Part shown: positions 1-64,000 of the stretch, piece after piece
Layout: each line of letters starts with the position of its first letter
Numbering within the stretch: the first letter of the stretch is position 1
Virus record (IMG/VR): IMGVR_UViG_3300037797_000117
Location: 102,388 to 166,387 of that record
Length of the DNA stretch: 64,000 nucleotides
Strand: one strand, 5' to 3'
Origin: a virus
Translations under genes and position numbers: made by a program
The notes under the pieces: model-generated
What the model saw: the letters and a program-made list of their open reading frames with translations, nothing else
Database searches by the model: none
Told to the model about the DNA's origin: nothing

Positions 1-306
1 GCCGACGGTGCGTGGGTGGACGTCACCACCATGGGCCGGACCCGGTTCTACCAACTGGTTGAGGCGCACCTGCCAGCCGCAGCGGCCGCCGTCGGGCGGA
101 CCACGCCGCAGATCCCCGCATCTGCCCCGCTGCCGGTGGTCGACCGCCCGGCCAAGCCGCCAGCGGCGGCCGCCGCTGGCGAGGATCGGGTGTGGACGGT
201 TCCGCAGTTGCGGGCTGCGGTCGCGCGCGGTGAGGAGAAGCCGGCGACGCTGGCGTACGTGGAGAAGACGATCGCTGCGCTGCGGGAGAGAGCCCGCGGG
301 GAGTAG
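1..306 (+). CDS. 3' end of a hypothetical protein (partial, begins before window)
   Basis: Frame open from base 1 to TAG at 304-306, GC3-rich codons, followed by a GC hairpin. Confidence 0.6.
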   Translation, partial: ADGAWVDVTTMGRTRFYQLVEAHLPAAAAAVGRTTPQIPASAPLPVVDRPAKPPAAAAAGEDRVWTVPQLRAAVARGEEKPATLAYVEKTIAALRERARGE

Positions 307-612
307 CCCGGGTCGGGCCGGGGTTCAAGGTCGTTTCACCTGTAAGCGCCCATGCCTGACCGCACCACACGATCACCACCTGACATGAGAGGGCACAAGC
401 CGGTGTTTCGCCGTCTCCGCACCCTGTTCCTGGCCGCCGCCGCCCTGCTGCCCCGAGCCCGGCCCCGCCACGCCGGCCGTCACCGTGTCCGCCCGTAATT
501 CCCCACAACGCATAGACTCGCGTACCTGCATGTGGGCCGCCCCAGCTTCCCCGGCCGAAAGTCGGGGCGGCCCACATGCAGCCGCGGCGGCGAAAGGGGG
601 CCTCCGACGTGG

Positions 613-1068
613 TCAGGCAAACGTGTACCCCTGCGACCGGTACCGGCGAAGCCATCCGTTCACCGTGTGCGTCGGAACCCCCAACTCGTGGGCAACCTTG
701 GCCGGCCCTCCCAGCCGCTCGTGCATCTGCTGCAACTGGCCGGCCTCCGGAGCTTTCCGATATGGCCGGGCCGCCGCCGGGCCCCGGCGACGCTGCCGCG
801 GTACCCGGACCGCCGCCGCCGTGGCCGCAACCGGCCCGCCGCCGCCGTCTGGTGCTGCCGCCGCTGCGGGAGCTCCGTTGTCGGGGGCGGGCCGGGCCAG
901 TCCCAGGTCCCGCAACACCGTCAGGTCCAAATTTTCCAAACCCAGGTCTCCCCCGTCGGCCGCGCGGAGCGTCAACTCCACAACCCGCTGCCCACGGCTG
1001 TCCTGATCGACCTTGATGACGGCTGAAAAGCCGCTGTCCTCGTCGTTCACGGTGATGGTGCGCAACAC
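613..1068 (-). CDS. HTH DNA-binding protein
   Basis: AAGGAG RBS before GTG 1068; C-terminal GGPAKVAHELGVPTHTVNGWLRRYR helix-turn-helix. Confidence 0.7.
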   Translation of the reverse strand: MLRTITVNDEDSGFSAVIKVDQDSRGQRVVELTLRAADGGDLGLENLDLTVLRDLGLARPAPDNGAPAAAAAPDGGGGPVAATAAAVRVPRQRRRGPAAARPYRKAPEAGQLQQMHERLGGPAKVAHELGVPTHTVNGWLRRYRSQGYTFA

Positions 1069-1233
1069 AGCTCCTTTGCACGTGCGCCGTGCGGCACTGA
1101 CGGCCCTGTATGCGTGCCGCGATTTACGCCACAGAACCACAAAATCTCCGGAATTGCCAAACTGCCCGAACAGCCACGCCCGCGTCGTAAACTGTCCTTC
1201 CACTGCACGGGCGCCACACAGAGGAGATCATGC

Positions 1234-2640
1234 ATGTCAGCAGCACCGAAGTCCGCCGCAGGTACACAGCGGACACTGCCGAACGACCCGGATGAGCTAA
1301 TCAGAATGTGTGACAAGGTCGGCTGGACCTCTCGAACCAGCCAGCGGGGAATCATGGTTTCCCTGCCCGACGGATCCGACGCGACTCTCATCCCGGCCCG
1401 GATGAAGGCCGGCCCGACCGCCCGCAACGTGCACTCCAACCTCCGCAAGATGGGCATCGACCGGGCCTTGGACGAGTGGGAAGCCAAGGAGAAGCGGGAC
1501 CGCGGCGCCAAGTTGGACAAGGACCGCCGCAAAGCTGAAGAGGCCACCCGCAGGGCCGAAGAGGCCGCCCGCAATGTCATTCCCCACATCGTGAAGTTCG
1601 AGGCCCCCGCCGCCAGCCCGGCCACCAACGGCGCCAACAAGCCCATCCCGACGCCGGCCCCGTCCGACCCGGTCGACCCCGACAACTGGCCGAAGCCCGG
1701 CGGGCCGATGGAAACCATCGACGTCCTCGTCACCCCCGAGATCGCGCTCGACTGGCTGACCCGCCCACTGGCCCGCCTCGAAGACGGATCAACCATCGAA
1801 CAGCGGCCCCGCCGCGAAACCTGGGTCAGGCAACTCACCGGCGAAATGCGGGACGGAACATTCCTGAAGACCCCGCAAGGGATTTCCCTGGCCGCCGCCG
1901 AGCCGGTCAACACCGGCGCCCCCGTCGACGGGCAGCACCGGCTACAGGCCATCGTCGAATCCGAAATCCCGCAGGACATGCGGGTCACGTTCAACGTGCC
2001 CCCGGAGTTGTTCCCCCTGTTCGACATCGGCAAGCCCCGCACCGGTGGCGACATGCTCGCCATGCGCGGCGAAAAGCAGGTCCACCACCTGGCGTCGGTG
2101 TTGAAACTCATCGCCGTGTGGGAACTGTGGCGGCTCAACCCGCAGAAGTTCCCGTCCTGGAGAAACTGGTCCCGTGTCAACGTCACCAACGCCGAAATGG
2201 TGGCGGTCCACAAGCGGTGGCCGAACGTCGGTAACGAGATGCGGATCACGAAGGCGCTGATCGGCAGCCCCCTCAAGTACGGCAACCAGCCCGCCTTCAC
2301 GCTGTTCCGGCTGTGGCTGCGTGAGGTATGGCCGGAAGGCTGCCAGCCGACTTCCGATGGTGGCCTGTCCTACGTCGACACGTGGATCAACGACCAGGTA
2401 CGGCTGGGTCTGGGAATCATGGAGCAGGACGACCCGGTCGGGGTGCTCCGCAACTGGATCAACGGCGGGAACGCCAGCAAGATTCCCGGCGCTGTCCGGG
2501 AGCTGTCTCTGCTGGCCCTGCTCCGCTCCTGGAACGCCCACGTCAAGAAGAGGAAGTTCGCGTTCATCCGCGTCGGCAAGGACGACATAATGCCGGTGCC
2601 GGTCCCCGGTACCCAGGAAATGATCGACAGCATGCGCTGA
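1234..2640 (+). CDS. ParB/Srx-like (DGQHR motif) protein with N-terminal HicA-like small domain
   Basis: GAGGAG RBS; PVDGQHRLQAIVES motif; terminator-like hairpin at about 2655-2689. Confidence 0.7.
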   Translation: MSAAPKSAAGTQRTLPNDPDELIRMCDKVGWTSRTSQRGIMVSLPDGSDATLIPARMKAGPTARNVHSNLRKMGIDRALDEWEAKEKRDRGAKLDKDRRKAEEATRRAEEAARNVIPHIVKFEAPAASPATNGANKPIPTPAPSDPVDPDNWPKPGGPMETIDVLVTPEIALDWLTRPLARLEDGSTIEQRPRRETWVRQLTGEMRDGTFLKTPQGISLAAAEPVNTGAPVDGQHRLQAIVESEIPQDMRVTFNVPPELFPLFDIGKPRTGGDMLAMRGEKQVHHLASVLKLIAVWELWRLNPQKFPSWRNWSRVNVTNAEMVAVHKRWPNVGNEMRITKALIGSPLKYGNQPAFTLFRLWLREVWPEGCQPTSDGGLSYVDTWINDQVRLGLGIMEQDDPVGVLRNWINGGNASKIPGAVRELSLLALLRSWNAHVKKRKFAFIRVGKDDIMPVPVPGTQEMIDSMR

Positions 2641-2703
2641 CCCCCAGCACACCGCGGCCCGCCACCCCTGACCAGGGGTGGCGGGCCGCGCACGTATCTG
2701 ATC

Positions 2704-2898
2704 TTAGCCGGCGGGCTTGTCCCGGTCCCGCAGCGCGATCACATCATCCGCCCGGAACCGGCGGTGGCCACCCAACGTGCGGATCGACGCCAACTGGCCC
2801 GAGGCAGCCCACCGGGTGACCGTTTTCGGATCAACCCCGAACATGTCGGCAACCTCCGACGGCGTCATCAGGTCCTCTGTCTCACGTTTCTTCCTCAC
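2704..2898 (-). CDS. bldC: BldC-family (MerR-like HTH) transcriptional regulator
   Basis: LMTPSEVADMFGVDPKTVTRWAASGQLASIRTLGGHRRF closely follows the Streptomyces BldC signature; GGGAGG RBS. Confidence 0.85.
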   Translation of the reverse strand: MRKKRETEDLMTPSEVADMFGVDPKTVTRWAASGQLASIRTLGGHRRFRADDVIALRDRDKPAG

Positions 2899-3041
2899 CG
2901 CCGCCCCTCCCGCCGCACGATCCACGACACCACCTCGCCGGGGCGGTGCGCCCCAGCCAGGTGCCGCATGATCGGGGCCATCCGCCGGGCCAGAATCCCA
3001 CCGCACATCGGGCAACACACCAGCCCCGTACGCCCAGTCAC
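2895..3041 (-). CDS. small C2H2 Zn-finger protein
   Basis: CPMC...HLAGAH; GTGA overlaps with both neighbours. Confidence 0.5.
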   Translation of the reverse strand: MTGRTGLVCCPMCGGILARRMAPIMRHLAGAHRPGEVVSWIVRREGRR

Positions 3042-3502
3042 AGGGCACCACCCGGGTTGGTGTCGACGACCTTCGAGTTGGCGTGCAGTACCAGGAACCC
3101 GCACCGTTCCAGCCGACGCGCCGACCGGACCACCCGCTCCTCCGACACCCCCAACACGGCCGCCAACCCGCCGGTGCCGGCACCCTCACGGCCCTGGTCG
3201 GCGGCCAGACGCAGCACCCGCCAGTCGAACGGGGTCAACGCCACCCGTACCGCGACCCGCGCCTCCACCGACCCGGCCGCAGTCACGACGGGATCCCGAT
3301 CCACGCCAGCATCCCAGCCAGGACCAACCCGCCGGCGAGCCACGTCAAAGCCATGTGGAACATCAGGTCCGCCACTTCCCGCAACGTCAACGGCTTCACC
3401 CTGAACCCCCGTTGTTGTCCAGCCACACCCGCGCGTCACGCAGGGCGGCATCCAACATTTCCCGACCAGACCGGCGGGCACCACGCCCCGCCCGGGTGGC
3501 AA
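3038..3502 (-). CDS. winged-HTH protein (start uncertain)
   Basis: LTPFDWRVLRL...LAAVLGVSEERVVRSARRLERCGFL MarR-like wHTH. Confidence 0.55.
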   Translation of the reverse strand: MPPGRGVVPAGLVGKCWMPPCVTRGCGWTTTGVQGEAVDVAGSGGPDVPHGFDVARRRVGPGWDAGVDRDPVVTAAGSVEARVAVRVALTPFDWRVLRLAADQGREGAGTGGLAAVLGVSEERVVRSARRLERCGFLVLHANSKVVDTNPGGAL

Positions 3503-3611
3503 GCTCGACCACCTGAGTCTGTTCGATCACCACCGAACCACGACGGCCGTCGATGGTCACGGTGATGCGGTCAATCTCGGCTTCCACGACACCCCTTCCC
3601 GGTGCGTCCAC
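3396..3611 (-). CDS. hypothetical protein
   Basis: ORF track, plausible composition. Confidence 0.4.
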   Translation of the reverse strand: MDAPGRGVVEAEIDRITVTIDGRRGSVVIEQTQVVELATRAGRGARRSGREMLDAALRDARVWLDNNGGSG

Positions 3612-3710
3612 GCCGTGAGGGGCGGCGGTCCCGTGATCAACGGGTCACCAACCGGTCAGGTCACGACCCGACGGGGAGAAAGGGACGAACAGCCCGCTAC
3701 GCTCACCCCC

Positions 3711-4136
3711 ATGGCAGGGGATTTCGACCACTTCCGGACCCGGCTGACGATCGAACGGCAGCTCCGCGGATGGTCCCAAGCCCACCTCGCTACCCAACTC
3801 GGCGTCAACCCGTCCGCGGTGTCCCAATGGGAACTCGGCCACCGCCGCCCCACCGCCGCCAACGCCCACCGCTGGGCCGCCACCCTCAATGTCCCCTTGC
3901 CGGACGCCACCGACGGCTGGTTCAGCCGCCTGGACCGGATGAAACAGCCCGTCCACGGCACCCGCAACGGCTACCAGTGGCACCAACGCAACAACGACCT
4001 CCCGGCGTGCGGGCCGTGCCGGGACGCCGGCGCCCGCTACACCGCCGGCCGTAAAGCGGCCCGCCTCCAACGCGAAGCGGCCGAACCCCCTCAGATACAG
4101 GGCTCGGCCGCTTCACACCGGGGTGGGGCCAGCTAG
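3711..4136 (+). CDS. XRE-family HTH regulator with C-terminal HGTxxGY...CxxC phage domain
   Basis: RQLRGWSQAHLATQLGVNPSAVSQWELG; HGTRNGYQWH...CGPC; TACGCT -10 box 7 nt before ATG (leaderless). Confidence 0.8.
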   Translation: MAGDFDHFRTRLTIERQLRGWSQAHLATQLGVNPSAVSQWELGHRRPTAANAHRWAATLNVPLPDATDGWFSRLDRMKQPVHGTRNGYQWHQRNNDLPACGPCRDAGARYTAGRKAARLQREAAEPPQIQGSAASHRGGAS

Positions 4137-4315
4137 TCGGGCTTCCCGGCGAGCCCGACCAGCAGATCCCGCAACTCCGGGTTCATCTGTTCCAACACCT
4201 CCGGCGGCACCGGCAGCCACCCGTGCCGCCGTAGCCGCGCCGCCGCAGTCTCATCCCCCCGCCGCCGGTTCTTCGCCGACGCGTTGACCGTGTTCGGGTT
4301 CTTCGGCCGCGCCAT
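4133..4315 (-). CDS. hypothetical protein
   Basis: ATG overlapping upstream TGA. Confidence 0.5.
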   Translation of the reverse strand: MARPKNPNTVNASAKNRRRGDETAAARLRRHGWLPVPPEVLEQMNPELRDLLVGLAGKPD

Positions 4316-4677
4316 CAGCCTGCCCCCAACGCGGCCAGCACCTGCGACGGCAGCAGCATCGTCCCGGCCCCGTCGGCGGCCTCGGCCAACGCCCGCACCC
4401 GCGCCGCCGGCTTGTCCACCGGCGACACGTACGGCCGGTGCAGCAGCATTGCTTTCACACCGGCGTCGGTTAGGCCCGCCCGCACCCTGTACGGCACAAC
4501 CCCCGACGCCTGCCACACCAGCCCCAACCGGTCCAACACCCCGATCTGCCGCTGCACCCGCGACGGGAACGTCCACAACCTTTCACCGAGCCGATACCGG
4601 GCCGCCAACACCTCCAAAATCAGGTACTGCGTCGGTGGCAGACCACCCACACCGACGTCGGCTACTGCCTCACCCAT
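4315..4677 (-). CDS. phage hypothetical protein (wHTH-like)
   Basis: LPPTQYLILEVLAARYRLGERLWTF; coupled to neighbour. Confidence 0.6.
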   Translation of the reverse strand: MGEAVADVGVGGLPPTQYLILEVLAARYRLGERLWTFPSRVQRQIGVLDRLGLVWQASGVVPYRVRAGLTDAGVKAMLLHRPYVSPVDKPAARVRALAEAADGAGTMLLPSQVLAALGAG

Positions 4678-4767
4678 CGACGTCCTCACCTTCCACCGGC
4701 ACCAACGTCCAGTCCTCAACCACGATCACCGTGCGCCGGTACACCTTCCCCCCGAACCGCTGGTAGC

Positions 4768-5460
4768 TCACGGCGTCTCACCGCCCTCGGTCATGGCCCG
4801 CGACAACACATCCGCCGTATACGCACCAGCGCACCGCCGACCCGTTTCCGGATCGTTGTGGCCGGCGAGCTTGCCGTGCCGGTCGCGACCTATCCGACGC
4901 CGGCAGCTCCAGCAGGTGGACGCCTCGCCGGAACCGAGGTCGCTGCCCTCGGGCTCGACCGGGCACCGGTGATCGTTCGGCAGGCACGCCGGCACGCAGC
5001 GCGGGGTGTACTCGCCCTCACGGCACGACGTCCCGGTTCCGCGGTAGTGCTCGCAATCAGCGTGCGGATGCGGCCGATCACCGCCCTCGACCTCCCGAAG
5101 TACCTCCCGGGCCACCGCGATCGGCTTGTCATACACCCGCGCGATGTGCGCGTCGTACGCCTCCGGCGTGTACTCCGGAGGCCTGGTCAGCACGGGCCGC
5201 ATCCGGTCGATCCGATCGGCGGTCGTGTCCAGCCACTCGGCGACGGCCACCGCGACGGCAGGGTGCATCATCTCGATGTACGCGGCGTTGGCGGCGTTGC
5301 TCATCGGCTCGTCGACGACGTAGCCGAACTCCTGGCCGGCAAGGTTGAACGCGACCAGCCGGTCACCGCCGTCCAGGGAACACCACGTTCCCCCGGTCGC
5401 GGCGGTCGCCTTCGCGCGCAGGCTGGTCGCCGCACGCCTCAACAGGTCAGCAAACATCAA
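4768..5460 (-). CDS. hypothetical protein, Cys-rich C-terminus
   Basis: 230-aa ORF with typical codon usage. Confidence 0.6.
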   Translation of the reverse strand: MMFADLLRRAATSLRAKATAATGGTWCSLDGGDRLVAFNLAGQEFGYVVDEPMSNAANAAYIEMMHPAVAVAVAEWLDTTADRIDRMRPVLTRPPEYTPEAYDAHIARVYDKPIAVAREVLREVEGGDRPHPHADCEHYRGTGTSCREGEYTPRCVPACLPNDHRCPVEPEGSDLGSGEASTCWSCRRRIGRDRHGKLAGHNDPETGRRCAGAYTADVLSRAMTEGGETP

Positions 5461-5515
5461 CGATCACCCTTCGGTTTGGCAGCTCTTCGCAGAACACGGA
5501 CAGGCAGATCGGCCG

Positions 5516-6352
5516 TCATCCGGTCGCCTCCGGGCGGGCCAGCACCGTTCCCGGCGCGTGCTCGGCGTGTGCCTCGGCCGGGATGGCCAGGCAGTGGTGC
5601 GGCAGGTACACGGTGGCCCCGGTCAGCGACGTCGCCTCAGCGAGTACGACCAGCGTGTTGGTCTCCCGGAACACCCCGAGCAGGTGGAACCCGGTCAGCC
5701 GGGCGTAGCCCAGCACCGCATGCGGCCACGTCGCCACCTCATTGCAGTAGCCACACGTCATCGTGCCCATGCCGGCGTCGATCTCGAACTCGCCGTCCTG
5801 CCGCGGCGGCACCGCAGCCGCCTCCTGCTTCCGTAGCCGCTCGGCGGGCCGCGGGCACTCGGCCGGATACCTGCCGATGTGGTGTGCCCAATGTCCGTCG
5901 GCGAACACCGTCGGCGTCGCGCACTCCGGGTCCGGACACGCCGACCACGTCTCGATCGGCACCATCTCGTATCGCACCCCCGGATTCGGGTGGGCCCGAC
6001 GCAGCCCCGCCACCGTCGCGGCAGCCTGGGTTTCGGACCCGACCGTGTCCCAGTCCCGGCGGGCACCCTTAGCCCGGATCTGTGCCGCGTCCTCGTACCG
6101 CTGAAGCCGGCGGGCCTCCCCGATGTGCCGCCTCTTCTTCGGCCACAACGCCGGCTCGGCATCACCCTCAGCCTCAACCGCGGCCGCCCACGCCTCCGGG
6201 TCCTCGACGATCCACAACACGACGTGCGTACCGAGCCACTCATCAACCGGGCGGCCGGTGTCGGAGTACACCTCCTCCCCGCGGTGGGTGCTCAGGTAGG
6301 TGCGGGTATCCCGCCGCGGCGCCCGCCCAACCACGACGTCCTGGCCGGTCAT
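5516..6352 (-). CDS. hypothetical protein with CxxC motifs
   Basis: ATGA overlap with upstream gene. Confidence 0.6.
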   Translation of the reverse strand: MTGQDVVVGRAPRRDTRTYLSTHRGEEVYSDTGRPVDEWLGTHVVLWIVEDPEAWAAAVEAEGDAEPALWPKKRRHIGEARRLQRYEDAAQIRAKGARRDWDTVGSETQAAATVAGLRRAHPNPGVRYEMVPIETWSACPDPECATPTVFADGHWAHHIGRYPAECPRPAERLRKQEAAAVPPRQDGEFEIDAGMGTMTCGYCNEVATWPHAVLGYARLTGFHLLGVFRETNTLVVLAEATSLTGATVYLPHHCLAIPAEAHAEHAPGTVLARPEATG

Positions 6353-6888
6353 GCCGGCACCGCCGCCGCCAGCTCGCGCCGGATCGTGGGAAGGTCCGTC
6401 GCCAGCTCGGCTACGACCAGGTCGGCGTGGTCGCCGCAGCGGATTGCCAACGTCTCGTCCGGGGTTCCCCACACCAGGTCGACACCGTACAGGCGGACAC
6501 ATCCACAGCTCAGGTGGTACACGGTCCCGCCCAGGCCGTGCGACTCGCGCCGCACCACCACATGGCCGGCCTCTTTCAGGTGACGCAGGTACCGGGTCGA
6601 GTTGACCCCGATCCGCCGACGCTGTTCCCGAACCTCCGGCGGCGTCAACAACCCCAACACCTGGGCGCGGCCATCGGGGAGCCCGTCGATCGCAGCCCGC
6701 ACCTGGTCGGCCGGCAACGTCCAGTCGACACCGAGCGGCCCCAACCCGACGGCGGCAGCCTTCGCAGCGGCCCGGGTGTGGAACTCCCCCGGGTGGGCGG
6801 CCAACCGCGACGCCTCGTGAAAGACGCGCCACCCGTCGAACCACTTGGCGACGGACAACCCGACCGGAATGCTCGCCCGCGTCTTCAC
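6349..6888 (-). CDS. hypothetical protein
   Basis: GTGA overlap with upstream gene. Confidence 0.55.
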   Translation of the reverse strand: MKTRASIPVGLSVAKWFDGWRVFHEASRLAAHPGEFHTRAAAKAAAVGLGPLGVDWTLPADQVRAAIDGLPDGRAQVLGLLTPPEVREQRRRIGVNSTRYLRHLKEAGHVVVRRESHGLGGTVYHLSCGCVRLYGVDLVWGTPDETLAIRCGDHADLVVAELATDLPTIRRELAAAVPA

Positions 6889-7463
6889 AACACACCACCC
6901 GCAGCGTCGGTCTCGCCGGTGTCGTTGCCGCCCACCCGGTTCCGGGCGGCAGTCAGCCGCGGGCTGTCGCACCGGGCCGGCTCGTTGATCGGCAGGTCGG
7001 CGAAGTCGGCGGCGGTCAACGGACGGCCGAGACGTCGCTCCAGACAGCCGATACACAACGTGGGCGGCCCGCCGACCTCGGCCCAGATCACGTCGAGAAC
7101 CGCATACCATTCCCAGGTGCCGGTGTGATCGCAGCCCTCAGGACACGGATCCCACGCCGCCGCCGCCTTGCACGGCGCGGTGTCGGCGCCGCAGTCGACG
7201 CAAATCTTCGGCTCTTCCTCTTCCTCTTCGTCATCGTCGAACTCGACCGGCTGCCGCGACTGCTGCTGGGTTACTTCGACGAGCTCGGCGCCGAGACCCT
7301 CGGCTACCTTCATAACGGCGTCGATCAGGTAGTCGGAGTACTCCAGGTCGATGTGGGTAGCGGCCCCGTCGACCGTTTCCACCGTGGCGGAAACGCCAGC
7401 GGGCCCAGTTTCGTCCCGGGTCCAGGTGATGGTCAGCTTCGGCTTTCCCACCGTGGCGGTCAT
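6885..7463 (-). CDS. hypothetical Zn-finger phage protein
   Basis: CVDC...LCIGCLERRLGRPLTAADF. Confidence 0.65.
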   Translation of the reverse strand: MTATVGKPKLTITWTRDETGPAGVSATVETVDGAATHIDLEYSDYLIDAVMKVAEGLGAELVEVTQQQSRQPVEFDDDEEEEEEPKICVDCGADTAPCKAAAAWDPCPEGCDHTGTWEWYAVLDVIWAEVGGPPTLCIGCLERRLGRPLTAADFADLPINEPARCDSPRLTAARNRVGGNDTGETDAAGGVL

Positions 7464-7798
7464 GACGGACCGCCCTCAACGCCAGGTTGCGGCCTGTCGA
7501 TCGGCTCGACAGCGGCGGCGAACAGGTCGCGAAGCCAGGGGGGATTGTCGGGGTCGGTCTGCGACGCGTAGGCCGTGGCTACAGCGTTGCCGGGCGTGCC
7601 GTCCTTCTTCAGCTTCCACCCGGAGATGGTGGATGGCATGAACGCCAACTCCCCGTTGTGCCAAACCAGCTTTACCTGGAAGGGGGCGGCGGGCCGGCCG
7701 GCGAGGTCCATGGGGTCGGCACCGGTGACGGTGTAGGTGGCTTCGGTCCGGCGCGAGAACGCTTTGAGAGTGGTGACGGGGTTCGATGTGGCGGTCAT
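7460..7798 (-). CDS. hypothetical protein (probably leaderless)
   Basis: TAGCGT -10 box 7 nt before ATG 7798. Confidence 0.6.
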   Translation of the reverse strand: MTATSNPVTTLKAFSRRTEATYTVTGADPMDLAGRPAAPFQVKLVWHNGELAFMPSTISGWKLKKDGTPGNAVATAYASQTDPDNPPWLRDLFAAAVEPIDRPQPGVEGGPS

Positions 7799-7929
7799 AC
7801 CAAACACGCTACACGTTAACGTCTAACGTGTCGAGCGGCCGATCTGCTATCGAAGCAACAGGGCATTAACTGCGTCTGACCAGCACAAACACGATCGGCC
7901 CAACCATTGACGCTTGCCTAAACGATCAC

Positions 7930-7957
7930 GTCATTAATAAGATGCCTTATGCCAACG
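7930..7957. other. dif/Xer-like recombination site candidate
   Basis: TCATTAATAA-GATGCC-TTATGCCAACG: ATAA-N6-TTATG core at the start of the recombinase ORF. Confidence 0.4.
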
Positions 7958-9334
7958 GGTGAAATCGGGCAATCCGTCGAGCCAGTGCAGTGCCGTACGC
8001 CTCCCGCTCACCCTCCGACCGACACCCCGGACCCCGTCGTGATCGAGGCCGAAGTTGTCGCCGACACCGGGGCCGCGCCGGGCCGCAGAGAGTTGATCGT
8101 GCGCGGGCGGGCAGCCCTCGCCGATCTCGACCGCAACCCTGACGACTGGGTCGACGCCGACGTCGACGCCGAGCTGCGTGACGCCATGCCGCGTAACACC
8201 CGGCTGGCCTACGAGTACCAGTGGGGTCGCTGGATCTGGTGGTGCGGCACGAAGGGCCGCGAGCACTGCCCCGCCAGGCCGGGCAGTGTGCGGCAGTACA
8301 TCAAGGAACACTGGGACATGACCGACGCGCAGGGCCGTAAGCGTGGCTGGCGGGGCCGGCCGTACGCGCCGGCCAGCGTCGAGCAGGCCGTGTACGTGGT
8401 GTCCGCGGTGCACCAGTGGTTCGGGTACGCGTCGCCGACGAAACACCCGTCGGTGAAGTTGCAGCTCAAGGCGTACGACAAGCGGTGGAAGGCTGCCGGG
8501 TACCGGCAGCGGAAGGCGTACGCGCTGACGTTGGAGGAGAACGTCGCGGTCGCCCGCACGTGTAGCCGGGCCACGGTGGGAGGGGTGCGTAACGCGTGCG
8601 CGTTCCGGCTCCAGTGGGACATGGGCGCGCGGGTGTCCGAGCTGCTCGGGGAATCCAACGAGGCCGGGGTCTGGCGTGGGCTGCGGATCGGTGACCTGCG
8701 GTGGGAGTCCGACGACCGGGCGGTCATCCACATTGCCCAGACGAAGACGCACGAGTCGCGTGACGTCGCCGTCGAGGCGACCCGGTGGCTGGTCGACGAC
8801 AACGACCAGTTCATCGACGAGGCCGGCCGGCTGATCCCGCTCGACAATGCCGGCGAGCCGACCCGGCCGCCGGTCCCCCACCCGTACGTCGACGTCGACC
8901 CGCTGATCCTGCTGCGCAGCTGGTACGACCTGCTGGTCACCCGTGGCCAGGCCCACCCGGACGCGCCGCTGTTCCGCGAGGTCGCCTCGACGGGTCGGAT
9001 GCGGAAGGACGGCACCCCCGCTGGTGGCATCCTGCCGGGGCCGTGGGGGTACGAGGCGTTCTCGATCGAGTTCGACCGGTGCGTACGCCGGGCCAGGGTC
9101 CACGTCGACCCGGTCACCGGTGAGGAGCGGCACATCACGTCGCACTCGAACCGGTCGGGGCTGATCACCGAAGCGGTCGACGCGGGGGTGCCGGCGGAGA
9201 TTCTGCGGCTGCGAACCGGGCATGCGGCCGGGTCGCGGGTGCTCCAGGGCTACTACCGGTCGGGTCGCAAGTGGGGGCGGCACAACCCGGGGACGGTCAT
9301 CCGTAGGACCCGGCGCCGGGCGGTTCCTGCCTGA
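7949..9334 (+). CDS. Cre-like tyrosine recombinase
   Basis: N-terminal NTRLAYEYQW core-binding region; catalytic GARVSEL (R), TKT (K), HSNR (HxxR), TGH, GYY (Y). Confidence 0.9.
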   Translation: MPTGEIGQSVEPVQCRTPPAHPPTDTPDPVVIEAEVVADTGAAPGRRELIVRGRAALADLDRNPDDWVDADVDAELRDAMPRNTRLAYEYQWGRWIWWCGTKGREHCPARPGSVRQYIKEHWDMTDAQGRKRGWRGRPYAPASVEQAVYVVSAVHQWFGYASPTKHPSVKLQLKAYDKRWKAAGYRQRKAYALTLEENVAVARTCSRATVGGVRNACAFRLQWDMGARVSELLGESNEAGVWRGLRIGDLRWESDDRAVIHIAQTKTHESRDVAVEATRWLVDDNDQFIDEAGRLIPLDNAGEPTRPPVPHPYVDVDPLILLRSWYDLLVTRGQAHPDAPLFREVASTGRMRKDGTPAGGILPGPWGYEAFSIEFDRCVRRARVHVDPVTGEERHITSHSNRSGLITEAVDAGVPAEILRLRTGHAAGSRVLQGYYRSGRKWGRHNPGTVIRRTRRRAVPA

Positions 9335-9395
9335 GGCGGTGGGGCGGCGCGGCGTGTCGGTCCCCCAGAACGTAAACGATCGGTACGATGTAAAC

Positions 9396-9593
9396 GTGCC
9401 GAAGAGTGAATCGTCCCAGGTCAGCAAGCCTCCCGCCGACGTCCGGGTGCCCGTCGCTACCCGGATCCGTATTTCCGCCGTCAAGCAGATCGACGACTTC
9501 GCCGCAGAGGAGAACCGCCCCCGGTCGGCGATGCTGCGAATCCTCCTGGCCGAGGCGGTCACAGAGCGCCTCCGCAAGCGGGGCCGCCGGTGA
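9396..9593 (+). CDS. ribbon-helix-helix (CopG-like) regulator
   Basis: VPVATRIRISAVKQIDDFAAEENRPRSAMLRILLAEA. Confidence 0.75.
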   Translation: MPKSESSQVSKPPADVRVPVATRIRISAVKQIDDFAAEENRPRSAMLRILLAEAVTERLRKRGRR

Positions 9594-10132
9594 GCGCACC
9601 TGTCGACGAAGTCCGGATGGTGATGGTGGCCGGGTGGTGTGCCCGCCACGACTGCCGGCGGCCGTTCGTCGTGGCGCACCCGGTCCGTAACGTCGACGGC
9701 TGGCCGACCACATGCTCGAGCACCTGCGCCCGCAGGTGCGCCAAGCGGCGCCGCGGTTCGCTCCTGGCAGCGAACCGCCACGCTGTCGCCGCGGCGGGGC
9801 GGCGGTGCCGGATGTGTTGGAACCGGCCCCGGGTCGGGCCGAGCCCGGTGTGCACGCCGTGCTGGGTGAGCGGGCGCGAATCGGCGACCCGCATGTGCAG
9901 TGGCAAGCGGCGACTCGGGATGGATGCGGCCTTGGACCGGGCCGGTGCGGCGGGTGTCTTCGAGGGCCGGGACATGGAGGCGTACTGGTGTCCGGTCTGC
10001 GGGTGGTGGCACATCGGCAACGCCGGGCCCCGGGAGGACCGCAAGCGGCGGGTGTTGGCGGCGGCGATGTACGTCGACACGCTCGACCCGGGCCGGCTGG
10101 AACAGTTGCGGTCCGCCTGGGAGCCGCAGTAG
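9590..10132 (+). CDS. Cys-rich Zn-finger protein
   Basis: Several CxxC plus AYWCPVCGWWHIG; GTGA overlap. Confidence 0.65.
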   Translation: MSAPVDEVRMVMVAGWCARHDCRRPFVVAHPVRNVDGWPTTCSSTCARRCAKRRRGSLLAANRHAVAAAGRRCRMCWNRPRVGPSPVCTPCWVSGRESATRMCSGKRRLGMDAALDRAGAAGVFEGRDMEAYWCPVCGWWHIGNAGPREDRKRRVLAAAMYVDTLDPGRLEQLRSAWEPQ

Positions 10133-10736
10133 CCGGTCACGCCGGGGTGGGTTCTGGGTTGGTGCGTAGGTACAACACCCGTGTCGGGTGTTCACCCATC
10201 GCGGCGGGGCACCAGAACACGGTCGGGAATTCGGCCAGGACCACGTCGGCGATCTGCGGGGCGTAGTCGGCGACCCCGACCAGCCGGAACGAGGGGTGGG
10301 TCAGGGCGTCGATGATGCGGGCGCGTGCTTCGGCCTGTGCTTCGTCGACCGCTACCGGCACCCCGTGCCCCCTTGCCCCGTCTCTGGTGGTTCGCGACGC
10401 AGCACACCCGCGGGTCGCGCCAGCTGGCGCACGACGCAAGACGGTCCTTTGAGCTCGGCTCACGGCGGCCCTTGCCCGAGGGCGCAACCGTGGGTGTGCT
10501 GCGTACCGGCCACCCTAGCCGCGGTGGTGGGGTGTAACGGGCGAAACGCCGAACCACCTGCCGCATTTCCGCGAACACCGATGTGGGCGAGTTACGCGAG
10601 TGACTTCGAAGATCACGCTAGGGTGGCCGGTGAGGTTGTGGCGCGCGGGCAAACACACCACACACACGGCAACCCCCTGGCGGGGTGGGCCGCTGCCGTC
10701 GCGCACCATAGCTGTGGCCGAGTGCGGGGGGCAGCG

Positions 10737-11018
10737 ATGTGGAAAACGGTGTGGCGGGTGGTCAGTCGTGGCCTGTCCGAGCCGGTCATGTGCGAAGGCC
10801 ACCACTGGCATGTGACCGGGCGGGGCTGGGCGTGTTGTGCGTGTCCGGGCCGGGCGTCGGGCCGGCGGGGCCGCCCGGCCGGCCCGGTGGGCCAGGCGGT
10901 GCGGTGCAAGTCGCCGGTGGAGGCGACGGCCGGGTTGGAGAAGTGGCTGACGCAGATCGCGCCGCCGCGGGTACGGTTCGTGACCCGGCGGAACAGCCGG
11001 GACCGGGAACTGGTGTAG
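10737..11018 (+). CDS. small Cys/His-rich hypothetical protein
   Basis: CEGHHWH...CCAC. Confidence 0.5.
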   Translation: MWKTVWRVVSRGLSEPVMCEGHHWHVTGRGWACCACPGRASGRRGRPAGPVGQAVRCKSPVEATAGLEKWLTQIAPPRVRFVTRRNSRDRELV

Positions 11019-11032
11019 ACCCGCCACCGGCG

Positions 11033-11257
11033 GTGCCGCAGGTGCGGGTCGAGATTTGCGCCGGTGGACATCAGGTGATCGTTGAGGCGCCCGAGTCGTT
11101 GGAACAGGTGGAAGCGGCCGCGATGCGGCTGTGGACGGCCACCGACGACCCGCGTCTGCTGCGAGGGTTCGGCCCGGTCGGGTTCGTCACGGAACAGGTC
11201 GGGGCTCCGATGCCGCCGGATCTGACGTTGCCGGGCCGCCTCACCGAATGGGAGTGA
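11033..11257 (+). CDS. hypothetical protein
   Basis: ORF track, fits operon. Confidence 0.5.
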   Translation: MPQVRVEICAGGHQVIVEAPESLEQVEAAAMRLWTATDDPRLLRGFGPVGFVTEQVGAPMPPDLTLPGRLTEWE

Positions 11258-11263
11258 CCTGTT

Positions 11264-11674
11264 ATGCCGATGCACGTTGCTGAACCTGTCAGTACCGACG
11301 ACCTGGTTAAGCTGTTGGCCACGTTGGTGGGGCCGGTCGAGGTGATGTTGTCCGCCGTCGCGGACGGCGCGGTCGGGGTGATGCGGACGCTGCTCGACCA
11401 GGCGTTCGAGCATGGCCGGGCGGCGGGGCTGGCCGACGCCGAACATCGGGTGTCGAAGGTTGTCGGGACCCGGGCGGTGGACACCAACGGCATCGACGGG
11501 GTGCTGGTGCGGTGCGGCACGTGCGGCGGTGACGGGCTCCTGGTGCAGGCCGACCAGGGGTTGGACCCGGGCGCCGGGGTGTACGACCCGGCCGCCACCG
11601 CGATCATCCCGAAGATCGGCAACGATCCGACGGCGACGACGAAGTTCTACATGGACCCGCGGCGGCGGGACTAG
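11264..11674 (+). CDS. hypothetical protein
   Basis: GGGAG RBS; CGTCGGDG motif. Confidence 0.6.
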   Translation: MPMHVAEPVSTDDLVKLLATLVGPVEVMLSAVADGAVGVMRTLLDQAFEHGRAAGLADAEHRVSKVVGTRAVDTNGIDGVLVRCGTCGGDGLLVQADQGLDPGAGVYDPAATAIIPKIGNDPTATTKFYMDPRRRD

Positions 11675-11715
11675 CCGGCCGGCAGGCCGGGGCACAGCTC
11701 GACGGGGGAACCAGC

Positions 11716-12828
11716 ATGCGCAGCCAGATCGTCAACTACAAGAACCGCAGCCCCGGACACCGGCGGGGGCGGCTGGTCAACGTCGGGTTCTTCCTGCACC
11801 AGGTGCCGCGGCCGTTGCTGGCGTGTGCCCTGCTCGGGCACCGCTGCGTCGTCGACGGCTACGACTCCCGTGCCGCCATGGCCGCGCCACCCGCCGACTT
11901 CGAGGGCAGGCGGCTGCGGTGGGTGGTGTGTTCCCGCTGCGGGGACCGGCCCACCCCGCAGGGGGCGTTGGACCCGGACCGGTGGAACCTGGGTGAGAAG
12001 TACACCGGCTGCCACGGCGACTACGTCGACCCGGCCCGGTACGGCCCGTTGAAGGACCTCAAGTTTTATCCGCCCGGCCCGTACCGGTGGAACGACGCCC
12101 GCGGCGAGCTCGGCGGGCAGGTCATCGTCGGCCGGCAGGAGATGGGGATCGGGTTCGGGTTCAAAATCGGCAACGGCGGCTCCGAGCAGCCCCTCGCCGC
12201 GCACCTGCATCTGGGGTTGTTGGGTGCCCTGTACCTGCACACCGGCGGCGGCATCGGCCGCGGGGTGCAGCGGCGGCTGAACCCGGACCGGCCCGGGGTG
12301 TGGAACTCCCGCGTCGTCGAAGTCGCGCTGCGCCGCGGCACCCTGTCGTGGAAGGTGTGGGCCAAACGCGACGAATACAGCCGCACCGACCCGTGGTGGC
12401 AGCAGGGCCGGGTCAACCTGCGGCCCTTGGACGTGCTGCTCGGCCCGAAACGGGTCGACCACCGTGACGTGCCCGGCGGGGTCGCCACCCGCATCGTGCG
12501 GATGCCCGAAGGGGACTACCTGGTCGGGTTGAAACTGCAACAGGTCACCGTGGGGCGTCGGCGGGGCCGGCGCCGGCGGCTGCCGTACGAGGTGGACTGG
12601 TCAGCCCTCGGCAAAGGGATCCCCACCGAAGGGCCACTGCGGGGGCGGACGTTCGGGGCGTCGGTGGCAGTGTCCGACCCGTCCGTCGACGCCGGTACCT
12701 GGGCGGCGGAGGCCGCCGCGAAGGTGGCGGCGCAGGTCGCGATGTGGCGGACCCGGGAAGGGTGGGAACCCACCGGCCTGGTCCAGGTCGACACGGTCCC
12801 GGCCGACACGGTGCAGGTGACGCCGTGA
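11716..12828 (+). CDS. hypothetical protein (370 aa)
   Basis: Long ORF with RBS and typical codon usage. Confidence 0.7.
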   Translation: MRSQIVNYKNRSPGHRRGRLVNVGFFLHQVPRPLLACALLGHRCVVDGYDSRAAMAAPPADFEGRRLRWVVCSRCGDRPTPQGALDPDRWNLGEKYTGCHGDYVDPARYGPLKDLKFYPPGPYRWNDARGELGGQVIVGRQEMGIGFGFKIGNGGSEQPLAAHLHLGLLGALYLHTGGGIGRGVQRRLNPDRPGVWNSRVVEVALRRGTLSWKVWAKRDEYSRTDPWWQQGRVNLRPLDVLLGPKRVDHRDVPGGVATRIVRMPEGDYLVGLKLQQVTVGRRRGRRRRLPYEVDWSALGKGIPTEGPLRGRTFGASVAVSDPSVDAGTWAAEAAAKVAAQVAMWRTREGWEPTGLVQVDTVPADTVQVTP

Positions 12829-13046
12829 CCGTGGAACGGCACCTGCTGGTGACCAACACCGACGTTGCTGATTTGACCGCCGCCCTGTCCTGGGCGGTCC
12901 GGGCCGTCGACACCGAGTTTTCCACCGCCACCATGGTGAAGATCGTGGTGGAGCAGACCATGCAGTGTGACACCGACGAGGTGGACTGGCGGTACGTGTG
13001 GTCCGCGGCGGTCAGCGGCTCTCTCGACGAAGAGGCTGAGTCGTGA
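12825..13046 (+). CDS. hypothetical protein
   Basis: GTGA overlaps both ends. Confidence 0.55.
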   Translation: MTVERHLLVTNTDVADLTAALSWAVRAVDTEFSTATMVKIVVEQTMQCDTDEVDWRYVWSAAVSGSLDEEAES

Positions 13047-13291
13047 ATGCCGACCGGCCCGAACGGATCCCGTACGAAGACATCGCGGACATTGTGCGGG
13101 AATGGCCGACCCCACGCGGCTATGGCCCGTTCATCGCCGGGAAGTACCAGGTGCCGTTGGCGACCGCGCGGCGGTGGGTGTACCAGACCCGGCTGCGTGG
13201 GCTGTTGCCGGCCGGCACCGGGGACCGGCCGTGCCCGTCGTGTGCCGGCAGCGGCGTCGCCCATTGGGGTTCGAGGCGGCGGACCGCATGA
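13043..13291 (+). CDS. HTH protein with C-terminal CxxCxGxG
   Basis: IAGKYQVPLATARRWVYQTRLRGLL; CPSCAGSG. Confidence 0.6.
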   Translation: MNADRPERIPYEDIADIVREWPTPRGYGPFIAGKYQVPLATARRWVYQTRLRGLLPAGTGDRPCPSCAGSGVAHWGSRRRTA

Positions 13292-13509
13292 CCGACACCA
13301 ACCCGGACCCCGACGACACCGCCGTCGACAACGACCCCGACCACGACGACGGGGTGGATGAGGGGCGGTACACGCCGCGGCGGCTGTGGCAGGCATTCAA
13401 CACCTGGATCGACACGTACGCCTGGACCATCATCACCCTCGGCGTCGCCCTGATCCTGCTCGACGTCCTCATCGTGTTGACGTTCGTCCTGTTCCAGGTA
13501 TTCCGATAG
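13288..13509 (+). CDS. small membrane protein
   Basis: Single C-terminal hydrophobic helix. Confidence 0.55.
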   Translation: MTDTNPDPDDTAVDNDPDHDDGVDEGRYTPRRLWQAFNTWIDTYAWTIITLGVALILLDVLIVLTFVLFQVFR

Positions 13510-13616
13510 GGCCCCGGACAAAGTGAAGCGGCAGCTTGCCCCCGCCAGCTGCCGCCCCGAACAGACCCCCACTCCCGAGGTGTCCGACCGCACACGATAG
13601 CGGACGGAGACCTGCC

Positions 13617-14744
13617 ATGCCCGAATCCCACACCGTAGCGGCGTGTGTGGTGTGCCGCCGCCGCGAGCCCCAGTCCGGGCAGGTATGCGACCCGTGCCAG
13701 GCCCGGATCGTGGCCGGCCTCGCCGACCTGGTCGACAAGTTGGGCCGGCTCCACCTCGCCGTCGTCCCATCACCGGCCGCCGCCGCCGACCGGGTATCAA
13801 CCTCACGCACCGGTGCACCTGTCCCGGCCCGGATGGACGCCCTGTCCCTGGTCGGCCCCGGCAACGAATCGGTCACCGCGATCCTGCACCCGCTGGTGCG
13901 GCGCTGGTCCACGTCGCGGATCGTCACCGTCACCACGGTGCGCGCCAACCGGTTCCACATCGACGAGCGGGTCATCACCGACTGGTTCCAGGAGGTGGCC
14001 CGCGACGACGCCGGCGCCCCGCTCCTGGTCGCCGACGACGACCAGGTCGGTGTCCTCCCGCCGCGGGAATGGCTCGACTCGTGGGTGCGGGCGTGGCGGG
14101 CCCATTTCCGGCACCACCCGCCCCGCCGCCGGACGCGGCCCGCCGCCCCGGCCGCTGCCGTACCCGTGCGTGGCTACGTCGACCCGCTGCGCCGCGAATG
14201 GGAAACCCGGTTCGGGGAGCCGGCCCGCGACGTCGCTGTCCACACCAACGTCAACTATTTGGCGACGTGGCTCGGGCAGGCCTGCGAAGACGACGTCGGG
14301 ATCGCCGCGTTCTCCCACGAACTACGCCACCTCCTGGCCGAACTGACCCGGGTGCTGGGGGAAACCCCCGACCAGCAGTGGCTGGGACGCTGCCCGGCCA
14401 TCATCTCCGACCCGGACGGCGGCTCGGCGGCGTGCGCGGCCGGGCTGTGGCAGGACCCCCACGCCTCCCAGGTCATCTGCCCCCGCTGCCACTCGACGTG
14501 GGGGCCCCGGCCGGTGGAGCTCCTCCACTTGGCCGCCGAGATCCGGCGGGTGTGGCCCGTCGACCGCAGGCGCCGCTACACCCGCACCGACATTGGGCAG
14601 CTTCGCACCTTGTCGTGCCCGGGGTGTGCCGGCCCGGTCAACATCCGGTGGCGTGACGTCACCGCCACCGTCGACACCGAACCGTGGTGGCGGCCGGAAC
14701 GGGCGGTATGCCCGGCCGGGTGCGACACAGAAAGGCTGATCTGA
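13617..14744 (+). CDS. actinophage-type multi-Zn-ribbon protein (possible late regulator)
   Basis: CVVC...CDPC N-terminus; GRCP...C...CPRCHSTW; GGAG RBS. Confidence 0.7.
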   Translation: MPESHTVAACVVCRRREPQSGQVCDPCQARIVAGLADLVDKLGRLHLAVVPSPAAAADRVSTSRTGAPVPARMDALSLVGPGNESVTAILHPLVRRWSTSRIVTVTTVRANRFHIDERVITDWFQEVARDDAGAPLLVADDDQVGVLPPREWLDSWVRAWRAHFRHHPPRRRTRPAAPAAAVPVRGYVDPLRREWETRFGEPARDVAVHTNVNYLATWLGQACEDDVGIAAFSHELRHLLAELTRVLGETPDQQWLGRCPAIISDPDGGSAACAAGLWQDPHASQVICPRCHSTWGPRPVELLHLAAEIRRVWPVDRRRRYTRTDIGQLRTLSCPGCAGPVNIRWRDVTATVDTEPWWRPERAVCPAGCDTERLI

Positions 14745-14745
14745 C

Positions 14746-15648
14746 ATGACAACAGCGTCGCCAGACCCGGACCGGGGCAGCGTGTGGGTAGCTGCGGTCG
14801 GGACGCACTACCTCGGCGAGGGATGGACCGACCTCGGCTACATCGACGAAACCGGCCTCGTGCCCGATCCGGACCCGCCACCCGCCCGGGCACCGGGCGG
14901 CACCGCCGACTTCGTCGACCGGCTCGACGCCGCCGTCGACGGGCGCTGCGGCTGCGGCTGCGGCACCCCCATCACCGACAGCTCCCCGTCGGCGTACTAC
15001 GCCACCGCCCACTGCCAGTCGGCGTGGATGAACCAGCACGCCACCAACCCGGGCGAGGTGTACTCCCGCCCCGACGCCGCGTCGGTCCTCGTCGGCTCCG
15101 ACGACACCCCGATCCCGCTGCGCGAGCCGGCCCGGTCCCCCACCGGCGGCGGGTCGGGTGGCGCCAGCGGCGGGTGGGCGCCGCCGGGCGACCGGTTACA
15201 GGTGTACGGGCCGGGCACGCTTCCCGACTTTCTGTCCTACCACCGGTGGTGCGACGGTTGCCGCACCGCGACCGTGCCGGTCATCGTCGAAGACGACACC
15301 CACGACATCACGGTCGTCGGCGTGTGGGAACCGGTCCGGTCCTACCCGACGGGCCACCGCCAGTGGTGCTCGGCATGCGAAGCCACCTCGGCCGGGCCGG
15401 TGTACCTCCCGACCGTGGAAACCGACCGGGGCCCGGTCCCCGGCTGGCTGTTCACCCTGTCCGGAAGTTACGGCCGGGTGTCATCGGCCCTGTCCCGGCT
15501 CGCGCTGGACCGGGCCGCCAACCGGCGGCTCCTCGTCGACTCGACGTGGCGCAGCATGGAACGCGACCTGGGCCGCTTCGAGCGGGAATGGTCCGGTCGG
15601 GCCGGGCGCCGGGCCGCCGCCGACCGGTGCACCGACCCACGCCTGTGA
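14746..15648 (+). CDS. hypothetical protein with CGCGCG Zn-finger
   Basis: CGCGCGTPI...YYATAHCQ. Confidence 0.6.
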   Translation: MTTASPDPDRGSVWVAAVGTHYLGEGWTDLGYIDETGLVPDPDPPPARAPGGTADFVDRLDAAVDGRCGCGCGTPITDSSPSAYYATAHCQSAWMNQHATNPGEVYSRPDAASVLVGSDDTPIPLREPARSPTGGGSGGASGGWAPPGDRLQVYGPGTLPDFLSYHRWCDGCRTATVPVIVEDDTHDITVVGVWEPVRSYPTGHRQWCSACEATSAGPVYLPTVETDRGPVPGWLFTLSGSYGRVSSALSRLALDRAANRRLLVDSTWRSMERDLGRFEREWSGRAGRRAAADRCTDPRL

Positions 15649-15917
15649 TTCTCACCTGGGACGGGGAACGTCCCCTCGCCGACGCCGACATGTTGGCCTC
15701 CCTGTATGAGGTGTCACCCCGCACGGTGCGGCGGCACTGCACCCCGGCCCGGTACCTGCCAAGGGTGGGGCTGCCCCGCGGTGTCGGCGGCACCGCCCTG
15801 TATGACGCCATCGCCGCCGGGGACGCCCTGGCCGGGATCGCCCCCCGCCCCGAGCGGACGCTGGCGGCGTTGCGGTACCGCGCTGAGCAGGAACGCAAGG
15901 GTCAGCGGGGACGCTGA
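15645..15917 (+). CDS. small HTH protein
   Basis: LASLYEVSPRTVRRHC; GTGA overlap. Confidence 0.6.
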   Translation: MILTWDGERPLADADMLASLYEVSPRTVRRHCTPARYLPRVGLPRGVGGTALYDAIAAGDALAGIAPRPERTLAALRYRAEQERKGQRGR

Positions 15918-15941
15918 CACAGATCCACAGACAACAGGGGG

Positions 15942-15971
15942 TTGCGTCGTTCCCGGGGTACGGGGTACGGT
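15942..15971 (+). promoter_or_regulatory. sigma70-type promoter with GGGGTAC tandem repeat (copy 1)
   Basis: TTGCGT-N18-TACGGT; same architecture at 24926 and 35483. Confidence 0.6.
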
Positions 15972-16017
15972 AGTGGAGCAAGTACGGCGGAGGGGTTGCA
16001 ACCCGAGCCGGGCGAGC

Positions 16018-16114
16018 AAAGCGATGGTGTAGCGGTAGCACCCCGCCCCGAGTACCCCCGCTGGCAGGTGGGGGGAAACGGGCGGCGGGCCAGGTTCGAA
16101 TCCTGGGCGCTTGC
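16018..16114 (+). ncRNA. tRNA-like RNA with expanded anticodon arm
   Basis: D-arm TGGTGTAGCGGTAGCAC and T-arm CCAGG-TTCGAAT-CCTGG flanking a long GC hairpin; imperfect acceptor stem. Confidence 0.55.
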
Positions 16115-16347
16115 GGAAGACACGGCGGGGCACCGGCCGTGTCACCCCTGAAGGACACCTCTACTGCCAGGTAGGCGGTGTTCAACCCACAGGTGCAAGG
16201 ACCCGGAAGCTAGCGCCGGGAACGAACTCCGGTACCGGGGTACCGGTGCGAGGACGGGGGGAACAATTTCCCCTTAATCCGCCCAGGAAGGGCTCCCGTC
16301 AGGGAAGCACCTGGGACCGGCCTCGCACCGGGCGCCGGAACCACACT

Positions 16348-16427
16348 GGGGATGCATGGGCAAGCCCAACCGGGCCGGCGGCAAGCCGGCAACCGAGGGA
16401 ACGTCGGTTCGACTCCGACCATCTCCA
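16348..16427 (+). ncRNA. 80-nt tmRNA-TLD-like RNA with alanine identity and no anticodon
   Basis: GGGGATG/CATCTCC-A acceptor with G3:U70; T-arm GTCGG-TTCGACT-CCGAC. Confidence 0.6.
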
Positions 16428-16608
16428 CAGGGCAATGCTGCTGAGCACGCTCCCCGACCCCCACACCAGGGGCACGTCGGGCCTAGGGCAAAAGGCAGCC
16501 GGCGGCGACCGTAACCGGCACGAAGGACGCAAGGCTCAGGAGGGCGTCCCACGAACGGCTAGGGATGAGGCCGTTCACCCCGTTCCCCCGACGGAAGGGC
16601 ACCCGACG

Positions 16609-16836
16609 ATGGCCGACAGGACGCTCACGATCACCCACCACGGTCAGACCTTCGACGTGGTCCGGCACAAGCCGAAGTACACCCACCTACGCGTCCCGTC
16701 CAGCGACCCCGACCGCGACCCCTACGACGTGGTCGTGGACAAGGACGGCGCCCGCTGCACCTGCAAGGGCCACCTCTTCGGCAAGATGTGCCGGCACAAG
16801 AAGCTGGCGCAGAGCCTGGCCGGTCAGACCAGCTAG
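16609..16836 (+). CDS. SWIM Zn-finger protein
   Basis: YDV...CTCKGHLFGKMCRH. Confidence 0.75.
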   Translation: MADRTLTITHHGQTFDVVRHKPKYTHLRVPSSDPDRDPYDVVVDKDGARCTCKGHLFGKMCRHKKLAQSLAGQTS

Positions 16837-16879
16837 AACAACCCGCACACCCGTTTCCCCAACGGAAAGGATCCCCACC

Positions 16880-17008
16880 ATGTGGTTGCTGGACATGCTG
16901 TTCGGCAGCTCCGACGACTCGACCGACGAGGTTTACGGCGGCGACGACGGCTACGACGGCGCCGACTGGGAAGACGACTTCGACGGCTACGACGAAGACG
17001 AGTTCTGA
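16880..17008 (+). CDS. 42-aa very acidic protein
   Basis: GAAAGGA RBS; MWLLDMLFGSSDDSTDEVYGGDDGYDGADWEDDFDGYDEDEF. Confidence 0.65.
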   Translation: MWLLDMLFGSSDDSTDEVYGGDDGYDGADWEDDFDGYDEDEF

Positions 17009-17018
17009 GGCGATCGCC

Positions 17019-17201
17019 GTGGCCTACCTGGTGTACGACGCCATCAACGCGGTCTTCGAGGTGTGCTGCGCCGACGACGGCTGCAACGGAGGAGTGGTCG
17101 GCACGTTCGACTACGAGGACGACGCCGACGAGTACGCCGAAGACCACGAATACGAGCACGACGTCGCCGCGTACGCCGACTACAACGGGGAGGTGTTCTG
17201 A
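17019..17201 (+). CDS. 60-aa acidic Cys/His protein
   Basis: GAGG RBS; paralogous to next ORF (DGCN...GxFDxExDA). Confidence 0.65.
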   Translation: MAYLVYDAINAVFEVCCADDGCNGGVVGTFDYEDDADEYAEDHEYEHDVAAYADYNGEVF

Positions 17202-17205
17202 CCGG

Positions 17206-17361
17206 GTGGCCGACTACCACTACGACGAGCTGTCCGACGCCTACGACGTCTACTGCGAAGACGGCTGCAACCCGAACAACGACGGCTACCTCGGCAGCTT
17301 CGACGACGAACGCGACGCCATCCTCACCGCCGACAACGACGAGACGTACCACTACGGCTAG
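17206..17361 (+). CDS. 51-aa acidic Cys/His protein
   Basis: GGAGG RBS; paralogous to previous ORF. Confidence 0.65.
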   Translation: MADYHYDELSDAYDVYCEDGCNPNNDGYLGSFDDERDAILTADNDETYHYG

Positions 17362-17686
17362 CGAGGTGCCAGCCGGGCACCGGTTCAGCCAAAAAGCTAG
17401 ACGGCCACCGGCCGAGCACCTACCGTGACACCCAAGCATCACCGACCAGCAGGGAGCCCCACCGTGACATTCGGACAGGCCAACGCCCACCGGCAGCCAT
17501 TGCTGCCCGGCTGGCAGGCCATGGCCGAATGCCCGTCGCGATCCACGACCGGCGAGTACGCGAAGCAGGCCAACCTGGGGATCAGGTGGCGGATGTAGGC
17601 GCAGCACATCGAGCGCCGAGAGCCGCCCTCCCCCCACCGGGACAGGGCGGCTCTCCCGTTTGACCGGACAACTCCACAGCACCCTT

Positions 17687-17759
17687 TCGGGCGTAGCTCA
17701 ACTGGAAGAGCAGCGGTCTCCAAAGCCGCAAGTTGCAGGTTCGAGTCCTGTCGCCCGGG
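17687..17759 (+). tRNA. tRNA-Trp(CCA)
   Basis: Manual cloverleaf, loop CTCCAAA. Confidence 0.9.
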
Positions 17760-18149
17760 CGTAACACGAACGGTGCCCTTGATGTCGGGCGCGCACGGCA
17801 CCATTTGAAAAGTCCATAGTGGATGGCAAAGAAAATGTTGCCGCTCACCCGGGCAGGCCCCAGGGGCTGCCGAGGTGAGCGAGGACGCCAACCCGGAACC
17901 CGCACCAGCCACCGGCACAGGTCCCCAGCATCATCGGGGCAGCACCAACGGCGGTGAACCGGTCGGGATTCGGCGGGGCGTCTACATACAGCAGCAAGCT
18001 GCCCCCGTCACGAACGGTAGGGGTAGTTGCCAGGCGGCCCGTGATTCAGCGAGCGGGACGCGGCCGGCAGCAGACGTCGCCGGGCCCCGAGCCGACCCCG
18101 CAAGAGGGGCCGGAAGCCGGACATAGGGCCGGCGCCCGGCGGCGTCAAC

Positions 18150-18222
18150 GGGCCTGTAGCGCAACTGGTAGAGCACCACGCTGGCAGCGTGAAGGTTGGC
18201 GGTTCAAGTCCGCCCAGGTCCA
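18150..18222 (+). tRNA. tRNA-Ala(GGC)
   Basis: Loop CTGGCAG; G3:U70. Confidence 0.9.
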
Positions 18223-18452
18223 CAGGGAGCGTCCAACAACGGTCTCCCATCAATCTGGTACCGCCGGGATAAGAGCCCCCGGGGGGAGCTGGCGACCGGC
18301 CCTGCACCGCGGCGGGATGCACACCTGCCCCGGAGGCCGTCTGGTCGCCTCGCCGGTCTGGCATGACCGGCGGGAACGGCGGTACCTGACAACTTCAACC
18401 GGCCTGGTCGCCGGCAACCTCCCGAGTCCTCGTGTCGACACGAGGAGGAGCC

Positions 18453-18761
18453 ATGACCGCGTTGGATGAAGCGATCGAGCAGTTGCAGCTCACGGAAGTG
18501 TTCGCCGCCGGCGAATACGACTACGAGTGGTGCGAGTTCAAGGCCTGGGTAGCCCCTTCGGGACGCTACTTCTGGTTTGCCGACTCGGGTTGCTCGTGCC
18601 GCGGGTACGGCGAGGACTCGTTCTACTCGGTGTCGGACTTCAGCGATGGAGCCCGCTCGACGTTGGAGCGCGCCTTCCGGGCCTGGCGGCAGAGCAGCGG
18701 CAACGGCCCGCTCGAAGGTGTCGACGAGGCCATGGAGAAGCTCCGGCAGCTCCGGCCCTGA
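18453..18761 (+). CDS. phage hypothetical protein
   Basis: GAGGAGGAG RBS; YDYEW...DSGCSC motif. Confidence 0.75.
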   Translation: MTALDEAIEQLQLTEVFAAGEYDYEWCEFKAWVAPSGRYFWFADSGCSCRGYGEDSFYSVSDFSDGARSTLERAFRAWRQSSGNGPLEGVDEAMEKLRQLRP

Positions 18762-18786
18762 CGACACCGCCCCTTCGGGGGCACCC

Positions 18787-18861
18787 GGTCCGCTAGCTCA
18801 ATGGAAGAGCATCTGACTCTTAATCAGCCGGTTCCCGGTTCGAGCCCGGGGCGGACTACCA
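18787..18861 (+). tRNA. tRNA-Lys(CTT)
   Basis: Loop CTCTTAA; encoded CCA. Confidence 0.9.
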
Positions 18862-19015
18862 GGTACAGCAGTGCGTAACGCACCCCACCGGGGTGTGGCG
18901 TGGCGAGCACCGCCGACCGTGGGAGCGGTACGTGGTGTGGCGCCGGGCAGGGCTCTCCGTGCTCCCACACGCGATCCCGCGGGCCGGTTCCCGCAGCCGA
19001 ACGTGAGTCTGTGCC

Positions 19016-27230: not shown

Positions 27231-28010
27231 GTGGCCGACTTCGATGTGCGAACCGCTGACCTGCGCGCTCTCAACTCGATGACGAAGTACCCGTCGATCC
27301 CGACCTACCACGCCCTGGACCCGAAGAACGGCAACCTCCTCGAAGACCCCGTCCGGTTCACCGGCCACGTCATCGCGACCGAGAAGGTCGACGGCACCAA
27401 CGGGCGGATCATCCTCCTCCCCGACGGCACCTACCTGATCGGATCGAGGGAAACCCTCCTCTACGCCAAGGGCGACCTAATCGGTGACGCCACCCTCGGC
27501 ATCGTCGACGCCCTGCGTCCCATCGCGGACGGCATCGACGGACACGTCGACCCGTCCGGGGCGGTGCAGGTCCTGTACGTCGAGGTGTACGGCGGGAAGG
27601 TCACCCCTGCCAGCAAGCAGTACACCAGCACGGGCCGGGTCGGTGCACGACTGTTCGACTCCGCAGTGATCCCGGACGCCGTCAGCATGCTCGACTGGCC
27701 TGTGGAGCGGATCGCGTCATGGCGTGACGCCGGCGGCCAGTCCTTCCTAGACGAGGACGACCTGGACGCGTGCGTGGAGACGGCCGGTGTGGCGCTGGCG
27801 CCTCGGCTGTTTACGATGCCGGCCGCGGAGGTACCGACCGACGTCGAGGGCATGGCGAAGGCGTTGGCCGATTGGCTGCCTGTGTCGACGGTCGGGATCG
27901 ACCGCGACGGTGGACGCCCGGAAGGTGTGGTCCTGCGTACAGCCGACCGGGCGGTGATCGCGAAGGCCCGCTTCCAGGACTACGAGCGGACCCTGCGCCG
28001 CCGCAAGTAG
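27231..28010 (+). CDS. ATP-dependent RNA ligase family protein (Rnl2-like)
   Basis: KYPSIPT; motif I TEKVDGTN; EVYG; FD; EGVVLR; AK. Confidence 0.85.
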   Translation: MADFDVRTADLRALNSMTKYPSIPTYHALDPKNGNLLEDPVRFTGHVIATEKVDGTNGRIILLPDGTYLIGSRETLLYAKGDLIGDATLGIVDALRPIADGIDGHVDPSGAVQVLYVEVYGGKVTPASKQYTSTGRVGARLFDSAVIPDAVSMLDWPVERIASWRDAGGQSFLDEDDLDACVETAGVALAPRLFTMPAAEVPTDVEGMAKALADWLPVSTVGIDRDGGRPEGVVLRTADRAVIAKARFQDYERTLRRRK

Positions 28011-28060
28011 CCCCCGACGTTCCACCCTGTCCCAGGGATGTTCTAGGACAGGGTGGGCAC

Positions 28061-28134
28061 GGGCCGGTAGCTCAGCGGACAGAGCCCGGGGCTTCTACCT
28101 CCGGCGGGCGCGGGTTCGAGTCCCGCCCGGCCCT
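28061..28134 (+). tRNA. tRNA-Arg(TCT)
   Basis: Loop CTTCTAC. Confidence 0.9.
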
Positions 28135-28361
28135 CGCGGTGGAGTCGAGGATGGCGCGCAAGCTGGCCTCGATCCGTTCCGGGGTGTAGTACCGGTCGAG
28201 GGCTTCGTCGATCTGGCGCATCGTGATGGCGATGACGGCGTCGACCTGGTCGGCGGTCAGAGTGTCGATGTTCTTCATACCTGTGTAGTGCGTTCGGGCG
28301 CCGATCCGTGCAACCGAACCGCCAAATTGTTCAACCCGAGGGCTTCAGCCCGGGCAACCTT

Positions 28362-28432
28362 GGCCGATTCGACCATGGGTAGGTCGCTGCGTTCTCAGCG
28401 CGGTGCAGCGGGTTCGAGTCCCGCATCGGCTA
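28362..28432 (+). tRNA. tRNA-Glu(CTC)
   Basis: Loop TTCTCAG. Confidence 0.85.
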
Positions 28433-28466
28433 CAGCCCGCCTACGGCCGTGGGGGAAGCTGGCCCT

Positions 28467-28541
28467 GGTGACGTAGAGCAGTTTGGAGTGCTCGCCGCCC
28501 TGTCAAGGCGGAGGTCGCGGGTTCAAATCCCGTCGTTACCG
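28467..28541 (+). tRNA. tRNA-Asp(GTC)
   Basis: Loop CTGTCAA. Confidence 0.95.
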
Positions 28542-28682
28542 CGCGCACACGTGCGAAGTCGGATAGGCCGGCACCCGGTATCCCGGTGGCCGTCTGGCGC
28601 CGGCCGGCCCCGTGCACGGGGCCGGCCACCCCTTCACACGCAACGAGCCGACCGCCACCCTTTCGATGAAGGACACCAGCCG

Positions 28683-29477
28683 ATGAGTTCCCTGTTAGAA
28701 GATCTGACGTTCGCCAGCGCGCTGGCGAGGAAGCTCGGCCGCATGGTTACCTTCGCCGGCCGAGTCGGTGACGCCGTTGTCAAAGGCGACGGAACACCGC
28801 AGACCAGCCTGGACCGGGCCGTGAACGCTGCCTTCCGCACCGAGGTCGGTGAGCACCGGCCCGACGACCTCGCCTTGGGGGAAGAGGACACGGAGGAACA
28901 CCGGACCCCGCCGCCCGGCGCCCGTGTCTGGGTGTGTGACCCGGTCGACGGGACGTGGCTACTCCCCTTCGGCCTGCCGTACACGGTGGTTTCCGTCGCG
29001 CTGGTCGTCGACGGTGTCCCCGCCGTCGGGGTGGTCCTGGACCCGCACACCGGGCGCAGCTTCGAAGCGGTCACCGGCGGTGGTGCATATGAGGCCGGGC
29101 ACCGGCTCCAGGTCAACACCGTTCGGGGGCTGCGCGGGTCAGTCCTGGCACTTCCCTGCGGCAACGTCCCCGGGATGGACGTAGCCGGGATGCACCACGC
29201 TGCGGTCCGGTCCGGTGCGGACCTACTCTCCGTCGGGTCGGCAATCCACGACGCCACCCTGGTCCTGGGCGGGTTCGCCGCCGGGTACATCTACCCGTAC
29301 AGCTCGCCGTGGGACATGGCCGCGGTCGCCTGCCTGATCGGCGAGGCCGGCGGGAGAATCACAGCACTCGACGGGACCGTCCAGCGGTACGACCAGCCCA
29401 TCCGGGGTGCGGTCGTGTCGAACGGGTTCATGCACAACACCCTGCTCGGGCTGGTCGCCCGGCACCGGACCGGGTAA
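28683..29477 (+). CDS. inositol monophosphatase (SuhB/CysQ/HisN) family phosphatase
   Basis: LGEE, WVCDPVDGT, PWDMAA...EAGG. Confidence 0.9.
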   Translation: MSSLLEDLTFASALARKLGRMVTFAGRVGDAVVKGDGTPQTSLDRAVNAAFRTEVGEHRPDDLALGEEDTEEHRTPPPGARVWVCDPVDGTWLLPFGLPYTVVSVALVVDGVPAVGVVLDPHTGRSFEAVTGGGAYEAGHRLQVNTVRGLRGSVLALPCGNVPGMDVAGMHHAAVRSGADLLSVGSAIHDATLVLGGFAAGYIYPYSSPWDMAAVACLIGEAGGRITALDGTVQRYDQPIRGAVVSNGFMHNTLLGLVARHRTG

Positions 29478-29486
29478 CCCGTCCCT

Positions 29487-29560
29487 GTCGTCGTAGCTCA
29501 GTCGGTTAGAGCACGGCCCTGATAAGGCCGAGGTCGAGCGTTCGATTCGCTCCGGCGACA
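29487..29560 (+). tRNA. tRNA-Ile(GAT)
   Basis: Loop CTGATAA. Confidence 0.9.
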
Positions 29561-29727
29561 CCGAAACGCCCCCCGGGTTACCCGGGGGGCGTTCGAGAGG
29601 GTCCCTGGCTAGAGACTCCCCGGACGATACACCCGCCCCTCTTTGCCAAGGTCACCGCCGGTGAAGAAGTGGGCACCGTGGGGTGAAATGTAGGTACCCG
29701 TCTGGTTCTGTGCTTGTATCAGTCACT

Positions 29728-29982
29728 ATGACGGGACCCCGCACGGCGAAACAGATCGCTGCCCGCATCGAGGAAGAGATCCGCGCCGGGCGGCGCCCAC
29801 CCGGCGCCCGGCTACCCACCCAGCCCGAGCTTGCCGCGTTCTATCAGGTCAGCCGGATGACCGCGGCGCGGGCGTACAACCTGCTCCACGAACGTGGCCT
29901 CACCCGCGGTACACCCGGCTCCGGTACCTTCGTACGCGACCGCCGGTCGTGGCAGGACACCACCACCAGCAAGCCCTCGTAG
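29728..29982 (+). CDS. GntR-family wHTH-only regulator
   Basis: IAARIEEEIRAG..PGARLPTQPELAAFYQVSRMTA..G.GTFV. Confidence 0.85.
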   Translation: MTGPRTAKQIAARIEEEIRAGRRPPGARLPTQPELAAFYQVSRMTAARAYNLLHERGLTRGTPGSGTFVRDRRSWQDTTTSKPS

Positions 29983-30044
29983 CTCAGGGGATAGAGCAAC
30001 GGTCTACGGAACCGTGTGCGCGGGTTCGATTCCCGCCGAGGGCT
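29973..30044 (+). tRNA. tRNA-Arg(ACG)
   Basis: Loop CTACGGA. Confidence 0.9.
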
Positions 30045-30092
30045 CAATGGCGCGACACTTCCAACATAGCTCACGACATGTAGGATTGAGCT

Positions 30093-30836
30093 ATGTCTAG
30101 AGGCGTAAAACGGCAGGTATCAGATGACGACCTCAAAGAGGCAGTCGTCGAGTCAGGTTCTTGGAGGGGCGTTCTTCGCGCCCTTGGATATGCTGCCACC
30201 AGCGGTGGGCTATCAGCCCGACTCCAAGGCCGGGCACGAATCCTGGGTCTTGATACGTCTCACTTTGCCGGCCAACGTACATGGTCGAATGCTGAGTTGA
30301 GCGAGGCAGTAAGCCTGAGCGGTACGTGGACCGAGGTTGTCAGACGGATGGGCTTATCGGAATCAAGACCAAATACGACGAAGGTAAAGGCATGGGCAAT
30401 TCGGAGGGGCATCGAACATTCGCACCTCGCTCGATACGGGCAGGTGGCGCGAGGAGAGATGCCCTTCACCGCCGAGCCGTCTACCCGTTTCCTGCGCTCC
30501 GCCGCTCCGTCGATGGCGACAGCCTGGTTCATCCGACGGGGTTACTCAATCAGTTACCCAACCGAGCCGTGCTCGGACGATCTGATCGCAGACTGCGGTG
30601 GCAAGCTACACCGGATTCAGGTAAAAAGTGTGACAGTGCGCGACGGAGCGGCCTGGATCTGTAACCTGACGCACCACAACACGTTCCGGGGAAGCTGTGT
30701 ATACGACCCGGACGCCGTAGATTTCTTTTTCATCATCGATGGCGGCGGCGGGTACCACCTCATCCCCATCGAAGACATCGCGGGCCAAGGGGACGTTTCT
30801 CTTCCCCGGCCTGGTCGTGAAATTCCCTCGTACTGA
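30093..30836 (+). CDS. group-I-intron-type PD-(D/E)XK endonuclease, second copy
   Basis: Homologous to 25974 ORF; DLIAD...RIQVKS...YDPDAVDFFF; lower GC. Confidence 0.8.
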   Translation: MSRGVKRQVSDDDLKEAVVESGSWRGVLRALGYAATSGGLSARLQGRARILGLDTSHFAGQRTWSNAELSEAVSLSGTWTEVVRRMGLSESRPNTTKVKAWAIRRGIEHSHLARYGQVARGEMPFTAEPSTRFLRSAAPSMATAWFIRRGYSISYPTEPCSDDLIADCGGKLHRIQVKSVTVRDGAAWICNLTHHNTFRGSCVYDPDAVDFFFIIDGGGGYHLIPIEDIAGQGDVSLPRPGREIPSY

Positions 30837-30841
30837 AGCTG

Positions 30842-30915
30842 CGGGACGTAGTTCAGCCAGGAAGAACGCCGCGCTGGGGGCGCGGAGGCCGCAGGTTCAA
30901 GTCCTGTCGTCCCGA
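30842..30915 (+). tRNA. tRNA-Pro(GGG)
   Basis: Loop CTGGGGG. Confidence 0.9.
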
Positions 30916-30937
30916 CGGTCGCACTAAGATCGCGTTC

Positions 30938-31165
30938 ATGGCCGACCCGTTCGAGATTCCTGGCTTTCCTGACCCACGATCGGTTCATCTCCGGATAGTC
31001 ATCTCGGCAGCGATGGACGCGCATGCAGGTGGGGCATCCGTAGAGGCGAGCGTTACCCAGGCGGCGGTGAACGGTTGGTTCGAGGGGCATATCGAGGGCG
31101 AGGCGTGCCGGGGTTGTGCTGCGGCTGAGCGGTTGCCTCCCGTGCCGAACTACCCACTGGAATAG
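30938..31165 (+). CDS. hypothetical protein
   Basis: ORF track. Confidence 0.45.
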   Translation: MADPFEIPGFPDPRSVHLRIVISAAMDAHAGGASVEASVTQAAVNGWFEGHIEGEACRGCAAAERLPPVPNYPLE

Positions 31166-31197
31166 CTCGGATAGCGTGCTGAGCAGGGGTTGGAGCG

Positions 31198-31764
31198 TCA
31201 CGCCGGCGGGAAGTCCTTCCACGACCGCGACTCCGTCGGCCCTTCCTGCCCCTGGTAGCGGGAGCCGAGCCCGTCCGTCCCGTACAGCCGGTCGACGGGT
31301 GACGACACCCGCAGGACACACAACTGGCCGACCTTCATGCCGACCCACAGACGCAGCGGCAGCGTGTTCACGTTGGACAGCTCCAGGGTGACGTGCCCGT
31401 CGAAGCCCGGGTCGATGAAGCCGGCGGTGGAGTGAACGACCAGTCCGAGCCGGCCGAGGCTTGACTTGCCTTCGAGGCGGGCGGCGAGCTGCCCACCGAG
31501 GCGGATCCGTTCAATGGTGGTGCCCAACGCAAACTCGCCCGGGTGTAGCAGGAACCCTTCGTGCCCGACCCGGATGAGGGTGGTCAACCCGTCCAACCGG
31601 ACGGCCGGGTCGATGTGGGTGTGCTGGTGAGAGTTGAACACCCGGAACAGCCGGCCGAGACGGATATCGACGCTGGCCGGCTGGACCAGGTCCGGGTCGT
31701 ACGGGTCGAGGCTGAGACTGCCGGCGGCGATCTCACCCTTCAGGTCACGGTCGGAAAGGATCAC
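31198..31764 (-). CDS. dcd: dCTP deaminase
   Basis: [46 protein letters not shown]. Confidence 0.95.
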
Positions 31765-31797
31765 GACCGGCAGCCTACGGCGGCCAGGGCCGGACAT

Positions 31798-31874
31798 CGG
31801 GATGTGGCGCAGCTTGGTAGCGCGCTCGCTTTGGGAGCGAGAGGCCGCGGGTTCAAATCCCGCCGTCCCGACCA
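31798..31874 (+). tRNA. tRNA-Pro(TGG)
   Basis: Loop TTTGGGA; encoded CCA. Confidence 0.95.
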
Positions 31875-31945
31875 CGTAACATGGTCAACCTCATCGTGGG
31901 TGGTGAGAACCCGGCGCCTGACCGACACCCAGGCGCCGGGACCAG

Positions 31946-32019
31946 CGGGTTGTGGTGCAGCTTGGTAGCACGCCGCGTTCGGGACGCGGAAGTCGTCGGT
32001 TCAAATCCGGCCAACCCGA
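31946..32019 (+). tRNA. tRNA-Pro(CGG)
   Basis: Loop TTCGGGA. Confidence 0.95.
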
Positions 32020-32065
32020 CGTTCATCAACAATACGGAGCCGTCACCTCCAAGTGACCGGCATCG

Positions 32066-32308
32066 TTGATGCCGGTCATGGATGACGTTAACGACCGCCC
32101 CCTTCACGAGCTGATCGGTACGCCGGATAGCCCGGGACCGTTCAGGTTTCCCCGCTTCCAGCACAGTTCGACGTGCCGCGAGAACCGCGACCTGCTTCTT
32201 GACCCGTTCCGGACGGACGAAGAGGACCGCCCGGAGACCCTCCGCGATCTTCCCTGCCTCTGCGACCGGGGCAACTGGGAGTTGGTTCCCCGCGGGGGGG
32301 GCGAGTGA
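32066..32308 (+). CDS. hypothetical protein
   Basis: ORF track. Confidence 0.4.
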   Translation: MMPVMDDVNDRPLHELIGTPDSPGPFRFPRFQHSSTCRENRDLLLDPFRTDEEDRPETLRDLPCLCDRGNWELVPRGGGE

Positions 32309-32395
32309 TCGGGACTGGGCGGCCGAGCCGACGTGACAGATCAATGCCCCCCTAATCCGGTAGGGGTTTAGGAAGGAAGTCTTGAGGGAGGGCAC

Positions 32396-32737
32396 ATGGA
32401 AGGCGCGAGTCTTGTCGACGAAGTACGGGCGTTTATGCAGGAAGCGGAGGATATTGCCGACGCCTACCGGCGGGCTCAGCTGAGGGACGATGAGGAGGAA
32501 TATGCCCAGGGTGAACAACAAGGGGAGGACTTCAACGTGAGGTTCTCCGCGTTCGCGCTGCGGGCCGAACGAACCCACGCCATTCCGCGCCGTGTGGCCG
32601 ACGAGGCGGGCGCAGCCGCAACGCTGGTTCGCCGGGCCGTACACGGGTATCCAGACCCGGCCTTGAAGGCAAGTGCCTGGCGTGAGATTGCATCCGAGTG
32701 CGAAGGGATCAACGCGGTGCTTGATGCGCTCCCTTGA
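32396..32737 (+). CDS. hypothetical helical protein
   Basis: GGGAGG RBS. Confidence 0.55.
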   Translation: MEGASLVDEVRAFMQEAEDIADAYRRAQLRDDEEEYAQGEQQGEDFNVRFSAFALRAERTHAIPRRVADEAGAAATLVRRAVHGYPDPALKASAWREIASECEGINAVLDALP

Positions 32738-32744
32738 TTCCTCG

Positions 32745-32827
32745 GGAGGGTAGCGCTTAGTGGTAGGCAACCGGTCTTGAAAACCGGGCCACGGTCACCC
32801 GTGAAGGTTCGACTCCTTTACTCTCCG
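32745..32827 (+). tRNA. tRNA-Ser(TGA)
   Basis: Loop CTTGAAA; long variable arm; G73. Confidence 0.85.
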
Positions 32828-33069
32828 CAGAGCGGCCGAACTTCGATCCGGGGTGGCAGCTCCAATCCAGCCGGAGCCCGGTTCGGGGCGTACCTGGTGA
32901 CCCACCTGTCCGCGTTGCGGCGCCACCTGAACCGGACCGACTCGATCGGGTGTTCCTGGCCGTCGAACCGGTCGACGACGACAGCAGTCCAGCGTGGCCG
33001 GACGCCGAGGAAGGCGCACAGGATGGCGTCGAGCATCATCCGGCCAGGATAGGACCCCTGGCTACCCAG

Positions 33070-33142
33070 CTCCCGGTAGCTCAATGGACAGAGCACCCCG
33101 GTCCTAACGGGACGGTTGCGCGTTCGAGTCGCGCCCGGGAGG
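33070..33142 (+). tRNA. tRNA-Arg(CCT)
   Basis: Loop GTCCTAA. Confidence 0.85.
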
Positions 33143-33459
33143 CACAAGGTACCCTGCAACCGCCGGCGGGCCGCCCCGGATTCATCGAGGAGCTTCTTGG
33201 CAGGATCAACTCGCCTGGGCGGCCCGCCGGCGCTCCCTGAACGCCGACACACCTTCGGCCACCGCCGCGGTCGCGGCGAGGGCCACGGTCACCCGGTCCA
33301 GCGTCGGTTCCTGCACCCACGCCACCCACGCGGCCACGGCCGCCAACACCAGCAGAATCTGAATGGTCCTCACCACGGTTCCCCTTTCGACACCTCCGAT
33401 CGTCGGGTGCCGACCCGGGAATCCATCTGCGACAAACCTGAAGGTCATCTGAAGTACGC

Positions 33460-33532
33460 GCGCCGGTAGCACAGCGGCTTGTGCGGCAAACTTTTAATTT
33501 GACAGGCGTGGGTTCGAGTCCCACCCGGCGCA
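33460..33532 (+). tRNA. tRNA-Lys(TTT)
   Basis: Loop CTTTTAA. Confidence 0.85.
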
Positions 33533-33561
33533 CGCATGGAAGTGGTACGTTTGAAGGACGC

Positions 33562-33638
33562 AGCGTGGTGGAGCAGCTCGGTAGCTCGTTGGGCTCATAA
33601 CCCAGAGGTCACAGGTTCAAATCCTGTCCACGCCACCA
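33562..33638 (+). tRNA. initiator tRNA-fMet(CAT)
   Basis: 1:72 mismatch, three G-C pairs in anticodon stem, CCA. Confidence 0.95.
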
Positions 33639-33706
33639 GACCCGCAAGGGTCTGAAGTGCAACGTACGGCCCGGCCATCGCGGATAGGTGGCCGGGCCGT
33701 ACGTAT

Positions 33707-33784
33707 GTTCCGGTAGCTCAGCCCGGTAAGAGCACCGCCTCGACACGGCGGACGTCGGGGGTTCAACTCCCTCCCGGAACACCA
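33707..33784 (+). tRNA. tRNA-Val(GAC)
   Basis: Loop TCGACAC (C33); CCA. Confidence 0.85.
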
Positions 33785-33815
33785 CACCACCACCTGGGGC
33801 GTACCGTCCCCCCGT

Positions 33816-34094
33816 ATGGGTGACGAAGACGACCAGCTCCCGATCGACCGGGCCATGGCGGAGTGGTGGCTCGGCCAGGTCGAAGAGGATCTGAAGGCGG
33901 CGATCGCGTCGAACAACCACGACTGCATCCGCCGGTTCACCGCCTACCGGGCGGTGGCCCACATGTTTCAGCGGACGTTGGACGCGGATCCGCGGGGTGC
34001 CCGGCCGGGGTTGCGGCTGGCGGTGCAGCGGCTGGCCGCGAACCACGCCGCCCGGGAGGGGTACAGCCGTGGGTGGCGCCCGTCCGGCTGGTAG
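33816..34094 (+). CDS. DUF6221-like phage protein
   Basis: C-terminal LAANHAAREGYSRGWRP pattern. Confidence 0.55.
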   Translation: MGDEDDQLPIDRAMAEWWLGQVEEDLKAAIASNNHDCIRRFTAYRAVAHMFQRTLDADPRGARPGLRLAVQRLAANHAAREGYSRGWRPSGW

Positions 34095-34097
34095 CAA

Positions 34098-34171
34098 CGC
34101 GCGTTCGGTTATGGGTAGGCCGTCGCTCTTTCAAAGCGGCAGAACGGGTTCGAGTCCCGTACGCGCGACCA
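34098..34171 (+). tRNA. tRNA-Glu(TTC)
   Basis: Loop CTTTCAA; CCA. Confidence 0.9.
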
Positions 34172-34172
34172 T

Positions 34173-34245
34173 TCTCCTGTAGCTCAACTGGCAGAGCAGC
34201 CGGCCGTTAACCGGAAGATCGTTGGTTCGAATCCAACCGGGAGAG
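34173..34245 (+). tRNA. tRNA-Asn(GTT)
   Basis: Loop CCGTTAA. Confidence 0.9.
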
Positions 34246-34318
34246 CAAGCGGACGGCCCCGCACCGTGGGGTGCGGGGCCGTTGGGATGGGGCTTCGGCG
34301 GGGCTAGTCAGTCCAGGC

Positions 34319-34696
34319 CTACGCGACGAAGGTCGTCGGCCTGCGGATCCACGCGTTGACGTCGTCGGCCAGCGAGTGGACGGCCTGGACGACGGCCCGG
34401 GCCACGCTGGTAGTGGTCTTCACCGTCGTCTCGAACGATTCGGTGTTCTCGCCGATGCTTACGGTCGCGAGCACGGTAGCGGAGCCTGGCCTGTCGTACT
34501 TCTTGGCCTTGTCGCTCCACCCGTCCCTGGGGAGCCCGGCCCACCCGCGGGCGATGTCACCGGCGGCGGCGTTGATAGCGCCCATCGCGGTGCTGTACGG
34601 GTTTCCGGTGGTGGCGTAGCTGGTCTCGGTGTCGACGATGACCGCGCCGTCCGGCTCGGTAACGTAGATCCCCACGCTGATGACGGTCTTGTCCAT
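34319..34696 (-). CDS. hypothetical protein
   Basis: AGGA RBS, typical codon usage. Confidence 0.6.
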   Translation of the reverse strand: MDKTVISVGIYVTEPDGAVIVDTETSYATTGNPYSTAMGAINAAAGDIARGWAGLPRDGWSDKAKKYDRPGSATVLATVSIGENTESFETTVKTTTSVARAVVQAVHSLADDVNAWIRRPTTFVA

Positions 34697-34806
34697 GCGT
34701 TGTTCCTGCCTTCGGTTCGGCGAAACCCGCTCTCCGGGCCCCGCATCGAACCGCTATGGTACCTGGATTCGCGGGTACCACGCAACGTGTGGCGTGTGGC
34801 TGCCGG

Positions 34807-35076
34807 TCAGAAGTGGTGCCAGTCGCGGGAGTTGCCGTGGTTCGCGCGCACGCCGGGGCCCGCGGGGTGGGGTTCACCGGTGGCGCACGGCCAGTGCACG
34901 GCGACAGTCACCGGCGGGTACGGCAGGCCGGCCCGGGCTCGGGAGCGGGCCGTCGGGTCACCGCCGGGGCCGAGGTGGATGAGGGTGGCCCACTGCCCGG
35001 CTTCGATCGGGTCGGGGCAGGCGTGGCAGCGGTCGTCGGCGCCGGCCTGGAACGGGGTGAGGGCGGGTCGGCGCAT
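34807..35076 (-). CDS. small Zn-binding hypothetical protein
   Basis: CHAC...IEAG...HWPC; GGAG RBS. Confidence 0.5.
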   Translation of the reverse strand: MRRPALTPFQAGADDRCHACPDPIEAGQWATLIHLGPGGDPTARSRARAGLPYPPVTVAVHWPCATGEPHPAGPGVRANHGNSRDWHHF

Positions 35077-35083
35077 GGGTTCT

Positions 35084-35155
35084 CCGTCGCGGCAGGCCGG
35101 TGTCTGACGCTGCCTTATAAGCAGCCCTAGTGGAGTTCGACTCTCCAGCGGCGGA
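35084..35155 (+). tRNA. tRNA-Ile(TAT), atypical D-arm
   Basis: CCGTCGC/GCGGCGG acceptor; GCTGC-CTTATAA-GCAGC; TGGAG-TTCGACT-CTCCA. Confidence 0.75.
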
Positions 35156-35403
35156 CGATCAAACTCCCGACCTGGAGGGTAGGTCGCGCAAATAGGTCGA
35201 CGTGCGTGTTTGCCCGAATGTGCGTGAGTGAATACCGGGGGTAGTTCCGCAGATGCGGTTCGGTTGTCATGCTGGGGTTTGTCCGACGGTCTCAACGGTG
35301 AGGCGGTTGGGCTTGGGAAACAGGGTTCGGCAGACCCTTCGGCCCCGGCGGCGGCAACCCCCACGTTCTCCCGTCGGGGTCGATCCACGCCTGGCGGGTC
35401 TCT

Positions 35404-35477
35404 GCCCGTGTAGCTCAATCTGGGTGAGCGGCGCCGTCACAGGGCGAAGGTCGGGGGTTCAAATCCCTCCACGGGCA
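35404..35477 (+). tRNA. tRNA-Val(CAC)
   Basis: Loop GTCACAG. Confidence 0.85.
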
Positions 35478-35482
35478 CGCGG

Positions 35483-35512
35483 TTGCACCGATTCCGGGGT
35501 ACGGGGTACCGT
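35483..35512 (+). promoter_or_regulatory. GGGGTAC-repeat promoter (copy 3)
   Basis: TTGCAC-N18-TACCGT. Confidence 0.6.
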
Positions 35513-35614
35513 CGATGTAAGTCGAGTTCGCAACACACCACCCCGGTGTGAAAACCCGACCCCGGTCGGCGTCAGAACCCGCCAGGACTCAGGCGCCGGC
35601 CGGCACCACCCGAT

Positions 35615-35692
35615 GGTGTCTGTAGCTCAACAGGAAGGGCGCCAGGTTGTGGACCTGGTCATGTGCGGGTTCGAGTCCCGTCAGGCACCCCA
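35615..35692 (+). tRNA. tRNA-His(GTG)
   Basis: G-1:C73, loop TTGTGGA, CCA. Confidence 0.9.
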
Positions 35693-35693
35693 A

Positions 35694-35773
35694 GTGCGTC
35701 GTGAGCATCGGCCAGCTCAGCGGTTTGTAACACCGTCCCGAAAGGTGACCCGGTTCGAATCCGGGGGCGCGCA
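35694..35773 (+). tRNA. tRNA-Tyr(GTA)
   Basis: Loop TTGTAAC; variable arm. Confidence 0.85.
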
Positions 35774-36308
35774 CGTGAAGATGAACAGGTTGCTCAGGTT
35801 GTACCGCCTGGTGTACCCGCCGGGCCAGCCGATCCGGGCGTACGCGACGGAGATCGTCATCATGCCGATCGAAGACCGGCGCGGTGCCTGGCCGTACCGC
35901 TACTCGGTGTGGATCGGCGACCTGCTGCTGTCCCCCACGGTCACCAGGTTCGGCGCCCGGATGCTGGCCCGCCGTGTCCGCCGCGTCATCACCAACCGCC
36001 GCAGGGTTTCGACGTGATCGCGCTGCCGGAGGACGACACGCCGCGGGTCGAGTGGATAACCCGGGTTGTTTACCCGGCCGATCACGGGTCGAAGGTGGCC
36101 GGGCAGACGATCGACCTGGCTGCCGGCGGCGACCGGAAGCTGGCCGACCGGCGCCGCGGGTGGCATCTGCGGAACGGTGCGGCGTCGGCTGAGGTGATGA
36201 CGCGGACGTGGACCCCGTCGGAATGGGTGAGGGCCGGGCAGGGTATTCCGGCGGGGACCATCCCCACCCTCTAGCGCAATCCGTCAATGTCCGCTCACAA
36301 TCGGTGAC

Positions 36309-36653
36309 ATGGCGTGTCCGTTCCCCAGCCGTGGCCCGCCGCTGCACCTCGCCCCGTGGCAGTTCATCGGGTTCAACGAACAGTTCGACGAGTGGCAGGA
36401 CCGGGAGAACCCGCCGGAGGACCTCGTCGACCAGGTCGAAGCCTGGATTTCGGAGCTTGCCTCGACCACCGACCCGCGCCACGGCGCCCACCCGGTTTCA
36501 GGCGGCGACGAGTTCGAGCATGCGGTGCAGGTGACCGACTTCGGCGTAGACGGCCGGGCCGTGGTCTGCACGTACCGGATCGAAGACGATGCCTACAAGG
36601 TGTGGTGCGTGCGGTTCGAGTCGAGCGACACCCCGCCCCAGGCCGGCCACTGA
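36309..36653 (+). CDS. hypothetical protein (possibly RelE-like fold)
   Basis: Acidic ORF ending in beta-strands VVCTYRI..YKVWCVRF. Confidence 0.5.
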   Translation: MACPFPSRGPPLHLAPWQFIGFNEQFDEWQDRENPPEDLVDQVEAWISELASTTDPRHGAHPVSGGDEFEHAVQVTDFGVDGRAVVCTYRIEDDAYKVWCVRFESSDTPPQAGH

Positions 36654-36697
36654 CGAACCGTCTGGACTTGCCGAAGTTCCCCGGGCATGCTGGTGGT

Positions 36698-37021
36698 GTG
36701 CTTGACGCCATCGTGGAAACCATCGGGGTCGCGTTGCGGTCCGGGCTGTTCCTCGCCGGGCTCGGCATCGGGTTCGGCGCCGGTGTCGCATACGCCGTGT
36801 GTCGCCGCTGGTGGCGGGACTACAAAACGTCGAAGGGTCTGGTCAAGGGGCTTCGGAAGGGCGCCATCCGGTCGGTACCCCGCGTCATCAAATGGGGGGC
36901 GGTCGCCGGTGTGGGCCTCATCGTCGCGATCGCGGGGATGACCGCCACCGGCAACGTCACCGATGGGACCCCAACCCAGCCGGCCGGTGTCCCATCAGCC
37001 CCGTCTTCGTCGGCCCGGTAG
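36698..37021 (+). CDS. two-TM membrane protein
   Basis: Two hydrophobic helices with a basic loop. Confidence 0.55.
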   Translation: MLDAIVETIGVALRSGLFLAGLGIGFGAGVAYAVCRRWWRDYKTSKGLVKGLRKGAIRSVPRVIKWGAVAGVGLIVAIAGMTATGNVTDGTPTQPAGVPSAPSSSAR

Positions 37022-37035
37022 CGTTCCGGGCCCTT

Positions 37036-37108
37036 GCCCACGTAGCTCAGCGGATAGAGCGCCTCGCTCCGGACGAGGAGGCCGTAGGTTCGATTCCTGC
37101 CGTGGGTA
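37036..37108 (+). tRNA. tRNA-Arg(CCG)
   Basis: Loop CTCCGGA. Confidence 0.95.
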
Positions 37109-37112
37109 CCTC

Positions 37113-37189
37113 GATCCCGTGACGTTCCCGGTGGAACGCGCCGCCTGCAAAGCGGTGGAACGGTCCCGGTTCGACTCCGGGCGGGATCT
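37113..37189 (+). tRNA. tRNA-Cys(GCA)
   Basis: Loop CTGCAAA; U73. Confidence 0.85.
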
Positions 37190-37215
37190 CGACGCCATCC
37201 ACTGTGGACCTTCAA

Positions 37216-37287
37216 TGCTGGCGGGCCGGCGCCCACCTGCTGCTCATAACGGCGGGACGCCCGGATCGACACCGGGGCCAGCGACCA
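37216..37287 (+). tRNA. atypical tRNA(CAT), Met or Ile2
   Basis: Tiny D-arm, 6-bp anticodon stem, T-loop ATCGACA, encoded CCA. Confidence 0.7.
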
Positions 37288-37374
37288 TATCCGCCCTGTT
37301 TGGGATTTCCCGCCCGCGCGCGCCGGACCCGCCAGTATCGTGTATTACGTATGCAACCAGGTGGAGGGGATTCG

Positions 37375-37686
37375 ATGGGAACCGACCTGATCGCGGCAGC
37401 ACTCCAAGCGGCGCTGGCCCGCGCCACCGACCCGGACCCGAAGGACGACCTGGACGTCATCGTCACCTTCCGCGCGACCGCGGCGGACCGGCTGCTGCTG
37501 ACGTTCGTCGCCGATCACCTCGGCGAGTCCAGGTCGTCGTTCATCCGGAACGGGGCGGTCGACCTGGCGTTGGCCGTCATCGACGCGGCCGGCGGGCTGG
37601 ACACCATGAAGAACGGCTACCGAGCCCGCCACGACCGGCGGGTGACCGCCACCGTCGACGCGGTGACGGGCCTGGTGCGGGGTTAG
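37375..37686 (+). CDS. RHH-domain protein (DUF1778-like)
   Basis: VIVTFRATAADRLLL...GESRSSFIR; GGAGGGG RBS. Confidence 0.6.
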   Translation: MGTDLIAAALQAALARATDPDPKDDLDVIVTFRATAADRLLLTFVADHLGESRSSFIRNGAVDLALAVIDAAGGLDTMKNGYRARHDRRVTATVDAVTGLVRG

Positions 37687-38051
37687 TCGGCGGATTCGGA
37701 CGCCACCACGGTCTGATTGGCGGCGCCGCACGTCGGGCAGCGCCGCGGTACCCGCAGTGCCGGCTCGACGGTGACGTGGGTTTCCAGGTGGCGGATGTGT
37801 CCGCAGAACAGCCGTACCCGCCACCGGCGAAGCTCCCCCGGCGGCGGGGCAGCCAGCAGGGTCCGCAACTTGGCCATCTGCCCGCCGGTCAGCGGCGGGG
37901 CCTGGTCGACCGAGCGTCGGACCAGGTCGGCGAGCTCGTCAGTTGCGGCTTGGGCTGCCCGGTCCCGGTCGGTCAACTCGTAGTCTTCAAGCCATCCCAT
38001 CTGGGCACCATAGGCGACCGGGCCGGGGCCGGGACGGGGTGTGTGTCGCAT
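37683..38051 (-). CDS. hypothetical Zn-ribbon protein
   Basis: WRVRLFCGH...CPTCG. Confidence 0.55.
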   Translation of the reverse strand: MRHTPRPGPGPVAYGAQMGWLEDYELTDRDRAAQAATDELADLVRRSVDQAPPLTGGQMAKLRTLLAAPPPGELRRWRVRLFCGHIRHLETHVTVEPALRVPRRCPTCGAANQTVVASESAD

Positions 38052-38082
38052 AGGTCCCCAAGTTACGCAATCATAGGTAGCT

Positions 38083-38610
38083 GTGGCTTCCCCCTACTTC
38101 GTTGTCGTCGAGCCCTCCGGGGTGTTGCGGCCCGTCCAGCAGGTTCCGACCGTCGACGTGATCGTCCGGGAGCTGTACCCGGCCTGGGTCGGGCGGGTAT
38201 GGCTCGGTGAGCAGGTGCCGCTACTGACGCCGCTGGTCGCGTTTGTCGGCGACCCCCGCCCCGGGACTGTCCGGAACCCGGTCGGGTCGTGTCTGCTGTC
38301 GTGTCTGGGTGCTCCGCTTGGCCGGTATACCGGCCCGATCGTCATTACCGGCTGGAACCTGGATACCGGGGTGGCGTTGTCGACCGCGGCCCGGATCACC
38401 GCGTTCGGGTTCGACCTGGCCTTGTTGATCGCGGACACGGTCGACGACATTCGCGCTGCCGCCGAAGGGCTCGCCACCGGCCACGGCCCGGACTGGGACG
38501 GGGCGGTCCGGGCCCATACCGCGCGGGTGGCCGACCTGGAACCGACCCGCCCGGCGAGTTGGCTCACAGGGCACCACCCGGACGCGGTGAGAAGGGTGAC
38601 AGTCGCTTAG
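38083..38610 (+). CDS. hypothetical protein
   Basis: 175-aa ORF. Confidence 0.6.
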   Translation: MASPYFVVVEPSGVLRPVQQVPTVDVIVRELYPAWVGRVWLGEQVPLLTPLVAFVGDPRPGTVRNPVGSCLLSCLGAPLGRYTGPIVITGWNLDTGVALSTAARITAFGFDLALLIADTVDDIRAAAEGLATGHGPDWDGAVRAHTARVADLEPTRPASWLTGHHPDAVRRVTVA

Positions 38611-38657
38611 GGACGCAAGTTGGCGTATCGTAAACAGGCCAACTTGCGTCCCTAAGC
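38605..38657. promoter_or_regulatory. 20-bp perfect inverted repeat (operator) with a -10 box in its loop
   Basis: GCTTAGGGACGCAAGTTGGC-N13-GCCAACTTGCGTCCCTAAGC, TATCGT in loop; a half-site recurs at 39211. Confidence 0.65.
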
Positions 38658-38689
38658 CGCAGGCCCGTTTCCCCCGAAGGAGCCCCACC

Positions 38690-38806
38690 ATGTTGCGAAG
38701 AGTCTTCGCCGCCGCGTTCCTCGCGCTCGCCGTGGCCACGTTCGCCGCGCCGGCCGCCGCCCACGCCGGCCACGACCACTCGACCAACAGCTACCACGAC
38801 TGCTGA
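38690..38806 (+). CDS. 38-aa secreted pro-peptide (Sec signal + GHDHSTNSYHDC)
   Basis: GAAGGAG RBS; MLRRVFAAAFLALAVATFAAPAAAHA|GHDHSTNSYHDC; followed by terminator; below ORF-track cutoff. Confidence 0.75.
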   Translation: MLRRVFAAAFLALAVATFAAPAAAHAGHDHSTNSYHDC

Positions 38807-38820
38807 TCTGGTCTCGCCCC

Positions 38821-38867
38821 AAACGGGAGGCCCCCACCGGAACGTTCCGGTGGGGGCCTCCCGTTTT
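38821..38867. terminator. intrinsic terminator hairpin
   Basis: AAACGGGAGGCCCCCACCGGAA/TTCCGGTGGGGGCCTCCCGTTT. Confidence 0.75.
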
Positions 38868-38868
38868 G

Positions 38869-39108
38869 TTACCGGTCCGGGGGGAGCGGGTCGGCGATGC
38901 GGACCTCTTTGCCTTGGCGGCCGACGGTCCACCCGGTCCACGACAGCAGCAGCAACGCCCGGTAGATGGTGGTTTCGCTGACGCCGTAGCTGCGGGCGAG
39001 TAGGCGACGTTTGGGTAGCACCTGGCCCGGTTGGAGCTTGCCCGCTCGGACTTGGGTGCGGATGTCATCGGCTATCGAGCCGGCACCCCACGCGCGGTGT
39101 TCCGACAT
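38869..39108 (-). CDS. GntR-family wHTH-only regulator
   Basis: IADDIRTQVRAGKLQPGQVLP..LARSYGVSETTIYRAL. Confidence 0.85.
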   Translation of the reverse strand: MSEHRAWGAGSIADDIRTQVRAGKLQPGQVLPKRRLLARSYGVSETTIYRALLLLSWTGWTVGRQGKEVRIADPLPPDR

Positions 39109-39331
39109 GTTGCCTTCCCCCTTGCCAGGTCCGGCAATTCGATCAGCATGTCGCCTACCGGTCAAGCATGACGTAAATCGACGGGTGTGAGTACCGTCGG
39201 TGTTCGTTGACTTGGGGACGCAAGTTTGTCATCGTCCATGTGAGCCCCTTGCCAGGCGCTCCCTCCCGGTGGCCTCGTAAGCCCCCGGCCACCGGGAGGA
39301 ACCACCCGTTTCCCCAACGCCAAGGTTGAAA

Positions 39332-39883
39332 ATGACACTCAAGGTTGTCGACGTCGTCGGCGGATCCCTCCTCGACGAGGTGTGGGACCTGTACTACGCG
39401 GCGTTTCGTGAGTTGAACGAGATGACGGTGCAGCGGCACCTGATGTACCGGCCCGAGTTCGACGCTGTGATGGCCGATCCGCGGATCGACAAGTACCTCG
39501 CGCTCGACGACGCCGGCCGGGTGGCCGGCCTGTCGGTGTACACGAACCAGCTGGCGGCGTGGCCGTTGATCTCGCCAGCCTACTTCCGGCGCCGCTGGCC
39601 CGTGCATTACGCTGAGTATCGGATCTGGTACTGCGGGTTCGTGGCGGTTCCCGGGCACCAACCAGGCATCTTCACCACCCTGGTCGAAGCCATGTACCGG
39701 CACGCCGAACAGCACCAGGGGGTGATCAGCCTGGACATCTGCCAGCTCAACATCGACGCCCACCGCCTCGACAAGGTCATCGCCACGTGGCTGACCCGCA
39801 TCTCCAACCGGAAGGTCCGCGTCGACCGCGGCGACGTCCAGACGTTCCGCATCTACGAAACCTGCCCGGACGGTGCGGCATGA
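39332..39883 (+). CDS. GNAT/acyltransferase-fold hypothetical protein
   Basis: WDLYYAAF...KYLALDDAGRVAGL...IWYCGFVAV pattern; TTGACT-N17-CATCGT upstream. Confidence 0.55.
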   Translation: MTLKVVDVVGGSLLDEVWDLYYAAFRELNEMTVQRHLMYRPEFDAVMADPRIDKYLALDDAGRVAGLSVYTNQLAAWPLISPAYFRRRWPVHYAEYRIWYCGFVAVPGHQPGIFTTLVEAMYRHAEQHQGVISLDICQLNIDAHRLDKVIATWLTRISNRKVRVDRGDVQTFRIYETCPDGAA

Positions 39884-40329
39884 CGTCCTTCCTCCCCGAC
39901 GAAAAGGTCACCACCGACGAACCGGCGCTGCGCCGCCCGTTCGGGTGGCAGCTCCGCCTCCAGCTCGCCGGCTGCCGCCAATCCGTCGTCAACGACATGG
40001 CGCAGGTCGAAACCTTCGCCACGCTGCTGTGTGACGCGATCGGCATGACCCCGTACGGCGGCCCCATCGTCGACCGGTTCGGCGTCGGCGACCTGTACGG
40101 CATCACCGCCGTCCAGCAGATGGTGGTCCAGCGACTCACCACCTCCGCCATGGTCATCCACTGCGACCCGCCAGACGGGGTGTTCATCGACGTGTTCTCG
40201 TGCCGCTGGTTCGATCCGCAGGCTGCGGCCGACTTCTCTGTCCGGTACTTCACCGCCACCGGCGCGGCGGGGGACTTTTCTGTCCGCCAAGCCCCCCCGG
40301 TCGGGTTCGTGTACAACTTCGGCACGTAG
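39880..40329 (+). CDS. S-adenosylmethionine decarboxylase (SpeD/SpeH-like proenzyme)
   Basis: FGWQL.L.L.GC...GITAVQ...TS.MVIH...FIDVFSCRWFD; ATGA overlap. Confidence 0.75.
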   Translation: MTSFLPDEKVTTDEPALRRPFGWQLRLQLAGCRQSVVNDMAQVETFATLLCDAIGMTPYGGPIVDRFGVGDLYGITAVQQMVVQRLTTSAMVIHCDPPDGVFIDVFSCRWFDPQAAADFSVRYFTATGAAGDFSVRQAPPVGFVYNFGT

Positions 40330-40634
40330 ACGCGCGGGCGCGCGCACCGAACGGCCAAACGGCCGGACCCGGCGGGTCCGGCCGTTTACTGTGTCCCGGT
40401 GAGCGTGGATGAACCGATAGACCTGGTGCCCCGGTTCGGTGTGCGGGCCGAATGGGTCGCGGAGCGGCCCCTGTCCGCTGCCGTCGCGGCCGCTGCCGCC
40501 CGCCGCGCCGCTGACCCGGACGACGTGTACAGCTTCGACCAGGTGTGGGTGTCCGACGACAAAGGTGGCTACCGGCCCGTCGGCCGCCGCTGACCGATGG
40601 ACACGAATGGCCGATCCGACGTCTGGTCCAAGGT

Positions 40635-41000
40635 GTGAACCTGCCACTGCCCTGCATCATCTGCGGCCAGGCACTGGAGTCGGCCGTCCCGGACGTTGTG
40701 CGTAACCCGTCCGGGAACCAGCCGCACGGCGGCACCACATTCTGGACATCTGGGCATTACGGCTCTACCGTGTTCGACCCTCAGAACAGCACGTGGACGC
40801 TGGAAATCAACCTGTGCGATCCGTGCCTGACCGCCCACGCCGGGCGGGTCCTGTCCGTTACCACCGTGCGGCGTACCCCGCTGCGGAAGACGGAGCCGTG
40901 GACACCGACCGACCACGAGCACCCCTGCCCGGCCACATGCGTCGAAGGCGTCGAATGCTGCATCTGCCACGAACGGGAGAAAGCGGCCGGGGAGGGCTAG
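40635..41000 (+). CDS. hypothetical Zn-binding phage protein
   Basis: CIICG...GHYGSTVFDP...CDPC. Confidence 0.65.
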   Translation: MNLPLPCIICGQALESAVPDVVRNPSGNQPHGGTTFWTSGHYGSTVFDPQNSTWTLEINLCDPCLTAHAGRVLSVTTVRRTPLRKTEPWTPTDHEHPCPATCVEGVECCICHEREKAAGEG

Positions 41001-41380
41001 CGGCTGTGCCGCGGCGGCGGTAGCAGACCGAGCTGGGTGTTGTGCAACGTCGCGATGTAGCGGGCAACCCGCTCGGTTGCAAGGTCCGCCACGATCAGCG
41101 CACCACCCGACCGGTCGTCGAGGACGCTGACCGGGTAGTCCTCGGTGGCGACCGCCCACCCACCGACCGTGTTGTTCACGACCGGGTACCAGCGCACCGC
41201 GAACGGGTTCACCCGAACAGGTTCCGCCTCCGCCGCCGGTTGGGTATCGACGCTGCCTGAACCGTCCACTGTGGTCGCCGTCCGGCCTGTCCCCACCCGT
41301 TCCGCATCGCCGTTGCCTGCGAGCCCGGTTGACTGTGCGTCTGGCACACCCCGCCGCCCGCCGTCTGCTCGGAGTCCTCG

Positions 41381-41773
41381 TTGAATCTTGGCCGTACCGG
41401 TCAAACCGTGCTTGCCTTTCTGGTCACGTCCGCGGCGGCCGCGCCACTCATCGCGGTCGGGGTTGCTGAGGGCGGGCAGGGGTGGACGGCAACAACCGCC
41501 GTCACCGTAGACGGCGGGGAGGTCGCCAGCTTCGCCCCGCCACAGCCGGAACCCGAGCCCGCCAACGTCGTCGGCGAACCGGCCCCGGCTGTCACTGCCG
41601 AGCCGAGCCTCGACGTTGTCGGCCCGGCCGACGAGGTCGAACAGGTCGTTCCACCGGTCAGCACGCCGCCGAGCCTCGACCCGGATCCGCCAGCGGGTGA
41701 CAGCGGCGACGGGCCGGGCGAGCCACCCGCCGCCGAGCCGTCCGAGGACCCGGCCGAGCCGGTCCTCCCGTAA
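41381..41773 (+). CDS. secreted Pro/Glu-rich protein
   Basis: Hydrophobic N-terminus, low-complexity tail. Confidence 0.5.
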   Translation: MNLGRTGQTVLAFLVTSAAAAPLIAVGVAEGGQGWTATTAVTVDGGEVASFAPPQPEPEPANVVGEPAPAVTAEPSLDVVGPADEVEQVVPPVSTPPSLDPDPPAGDSGDGPGEPPAAEPSEDPAEPVLP

Positions 41774-41829
41774 CTCCCCGGCCGGCTGGCCGGGTGTACC
41801 ACCCTCTGCAACCATCTCGAAAGGAAACC

Positions 41830-42357
41830 ATGCGTAACCGCACGCGTCTGGCAGTCATCGCGATTGTCGCCGCCCTCGGCGTTACCACGATCGGCGTCTC
41901 CTGGGCCTGGTTCACCGAAACCCAGGTCGCCGACGCATCCGGCGGTGCCGGAGCCGACATGCTGCCGATGACCGTCACCGCCCCGGTCTACGTGTACGAG
42001 AACGGGCAGAACGGCCTGTACCCGAACCGGTGGGCCGACCTGAAGCTGACCGTGGCCAACCCTGCCGACAACAACATCAACGTCACGGTTACCTCGGTGG
42101 TGCCGGCAACGACCAACCCGAAGAACGTGAGCGCCACGATTCCGAACAGCTCCGCCAACCGGAGTTACTGCGAGGGTCTGCTCATCATGTCCGCTGGTCC
42201 GACAATCGCTGCCGAGGCCGGCGACCTGGTTCTCATTCCGGGTGAGTCGGTAGTGGTGGTGCTGGACAACGCAGTCGCGTTGGATCCCTCCGCCGACAAC
42301 CGTTGCCAGGGCATGACATTCGAAACCCAGTGGAATGTCGTGGCGCAGAACAACTGA
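41830..42357 (+). CDS. secreted protein with SipW-type (TasA/CalY-like) signal peptide
   Basis: GVSWAWFT cleavage motif; C-terminal ADNRCQGMTF; AAGGA RBS. Confidence 0.7.
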   Translation: MRNRTRLAVIAIVAALGVTTIGVSWAWFTETQVADASGGAGADMLPMTVTAPVYVYENGQNGLYPNRWADLKLTVANPADNNINVTVTSVVPATTNPKNVSATIPNSSANRSYCEGLLIMSAGPTIAAEAGDLVLIPGESVVVVLDNAVALDPSADNRCQGMTFETQWNVVAQNN

Positions 42358-42666
42358 AGGCCGCCATCAGGCCTGCCACGTACCGGCCCTGGCCTGCTGG
42401 CGGGGACAACTGGGCTGGTAGTGCTGCTGGCCGGCGTGGTTCTACGCGCCGCTGGCAGGCGTCGGGCTCGTTAGGGTGATAGCGGGGCCGGCCGGGGACG
42501 GGGTCACGGGTTGAGCGCGCGAGCGTTCCCCGTGGCCCCGTTCGGTATCTGCCCGGTTCCAATCGCTGCGTTCGACACGTCCGGCCAGTTTGGTCGTTGT
42601 AGCCTCCGATGGCTCGACCGCCCCATGCCCTGTCCCCAACTGGAAGTAGATGCCTGGATGAGACCT

Positions 42667-43617
42667 ATGACCGTGACCCGGACGTTGCGTTACCTGGCCG
42701 CCGCCGGCGTGGCTGCTGTTGCCGCGGCAGGTGTTGTCGGAGCCGCGTCGGTGGCTGGCGCGGCCGGCCCGGGCCGGCCGGTGGCGTACACCGGTGGCTG
42801 CCCGACGGTGAAGCACACCGACCTGGCCGGGGTGACGTACACCGCCGGTGGGAAGGCCGCCCTCGACGTTGACGGGCTGGTATTCACCACGACCGTCGTC
42901 GCCGACGCGGTGCAGTGGAAGTCGACCCTGGGCGAGCCGGTCGACATGGACAAGGTCAACGCCATGTCGTACCGGACCCGGAAGTTGCCGTTCTCCGACA
43001 CGGAAGACACGGGCAACGCTGCGGCCCTGCCGGCGTACCGGGTGTTCCTCACCGGCACCGAGATCAACGACTCGGCAACGCTGGTGTACGAGCCGTACTA
43101 CCAGCCGGGCGTCGGTAACCCGCCGATGGCAACCACGCAGACGTGGAACGTGCTCGCCGGGAAGTTCTGGTCGTCGAAGACGATCGGCGGGATCACCGCG
43201 GAGCCGGGCGGTTCGTACGCCGGGAACAAGACGTGGGCCGAGATTGTGGCTGCGAACCCGTCGGCGAAGGTCGTCGCGTTCGCCGTCGGTCAGGGCACGT
43301 ACAACGTGAAGACGAAGGCCCGCGTCAACAACGTCGTGTTCAGCTCCAAGAAGAAGTGTGTCGAGCACACCTGGACGACACCGCCGGCACCGACCGGCAC
43401 CGGCACCGGCACCGGTAGCCCGACCGCCACGGCGACCGCTACAGCTACGGGCACAGCGACGGTGGCACCCCCGCCGCCGGGTGGTGGCAGCAACGGTGGT
43501 CTGCCGGTGACCGGGGTCAACGTCGGTGTCGCGGTCGCGGTCGGGTTGGGTCTGCTCGGCGTCGGTGCTGTGGTGGTGTTCGTGTCTCGCCGGCGGCGGG
43601 TCAGGTTCGCCTCGTAA
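42667..43617 (+). CDS. LPXTG sortase-anchored surface protein
   Basis: Signal peptide, TG/TA linker, LPVTG, TM helix, RRRR. Confidence 0.85.
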   Translation: MTVTRTLRYLAAAGVAAVAAAGVVGAASVAGAAGPGRPVAYTGGCPTVKHTDLAGVTYTAGGKAALDVDGLVFTTTVVADAVQWKSTLGEPVDMDKVNAMSYRTRKLPFSDTEDTGNAAALPAYRVFLTGTEINDSATLVYEPYYQPGVGNPPMATTQTWNVLAGKFWSSKTIGGITAEPGGSYAGNKTWAEIVAANPSAKVVAFAVGQGTYNVKTKARVNNVVFSSKKKCVEHTWTTPPAPTGTGTGTGSPTATATATATGTATVAPPPPGGGSNGGLPVTGVNVGVAVAVGLGLLGVGAVVVFVSRRRRVRFAS

Positions 43618-43782
43618 GTCTCCGCCGCAGCGTGGACGCCAACCACACTGCGGCGGCGCGCGGGTTCCGTGAGGACCTGCGGGGCTGGGGCCGTGGGTCG
43701 AGCACGTGACGTGTTCCCCGCGGCCCCGGCCCGTCTCTGCCGAACTGCCCCGACTGCACATAGTTCCCGATATGGTGGGTGG

Positions 43783-44088
43783 GTGAGCAGCAACCCTCCT
43801 GGCTGGGGTGAGATCGGCGGAATGCATTCCGGGCCCCCGCTGGTCGTCCACACCCCCGACGAATGCGGCGACGAACCGTGCTGCATCCACAACCCGTCCG
43901 AGCATCCGTTGCGGGACTGGCCGCTGCACTGGCGTGGCCACGTCATGGAACGGATCTGCTCCCACGGCATCGGCCACCCCGACCCGGACGATTTGGCGTG
44001 GCGCCGCCGCAGCGGGCAGCCCGATCCGTCCGTCCACGGCTGTGACGGGTGCTGCACCAACGAGAAGGGGGCGCCGTGTCCGGTGTGA
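43783..44088 (+). CDS. phage Cys/His-rich hypothetical protein
   Basis: CCIHNPSEH...MERICSHGIGHPDPD...HGCDGCC. Confidence 0.7.
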   Translation: MSSNPPGWGEIGGMHSGPPLVVHTPDECGDEPCCIHNPSEHPLRDWPLHWRGHVMERICSHGIGHPDPDDLAWRRRSGQPDPSVHGCDGCCTNEKGAPCPV

Positions 44089-44723
44089 TGGTGGTGTTCG
44101 AGGGTGGCGACGGGGCGGGGAAAACCACCCAGTTGGAGTTGCTCGCCGCCGCGTTGACCGCGGCCGGGCACGACGTGGTCACCACCCGCGAGCCGGGCGG
44201 CACCCCGGTCGGCAGGGAGCTGCGGTCGCTGATCCTCGACGACGAACACGGCCCCACCCTGCCGGCGGAGGCACGTGCCTGCATGTTCCTCGCCGACCGG
44301 GCCGTCCACGTCACCACCGTGATCCGGCCCGCGCTCGAACGTGGCGCCGTCGTCTTGTGTGACCGGTTCCACGACTCGACGGCCGTCTACCAGGGCGATG
44401 CGGAAGGCATCGGCGCCCTCCACATGATCGGCATGTCGGCGTGGGCCGCTGGTGGGCTCCTCCCGGACCTGGTGATCCTCCTCGACGTGTTACCGGCCGT
44501 TGCGGCGGCCCGGATCCGGCAGCGGCCGGTGGCGGACCACATCGACCTCCAGCCCGACGCGTACCACCAGAAGGTCCGCAAAGGGTTCCTCCGGCTGGCG
44601 TCCATGTCGGCCGGCGGCGTCGACTACGTCGTCCTCGACGCCGACGCCCCCCGCGCGCACATCGCCGGTGAGGTGGCCGAAGCTGTAGACCGGGTGTTGG
44701 CGCTGCGGAAGGCGGGGGTCTGA
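44076..44723 (+). CDS. tmk: thymidylate kinase
   Basis: [38 protein letters not shown]. Confidence 0.95.
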
Positions 44724-44724
44724 G

Positions 44725-45555
44725 ATGCGGGTACGGCTGGTCGGCTGGACCCATTTCGAGCCACCCGACGATGTGGACTGGTCAACCGACGCCGACGGTG
44801 GGCAGGCCCTGGCCGAATTTGCCGGCCGCGCCTGCTACCAGTCGTGGGCGAAGCCGAACCCGGCGACCGCGACCAACGCCGGCTACCTGCGGCACATCCT
44901 CGACGTCGGGCACCTGTCGGTGCTGGAGCACGGCACCGTCAGCTTCTACATCACCGGGGTTTCCCGGTCGCTGACCCACGAACTGATCCGGCACCGGCAC
45001 TTCTCCTACAGCCAACTGTCGCAGCGGTACGTCCGCGCTGACGGATCCGTCGTCACCCCCGACGTGATTGCCACCGACCCGGCCGCCTCGGGAATTTTCA
45101 ACGCCGCAGTCGAGCACGCGGAGAGGGCGTACCACGACCTCGTCGACCGGCTCTACGAACGGCTTTACGGCCGGCCGTCCGGCCGGCACCAAGCCACCGC
45201 GTACCTGCCGGACGGGTCACCCGACGGGGAAACCTGCCGGGAATGTGGCGGGCCGTGGCCGTGCCGGCCGGCGCGTACCGCAGTACGGAAGCTGGCCCGC
45301 CAGGCAGCCCGGTCGGTCCTACCGAACGCGGCCGAGACCCGGATCGTGGTCACCGGGAACTACCGGGCGTGGCGCCACTTCATCGGCATGCGCGCCACCG
45401 AACACGCCGACGTAGAAATCCGGGCGCTGGCGGTGGAATGTTTGCGGCACCTCGCCGGGGTCGCCCCGGCTGTGTTTGGCGACATGTGCATCGTCACGTT
45501 GGCCGATGGAACCGAGGTGGCCCAGTCGATGTTGCAATCCGGCGGTGGCGGGTAG
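44725..45555 (+). CDS. thyX: FAD-dependent thymidylate synthase with internal insertion
   Basis: [56 protein letters not shown]. Confidence 0.95.
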
Positions 45556-45795
45556 ACTCCACCACGGAACTCCAAGGATCTTCCTTCACAGACTGTGGCG
45601 GTCGGCTGAAGGAACCAGCGGCCCCAGGCTTCGGCTCGGGGCCGCTGTTTCACATCACGGGCCGGGTCGGCTCACACGACGGGCTGGGCCCGGGGTGGTG
45701 GTTGTCGTCTTCCCCCGACCAGGCCGGGGCGGTCACAGCGACGAGGACGGCCACGGCGAGGACGAGCGCGGCCGCTGCCGAGCGGAGAGGGTGGG

Positions 45796-46200
45796 TCACG
45801 CGACGTCCAACGACGGGGGCGGGATCTGGGTGTGCTGGTCGGCGCGGGCCAGGCCGGCGTCGGTGAGGGACCACAACACCCGCACGACGCCCGATGACAG
45901 GCGACGCTGCCGCGACTTGACCAGGCCGGCGTACTGCAAGTCCATGAGGACGGCGGTGACCAGCCGCGGCGGGTATGTCGGTGTGACGAGTTGCAGGCCG
46001 CGCGTGTTGCGGGTCTTCACCACGAGGGCGGCGATGATGGCGTCGCCGACCTCGTCACGCAGCGGGCTGCCGGGGGCGCATGCGGTGCACCGGTTGGCGG
46101 GCTGTCCCGGGGTCCGGCAACGTCCGCACACAGGCCCACACTTCGGGCATACGGGTGTGGTCTTGGTCATCCCGCAGCGGCTACACGTTGTCTCGTTCAC
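45796..46200 (-). CDS. Zn-finger + wHTH hypothetical protein
   Basis: Four CxxC followed by wHTH-like segment. Confidence 0.55.
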   Translation of the reverse strand: MNETTCSRCGMTKTTPVCPKCGPVCGRCRTPGQPANRCTACAPGSPLRDEVGDAIIAALVVKTRNTRGLQLVTPTYPPRLVTAVLMDLQYAGLVKSRQRRLSSGVVRVLWSLTDAGLARADQHTQIPPPSLDVA

Positions 46201-46328
46201 ACCGGGATCTTATCGGACCTTGCCGATCAAGGGCAGGCCCCGAGGCCGGGGTGTGACAGAGATCGGCCCCGCCCGCGCCGGTGGCGGGTCGGGGCCGATC
46301 TCGGAAAGGGGGCGGGGTTACCCGGTGG

Positions 46329-48137
46329 CTATGCCAGTACCAGCTTCCGTTCCAGGTCGTTCCCGGTCAGGCATTCGACCAGGGCCGAGGTGATGATTTC
46401 GGCCACGCACGGGGTGACCGCGTTGCCGTACAACCGGGCGTTGATCCGCTTCACCGTCGTCGACGTCCGGTACCCGGTCGGGAACCCCATCGCCTCGCGG
46501 ATCTCGCCGATTTCCAACATGCGGAACCGGACCGGGCCGAGGACCCGGATCAGTTCCGTACGTGCCCACTCCTCGGCCGCCTTTTCCAGCTTGGACAGGT
46601 CGCCGAGCGCGGCAATCCCGTCGACCATCGCGTGTAGCTCAGCCGTCGACGAAGCCAGCCCGAACCGGTCGTGTGTGGTGAGCGTCCCCATCGGCCCGGC
46701 TTCGGCCGGGCGGGCGACACCGGTCCGGTTGTACGGCACCAGCAGCGAATCGGCCGAGATGATCGACTGCTTGCCCTGCGCGGTGATCGTACGCATCGGC
46801 TCGCCGGCCGGGGTGCACCGCGATTCATTGCCGCGTGCGGTGGTGTTCCGCATGACCAGGGTCGGCATGTCCGCCACGCCGTGGTGGAACCCCTGCGCAG
46901 ACAGCGTTGCCAGCGGCTCCGAAGCTGGCCGGGCGCGGCCCTTGTCGCCGCCGCCACGCAGCGGCGTGATGAACGGCGCCAGCTCGCCAACCCCGGTTTC
47001 GTTTCGGCATGTCATCGTGCGGATCGGCTCGGTAGCCGGCCGGGCCAGCTTCCCGTTACGCCCCTCGACCGGGATGGTCATCGGGGGCACGGCGACCGCG
47101 TCGGACTCCCGCGTCGTACGGGCCGGCATCGGATCCGACAACAGCCGCGCGCCGGAGCCGTCCCGGCCGCCGCGCCACGTCCCGCCGACCGGTACCAGCA
47201 GCGGCGCCCAGAATTTCTGCACACCGACCGCGGTACGGTGCAGGGTCGCGAACTCAAGGCGCTTCATTTTCAGGTCGGCCCGCTCGTCGATGCGGGCACC
47301 CACCACGTTCGGGTCGATCGCGTCCAGGGCCGGCACAACCTTCGGGTACACCCTGCGTCCCCGGCATTTCAATGCCGGGCACCGGTAGGTGTACTGGGTG
47401 CCGTACGCGCCCATGTCGATGCCGGGCTTCTTCCACACCTGGACCGCTTCTACGATCTGGGCGCAGTTGTCGCACCACGCTCGCGGGCGCAGCCACTTGT
47501 CCCAGTCCGGGTCACGGCCGAGGCTCACGTGCCAGAACGCCAGGTACAGCCGGTTACGTGACTGCGGCGGCCGCTTCGACCGGCGTGGCTGGGCGTGCAT
47601 CGAGTTGAACGCGATCAGCCGCGTCCGGTACCCGAGTGTCCACAGCTCCCGCAGGAAGTCGTCCCACTCGTGCCACAAGCGGCACTGGATGACGTTCTCC
47701 AGGAATCCCATCGGGACCGGGCGGCCCTTCTCCACCCATGCCCGCAGGTACCGGATCCCTTCCTTCATGTGTAGCCGTGACCGCTTGTACTCGACGCGGC
47801 GCTTACGTTCCGCCGCCGTCATGTTCGGCTTGGACAGGTCGACGAACAGGGCTGTTTCGGCGTTGGCCTTGTCGAAGTCGCGTTTCAACCCGTTCGCGTC
47901 CGTCCACGCCGGGCAGGCCGGCGAGTACGTGAACAGGTGACACCACGGCATCTTCTCGATGGGGAGCTTGGTCAGGTCGGCGTGGAAATGCTCGGCTTTC
48001 GGAAAGTTCAACCTGTGTGACGCGATGGCGTGCTCGTCGTGGTTGGCAGCGGCGATCGTCTCGACGTCCTCTACGGCGTCACACCCGTCGCTGGTGCCGC
48101 CGAGGCCGGAAAACTCGGAGTAGTGGGTGATAGCCAT
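46329..48137 (-). CDS. C5 cytosine DNA methyltransferase (orphan)
   Basis: FSGLGG (motif I), SPAC (IV), ENV (VI), PQSRNR (VIII), YGNAVTP (X). Confidence 0.9.
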   Translation of the reverse strand: MAITHYSEFSGLGGTSDGCDAVEDVETIAAANHDEHAIASHRLNFPKAEHFHADLTKLPIEKMPWCHLFTYSPACPAWTDANGLKRDFDKANAETALFVDLSKPNMTAAERKRRVEYKRSRLHMKEGIRYLRAWVEKGRPVPMGFLENVIQCRLWHEWDDFLRELWTLGYRTRLIAFNSMHAQPRRSKRPPQSRNRLYLAFWHVSLGRDPDWDKWLRPRAWCDNCAQIVEAVQVWKKPGIDMGAYGTQYTYRCPALKCRGRRVYPKVVPALDAIDPNVVGARIDERADLKMKRLEFATLHRTAVGVQKFWAPLLVPVGGTWRGGRDGSGARLLSDPMPARTTRESDAVAVPPMTIPVEGRNGKLARPATEPIRTMTCRNETGVGELAPFITPLRGGGDKGRARPASEPLATLSAQGFHHGVADMPTLVMRNTTARGNESRCTPAGEPMRTITAQGKQSIISADSLLVPYNRTGVARPAEAGPMGTLTTHDRFGLASSTAELHAMVDGIAALGDLSKLEKAAEEWARTELIRVLGPVRFRMLEIGEIREAMGFPTGYRTSTTVKRINARLYGNAVTPCVAEIITSALVECLTGNDLERKLVLA

Positions 48138-48204
48138 GGGTGTGCCGCCCTTTCGGGTGGGGTGGAGCCGTTGGGGAAACGGGGTGCTGCGGGTGGTGCA
48201 GGGG

Positions 48205-48402
48205 TCAGGCGTTCTCGTGGGGGATGCCGAGCAGGTCCAACGCTTCCTCGATCAGGGCGGCCGGGCCGTCACCTTCGTAGACGGCACCTCCGCCGGTGTC
48301 GTACACGGCGACGTAGTCGTTGTCGAGCACGAGCGAGTTGGCGCGCGACAACTCCCCGCTGTCGTAGGCGGCCTTCAAATCGGCCAACGTTGCGTACTTC
48401 AT
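48205..48402 (-). CDS. hypothetical protein
   Basis: ATGA overlap. Confidence 0.6.
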   Translation of the reverse strand: MKYATLADLKAAYDSGELSRANSLVLDNDYVAVYDTGGGAVYEGDGPAALIEEALDLLGIPHENA

Positions 48403-48785
48403 GCCGGTTCACCTTCCGTGTCGGGGTTGCTGCGCTGGTCGCCTCCGCGGCCGGGGCGGTTCTCTGCGTCGTTCCACCAGTCGCGGAACGCCTGCTCCAG
48501 GTGGGCGACGGACTGGCCCTCGTCGGGCCAATACTGGCGTTCCTGCTGGCCCGGCCGGACCGACGTACCGGGGAATGGGTGGTCTTCGTACCGGTTGGCG
48601 CGGTAGGTGCCGTCCGGGTTGGTGTTCTTCCCCTCGGGGAGGGGCTGGGTGAACCAGTAGTAGGCGTACAGGGTTCGCATCGAGATCGGCGGGGCGTGGG
48701 GGTCCTTGCGGCGGCGTTCCTCGGTCCAGAGCCGAACAATGTCGGTCGAGGTCAGGTACGGCAGCCGCCGATGGTTGCCGTTCAC
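48399..48785 (-). CDS. AlpA/excisionase-like DNA-binding protein
   Basis: YLTSTDI..ISMRTLYAY..FP..RPGRGG; GGAG RBS. Confidence 0.55.
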   Translation of the reverse strand: MNGNHRRLPYLTSTDIVRLWTEERRRKDPHAPPISMRTLYAYYWFTQPLPEGKNTNPDGTYRANRYEDHPFPGTSVRPGQQERQYWPDEGQSVAHLEQAFRDWWNDAENRPGRGGDQRSNPDTEGEPA

Positions 48786-48817
48786 AGGGGTTCATCTCCT
48801 CACGGGGTCGGGTGGGG

Positions 48818-49186
48818 CTATTTCCAGGGGGACTTGCCGGTGGGGCGGGTCAACGGGTTCACCTTCGCCGCGTAGGACGTTTGCGGCCGGGTGGCCCGGG
48901 CCGGACGGGTGTTGCGGGTGCCGATGCGGGCACGGGTCGCCATCGCCATGATCCCGGCGGCCGGAACAGCGACCAGGAGCAGCGGCGCCGCCATCATGGC
49001 CCCGGCGGCGGCCACCGCGAACACGACCAGCCCGGCCAGCGAACACGCCACGATCGTCACAACCAGGCCGGGGCTCACCCCCACCCGGGAAGGGCGGGGG
49101 GAACGGGCCGGCGGAGCGGCGGGCGGCCACGCCGCGTACGGCTCCGGCTGGTTCGACGGGCCGTACGCGTTGCGGGGTGGCCTCAC
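48818..49186 (-). CDS. membrane protein
   Basis: Two hydrophobic segments; GTGA overlap. Confidence 0.55.
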   Translation of the reverse strand: MRPPRNAYGPSNQPEPYAAWPPAAPPARSPRPSRVGVSPGLVVTIVACSLAGLVVFAVAAAGAMMAAPLLLVAVPAAGIMAMATRARIGTRNTRPARATRPQTSYAAKVNPLTRPTGKSPWK

Positions 49187-50166
49187 GCCGTCGCCTGGTC
49201 AGCCCAGCCAGATACGAACGGCTCAGCAGACGGCGCGGCGGGCTCGGCTGCCTTGGCGGCGCGGCGTTCGTGAATCTCTTCGATCCGGTGCATCGGCACC
49301 AGGTCGTCCCAACCCGGGTCAACCACAACCTTGACGGTCTTCCGGTTGACCCTGACGACCTCGTACCAGCCGCTTTTCGTGCGGATGTGCGTTGCGAACG
49401 GCAGCCGGGTCAGGTCCAGCGGCGGCACGGCCCGCACCGGCCGGCGCAGCGCGTCCAGCTCCCGCGCCAGCCGGTCGATGAGCCGGCTAAGCTCCCCCGC
49501 ACGCTTCAACTGTCCGTCGATGCGGCGGCCGAACTGCTTTGTGCGGCTTGACCCGCCGACAGTCCGGTTGGACTCGGCGTGGAACCGTGTCCGGGCGGCG
49601 GTCAACTCGGCTGCCTTGGCCGCGATTGCCCGCGCCCGGTCGTCGCCGTGCTCGGGGAGGATCCGCCACGCGATGCCCTCGCCGGCCTCGTTCGCCGCCC
49701 GATACTGGTCGACGTCGGCCGGGTCCAGGCCCACAGCGACCGTGCGCCACATCTTGCCGCCGTCGGTACTCGCCTGGTGCTCGAACGTCTCGCCGGGCGT
49801 CACCGGCGTCGCCGCGTTCGGCGCGGCGGTCGGGGCCGGGTCGGGGGTGGCCGGGGCCGAAGCGTCGCCGGTGGTTTCCTCGGCCGTCTCGGCGGGCGTG
49901 GTCTTCGGCTCGGGGGCAAGGTAGTGCGTCTGCGCGCCGAAGCACGAGCGGACGGTGCCGTGGTCGGTGACGACGTCGTACCGGACCTGCCGGCCGCCGG
50001 AGACGGCGTTGAAGCCGGTCACGGTGGCGTGGACGGCGCCGGTCTTGCGGTAGGCGATGCCGGCGTAGCCGCTGGCGTCGGCGGGGTAGACGAGGATGCG
50101 GACGGGGGTACGTGCGGCGGTGCGTCGGCCGATCTCGGTGGTGGTGATTTTCCCCTTGGCAGTCAT
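49183..50166 (-). CDS. hypothetical protein ending PFVSGWADQATA
   Basis: WYEVVRVNRKTVKV segment; preceded by cassette promoter repeat. Confidence 0.75.
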   Translation of the reverse strand: MTAKGKITTTEIGRRTAARTPVRILVYPADASGYAGIAYRKTGAVHATVTGFNAVSGGRQVRYDVVTDHGTVRSCFGAQTHYLAPEPKTTPAETAEETTGDASAPATPDPAPTAAPNAATPVTPGETFEHQASTDGGKMWRTVAVGLDPADVDQYRAANEAGEGIAWRILPEHGDDRARAIAAKAAELTAARTRFHAESNRTVGGSSRTKQFGRRIDGQLKRAGELSRLIDRLARELDALRRPVRAVPPLDLTRLPFATHIRTKSGWYEVVRVNRKTVKVVVDPGWDDLVPMHRIEEIHERRAAKAAEPAAPSAEPFVSGWADQATA

Positions 50167-50383
50167 CTCGGTCCCCTCAATGTGGCGGTCACTAACACAA
50201 CTCTATCAGACGTCGGGCCGGACACCGAATCAGCCCGGGAACAGCGTCAACTGCCGCCCTTTCTGTGGCGGCCGGCGTGCTTGTGGGTCGGGCTGGTGTT
50301 CCACCAGCGGTACAGACGGCAGAAGGCCAGCAACCTGAGGAGGCCAGCGAGAGGGTTCGGCATGGCGGGGGTCCTTTCGAGGG

Positions 50384-51316
50384 TTAGGCGGCGAACAGGT
50401 CGAGTTGCTCGTGAGCGGGGGTAGCCCACGACGTGCGGACCGCGGCGAGGACCTCCTCCCGGTACGCCAGCGCATACCGGAAGCAGTTACGGCAGTCGGT
50501 CAACGTCACCCGGTCCAGGGCGGTGTGCGTGCAGCCGGGCATCCGCAACTGTTCCTTGCGCGCCGTCGCGGACCACGCCTGCGAGTCCGACGACGCGAGT
50601 AGGTGCCCGATGCGGCGGAGCCCGTTGATACTGACCCCGAACCCGTGCATACGCATCCCCAACGGCGCCAACGTGCGGAACACCCGCTCAATGTCGGCCT
50701 GCCCACCACGGCGGCACACCGACCCGATCCCGACGTGCATCCCGGCCAGGTCCACACCCGCCCGGGTGTACGCGTCGAAGTGCCGCAGGTAGTCGTCCGG
50801 GTGCCAGCCCTGCAACACGGGCAGCCACTGCACCATGTCGAACTCGCCGGCCAAATGCAGATACGAGTCGAGCGTCATCTCCTGGTGCTGCGCCACGGTG
50901 AACCCGGTACGGGCCAGGACACCCGGCTCACACGGCCAGTCCTGGATCGCAACGAAGTCCGGCGGGCCGACGTCGTCGATCAGCCTGACCCACATCGAAC
51001 CGTAAAGGTCCGGCTCAGCCGACCACGGGTGCTCCGCACTGTCGCGGCCCATCATGAGTGCCGCGTACGCACCCGAATCACCCGCCCACGGGCAACCCAT
51101 ACGGACCGGGAACCGGTCACCCCGGGTCCGGTACCGGGCCAGGGTCGAGCAGGCGATGAACGTCGGCACCGGGGAGCGGACCATCTTCGACGGGTGCCCG
51201 GTGCCGGTGTAGTACGTCATCCGCCGGGCCGGGTCCGGGTGGTCATCGGCCCGTGTCCACGGCGTGATGGCAAGCTCCCAATCCGGCAGCCAGTACGGCC
51301 CGTCGGGGGCGTCCAT
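50384..51316 (-). CDS. DpdA/queuine tRNA-ribosyltransferase-like transglycosylase
   Basis: DSGAY, QDWPCEP, PVLQG, GIGSVCRR, HGFGV, SSDSQAWS; ends QLDLFAA. Confidence 0.8.
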   Translation of the reverse strand: MDAPDGPYWLPDWELAITPWTRADDHPDPARRMTYYTGTGHPSKMVRSPVPTFIACSTLARYRTRGDRFPVRMGCPWAGDSGAYAALMMGRDSAEHPWSAEPDLYGSMWVRLIDDVGPPDFVAIQDWPCEPGVLARTGFTVAQHQEMTLDSYLHLAGEFDMVQWLPVLQGWHPDDYLRHFDAYTRAGVDLAGMHVGIGSVCRRGGQADIERVFRTLAPLGMRMHGFGVSINGLRRIGHLLASSDSQAWSATARKEQLRMPGCTHTALDRVTLTDCRNCFRYALAYREEVLAAVRTSWATPAHEQLDLFAA

Positions 51317-52149
51317 CACGCCGTCTTGTCCGGTGCCGTCGGATACGGGTGGGCGTCCATCCCGACCGTGGTACGGCGTCGCGCGCTCCGATCGCCGATA
51401 GTCCATACGTACCGGTGGTTCCCCCGGTGCCGAACGGCGCGAGCGTCGACAGCGGCCAGCGCACGGCGCAGCCACACCGCCGGGGCCTCCCCCGCCGCCG
51501 GGTCCGGGGCGCCAGCCGCGACCAGGCCGGCGCGGACGTGCCCGGCGCCGCGCTCCCCGCCGATCAGCTTCGCCCGTGCCCGGTCGGAGAACACCCGGCC
51601 GTCGGGCAGTAACGTCAGTGTGCGGGCACGTCCACGCCCCGTGTACGTGGCGTTCAGCGCCTTGTACACGGTTCCGACGTGGCCGGGCATGACCAGCTCC
51701 CCGCCGACCGTGCGAGGCATCGGATCGGAGAACGCGACCACGCCACGCACGCCCGCGTCGGCCGCGTACGCGAACACCCGAGCGACGAACCACGATTCGG
51801 CGTTCGCCGGCACCTGGTCGAGCAGTACCAGCCGCGACAACTCCAGCGACTGCCGGTAAGGCTCCAGCGCCGGAAACGGGCCGGTGAGAACCGTGCGAGA
51901 CATCGGCACGCCGAGGACGGCCACCCCGACCAGGCGGGCACCCTCGAACAGGCCCACCCGCAGCGACGCGGCCGGGTAGGCGCGGCTGTAGTGGTGCGCA
52001 AGCACGAACGCCCGCGCGGTGGCCTCGCCGATCGGGTGTACGGCGTAGCGGCGCGGGTTGAACCCGCCCTCACTGGTCGGGCGCCACGAGTGCATGTGCT
52101 GGTTCCACCGCTGACACCAGGTGCCGTCAAGGGTGAGTTGGCCGTTCAC
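51316..52149 (-). CDS. Mom-family adenine modification enzyme (GNAT fold)
   Basis: FVLAHHYS, LELSRLVLLD.VPANAESWF, VVAFSDP, GHVGTVYKALN..YTGR. Confidence 0.85.
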   Translation of the reverse strand: MNGQLTLDGTWCQRWNQHMHSWRPTSEGGFNPRRYAVHPIGEATARAFVLAHHYSRAYPAASLRVGLFEGARLVGVAVLGVPMSRTVLTGPFPALEPYRQSLELSRLVLLDQVPANAESWFVARVFAYAADAGVRGVVAFSDPMPRTVGGELVMPGHVGTVYKALNATYTGRGRARTLTLLPDGRVFSDRARAKLIGGERGAGHVRAGLVAAGAPDPAAGEAPAVWLRRALAAVDARAVRHRGNHRYVWTIGDRSARRRTTVGMDAHPYPTAPDKTA

Positions 52150-53189
52150 GACGCACCCCAGGTGGACACGAACAGCGGGAGCTGTCCACAGCCGGGCGTG
52201 TCGCCCGGGTCGTCGTGGTGGCGGTCCCACGGGCCGGTGTCGGCGTGGGCCGGGCAGTGCCGGTCGGTTTCCCAGTCGCGGGCGAGCACGCGCACGCCAC
52301 ACGCCGGGCATGCCGTCCAGCGGACCACGAACCCTTCCCTGCCCGGTTCGGGCTGGACCGAGGCGAGCGCCCGCCCGTTCTGGAACGTGTGCCCGATCTC
52401 GCGCTCTACCGCGATGTACTCGTCGGCGACCTCCGGTGACAGCCTGCGCGCGATCGACAGGTCCCGGCTGGAGGCGAGGACACAGAACCGGCACGACAGC
52501 CGGGACATGCCCTCGTCGTAGGCCGGGTGGTACGGCACCCCCGACGTACGGATGTCTGCCCATACCTGCGCCGTGGTCAGGCCCTGGATCGGTAGCCAGT
52601 CGAAGACGTGGCGCTTCGTGCTGGCCGACTGGCGGGCGTTGAACGAGAACGGCGCCAACTCCGCGCGGCGCTTGCTCTCCCCTGCCCGGAACCCCATCAC
52701 CTGGAGCACCCGCACCGGGCGGCCAAGCGACCGCGTGTCGCGGATGTGTTCGCACATCGCTTCGATGGCGCGGCGGCTCGGAGCCGTCTTGTGGTCGCTG
52801 GTGCAGTACCGCAGCCCGGCACCCGGCCACCCACGCACGCCGCCGTCACGCTTGCGGCGGGTGGCAACGTCGTCGAGCAGGTCCACCCCTTCCCGGCGCG
52901 GGATTGCCAGCGTGAGCCCGTTCCGGGTGGCCTGCTCGGCAGCCAGTTCGGGCACCTTGGGCCACTCGACACGCCCGCCAAGGTCCATGTGCATCGCGAC
53001 GGCCAGGTGCAGAAGCCCGGCCGTGTTCAGCGCGAGCACGGCAGCGCGCATGGCTGTCTGGGAGTCCTTGCCGGCGCTGGTCTGGACGACGACCAGGTCC
53101 CACCAGGACAGCCACCCAGCTACGTCCGGTCCGGGCGCGTCCGGCGCCGTCATGCACGGCGCCGGGTCGACGACCAGAACCCGGCTCAC
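52146..53189 (-). CDS. PAPS reductase-like (PP-loop) protein ending LFVSTWGAS
   Basis: SAGKDSQ, RYCTSDHK, GFRAGES.RR, WLPI, HPAY..GMSRLSCRFC. Confidence 0.85.
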   Translation of the reverse strand: MSRVLVVDPAPCMTAPDAPGPDVAGWLSWWDLVVVQTSAGKDSQTAMRAAVLALNTAGLLHLAVAMHMDLGGRVEWPKVPELAAEQATRNGLTLAIPRREGVDLLDDVATRRKRDGGVRGWPGAGLRYCTSDHKTAPSRRAIEAMCEHIRDTRSLGRPVRVLQVMGFRAGESKRRAELAPFSFNARQSASTKRHVFDWLPIQGLTTAQVWADIRTSGVPYHPAYDEGMSRLSCRFCVLASSRDLSIARRLSPEVADEYIAVEREIGHTFQNGRALASVQPEPGREGFVVRWTACPACGVRVLARDWETDRHCPAHADTGPWDRHHDDPGDTPGCGQLPLFVSTWGAS

Positions 53190-54340
53190 AGCGCACCGCC
53201 CCAGGACGACACGAACGGTGTGGTGTCGGGCTCGCCGGCCGGGGCCGGTGTCAGCGGGGCGGTGTGGCCCCACCAGATCGACTTGCCGGCGTCGGCGAGC
53301 TTGCGTCGCTTCTCCTCCCAGTCGAACACCAGCCGGCCGAGCATGTTCTTCCACGCCGGGCCGTGCCCGTCGCGGGGTGTCGCCGCGTGCGCGACCTCAT
53401 GGGCCAGGAGGTACTCGACCAGGTCCCGGTCGCATTGGAACACTGCCCAGTGGATGCCGATGCTGTGCGTGCCCCGCCGGTACGTGCCCCACGTGCGTGG
53501 GCTGCGCGGGGTGTGCGGGCGGACACTGATCCGCAGGCCGGGCTTGACCCCAAGCCGGTTGACCATGTCGGGGGTGTACCGGTCGATCCACGCCTGACCC
53601 TGCTCCCGGTACCACTCGATGATGGTTGCGGCGCTGACCGCGTCACGGCGGAGCGTCAGTTGGTAGCTGCGGCCTCCGGACCAGCCGGGGTGGCCCGGTT
53701 CGGCCACGATCGGGACGCCGGGATGGGCCGTGGTCAGCCGGTTGCACTGGCACGGGCAACGCCGGCCGGTGTCGCTGTCGTCGACAAGTTGCAGCTTGTG
53801 TGAGATGCCCAGCAGCTTGAACCCTTCCCCGTTGACCAACTCCTTTGCCGGGTCGGTAGCGGCCCGGTCGGTGGCGGCGCGGGCACCCTTGAGGATCGCG
53901 GCCCGGCGGGCGCCGACGAACGCGGCGAACCGGTCCGGGGTGCACGCCGGCGGGACGGTGAACACGACCAGGCCGCCGGGCTCGAACGTCGCTCCGAGCG
54001 ACTTGCGGCGCGGCCGGATCTCGATGTTCCAGGACAGCGACGCGGGCAGCTTCACCGCGTCAAGCGCGGCGGCGTACGCGGCGATCGGGTCAGCGGCGGG
54101 GGCGGGTGTGTAGGGCTTCCACCCGTGCATGTTCTCCCCCGCGTACCAGCGGGTTTCCTTCGCGTACAGGTCCGCGACGGCACCCCGGGTGCGGGCGGTC
54201 TCCGCGTCGACCTTCCGGTCGAACGCGTCCAGGACGCCACCGGCGGCGGTGCGGAGTTGCCAGCGGCGGCCGGTCCGGTTGACGGTCCATGTCGTGGGCG
54301 GGTTGGCGGCGTGCTCGGCGGGACTGCGGAACAGGGGCAC
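53186..54340 (-). CDS. YgjP-like (M48) metallopeptidase-domain protein ending PFVSSWGGAL
   Basis: RRKSLG, GEGFKLLG, WGT, EYLLAHEVAH...HG. Confidence 0.8.
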   Translation of the reverse strand: MPLFRSPAEHAANPPTTWTVNRTGRRWQLRTAAGGVLDAFDRKVDAETARTRGAVADLYAKETRWYAGENMHGWKPYTPAPAADPIAAYAAALDAVKLPASLSWNIEIRPRRKSLGATFEPGGLVVFTVPPACTPDRFAAFVGARRAAILKGARAATDRAATDPAKELVNGEGFKLLGISHKLQLVDDSDTGRRCPCQCNRLTTAHPGVPIVAEPGHPGWSGGRSYQLTLRRDAVSAATIIEWYREQGQAWIDRYTPDMVNRLGVKPGLRISVRPHTPRSPRTWGTYRRGTHSIGIHWAVFQCDRDLVEYLLAHEVAHAATPRDGHGPAWKNMLGRLVFDWEEKRRKLADAGKSIWWGHTAPLTPAPAGEPDTTPFVSSWGGAL

Positions 54341-54395
54341 GTCGGCGCTCCTCGGCGTTTGTGGCGGTCGGCGGGGTCTTGCTGCGAGGGGGGAC

Positions 54396-54596
54396 TCAGC
54401 CAACTGAGTGCGTGTCCGCGTCGTCGTTGGTGTTGGTGGCCCGGAAAAACCAGTCCTTCATTCCGTTCCATTCGTCCCGTTCCGGAAGCGGAAAGTCGTG
54501 CTTGGCTACCTTGCTGACGGCCGCCTCAGCGCTGTCCGCTTCGACACTTACCGTGGTGGTGATGCTGCGTGTGACCTCGACTTCGTACGTGGGCAT
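54396..54596 (-). CDS. small hypothetical protein
   Basis: AGGAGG RBS; YEVEVT..VSVEADSAEAA. Confidence 0.7.
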   Translation of the reverse strand: MPTYEVEVTRSITTTVSVEADSAEAAVSKVAKHDFPLPERDEWNGMKDWFFRATNTNDDADTHSVG

Positions 54597-54665
54597 GACA
54601 TCCTCCTGTGTGGCGGTGACTGACTCAATGCTATCACGGGGTTCGGGGAGGTACGGCCGAGTCGA

Positions 54666-54968
54666 TCACGACGCACCCCACCACGACACGGGCGGGGCGG
54701 CCGCACGCTCGGCGGCGCGCTCGTCACGGCGCCGCATGGCGTCCGGGGCGGGCATGTCCGTACCGGCATCGCGCAGGCCGTACCAACCGGTGGTGACGAA
54801 CCGGAAGCCGAGCTTCTTCGTGGCCGCTTCCGCTCCGGCCTGGTCCTTGCGGTTGAACAGGATTCGGCCGGTGGTGTCGTGGCCGATCCAGCGGCCCGCG
54901 TCGCGATCCACGGCGCCACGTGCGTTGTAGTCGTTGTCGGTCAGGAGGAACCGGGGATGGCTGCTCAT
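54666..54968 (-). CDS. hypothetical protein ending PPVSWWGAS
   Basis: GAAAGG RBS. Confidence 0.65.
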   Translation of the reverse strand: MSSHPRFLLTDNDYNARGAVDRDAGRWIGHDTTGRILFNRKDQAGAEAATKKLGFRFVTTGWYGLRDAGTDMPAPDAMRRRDERAAERAAAPPVSWWGAS

Positions 54969-55046
54969 GGTTGGGCGCCTTTCATCGTGGCGGTCGGTGG
55001 GGCACGGCGGCCGCCGGGAGCTTGCACACCCGGCGGCACCGATACG

Positions 55047-55709
55047 TCACCGAACGGTCAGGTTGTCGGGGTGCTCCCACCCGAAGTGGTCGACCTGCCG
55101 GCCGTCGTCGGTCAGGTACTCGACGCGGACCGTGCCGCCGTCGCCCGTGATCGGGCAGACCGTGCCGCCGATGGGCCCGTTGTGGACGACGTAGACCCGC
55201 CTACCGGCTGCGGTGCGGTACACCGTCGACCACGGCTGTCCGGCGGGTACGGCCGGCGTCACGTGTACAGCCGCCTGTGCGGCCTTGTCGACGTCGGCGA
55301 ACACGAGTAGCGCCGGGTCCTCGCCGGTTTCCGTGTCAGGCGTAGCGCCTGCGACCGGGTGGGAGCGTTCGGTGTACGTCGGGACGCTGCTTCGGCTCGC
55401 CTCGGCGGCGTATACGAGTGCGTCGGTGGCCGGGCTTTCGATCTCCTCGGTGTCTACGTCGTCGGCGTGCCACAGGCAGGACCCGGTCGCGGAGTGAACG
55501 CGCAGGATATCGGCGGCGTACTGACCGCTGACGTAGGCGGAGCGGCCGACGTGGACCCAGGCGTATGCGGCCTTGGGGAACTGCTCGCGCAGGCGCGCAA
55601 CGGCCCGGGCGAGGTTCAGCGCGGCAGCGGCCCGGTTGAGCTCGCGGCGCCGGGCGTAGATGGTGGTGAGCTGGTCCTCAATCTGTTCGGTGGTAACTCG
55701 GCTGGTCAT
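55047..55709 (-). CDS. hypothetical protein, paralogue of 55821 gene
   Basis: Shared FP.A.YAW, EIESPATDA, PDT.TG.DP.L.VF..VD. Confidence 0.75.
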   Translation of the reverse strand: MTSRVTTEQIEDQLTTIYARRRELNRAAAALNLARAVARLREQFPKAAYAWVHVGRSAYVSGQYAADILRVHSATGSCLWHADDVDTEEIESPATDALVYAAEASRSSVPTYTERSHPVAGATPDTETGEDPALLVFADVDKAAQAAVHVTPAVPAGQPWSTVYRTAAGRRVYVVHNGPIGGTVCPITGDGGTVRVEYLTDDGRQVDHFGWEHPDNLTVR

Positions 55710-55820
55710 CTCGACTCCCTACGTGTGGCGGTGACTGACTCAATGCTATCACGGGTTCGGGGAGGCACGGCGCGGCCGGGAGCTTGCGTGCCCGGCCGTC
55801 GCCGGTACGACACCGAACGG

Positions 55821-56471
55821 TCAGACGTCCGAGCCGGTAAACGTCACCCCGACCTCGGCGAACGCACGGCCAAGATCCTGGAAGGTGTCGGCGTTCCATT
55901 CGCCGCCGGGCTGGCCGTGGTCCAGGACCGCGACGATTCGGGTCAGGAGCGCGTCCCGCTGGTCTTGGGTGAGATGGGTAAGCGGGCCGGTGACCGCTAC
56001 CGCCTCGGCCGGGCCGAGTTCGTCGGCGGCGTCCCGGTCGACGGCCGAGAAGACGATCAGGAACGGGTCGGCCCCGGTGTGCGTGTCCGGCACAGCCCCC
56101 GGCGGGACGTTGTCCCACGGCTGCGTTATGGATCCACACGACGCCCCGGCCGCGTCGGCAACCGTGATCGCTTCCGCGATCGCGTCGGTTGCGGGGCTTT
56201 CAATTTCGTCGCAGGCCGTTTCGTCGGCAACGACCGTGCCGGCCTGGTCGTGCAGCCGCAGAACAGTCACACTCGGCCGGGTGTCGAAGTTCACGTCAAT
56301 CCACGCGTATTCGGCGGTGGGGAAGCCCTTACGTAGGCGGGTGACCGCATAGGCCAGGTACAGGCGGGCCGTGGACTTTGCGGCGGCGTCGAGACGCTTG
56401 TGCGCCGCATGTATCGCGCGGTCGATGGCTTCGACGGTGGGAACGGGTGTCGGGCGGTCTGTGACGGTCAT
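55821..56471 (-). CDS. hypothetical protein, paralogue of 55047 gene
   Basis: GAGAGGA RBS; shared motifs. Confidence 0.75.
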   Translation of the reverse strand: MTVTDRPTPVPTVEAIDRAIHAAHKRLDAAAKSTARLYLAYAVTRLRKGFPTAEYAWIDVNFDTRPSVTVLRLHDQAGTVVADETACDEIESPATDAIAEAITVADAAGASCGSITQPWDNVPPGAVPDTHTGADPFLIVFSAVDRDAADELGPAEAVAVTGPLTHLTQDQRDALLTRIVAVLDHGQPGGEWNADTFQDLGRAFAEVGVTFTGSDV

Positions 56472-56650
56472 GGCGGTAAGTCCTCTCACGCAGTGTGTCG
56501 GTCGTGCACGTTCTCGGGGTTGTGGCGGTTGGTGTCGCCCGGGAGGGCATGGACCCGCACAGCCGGGGAAGCTGTGCAGGCCCATGCGCCCACCGGATCA
56601 GGCGCTGGAGTTGGGGTGTAGCTCGGGATTCAGGTCGCGGATATCGGTGC

Positions 56651-57364
56651 TCATGCGTGGGCCTCCGTGGGCTTGTAGGCGCGGATCCAGCCGGCGACGA
56701 TGGCCTCAGTGTCACCCGCGTAATCGCCGTATTCGGTGGTGCCGTCGGACAGGCGTACCGCAAGCGAGCTTTCCGGGCCGCACGCGCCGTCCGCGTTGAG
56801 CGCGCTGTTCAGCGCGTCAAGGTTCTCGTCAATCTCGATCGTGTCGGTGCTGCCGTCCGCGAACGTGACCGTTGCCGTGTCGTTGTCCAGGAACCAGCCG
56901 TTTTCGTAGTCGTACGCGGAGAACACGACCGCGACCGGGGCCGGGTCGGCCGGGTCGAACTTCTGTGCCGCAATGGCCTTTCGGGCCGTGTCGGCTATGA
57001 CCTGGTCGGCGGCTACGTGCGTGGCGCGGCGAACGTGGGAGCTGACCGTGTCTAGGCCGTAGGCGTAGACCAGGCCGGCAACCGCGTCGGCCGCGTCGTC
57101 CGGGCCGTAGATCGTGCCGGCGGTGATGGTGGCGAGGTCGCGCAGCACCGGCCACGTCACCACGATCCCCTGGGCCAGTCCCGGGGCTGCTTGCCGCATC
57201 GATTCGTGGATGTCCGCCACGGCCTCGGCCTCACCGGCCAGGCCGTACTCTGCGGCCCAGGCGGCCGGGTCGATCTCGACCGTGACCGGAATGGTGATCT
57301 TCACGTGTGCTCCCTTGGGTATGCGCGTGGCGGTTGCGTCGTCGGTGGGAAGGGTGCGGGTCAT
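56651..57364 (-). CDS. acidic hypothetical protein
   Basis: GGAG RBS after promoter repeat. Confidence 0.7.
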   Translation of the reverse strand: MTRTLPTDDATATRIPKGAHVKITIPVTVEIDPAAWAAEYGLAGEAEAVADIHESMRQAAPGLAQGIVVTWPVLRDLATITAGTIYGPDDAADAVAGLVYAYGLDTVSSHVRRATHVAADQVIADTARKAIAAQKFDPADPAPVAVVFSAYDYENGWFLDNDTATVTFADGSTDTIEIDENLDALNSALNADGACGPESSLAVRLSDGTTEYGDYAGDTEAIVAGWIRAYKPTEAHA

Positions 57365-57461
57365 GGGCTGACTCCGTTCGTGTGGCGGTGACTGACTCAA
57401 TGGTATCACGGGTGGACCAGAGCGGGGGGCCCGGCATCATGCGCCGGGCGGGAACCGGCTC

Positions 57462-57707
57462 TCACCCCGATTTGCGTTCAGAACTCGTTGCTCTTGCCAG
57501 TGCTGCCCGGGCCTGCTCCTTGGTAGCGCCGGTGCGGGCAACCACGGCGCGCACGTCGGCATCCCTTTCTCGGCGTGCCACTTCCGCACGGAGCCAGGCG
57601 GCAACTCGGACCGCCGCAGCGTTGTTGCCGTCGTCGTCCTGACCCTCGTAGCAGTCGAGCCAGGTGGCGGCGAACTCTAGGTCGTCGGTGGTGACTCTGC
57701 TGGTCAT
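57462..57707 (-). CDS. small hypothetical protein
   Basis: GGGAG RBS after promoter repeat; starts MTSRVTT. Confidence 0.65.
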   Translation of the reverse strand: MTSRVTTDDLEFAATWLDCYEGQDDDGNNAAAVRVAAWLRAEVARRERDADVRAVVARTGATKEQARAALARATSSERKSG

Positions 57708-57790
57708 CTTTACTCCCGAACGTGTGGCGGTGACTGACTCGATGGTATCACGGTGGGCCGGGGATGTCCGGCCCACCGTGGCACCGGGGG

Positions 57791-59767
57791 CTACGCGTCG
57801 GCCAGGTCCCCCCACCCGGACAGGAACGGCTCCGCGTCCGGCGCCGGATCCGTGATGTCGACGCGTGACACGTGCGCCACGATCACGGGGCGGCCGTCGG
57901 TGGCGCTCTTGACCACCGTCGACCCGTTGTCAGGCTCGACCGGGGCGACCGGGTCGGCGGCCGGCTCGACGTCGGCGACCGGGGCGGCCGGGGCCGGGTC
58001 GGTCAGCGTGACGTACTCACGCAAGGTGCGCCTTACGGTGCCGTCGGAAAGGCGAACCCGGATCATGCCCGGTTCAAAAGCAACGTCACCGACCACGGTC
58101 ACGGGCTGAATGCGGAACGGCACGCGGGTAGCGCCCATACGGCCGTAGTCGCTTGAAAGCGGTTCGTTCAACACGGCGGCCGGCTCGACCACGTCGGCGA
58201 CCGGGGCGGCCGGCTCGACGTCGACCCGGGTCACGTGCGCCACGATCACGGGTTGCCCGGAGCCGGCTACCCCGATGACGGCTCCGCCGTTGCTACCCTC
58301 GGCCACCTTGCCGGCCAGCTTGCCAACCCGGGCGGTCGTGCCCGGCTTGCCGGCGGGCACGATCGGGGCGGACATGACGTACCCACCCGCAGCCGGCTCC
58401 GGCATCCCCGGGGGAATCGGGCCGTTGTGCGGCTCCAGCACAACATCGATCGGCACGTCGCGCACGGTCACCCGGGAATCGCTGCGCGGGTACAACTCGA
58501 CGTCGACCCCGCGCGCGGTACGCAACTTGACCGCGATCCGTTCGCGGGGAAACGACACGTCGCCGCCGAGGTCGCCGACCGGTTCCGGATCGGCCATGAC
58601 ACGACCGGTCATGGTGAACGTCCACCCCCGGTAGTCGACACCGTTCACGGTCGCCCACAGGCCTGCGCACAGGTCCATCGGGTACACGACCGGCCCGTCG
58701 TCGGCGGTCGGGTCGGCATCGGCGACGTCCGTCCAGTACGCCGCGACGTCGCGGAGCGCGGCCGTGTGCGCGTCGGCGTTGCTGGTGTAGCACTCCAGGC
58801 ACATCGCGACCGACGGCCCGGCGTGCCCGGTGTCGGCAGCGTCGATGGTGGACGCCTCCCACACGTTGGCGTCGTGTCGGTCGTCGTGGTCCCACACGAT
58901 GCGGGCGCATCCGTAGCAGGTGCCGGCGTAGCGGATGACACGCGGGCGTGACCCGCCTGACCGGTCGTCGTACTCCTGAACGGGCATGGTGAGCGCACCG
59001 GACGCGGTCACGTGCGGGTACCCGGGAACCGCGACCGGCACCCCGGCGGCCGGGTTGTGCAGCCACAACGGCAACCCGTCCGGGCGGGCCGGCATCGGCG
59101 TACGTACGGTCAGGACGCCCGCGCTGGTGCCCGTACCCGACTCCTTGAACGGCTGGCCGGGGAGCTTGTCAAACGTTGCACCGTTCGACTCAGCCCAGGT
59201 GCGGAAGTCGCGGTGTTTCCGGTCGCTGCGGAATTCGTACGACGGCGGCACGATCGAGACGAGTACCGCACCCGGCCGTAGCAGGTCCCACGCGCCGCGC
59301 ACGTGGCCCATCCACACCAGGTCACGTGTCGAGTCGCCAAACGGTGGGTTCATGATGACCGCGTCGAACGGCTCACCCATCGCCACCTGGTCCGCGTCGC
59401 TCATGCCGGGCGCGCGACACGATTCGATGTAGTCCGTGAACTGCTCGAACGTGCCCCGGTACACGGTTACCCGGCCCGGGTACTCCACGTCGAGGGCGTC
59501 GAGGGCGTCCGCGCGTTCCCCGTTGGGCTCGACCGCGACCACGTGCACGTCCGCGTCGTTTTCCAGGATGGCGCGCACGATCGCGCCGTCGCCGGCCGAC
59601 GGTTCCAACACCCGCGCGCCGGGCGGGAACGCACCCATGTCGCGGTGCCCGGACACCAGGTCATCCGCCAGCGCGGCGGGGGTACGGACGAATCCATCCA
59701 TGGCACGGGCGGCGGCGTCACGGTGCGTTTGCGTACGCTTGCGGATCATCTCAGCGCGCTTGCTCAT
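57791..59767 (-). CDS. N6-adenine-type DNA methyltransferase with long C-terminal extension, ending PFLSGWGDLADA
   Basis: FVRTP..LA, VLEPSAGDG, VIMNPPF, FKESGT; GAAAGG RBS. Confidence 0.85.
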   Translation of the reverse strand: MSKRAEMIRKRTQTHRDAAARAMDGFVRTPAALADDLVSGHRDMGAFPPGARVLEPSAGDGAIVRAILENDADVHVVAVEPNGERADALDALDVEYPGRVTVYRGTFEQFTDYIESCRAPGMSDADQVAMGEPFDAVIMNPPFGDSTRDLVWMGHVRGAWDLLRPGAVLVSIVPPSYEFRSDRKHRDFRTWAESNGATFDKLPGQPFKESGTGTSAGVLTVRTPMPARPDGLPLWLHNPAAGVPVAVPGYPHVTASGALTMPVQEYDDRSGGSRPRVIRYAGTCYGCARIVWDHDDRHDANVWEASTIDAADTGHAGPSVAMCLECYTSNADAHTAALRDVAAYWTDVADADPTADDGPVVYPMDLCAGLWATVNGVDYRGWTFTMTGRVMADPEPVGDLGGDVSFPRERIAVKLRTARGVDVELYPRSDSRVTVRDVPIDVVLEPHNGPIPPGMPEPAAGGYVMSAPIVPAGKPGTTARVGKLAGKVAEGSNGGAVIGVAGSGQPVIVAHVTRVDVEPAAPVADVVEPAAVLNEPLSSDYGRMGATRVPFRIQPVTVVGDVAFEPGMIRVRLSDGTVRRTLREYVTLTDPAPAAPVADVEPAADPVAPVEPDNGSTVVKSATDGRPVIVAHVSRVDITDPAPDAEPFLSGWGDLADA

Positions 59768-59894
59768 GATCGGAACCTTTCGGGTAAACGAGCGATGCGG
59801 GGTGTTTGGGGAAGGACGCGGGCGCCTGGTCCGGCGCCGCACGGCGGGCGGCCAACACGCGGGGGGTGCTGACCGGCCACCGTACGGCGCGGGG

Positions 59895-60551
59895 TCAGAC
59901 AGCGTCGGGCGGGGAAACGGCGTAGTCCGCTTGGTTGTCGCTGGCCCACTGGTGCCAGTCATCCCGGCCGGCGTCCATTGCGGCGCGGGCGGCGCGTTGC
60001 CACGCCGCGTACCGGTAGAAGTCGTCCGGCCCGTACTGGCCGTGTCCGATGTTCCGGCCGGCTTCCAGGTACGCGGCACCGCCGTGCACGCTGGCGTCGT
60101 CGTGCCAATCGGTGGACGCCTGCGCCAAGTGGTGGCGGGCGCTGGCCTCGGCCTCGGCCCAATCGGCGGCCGACTCATAGCTGTGGCTGACGTGCCCGTC
60201 CGGCCAGGCAACTTGTTGGTGCCAGGAGGGGCCCGTATCCGGGTGGTTCGTGGCAGAGAGCGCGACCACCGCGACGAATCCCCGGAACGTGAGGACGGAC
60301 GGCGCGCGGTACCCGGTCAGGAACGATTCAAGACCGTCGGTGAGCGCGGCCAGTGCGGCTTTCTCGCTGGCCGCTTCCGCGTGCCAGTACGAATCGCCGG
60401 AGGCGTCCGGGGCCAGCGTGACGACGGCGGTCCAGCCGGCGCCGCGTTGCCAGCCGCGTGATGTGTGGACGGGCAGGGGGACGCGGATCGCGGTATCTTT
60501 GTTGATCGTTTCTCGCATGACAACTCCCGGGTTTGTGGCGGTCACTGACAC
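59895..60551 (-). CDS. hypothetical protein (start uncertain)
   Basis: Follows promoter repeat; YAAWQRAARAA. Confidence 0.65.
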   Translation of the reverse strand: MSVTATNPGVVMRETINKDTAIRVPLPVHTSRGWQRGAGWTAVVTLAPDASGDSYWHAEAASEKAALAALTDGLESFLTGYRAPSVLTFRGFVAVVALSATNHPDTGPSWHQQVAWPDGHVSHSYESAADWAEAEASARHHLAQASTDWHDDASVHGGAAYLEAGRNIGHGQYGPDDFYRYAAWQRAARAAMDAGRDDWHQWASDNQADYAVSPPDAV

Positions 60552-60843
60552 GAGTGTATCAGGCGGTGGCTACCGCCGGGGCTGGACACGGCCGATGACA
60601 ACCGACTCACCGGCCCGCAGAACAACGGGACGGGCAGGCGGCGCGGTCGGTGCAGGCGGTGCGGTGCGCGCGCGGTCCGGGCGGGTGTAGTCGATGCGGG
60701 TAGCGGGCGTGCGGGCCGGGTGCGTGTAATCGATCACGGCGGATCCTCTCGAACATGGGGGAACGTACGCGCGGCGGGCCGGGTGCCCGGCCGTGCACGG
60801 CGACCGGCCGACGACGTCGGCAAGCCACCGTGCACGGCCGGTA

Positions 60844-61473
60844 TCACCAGCCGGACACGAACGCGGCGGGCGCGGCCACCTGGTCGACGGGGGCGGCGTA
60901 CGGGTCACACAAGCGCTCAACGGGGTACACCGGCTCCGACGGGTCCGCCCCGGCCAGTACCGCCGCGTACGCGGCCAGGTAGCGGGCTGCGCGGGCGTTG
61001 TCGCCCCACCGGTCGGCCGTCCGGGCGTACCGGGCGGCGCATTCCGTCTCGTCACGCTCCCGGGCCGCCCGCGCGTCCATGTCGGTGGCGACCCCGTACG
61101 CCAGCCGGTACGCGGCCAGCACGCGGGCGTGCCGTAGCCGGCCGGCGTCGTTGTCGGCGTCACCGCCGATGCCGCGCCCGGACATGTGCTGCCACGCGGT
61201 GGCCGGGGTACGGCCCGCGCTGGCGGGCGGGCCGGCAAGCTCACGGCGGACAGCGCACGTCAGCCGTTCAACGGTGTGCGGGTTACCCATGAGAATCGCG
61301 GTACCGCGCCCGCCGTGCGGGTGCGGGAACGTCCAGTGCGCGCCGAACGGGCGGTACAGGGTCAGTTGGTGGGCGACGCCGTCAACGGTGATCACCGGGT
61401 TGGCGGTGGGCCGTTCCCCCGTTTCCGGGTGCTGGCCGTTGCAGTCGATGCAGTGGCGGGTGCGGGTACTCAT
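60844..61473 (-). CDS. hypothetical protein ending AFVSGW
   Basis: GGAG RBS; CIDC. Confidence 0.7.
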   Translation of the reverse strand: MSTRTRHCIDCNGQHPETGERPTANPVITVDGVAHQLTLYRPFGAHWTFPHPHGGRGTAILMGNPHTVERLTCAVRRELAGPPASAGRTPATAWQHMSGRGIGGDADNDAGRLRHARVLAAYRLAYGVATDMDARAARERDETECAARYARTADRWGDNARAARYLAAYAAVLAGADPSEPVYPVERLCDPYAAPVDQVAAPAAFVSGW

Positions 61474-61508
61474 GACGGGGGCTCCGTTCGGTAAAGGTGT
61501 GGCCGGTT

Positions 61509-62021
61509 TCAGGCGGTGCAGTGTTGCCAGCCGCGCGTCTCGCGAGCGTCCTGGCACGTGACGCAGTCCAGAAAGTGCCGACGGGCACTGATCCGTGCCA
61601 CCTGGTCACGGTTGCGGATGATGCCGGGGCCGAGTCGTGCCGAGTCGTGCCGGCCGGTCGCTGCGTGCTCTCCCCGGATGCACCAGTCGGCGCCGGTGGC
61701 GAGGGTGGATGCGAACCCCAACCAGTCGAGGTCGCCGGTGAACGGGCATTCGGCGGTGATGGACCACCACCACGCGCCGTCGTGATCGGTGAATCGGGCG
61801 GTGCCGATGCGTTGCCCGTCGGACGGGCGGATGATCGCAAAATCGTCGGTCCCGAAGGTCAGGTACCGGATGCGGGCAACATGCAGGCGGGAACGTTGGC
61901 CGGACGGGCCGGCGTGCACGGTCAGATAGAGGTCGGCGTGTCCCTCGCCTGCGGTAACCAGGTGTCGAATCTTGGCGCCGTTGGCGCGGGGGTCATCGGT
62001 GACGGGGGCGGTGGTGGTCAT
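61509..62021 (-). CDS. hypothetical protein
   Basis: GGAG RBS after promoter repeat. Confidence 0.65.
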   Translation of the reverse strand: MTTTAPVTDDPRANGAKIRHLVTAGEGHADLYLTVHAGPSGQRSRLHVARIRYLTFGTDDFAIIRPSDGQRIGTARFTDHDGAWWWSITAECPFTGDLDWLGFASTLATGADWCIRGEHAATGRHDSARLGPGIIRNRDQVARISARRHFLDCVTCQDARETRGWQHCTA

Positions 62022-62098
62022 CGGGCTACTCCAATCGATTGTGGCGGTCACTGACACACTATCACGGGGTGCCGGGCACGACACCCCGTGATCACTAC

Positions 62099-63112
62099 CT
62101 ACGCGGCACCCCACCCGGAAACGAACGCCGGAACCTCGGCGACCGGAACGGGCGCGGGGGTCATGCTCTCCGGCACCTCGAAAACCGGCGTCGCACCCCG
62201 GTCAATACCCAACTTTTCGGCACACCGTGGCCCGATACCGGCGGCGATACTCGTCTCTTCGGTGAGGGTGCGGCCGCACCTGAAACACACCCCGTACAGC
62301 CGTCCCAACGTCGCCGCATCCTCGGCCGACAATTCATCGGCCGGGGTGAGCCGTCCGTACACGCCTGCCGCCCGCTCCCACCGGATGCACGCCGGGGTGA
62401 CCAGGTTGCCCGTCGTGTCGCGGGTGGCCTCGGTCACGACCTCGGCACGCTTGGCGTACAGGTGCCCGCTTCCGTGCACGGCGCGGACAACGCGGTAGAT
62501 GACTCCGTCCCGCCGGTACGTGCCCTCACCGACGCCGGCCGGGCGCGTGGCGCGCGGCGCGGGCGGGATCGCTTTCAATTCTTCGATCAGTGCCGACGCG
62601 GCGGTACGGGTGAGCGGGTCCGGCATCGTACGGGACGGGTCACGGCTGGCAATCAGCGACGCAACGTAGGACCGTTGCGGACCGGTCGCCGGCTCCATGT
62701 CCGGCTGGTGCTGGTCGGCCGGTAGTTCCGGGCAGGCAAGGAGCCGATCGATAAGGTCCGACGCACCCCGGAACGACATGCAGGCCACGTTCTCGCTGCC
62801 GGGAAGGCGTACCAGGCGGGTAAGGTCGCGCTCCCTCATGAGACCGCGAATCTTGCCAACTTGCGCGCGGCTGGCCTGCCGGACGATGCCGCGCCCGCTA
62901 CGGGCGCCCGGGGTGGCGTACCGGGTGCGTTGCGCGCCGACCGTTTCGCCGTTGCGGCCGTCGTCGTACTTGCGCGGGTCGATTCCTTGGCTCACGAGTG
63001 CCGCGTCAAAATCGGCAGCGACGCACGGCCCGCACATGCATTCGGCGTCGTGCCCGGCGGGGGCGGTACGGGCGGCGTAGGCAACGGATGCGGTACGGGT
63101 GGCGGTGGTCAT
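62099..63112 (-). CDS. DUF6011-domain protein ending AFVSGWGAA
   Basis: CFRCGRTLTEETSIAAGIGPRCA; repeated AT..Q...I..L / AS.LI..L modules. Confidence 0.8.
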   Translation of the reverse strand: MTTATRTASVAYAARTAPAGHDAECMCGPCVAADFDAALVSQGIDPRKYDDGRNGETVGAQRTRYATPGARSGRGIVRQASRAQVGKIRGLMRERDLTRLVRLPGSENVACMSFRGASDLIDRLLACPELPADQHQPDMEPATGPQRSYVASLIASRDPSRTMPDPLTRTAASALIEELKAIPPAPRATRPAGVGEGTYRRDGVIYRVVRAVHGSGHLYAKRAEVVTEATRDTTGNLVTPACIRWERAAGVYGRLTPADELSAEDAATLGRLYGVCFRCGRTLTEETSIAAGIGPRCAEKLGIDRGATPVFEVPESMTPAPVPVAEVPAFVSGWGAA

Positions 63113-63346
63113 GGCGGCATCTCCGATCGGTTCGTGGTGGTCACTGCCACAATAGCGCGGGGTGTCAACCCTTGACACCCCGCGCTATCGGATGGGGCTA
63201 CGCCCGGCGGACGTCGACGGGGACGGGCAGGATGCGGGCGGCCAATCGCTCCGCAACGAGGGAACGGCGGGCAAGGCTGGCGACCAGGCGGATAACGAGC
63301 GCGGTCATGGCGGGGCTCCTAACGGGACGGTTCGTACGGGGACGGT

Positions 63347-63901
63347 TCAGAATTCCGGCGAGGGAAGCGGCGGGGCGAGGGTGACGCGGGCGGCACCCGA
63401 TAGGCCGTACACGCCAGCGGTCCGACCGAGCAGGCCGTCAACGTCGACGCGCAGATTGATTCGCATGCGGTACGACGCACGGTCGCCGGACGCGTTCACC
63501 AGGGGCGGGGCGTAGGTGGTGGCGTACACGGTGGCGGGCGTCCCGTCGGCGAGGATGATCCGAACGCCGGCCGGGGACGCGGCCACCATGTCCGGGAGCG
63601 TGTCGGCGGGTACGGTGTCCAACCATCCGACGGCCGCCAACGCTTCCGCGCGGGTGCCGCGCGGGGTGCCGGTAGCGGCGCCGCGCGGGGTAGCGGTCCA
63701 CACCAGACCCCAGCCGTCACGGGTGACCGACAGATCACCGATCACGGCGTTCGGGAGTGCGCCGTCGGTGGCGTACACGGTCCACGTTGCGACGGCGCCG
63801 CGCCGCTTCCACGGGGCGGGGCGGTCGGTTGCGATGGCGGCCCACGCGGGTGCGGTGTCGGTGGTCTGGTCGGTGGGCCGGGTGAGTGTGGCGGTGGTCA
63901 T
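63347..63901 (-). CDS. hypothetical protein
   Basis: GGAG RBS after promoter repeat. Confidence 0.65.
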   Translation of the reverse strand: MTTATLTRPTDQTTDTAPAWAAIATDRPAPWKRRGAVATWTVYATDGALPNAVIGDLSVTRDGWGLVWTATPRGAATGTPRGTRAEALAAVGWLDTVPADTLPDMVAASPAGVRIILADGTPATVYATTYAPPLVNASGDRASYRMRINLRVDVDGLLGRTAGVYGLSGAARVTLAPPLPSPEF

Positions 63902-64000
63902 GGTGTCGCTCCATTCAAGGTGTGGCGGTGACTGACACAAGGGTATCGGGGTGGTTCAAGACCCCCCGAGGTGCGGCGCGCGCTTGCGGCGCCGCACCTC

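Follow-up and report, generated by a model that had tools for sequence, protein, structure and literature searches.

A C-terminal scan of the 251 called genes of this 166,387-bp siphovirus genome has revealed that seven unrelated genes end in the same short pattern, [FP][VL]SxW (W-tag), which closes none of the 244 remaining genes and has a single internal match in the whole genome. The seven copies are in frame, with stops at positions 49183, 52146, 53186, 54666, 57791, 60844 and 62099 of the window (the whole stretch of DNA analysed, 64,000 nucleotides), and all the tagged genes belong to a single leftward cassette, whose head is a 1350-aa protein with a complete DnaN clamp encoded on the far side of the circular junction. 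The tag is restricted to cassette proteins, with one wording per genome and a different wording between lineages. By analogy with the LDFL tails of phage T4, it is tentatively explained as a lineage-specific docking tag for the DnaN clamp fusion.

Census and form of the tag

Seven C-terminal matches were observed against 0.04 expected (Poisson P ~6e-14), and 5000 rounds of resampling gave a maximum of 2, which answers the comparison with a chance background proposed in the first-pass annotation. All seven copies lie in a 25-gene zone (P ~4e-8). After post-hoc correction over all 3-residue spaced patterns, at least six shared copies were obtained in 10 of 2000 resamplings; the reality of the tag is settled by its independent conservation in relatives. 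The first-pass annotation had described seven minus-strand ORFs sharing an FVSxW-type ending, with codons varying among the copies and no such ending outside the zone, and all of this was borne out (7/7 in frame, the only C-terminal matches among 251 genes). Its PAPS reductase (PAPS_reduct), YgjP-like and DUF6011 calls were confirmed by Pfam, the N6-adenine methyltransferase call was upheld by PHROG matches and an NPPF motif, and the clamp-like fusion that it saw in one copy is real, with the tag of the PAPS-reductase-like protein overlapping a canonical QLPLF clamp motif. Nothing relevant on the motif was found in the literature, in agreement with its view that the form is undescribed.

In an alignment of 22 tails the S and W are invariant and the V nearly so, with no conserved Q or LF. 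Terminal residues are not conserved, the conserved part lying 0 to ~15 aa from the protein end, and several copies finish in small residues, for example GAA or GAS. Borne on a disordered linker, the tag is a short linear motif (hydrophobic-hydrophobic-S/D-x-W-small-x-hydrophobic) that probably folds as a capped short helix anchored by the Trp. The earlier proposal of a short linear motif that follows a P/A/D-rich linker and targets one partner is supported as regards the motif, while the partner is a candidate.

Table 1. Features of the tagged cassette (window positions unless indicated).
Feature	Position	Strand	Remarks
W-tag 1, PFVSGW	49183..49221	-	end of 327-aa protein of unknown function, gene 49183-50166
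W-tag 2, QLPLF then VSTW	52146..52184	-	end of PAPS-reductase-like protein, 52146-53189
W-tag 3, PFVSSW	53186..53218	-	end of YgjP/SprT-like HExxH metalloprotease, 53186-54340
W-tag 4, PPVSWW, degenerate	54666..54695	-	end of 100-aa protein, 54666-54968
W-tag 5, PFLSGW	57791..57829	-	end of N6-adenine methyltransferase, 57791-59767
W-tag 6, AFVSGW-stop	60844..60864	-	end of 209-aa protein, 60844-61473
W-tag 7, AFVSGW	62099..62128	-	after DUF6011 zinc ribbon, 62099-63112
C5-cytosine methyltransferase	46329..48137	-	untagged cassette member
Small conserved cassette protein	48399..48785	-	possible helix-turn-helix regulator
DpdA, 7-deazaguanine insertion enzyme	50384..51316	-	no W-tag; canonical QLDLF ending
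Mom-family DNA modification protein	51316..52149	-	untagged cassette member; Pfam PF25680
Separate DNA repeat, ~9 copies	50181..63968	-	precede cassette genes
Window end	63347..64000	-	gene 1 lies beyond, across circular junction
Gene 1, DnaN fusion	genome 40-4092	-	1350 aa; candidate receptor

The tagged cassette is accessory and co-regulated, with DNA-modification and probable counter-defence functions, and the phages that carry the tag are large temperate phages of actinobacteria. The cassette DNA repeat consists of an extended -10 promoter-like site, a conserved 16-nt leader and an RBS, and it is not part of the tags because its spacing to them varies. The regulator assignment of the small conserved protein comes from a weak MerR-like lead (score 0.87). 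FtsK/TraB-like genes are also encoded in this phage genome.

Conservation and variation in relatives

The W-tag was found in 14 copies over 6 related elements, on orthologues and on other cassette proteins, and is lacking in homologues outside this phage group, a comparison that had also been proposed at first pass. The orthologue of the 327-aa protein in L014 carries it too, the L319 homologue of the 100-aa protein ends in FVSAW, and in the YgjP-like metalloprotease the tag is invariant across four orthologues despite a differing linker. Orthologues of the N6-adenine methyltransferase carry the tag together with a QLxL[PLF] motif. The FVSxW form is present in 0/86 DUF6011 homologues, the majority of which stop at the zinc ribbon; two of the 86 end in YASPW.

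Sister phages use D-P-W-G-P-x-hydrophobic-R instead of FVSxW, so that the tag is a lineage-variable family; the FVSxW(G) form first described holds here and is too narrow for the group. Seven copies are present in this genome, nine in a Micromonospora prophage (G004) and five in G001. Among the G004 copies the DPWGP core shows 54 synonymous and no non-synonymous differences, which demonstrates selection on the peptide and not on a DNA repeat, as had been suggested at first pass.

The capsids of two prophages (G003 and G005) share 66.5% and 80% identity with tagged-phage capsids; fusion, cassette and tags are all missing from both. A gene-content comparison revealed seven non-structural genes that are present in three tagged genomes and absent from these two untagged ones, namely the fusion, the C5-methyltransferase, the small regulator-like gene, DpdA, Mom, the PAPS-like gene and the N6-methyltransferase, and of these the fusion stands out as the untagged hub. 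Multiple tag-like endings were found at none of 68 other phage DnaN loci, 63 other methyltransferase loci or 119 related-terminase loci, nor in Gilgamesh. The L359 locus encodes a fusion with its C-terminal domain, YgjP and a methyltransferase (54% identical) and has no W-tag within the 10 kb seen; therefore, the fusion can be retained without tags. L016 carries a DPW tag, yet its fusion groups with the FVSxW fusions in the clamp tree, and a strict mapping of tag type onto that tree is unsupported.

DNA-pattern scans of viral contigs returned chance matches and L018, and the internal PFVSGW of some terminases is unrelated to the tag. No YgjP relative was found in the genome contigs searched. 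The sequencing runs covered were three sediment DNA data sets, as contigs only and with no RNA set listed, and they say nothing about expression.

The DnaN fusion

The genome closes through a 20-nt terminal overlap, next to which gene 1 encodes N-terminal modules, the DnaN clamp (aa 464-844), further modules and a C-terminal alpha/beta domain of ~75 aa. All three DnaN Pfam domains are present and the clamp pocket motifs are kept. The fusion, 1000-1480 aa long across phages and usually the first large gene of the tagged zone, is encoded by 10/10 tagged elements that could be checked (this genome, L012, L014, L015, L016, L017, L018, L319, G001 and G004, with only the end of the fusion in L012, whose gene order at fusion and cassette matches this genome). 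The G004 prophage encodes an ordinary DnaN as well, which makes it unlikely that the fusion serves as its replicative clamp.

The fold of the C-terminal domain is a generic alpha/beta one, its basic residues are conserved, and the domain could serve nucleic-acid binding instead of tag binding. Fold searches with two models returned generic alpha/beta matches alone (best Z 7.3-7.4), Foldseek gave no match at E 0.001, and a convincing domain was found in 1/301 genomes searched from the G004 family. The fusion was unmatched among cultured phages in INPHARED. Gene 1 is multi-modular with no Pfam LPD match, LPD29 from the ESM Atlas (0.79) being a lead only; a BMC identity was rejected (Pfam match in 1/25 members, below cut-off). 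In DPW-lineage fusions a possible Trp helix before the C-terminal domain was modelled at pLDDT ~64. Complex prediction of clamp domain, C-terminal domain and tag scored 0.02 with controls that were not folded, and speaks neither for nor against docking.

Discussion

The receptor of the tag would be encoded by the cassette, most likely as the DnaN fusion, with a docking site distinct from the canonical pocket, for example on the appended C-terminal domain or a clamp surface; a separate site is probable because the tag occurs in tandem with a true clamp motif, in either order. The host clamp loader would load the fusion onto phage DNA, and the loaded fusion would act as a private tool belt, keeping the methyltransferase, DpdA, the PAPS-like enzyme, the protease and further proteins on phage DNA that has just entered or is replicating; such a tagged assembly would be the non-covalent counterpart of a polyvalent protein. 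A canonical clamp-like motif was found in the last 40 aa of 5/22 pattern-matching proteins and of 14/1067 others (P 2e-5), the five stemming from only three gene families, and the DpdA ending is a clamp motif in one lineage and a W-tag in the other (the DPW form, in sister-lineage orthologues). The tag often stands beside a canonical clamp motif or in its place. The element-encoded clamp guessed at first pass gains from a cassette that starts with a DnaN fusion and from tags that co-occur with it and with canonical motifs, the fusion being a candidate receptor only. Against it, co-inheritance of the whole cassette yields co-occurrence whatever the receptor is, and loading of a phage clamp on phage DNA only is not obvious. 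A more ambitious joint proposal is doubtful, namely that the DnaN fusion has been neofunctionalised to read a Trp barcode, specific to the lineage and possibly SSB-linker-derived, as a co-evolving addressing code, and that DNA-modification and counter-defence proteins are assembled on phage DNA separately from host clamp clients.

The DPW form matches a host-type SSB tail motif, and for this reason a conserved fork protein is an alternative receptor. The tag would then mimic DDPW[GA], a motif located in actinobacterial SSBs ~20 aa ahead of the terminal DEPPF, and would bind a host or phage replisome or repair protein reading it; FVSxW would be a drifted form, YASPW a bridge, and two handles, clamp motif and SSB-like motif, would bring the cargo to the fork. 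DPW is present in 13/16 EPPF-ending SSB tails of the fetched loci, including the SSB of this phage, and also in the sequences of mycobacterial SSBs of solved structure (1UE1 and 3AFP); mimicry accounts for the lack of a fixed order between tag and clamp motif and for tag loss in L359. It is nevertheless unlikely, considering that this genome has FVSxW although its own SSB retains DDPW, that the tag segments following the Trp are hydrophobic and resemble a helix, unlike the Gly/Ala/Pro-rich SSB linkers, and that one wording per genome with divergence between genomes agrees better with a receptor encoded by the element than with a conserved one of the host. No published partner of the SSB DDPW was found in the literature.

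Virion-loading signals usually consist of a short motif following a flexible linker, a form that the tag fits, and all tagged elements of sufficient sequence length are tailed phages. N6-methyltransferases and metallopeptidases are among the domains typical of injected polyvalent proteins (PMC5512222). Packaging and injection of the tagged proteins, also raised at first pass, is weakened to an improbable reading because tag type appears to go with the cassette rather than with the head genes: in a comparison of three genomes, capsid identity is 57% for G000-G004, with different tags, and 47% for G001-G004, both DPW. Close head relatives lack the cassette, the tagged genes follow housekeeping-type promoter repeats away from the head genes, and DpdA is tagged although it acts on replicated DNA. 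The C-terminal position, the small-residue endings and the FtsK/TraB-like genes would suit a turnover or transfer signal (a Clp-type or YgjP degron, or a TraB/FtsK hyphal-transfer signal), which is less probable still: the last residues are unconserved, G005 has a TraB-like gene without tags, and the YgjP protease carries a tag of its own and was not found in G001, a tagged genome. A signal acting in the DNA or RNA (the RBS of an overlapping gene, a terminator or a recombination site) is very improbable, as is a neutral gene-end cassette that spread by conversion. Two of the seven copies precede an overlapping start and one is terminator-like; the Ser is encoded by TCN throughout, suggesting that the copies share an ancestor. 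However, five copies have no overlapping gene, all are in frame, the DPWGP core differs only synonymously, terminator matches number 6 against 6.8 by chance, and codon choice tracks genome bias, the missing GTC at the Val position following from genome-wide codon-pair bias (GTG-TCN 80 vs GTC-TCN 21). A DNA matrix built from the copies found no strong intergenic or out-of-frame match except at window position -188, and the RBS, terminator and codon-constraint readings were all rejected.

Short docking motifs common to many unrelated proteins have seldom been mapped in phages. The W-tag is proven at the peptide level, differs in version from lineage to lineage and labels the components of a multi-protein system with several unknown functions. 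If the clamp fusion is its receptor, there would be a role for phage-encoded DnaN copies, a way to keep Mom, DpdA and methyltransferases on phage DNA, and orthogonal tag-receptor pairs for actinomycete engineering; no relevant papers on phage DnaN with modification enzymes were found in the literature searched. If the receptor reads the SSB DDPW, the tag would give access to a conserved but so far unstudied motif in the SSBs of actinobacteria. The tag is testable because a cultured prophage host exists, Micromonospora sp. NPDC049366.

Comparison with known systems

The T4 capsid-targeting sequence and the cargo peptides of encapsulins and microcompartments are also short terminal peptides after a linker on diverse cargo; unlike them, the W-tag appears not to track head genes. 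Polyvalent proteins (PMC5512222, whose text mentions neither clamp nor DnaN) and the P1 Dar system share with the cassette an N6-methyltransferase, a metallopeptidase and many small shuffled early-infection modules, here as separate proteins sharing a tag and not as one polypeptide. The actinobacterial SSB tail (DDPW...DEPPF) has a D-P-W-[GA] core identical to that of sister-lineage tags, the FVSxW of this window being divergent; no tagged protein ends in the acidic D/E-x-P-F terminus, and an amphipathic segment follows instead. Like the beta-clamp motif QL[SD]LF and its variants (ImuB QLPLWG, PMC10421592; MuC, PMC12867686), the tag is a C-terminal linear motif on DNA-acting proteins, with canonical copies in the same cassette, often next to it, and the ImuB motif also terminates in WG. 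However, the tags lack the Gln at position 1 and the terminal L-[FL] or L-x-[FL], and the residue in front of their Trp varies (G, T, S, A, D or R), at a position for which the clamp motif requires Leu. In T4, binding of gp55 and gp33 to gp45, the clamp of that phage, goes through a C-terminal LDFL (PMC9690074). The tags differ from these tails in being Trp-centred, with lineage-dependent wording, modification enzymes and unknowns as clients, and a predicted binding to a clamp embedded in a large DnaN fusion; two features of a T4-type tool belt, a phage-encoded clamp and a single short C-terminal motif on several unrelated phage proteins, are found in this genome.

Seven unrelated proteins share a C-terminal tag

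The seven tag endings listed in the first-pass annotation are all genuine and in frame, and they are indeed confined to one part of the genome, as they constitute the sole C-terminal matches to [FP][VL]SxW among the 251 called genes (7 matches versus 0.04 expected). All of them lie within a single leftward zone of 25 genes and are carried by mutually unrelated proteins (a PAPS-reductase-like protein, a YgjP/SprT-like protease, an N6-methyltransferase, a DUF6011 protein and three unknowns), with DpdA, Mom and a C5-methyltransferase as untagged neighbours. This W-tag is a real motif family that marks a phage multi-protein cassette and is apparently undescribed in the literature; its wording is lineage-specific, and a plausible candidate for its receptor exists.

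The record (166,387 bp, 69% G+C, terminal overlap of 20 nt), whose final 64 kb form the window, is a siphovirus genome with terminase, portal, scaffold and capsid genes, and it also encodes DnaB and 38 predicted tRNAs. Its relatives indicate that the host probably belongs to the Micromonosporaceae. Two FtsK/TraB-like genes suggest conjugative spread in hyphae, and three acidic ORFs are possible DNA mimics.

Location of the tags and of other features in the genome (G000) and its relatives
Feature	Location	Remarks
tRNA array	window 16348-37287	38 calls, small genes in between
Three tiny ORFs	window 16880-17361	consecutive, strongly acidic, Asp/Glu/Tyr-rich
Four adjacent DNA-modification chemistries	window 46329-54340	C5-methyltransferase, DpdA, Mom, PAPS-reductase-like; N6-methyltransferase upstream; several genes of this group (N6-methyltransferase counted in) with canonical clamp-like motifs
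Promoter-like repeat	window 50181-63968 and genome 4780-4800	before cassette genes
DnaN fusion, genome gene 1	L001:43-4092	complete DnaN clamp within modular 1350-aa protein
FtsK/TraB-like genes	L005:14017-16233 and L001:11349-12512	two, in a tailed phage
FVSxW-lineage tag copies	L014 (3), L015 (2), L017 (1), L018 (2), L319 (3)	
Tag copies on short contigs	L106 (2), L108 (1)	
D-P-W tags	G001 provirus (5 proteins, one degenerate), Micromonospora sp. NPDC049366 prophage G004 (9), L016 (1)	sister lineage with same cassette
Split methyltransferase of G004	L311, C20:17591-19257	two adjacent ORFs, both ending in same tag and clamp motif
Long fusion of G004	L310:2408-5416	
Ordinary DnaN of G004	L316, C22:47910-49040	
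W-x-x-[FLM]-G-M in DPW-lineage fusions	L310:5069-5413, L178:13907-14251	invariant, itself tag-like, ahead of C-terminal domain
IS481-family element	L359:16555-17828	inside cassette of the sole tagless fusion-bearing phage
DDPW in actinobacterial SSB tails	L006:1827-2366; SSB genes in L021, L028, L033, L053, L324, L335	conserved, ~20 aa before DEPPF

Distribution in relatives and control loci

The FVSxW and D-P-W tags have the common form S/D-x-W-small-x-hydrophobic. At most one tag-like ending per locus was seen within the 10-kb flanks of 68 further phage DnaN genes, 63 further methyltransferases and 119 related terminases; the same holds for phage Gilgamesh, in which homologues of DpdA and PAPS occur. 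Fusion, cassette and tags are all absent from prophages G003 (capsid 66.5% identical to that of G000) and G005 (capsid 80% identical to that of G004). The non-structural genes found in the three tagged genomes but not in these two are the fusion, both methyltransferases, DpdA, Mom, the PAPS-like gene and a small regulator-like gene. A counter-example is phage L359, with fusion, methyltransferase and YgjP but no tag within 10 kb; its methyltransferase ends in the canonical clamp motif only.

The signal is in the peptide

The first reading had placed selection on the peptide, and the data agree: a DNA matrix search found no convincing out-of-frame copies, tag codons follow the codon-pair bias of the genome, terminator-like matches at the tags are at chance level, and five copies have no downstream overlapping gene whose ribosome-binding site they could hold. 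Across the nine G004 copies, all 54 differences within the D-P-W-G-P core are synonymous (0 non-synonymous). Four YgjP orthologues keep P-F-V-S-x-W invariant behind a variable linker, even with a whole domain inserted before the tag, and the FVSxW form is missing from all 86 DUF6011 homologues, of which most stop at the zinc ribbon and two end in YASPW after an Ala/Pro linker. A DNA-level signal is thus highly improbable. Since the tag serine is always encoded by TCN, a single gene end probably gave rise to the copies, which selection then kept.

A separate DNA repeat, made up of an extended -10 promoter-like site, then a conserved leader of 16 nt and a ribosome-binding site, lies ahead of about ten genes of the zone, with variable spacing to the tags, and suggests a single regulon. 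Relatives have other leaders at the same place, often palindromic, suggesting a lineage-specific operator.

A DnaN fusion heads the cassette

The zone starts, across the circular junction, with the 1350-aa fusion, whose three DnaN domains (aa 464-844) have peptide-pocket motifs that align with those of mycobacterial clamps. In other elements, too, the cassette begins with a homologous fusion, about 1000-1480 aa long. The small modules of the 1350-aa fusion are shuffled among the methyltransferase, YgjP and 630-670-aa cassette proteins of relatives. A C-terminal domain of ~75 aa is common to every fusion examined. Outside the ends of these fusions or of fragments it is essentially absent from 1.84 billion representatives; the exception is a 712-aa protein that gave no clamp match. 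It was modelled as a small alpha/beta domain for which no specific fold match was found, and it is a candidate receptor of the tag. A specialised role for the fusion fits the presence of an ordinary DnaN in G004 and the long branches among FVSxW-lineage clamp domains. The two contigs of G004 meet in a tandem repeat array immediately upstream of the cassette.

Canonical clamp motifs adjoin some of the tags. Most methyltransferase orthologues have a QLxL[PLF]-type motif directly after the tag; in the PAPS-like protein the tag directly follows QLPLF, as first noticed, and in G004 DpdA it lies 8 aa past the motif. At its C-terminus DpdA has the canonical motif in FVSxW-lineage phages and the W-tag in G001. 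The clamp motif is enriched in proteins matching the tag pattern (5/22 versus 14/1067 of the others), an enrichment carried by three gene families. Because their order is free, tag and clamp motif would use two separate sites rather than form one long epitope. The tag itself is neither a canonical clamp motif nor an SSB tip, as their defining residues are missing.

Possible functions of the tag

An element-encoded clamp had been proposed among the possible partners; the fusion at the cassette head and the adjoining clamp motifs strengthen this proposal, with the partner still a candidate. On sequence grounds, our tentative preference, at slightly below even chances, is that tagged proteins would dock at a non-canonical site of the DnaN fusion and form a private tool belt by which phage DNA could be modified and protected. 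A receptor encoded by the element and co-evolving with the tag predicts uniform wording within each genome and divergence between lineages, which is the pattern seen.

Mimicry of an SSB motif, with binding by a fork protein, is rather unlikely. Most DPW endings in the control loci belong to SSB tails, DPW occurs in 13 of 16 EPPF-ending SSB tails among the loci covered, including that of G000, and mycobacterial SSBs in PDB also carry it, so the DPW tag may copy the SSB linker motif; no paper on a binding partner of DDPW was found. The G000 SSB retains DDPW while its tags read FVSxW, and the tag has therefore diverged since any SSB origin. A virion-loading signal is improbable, being weakened by the same tag type in G001 and G004 at 47% capsid identity and by differing tags in G000 and G004 at 57%. 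A degron or TraB transfer signal is given a slightly lower chance still.

Comparison with known systems

The tag cargo is similar to polyvalent-protein domains, in whose description clamps are not mentioned (PMC5512222). The tag is reminiscent of the QLPLWG motif of ImuB (PMC10421592) and recalls the phage use of DnaN by MuC (PMC12867686). In T4, the LDFL tails of gp55 and gp33 bind the phage clamp gp45 (PMC9690074), and by analogy the W-tag may work alike in docking its carriers on a phage clamp.
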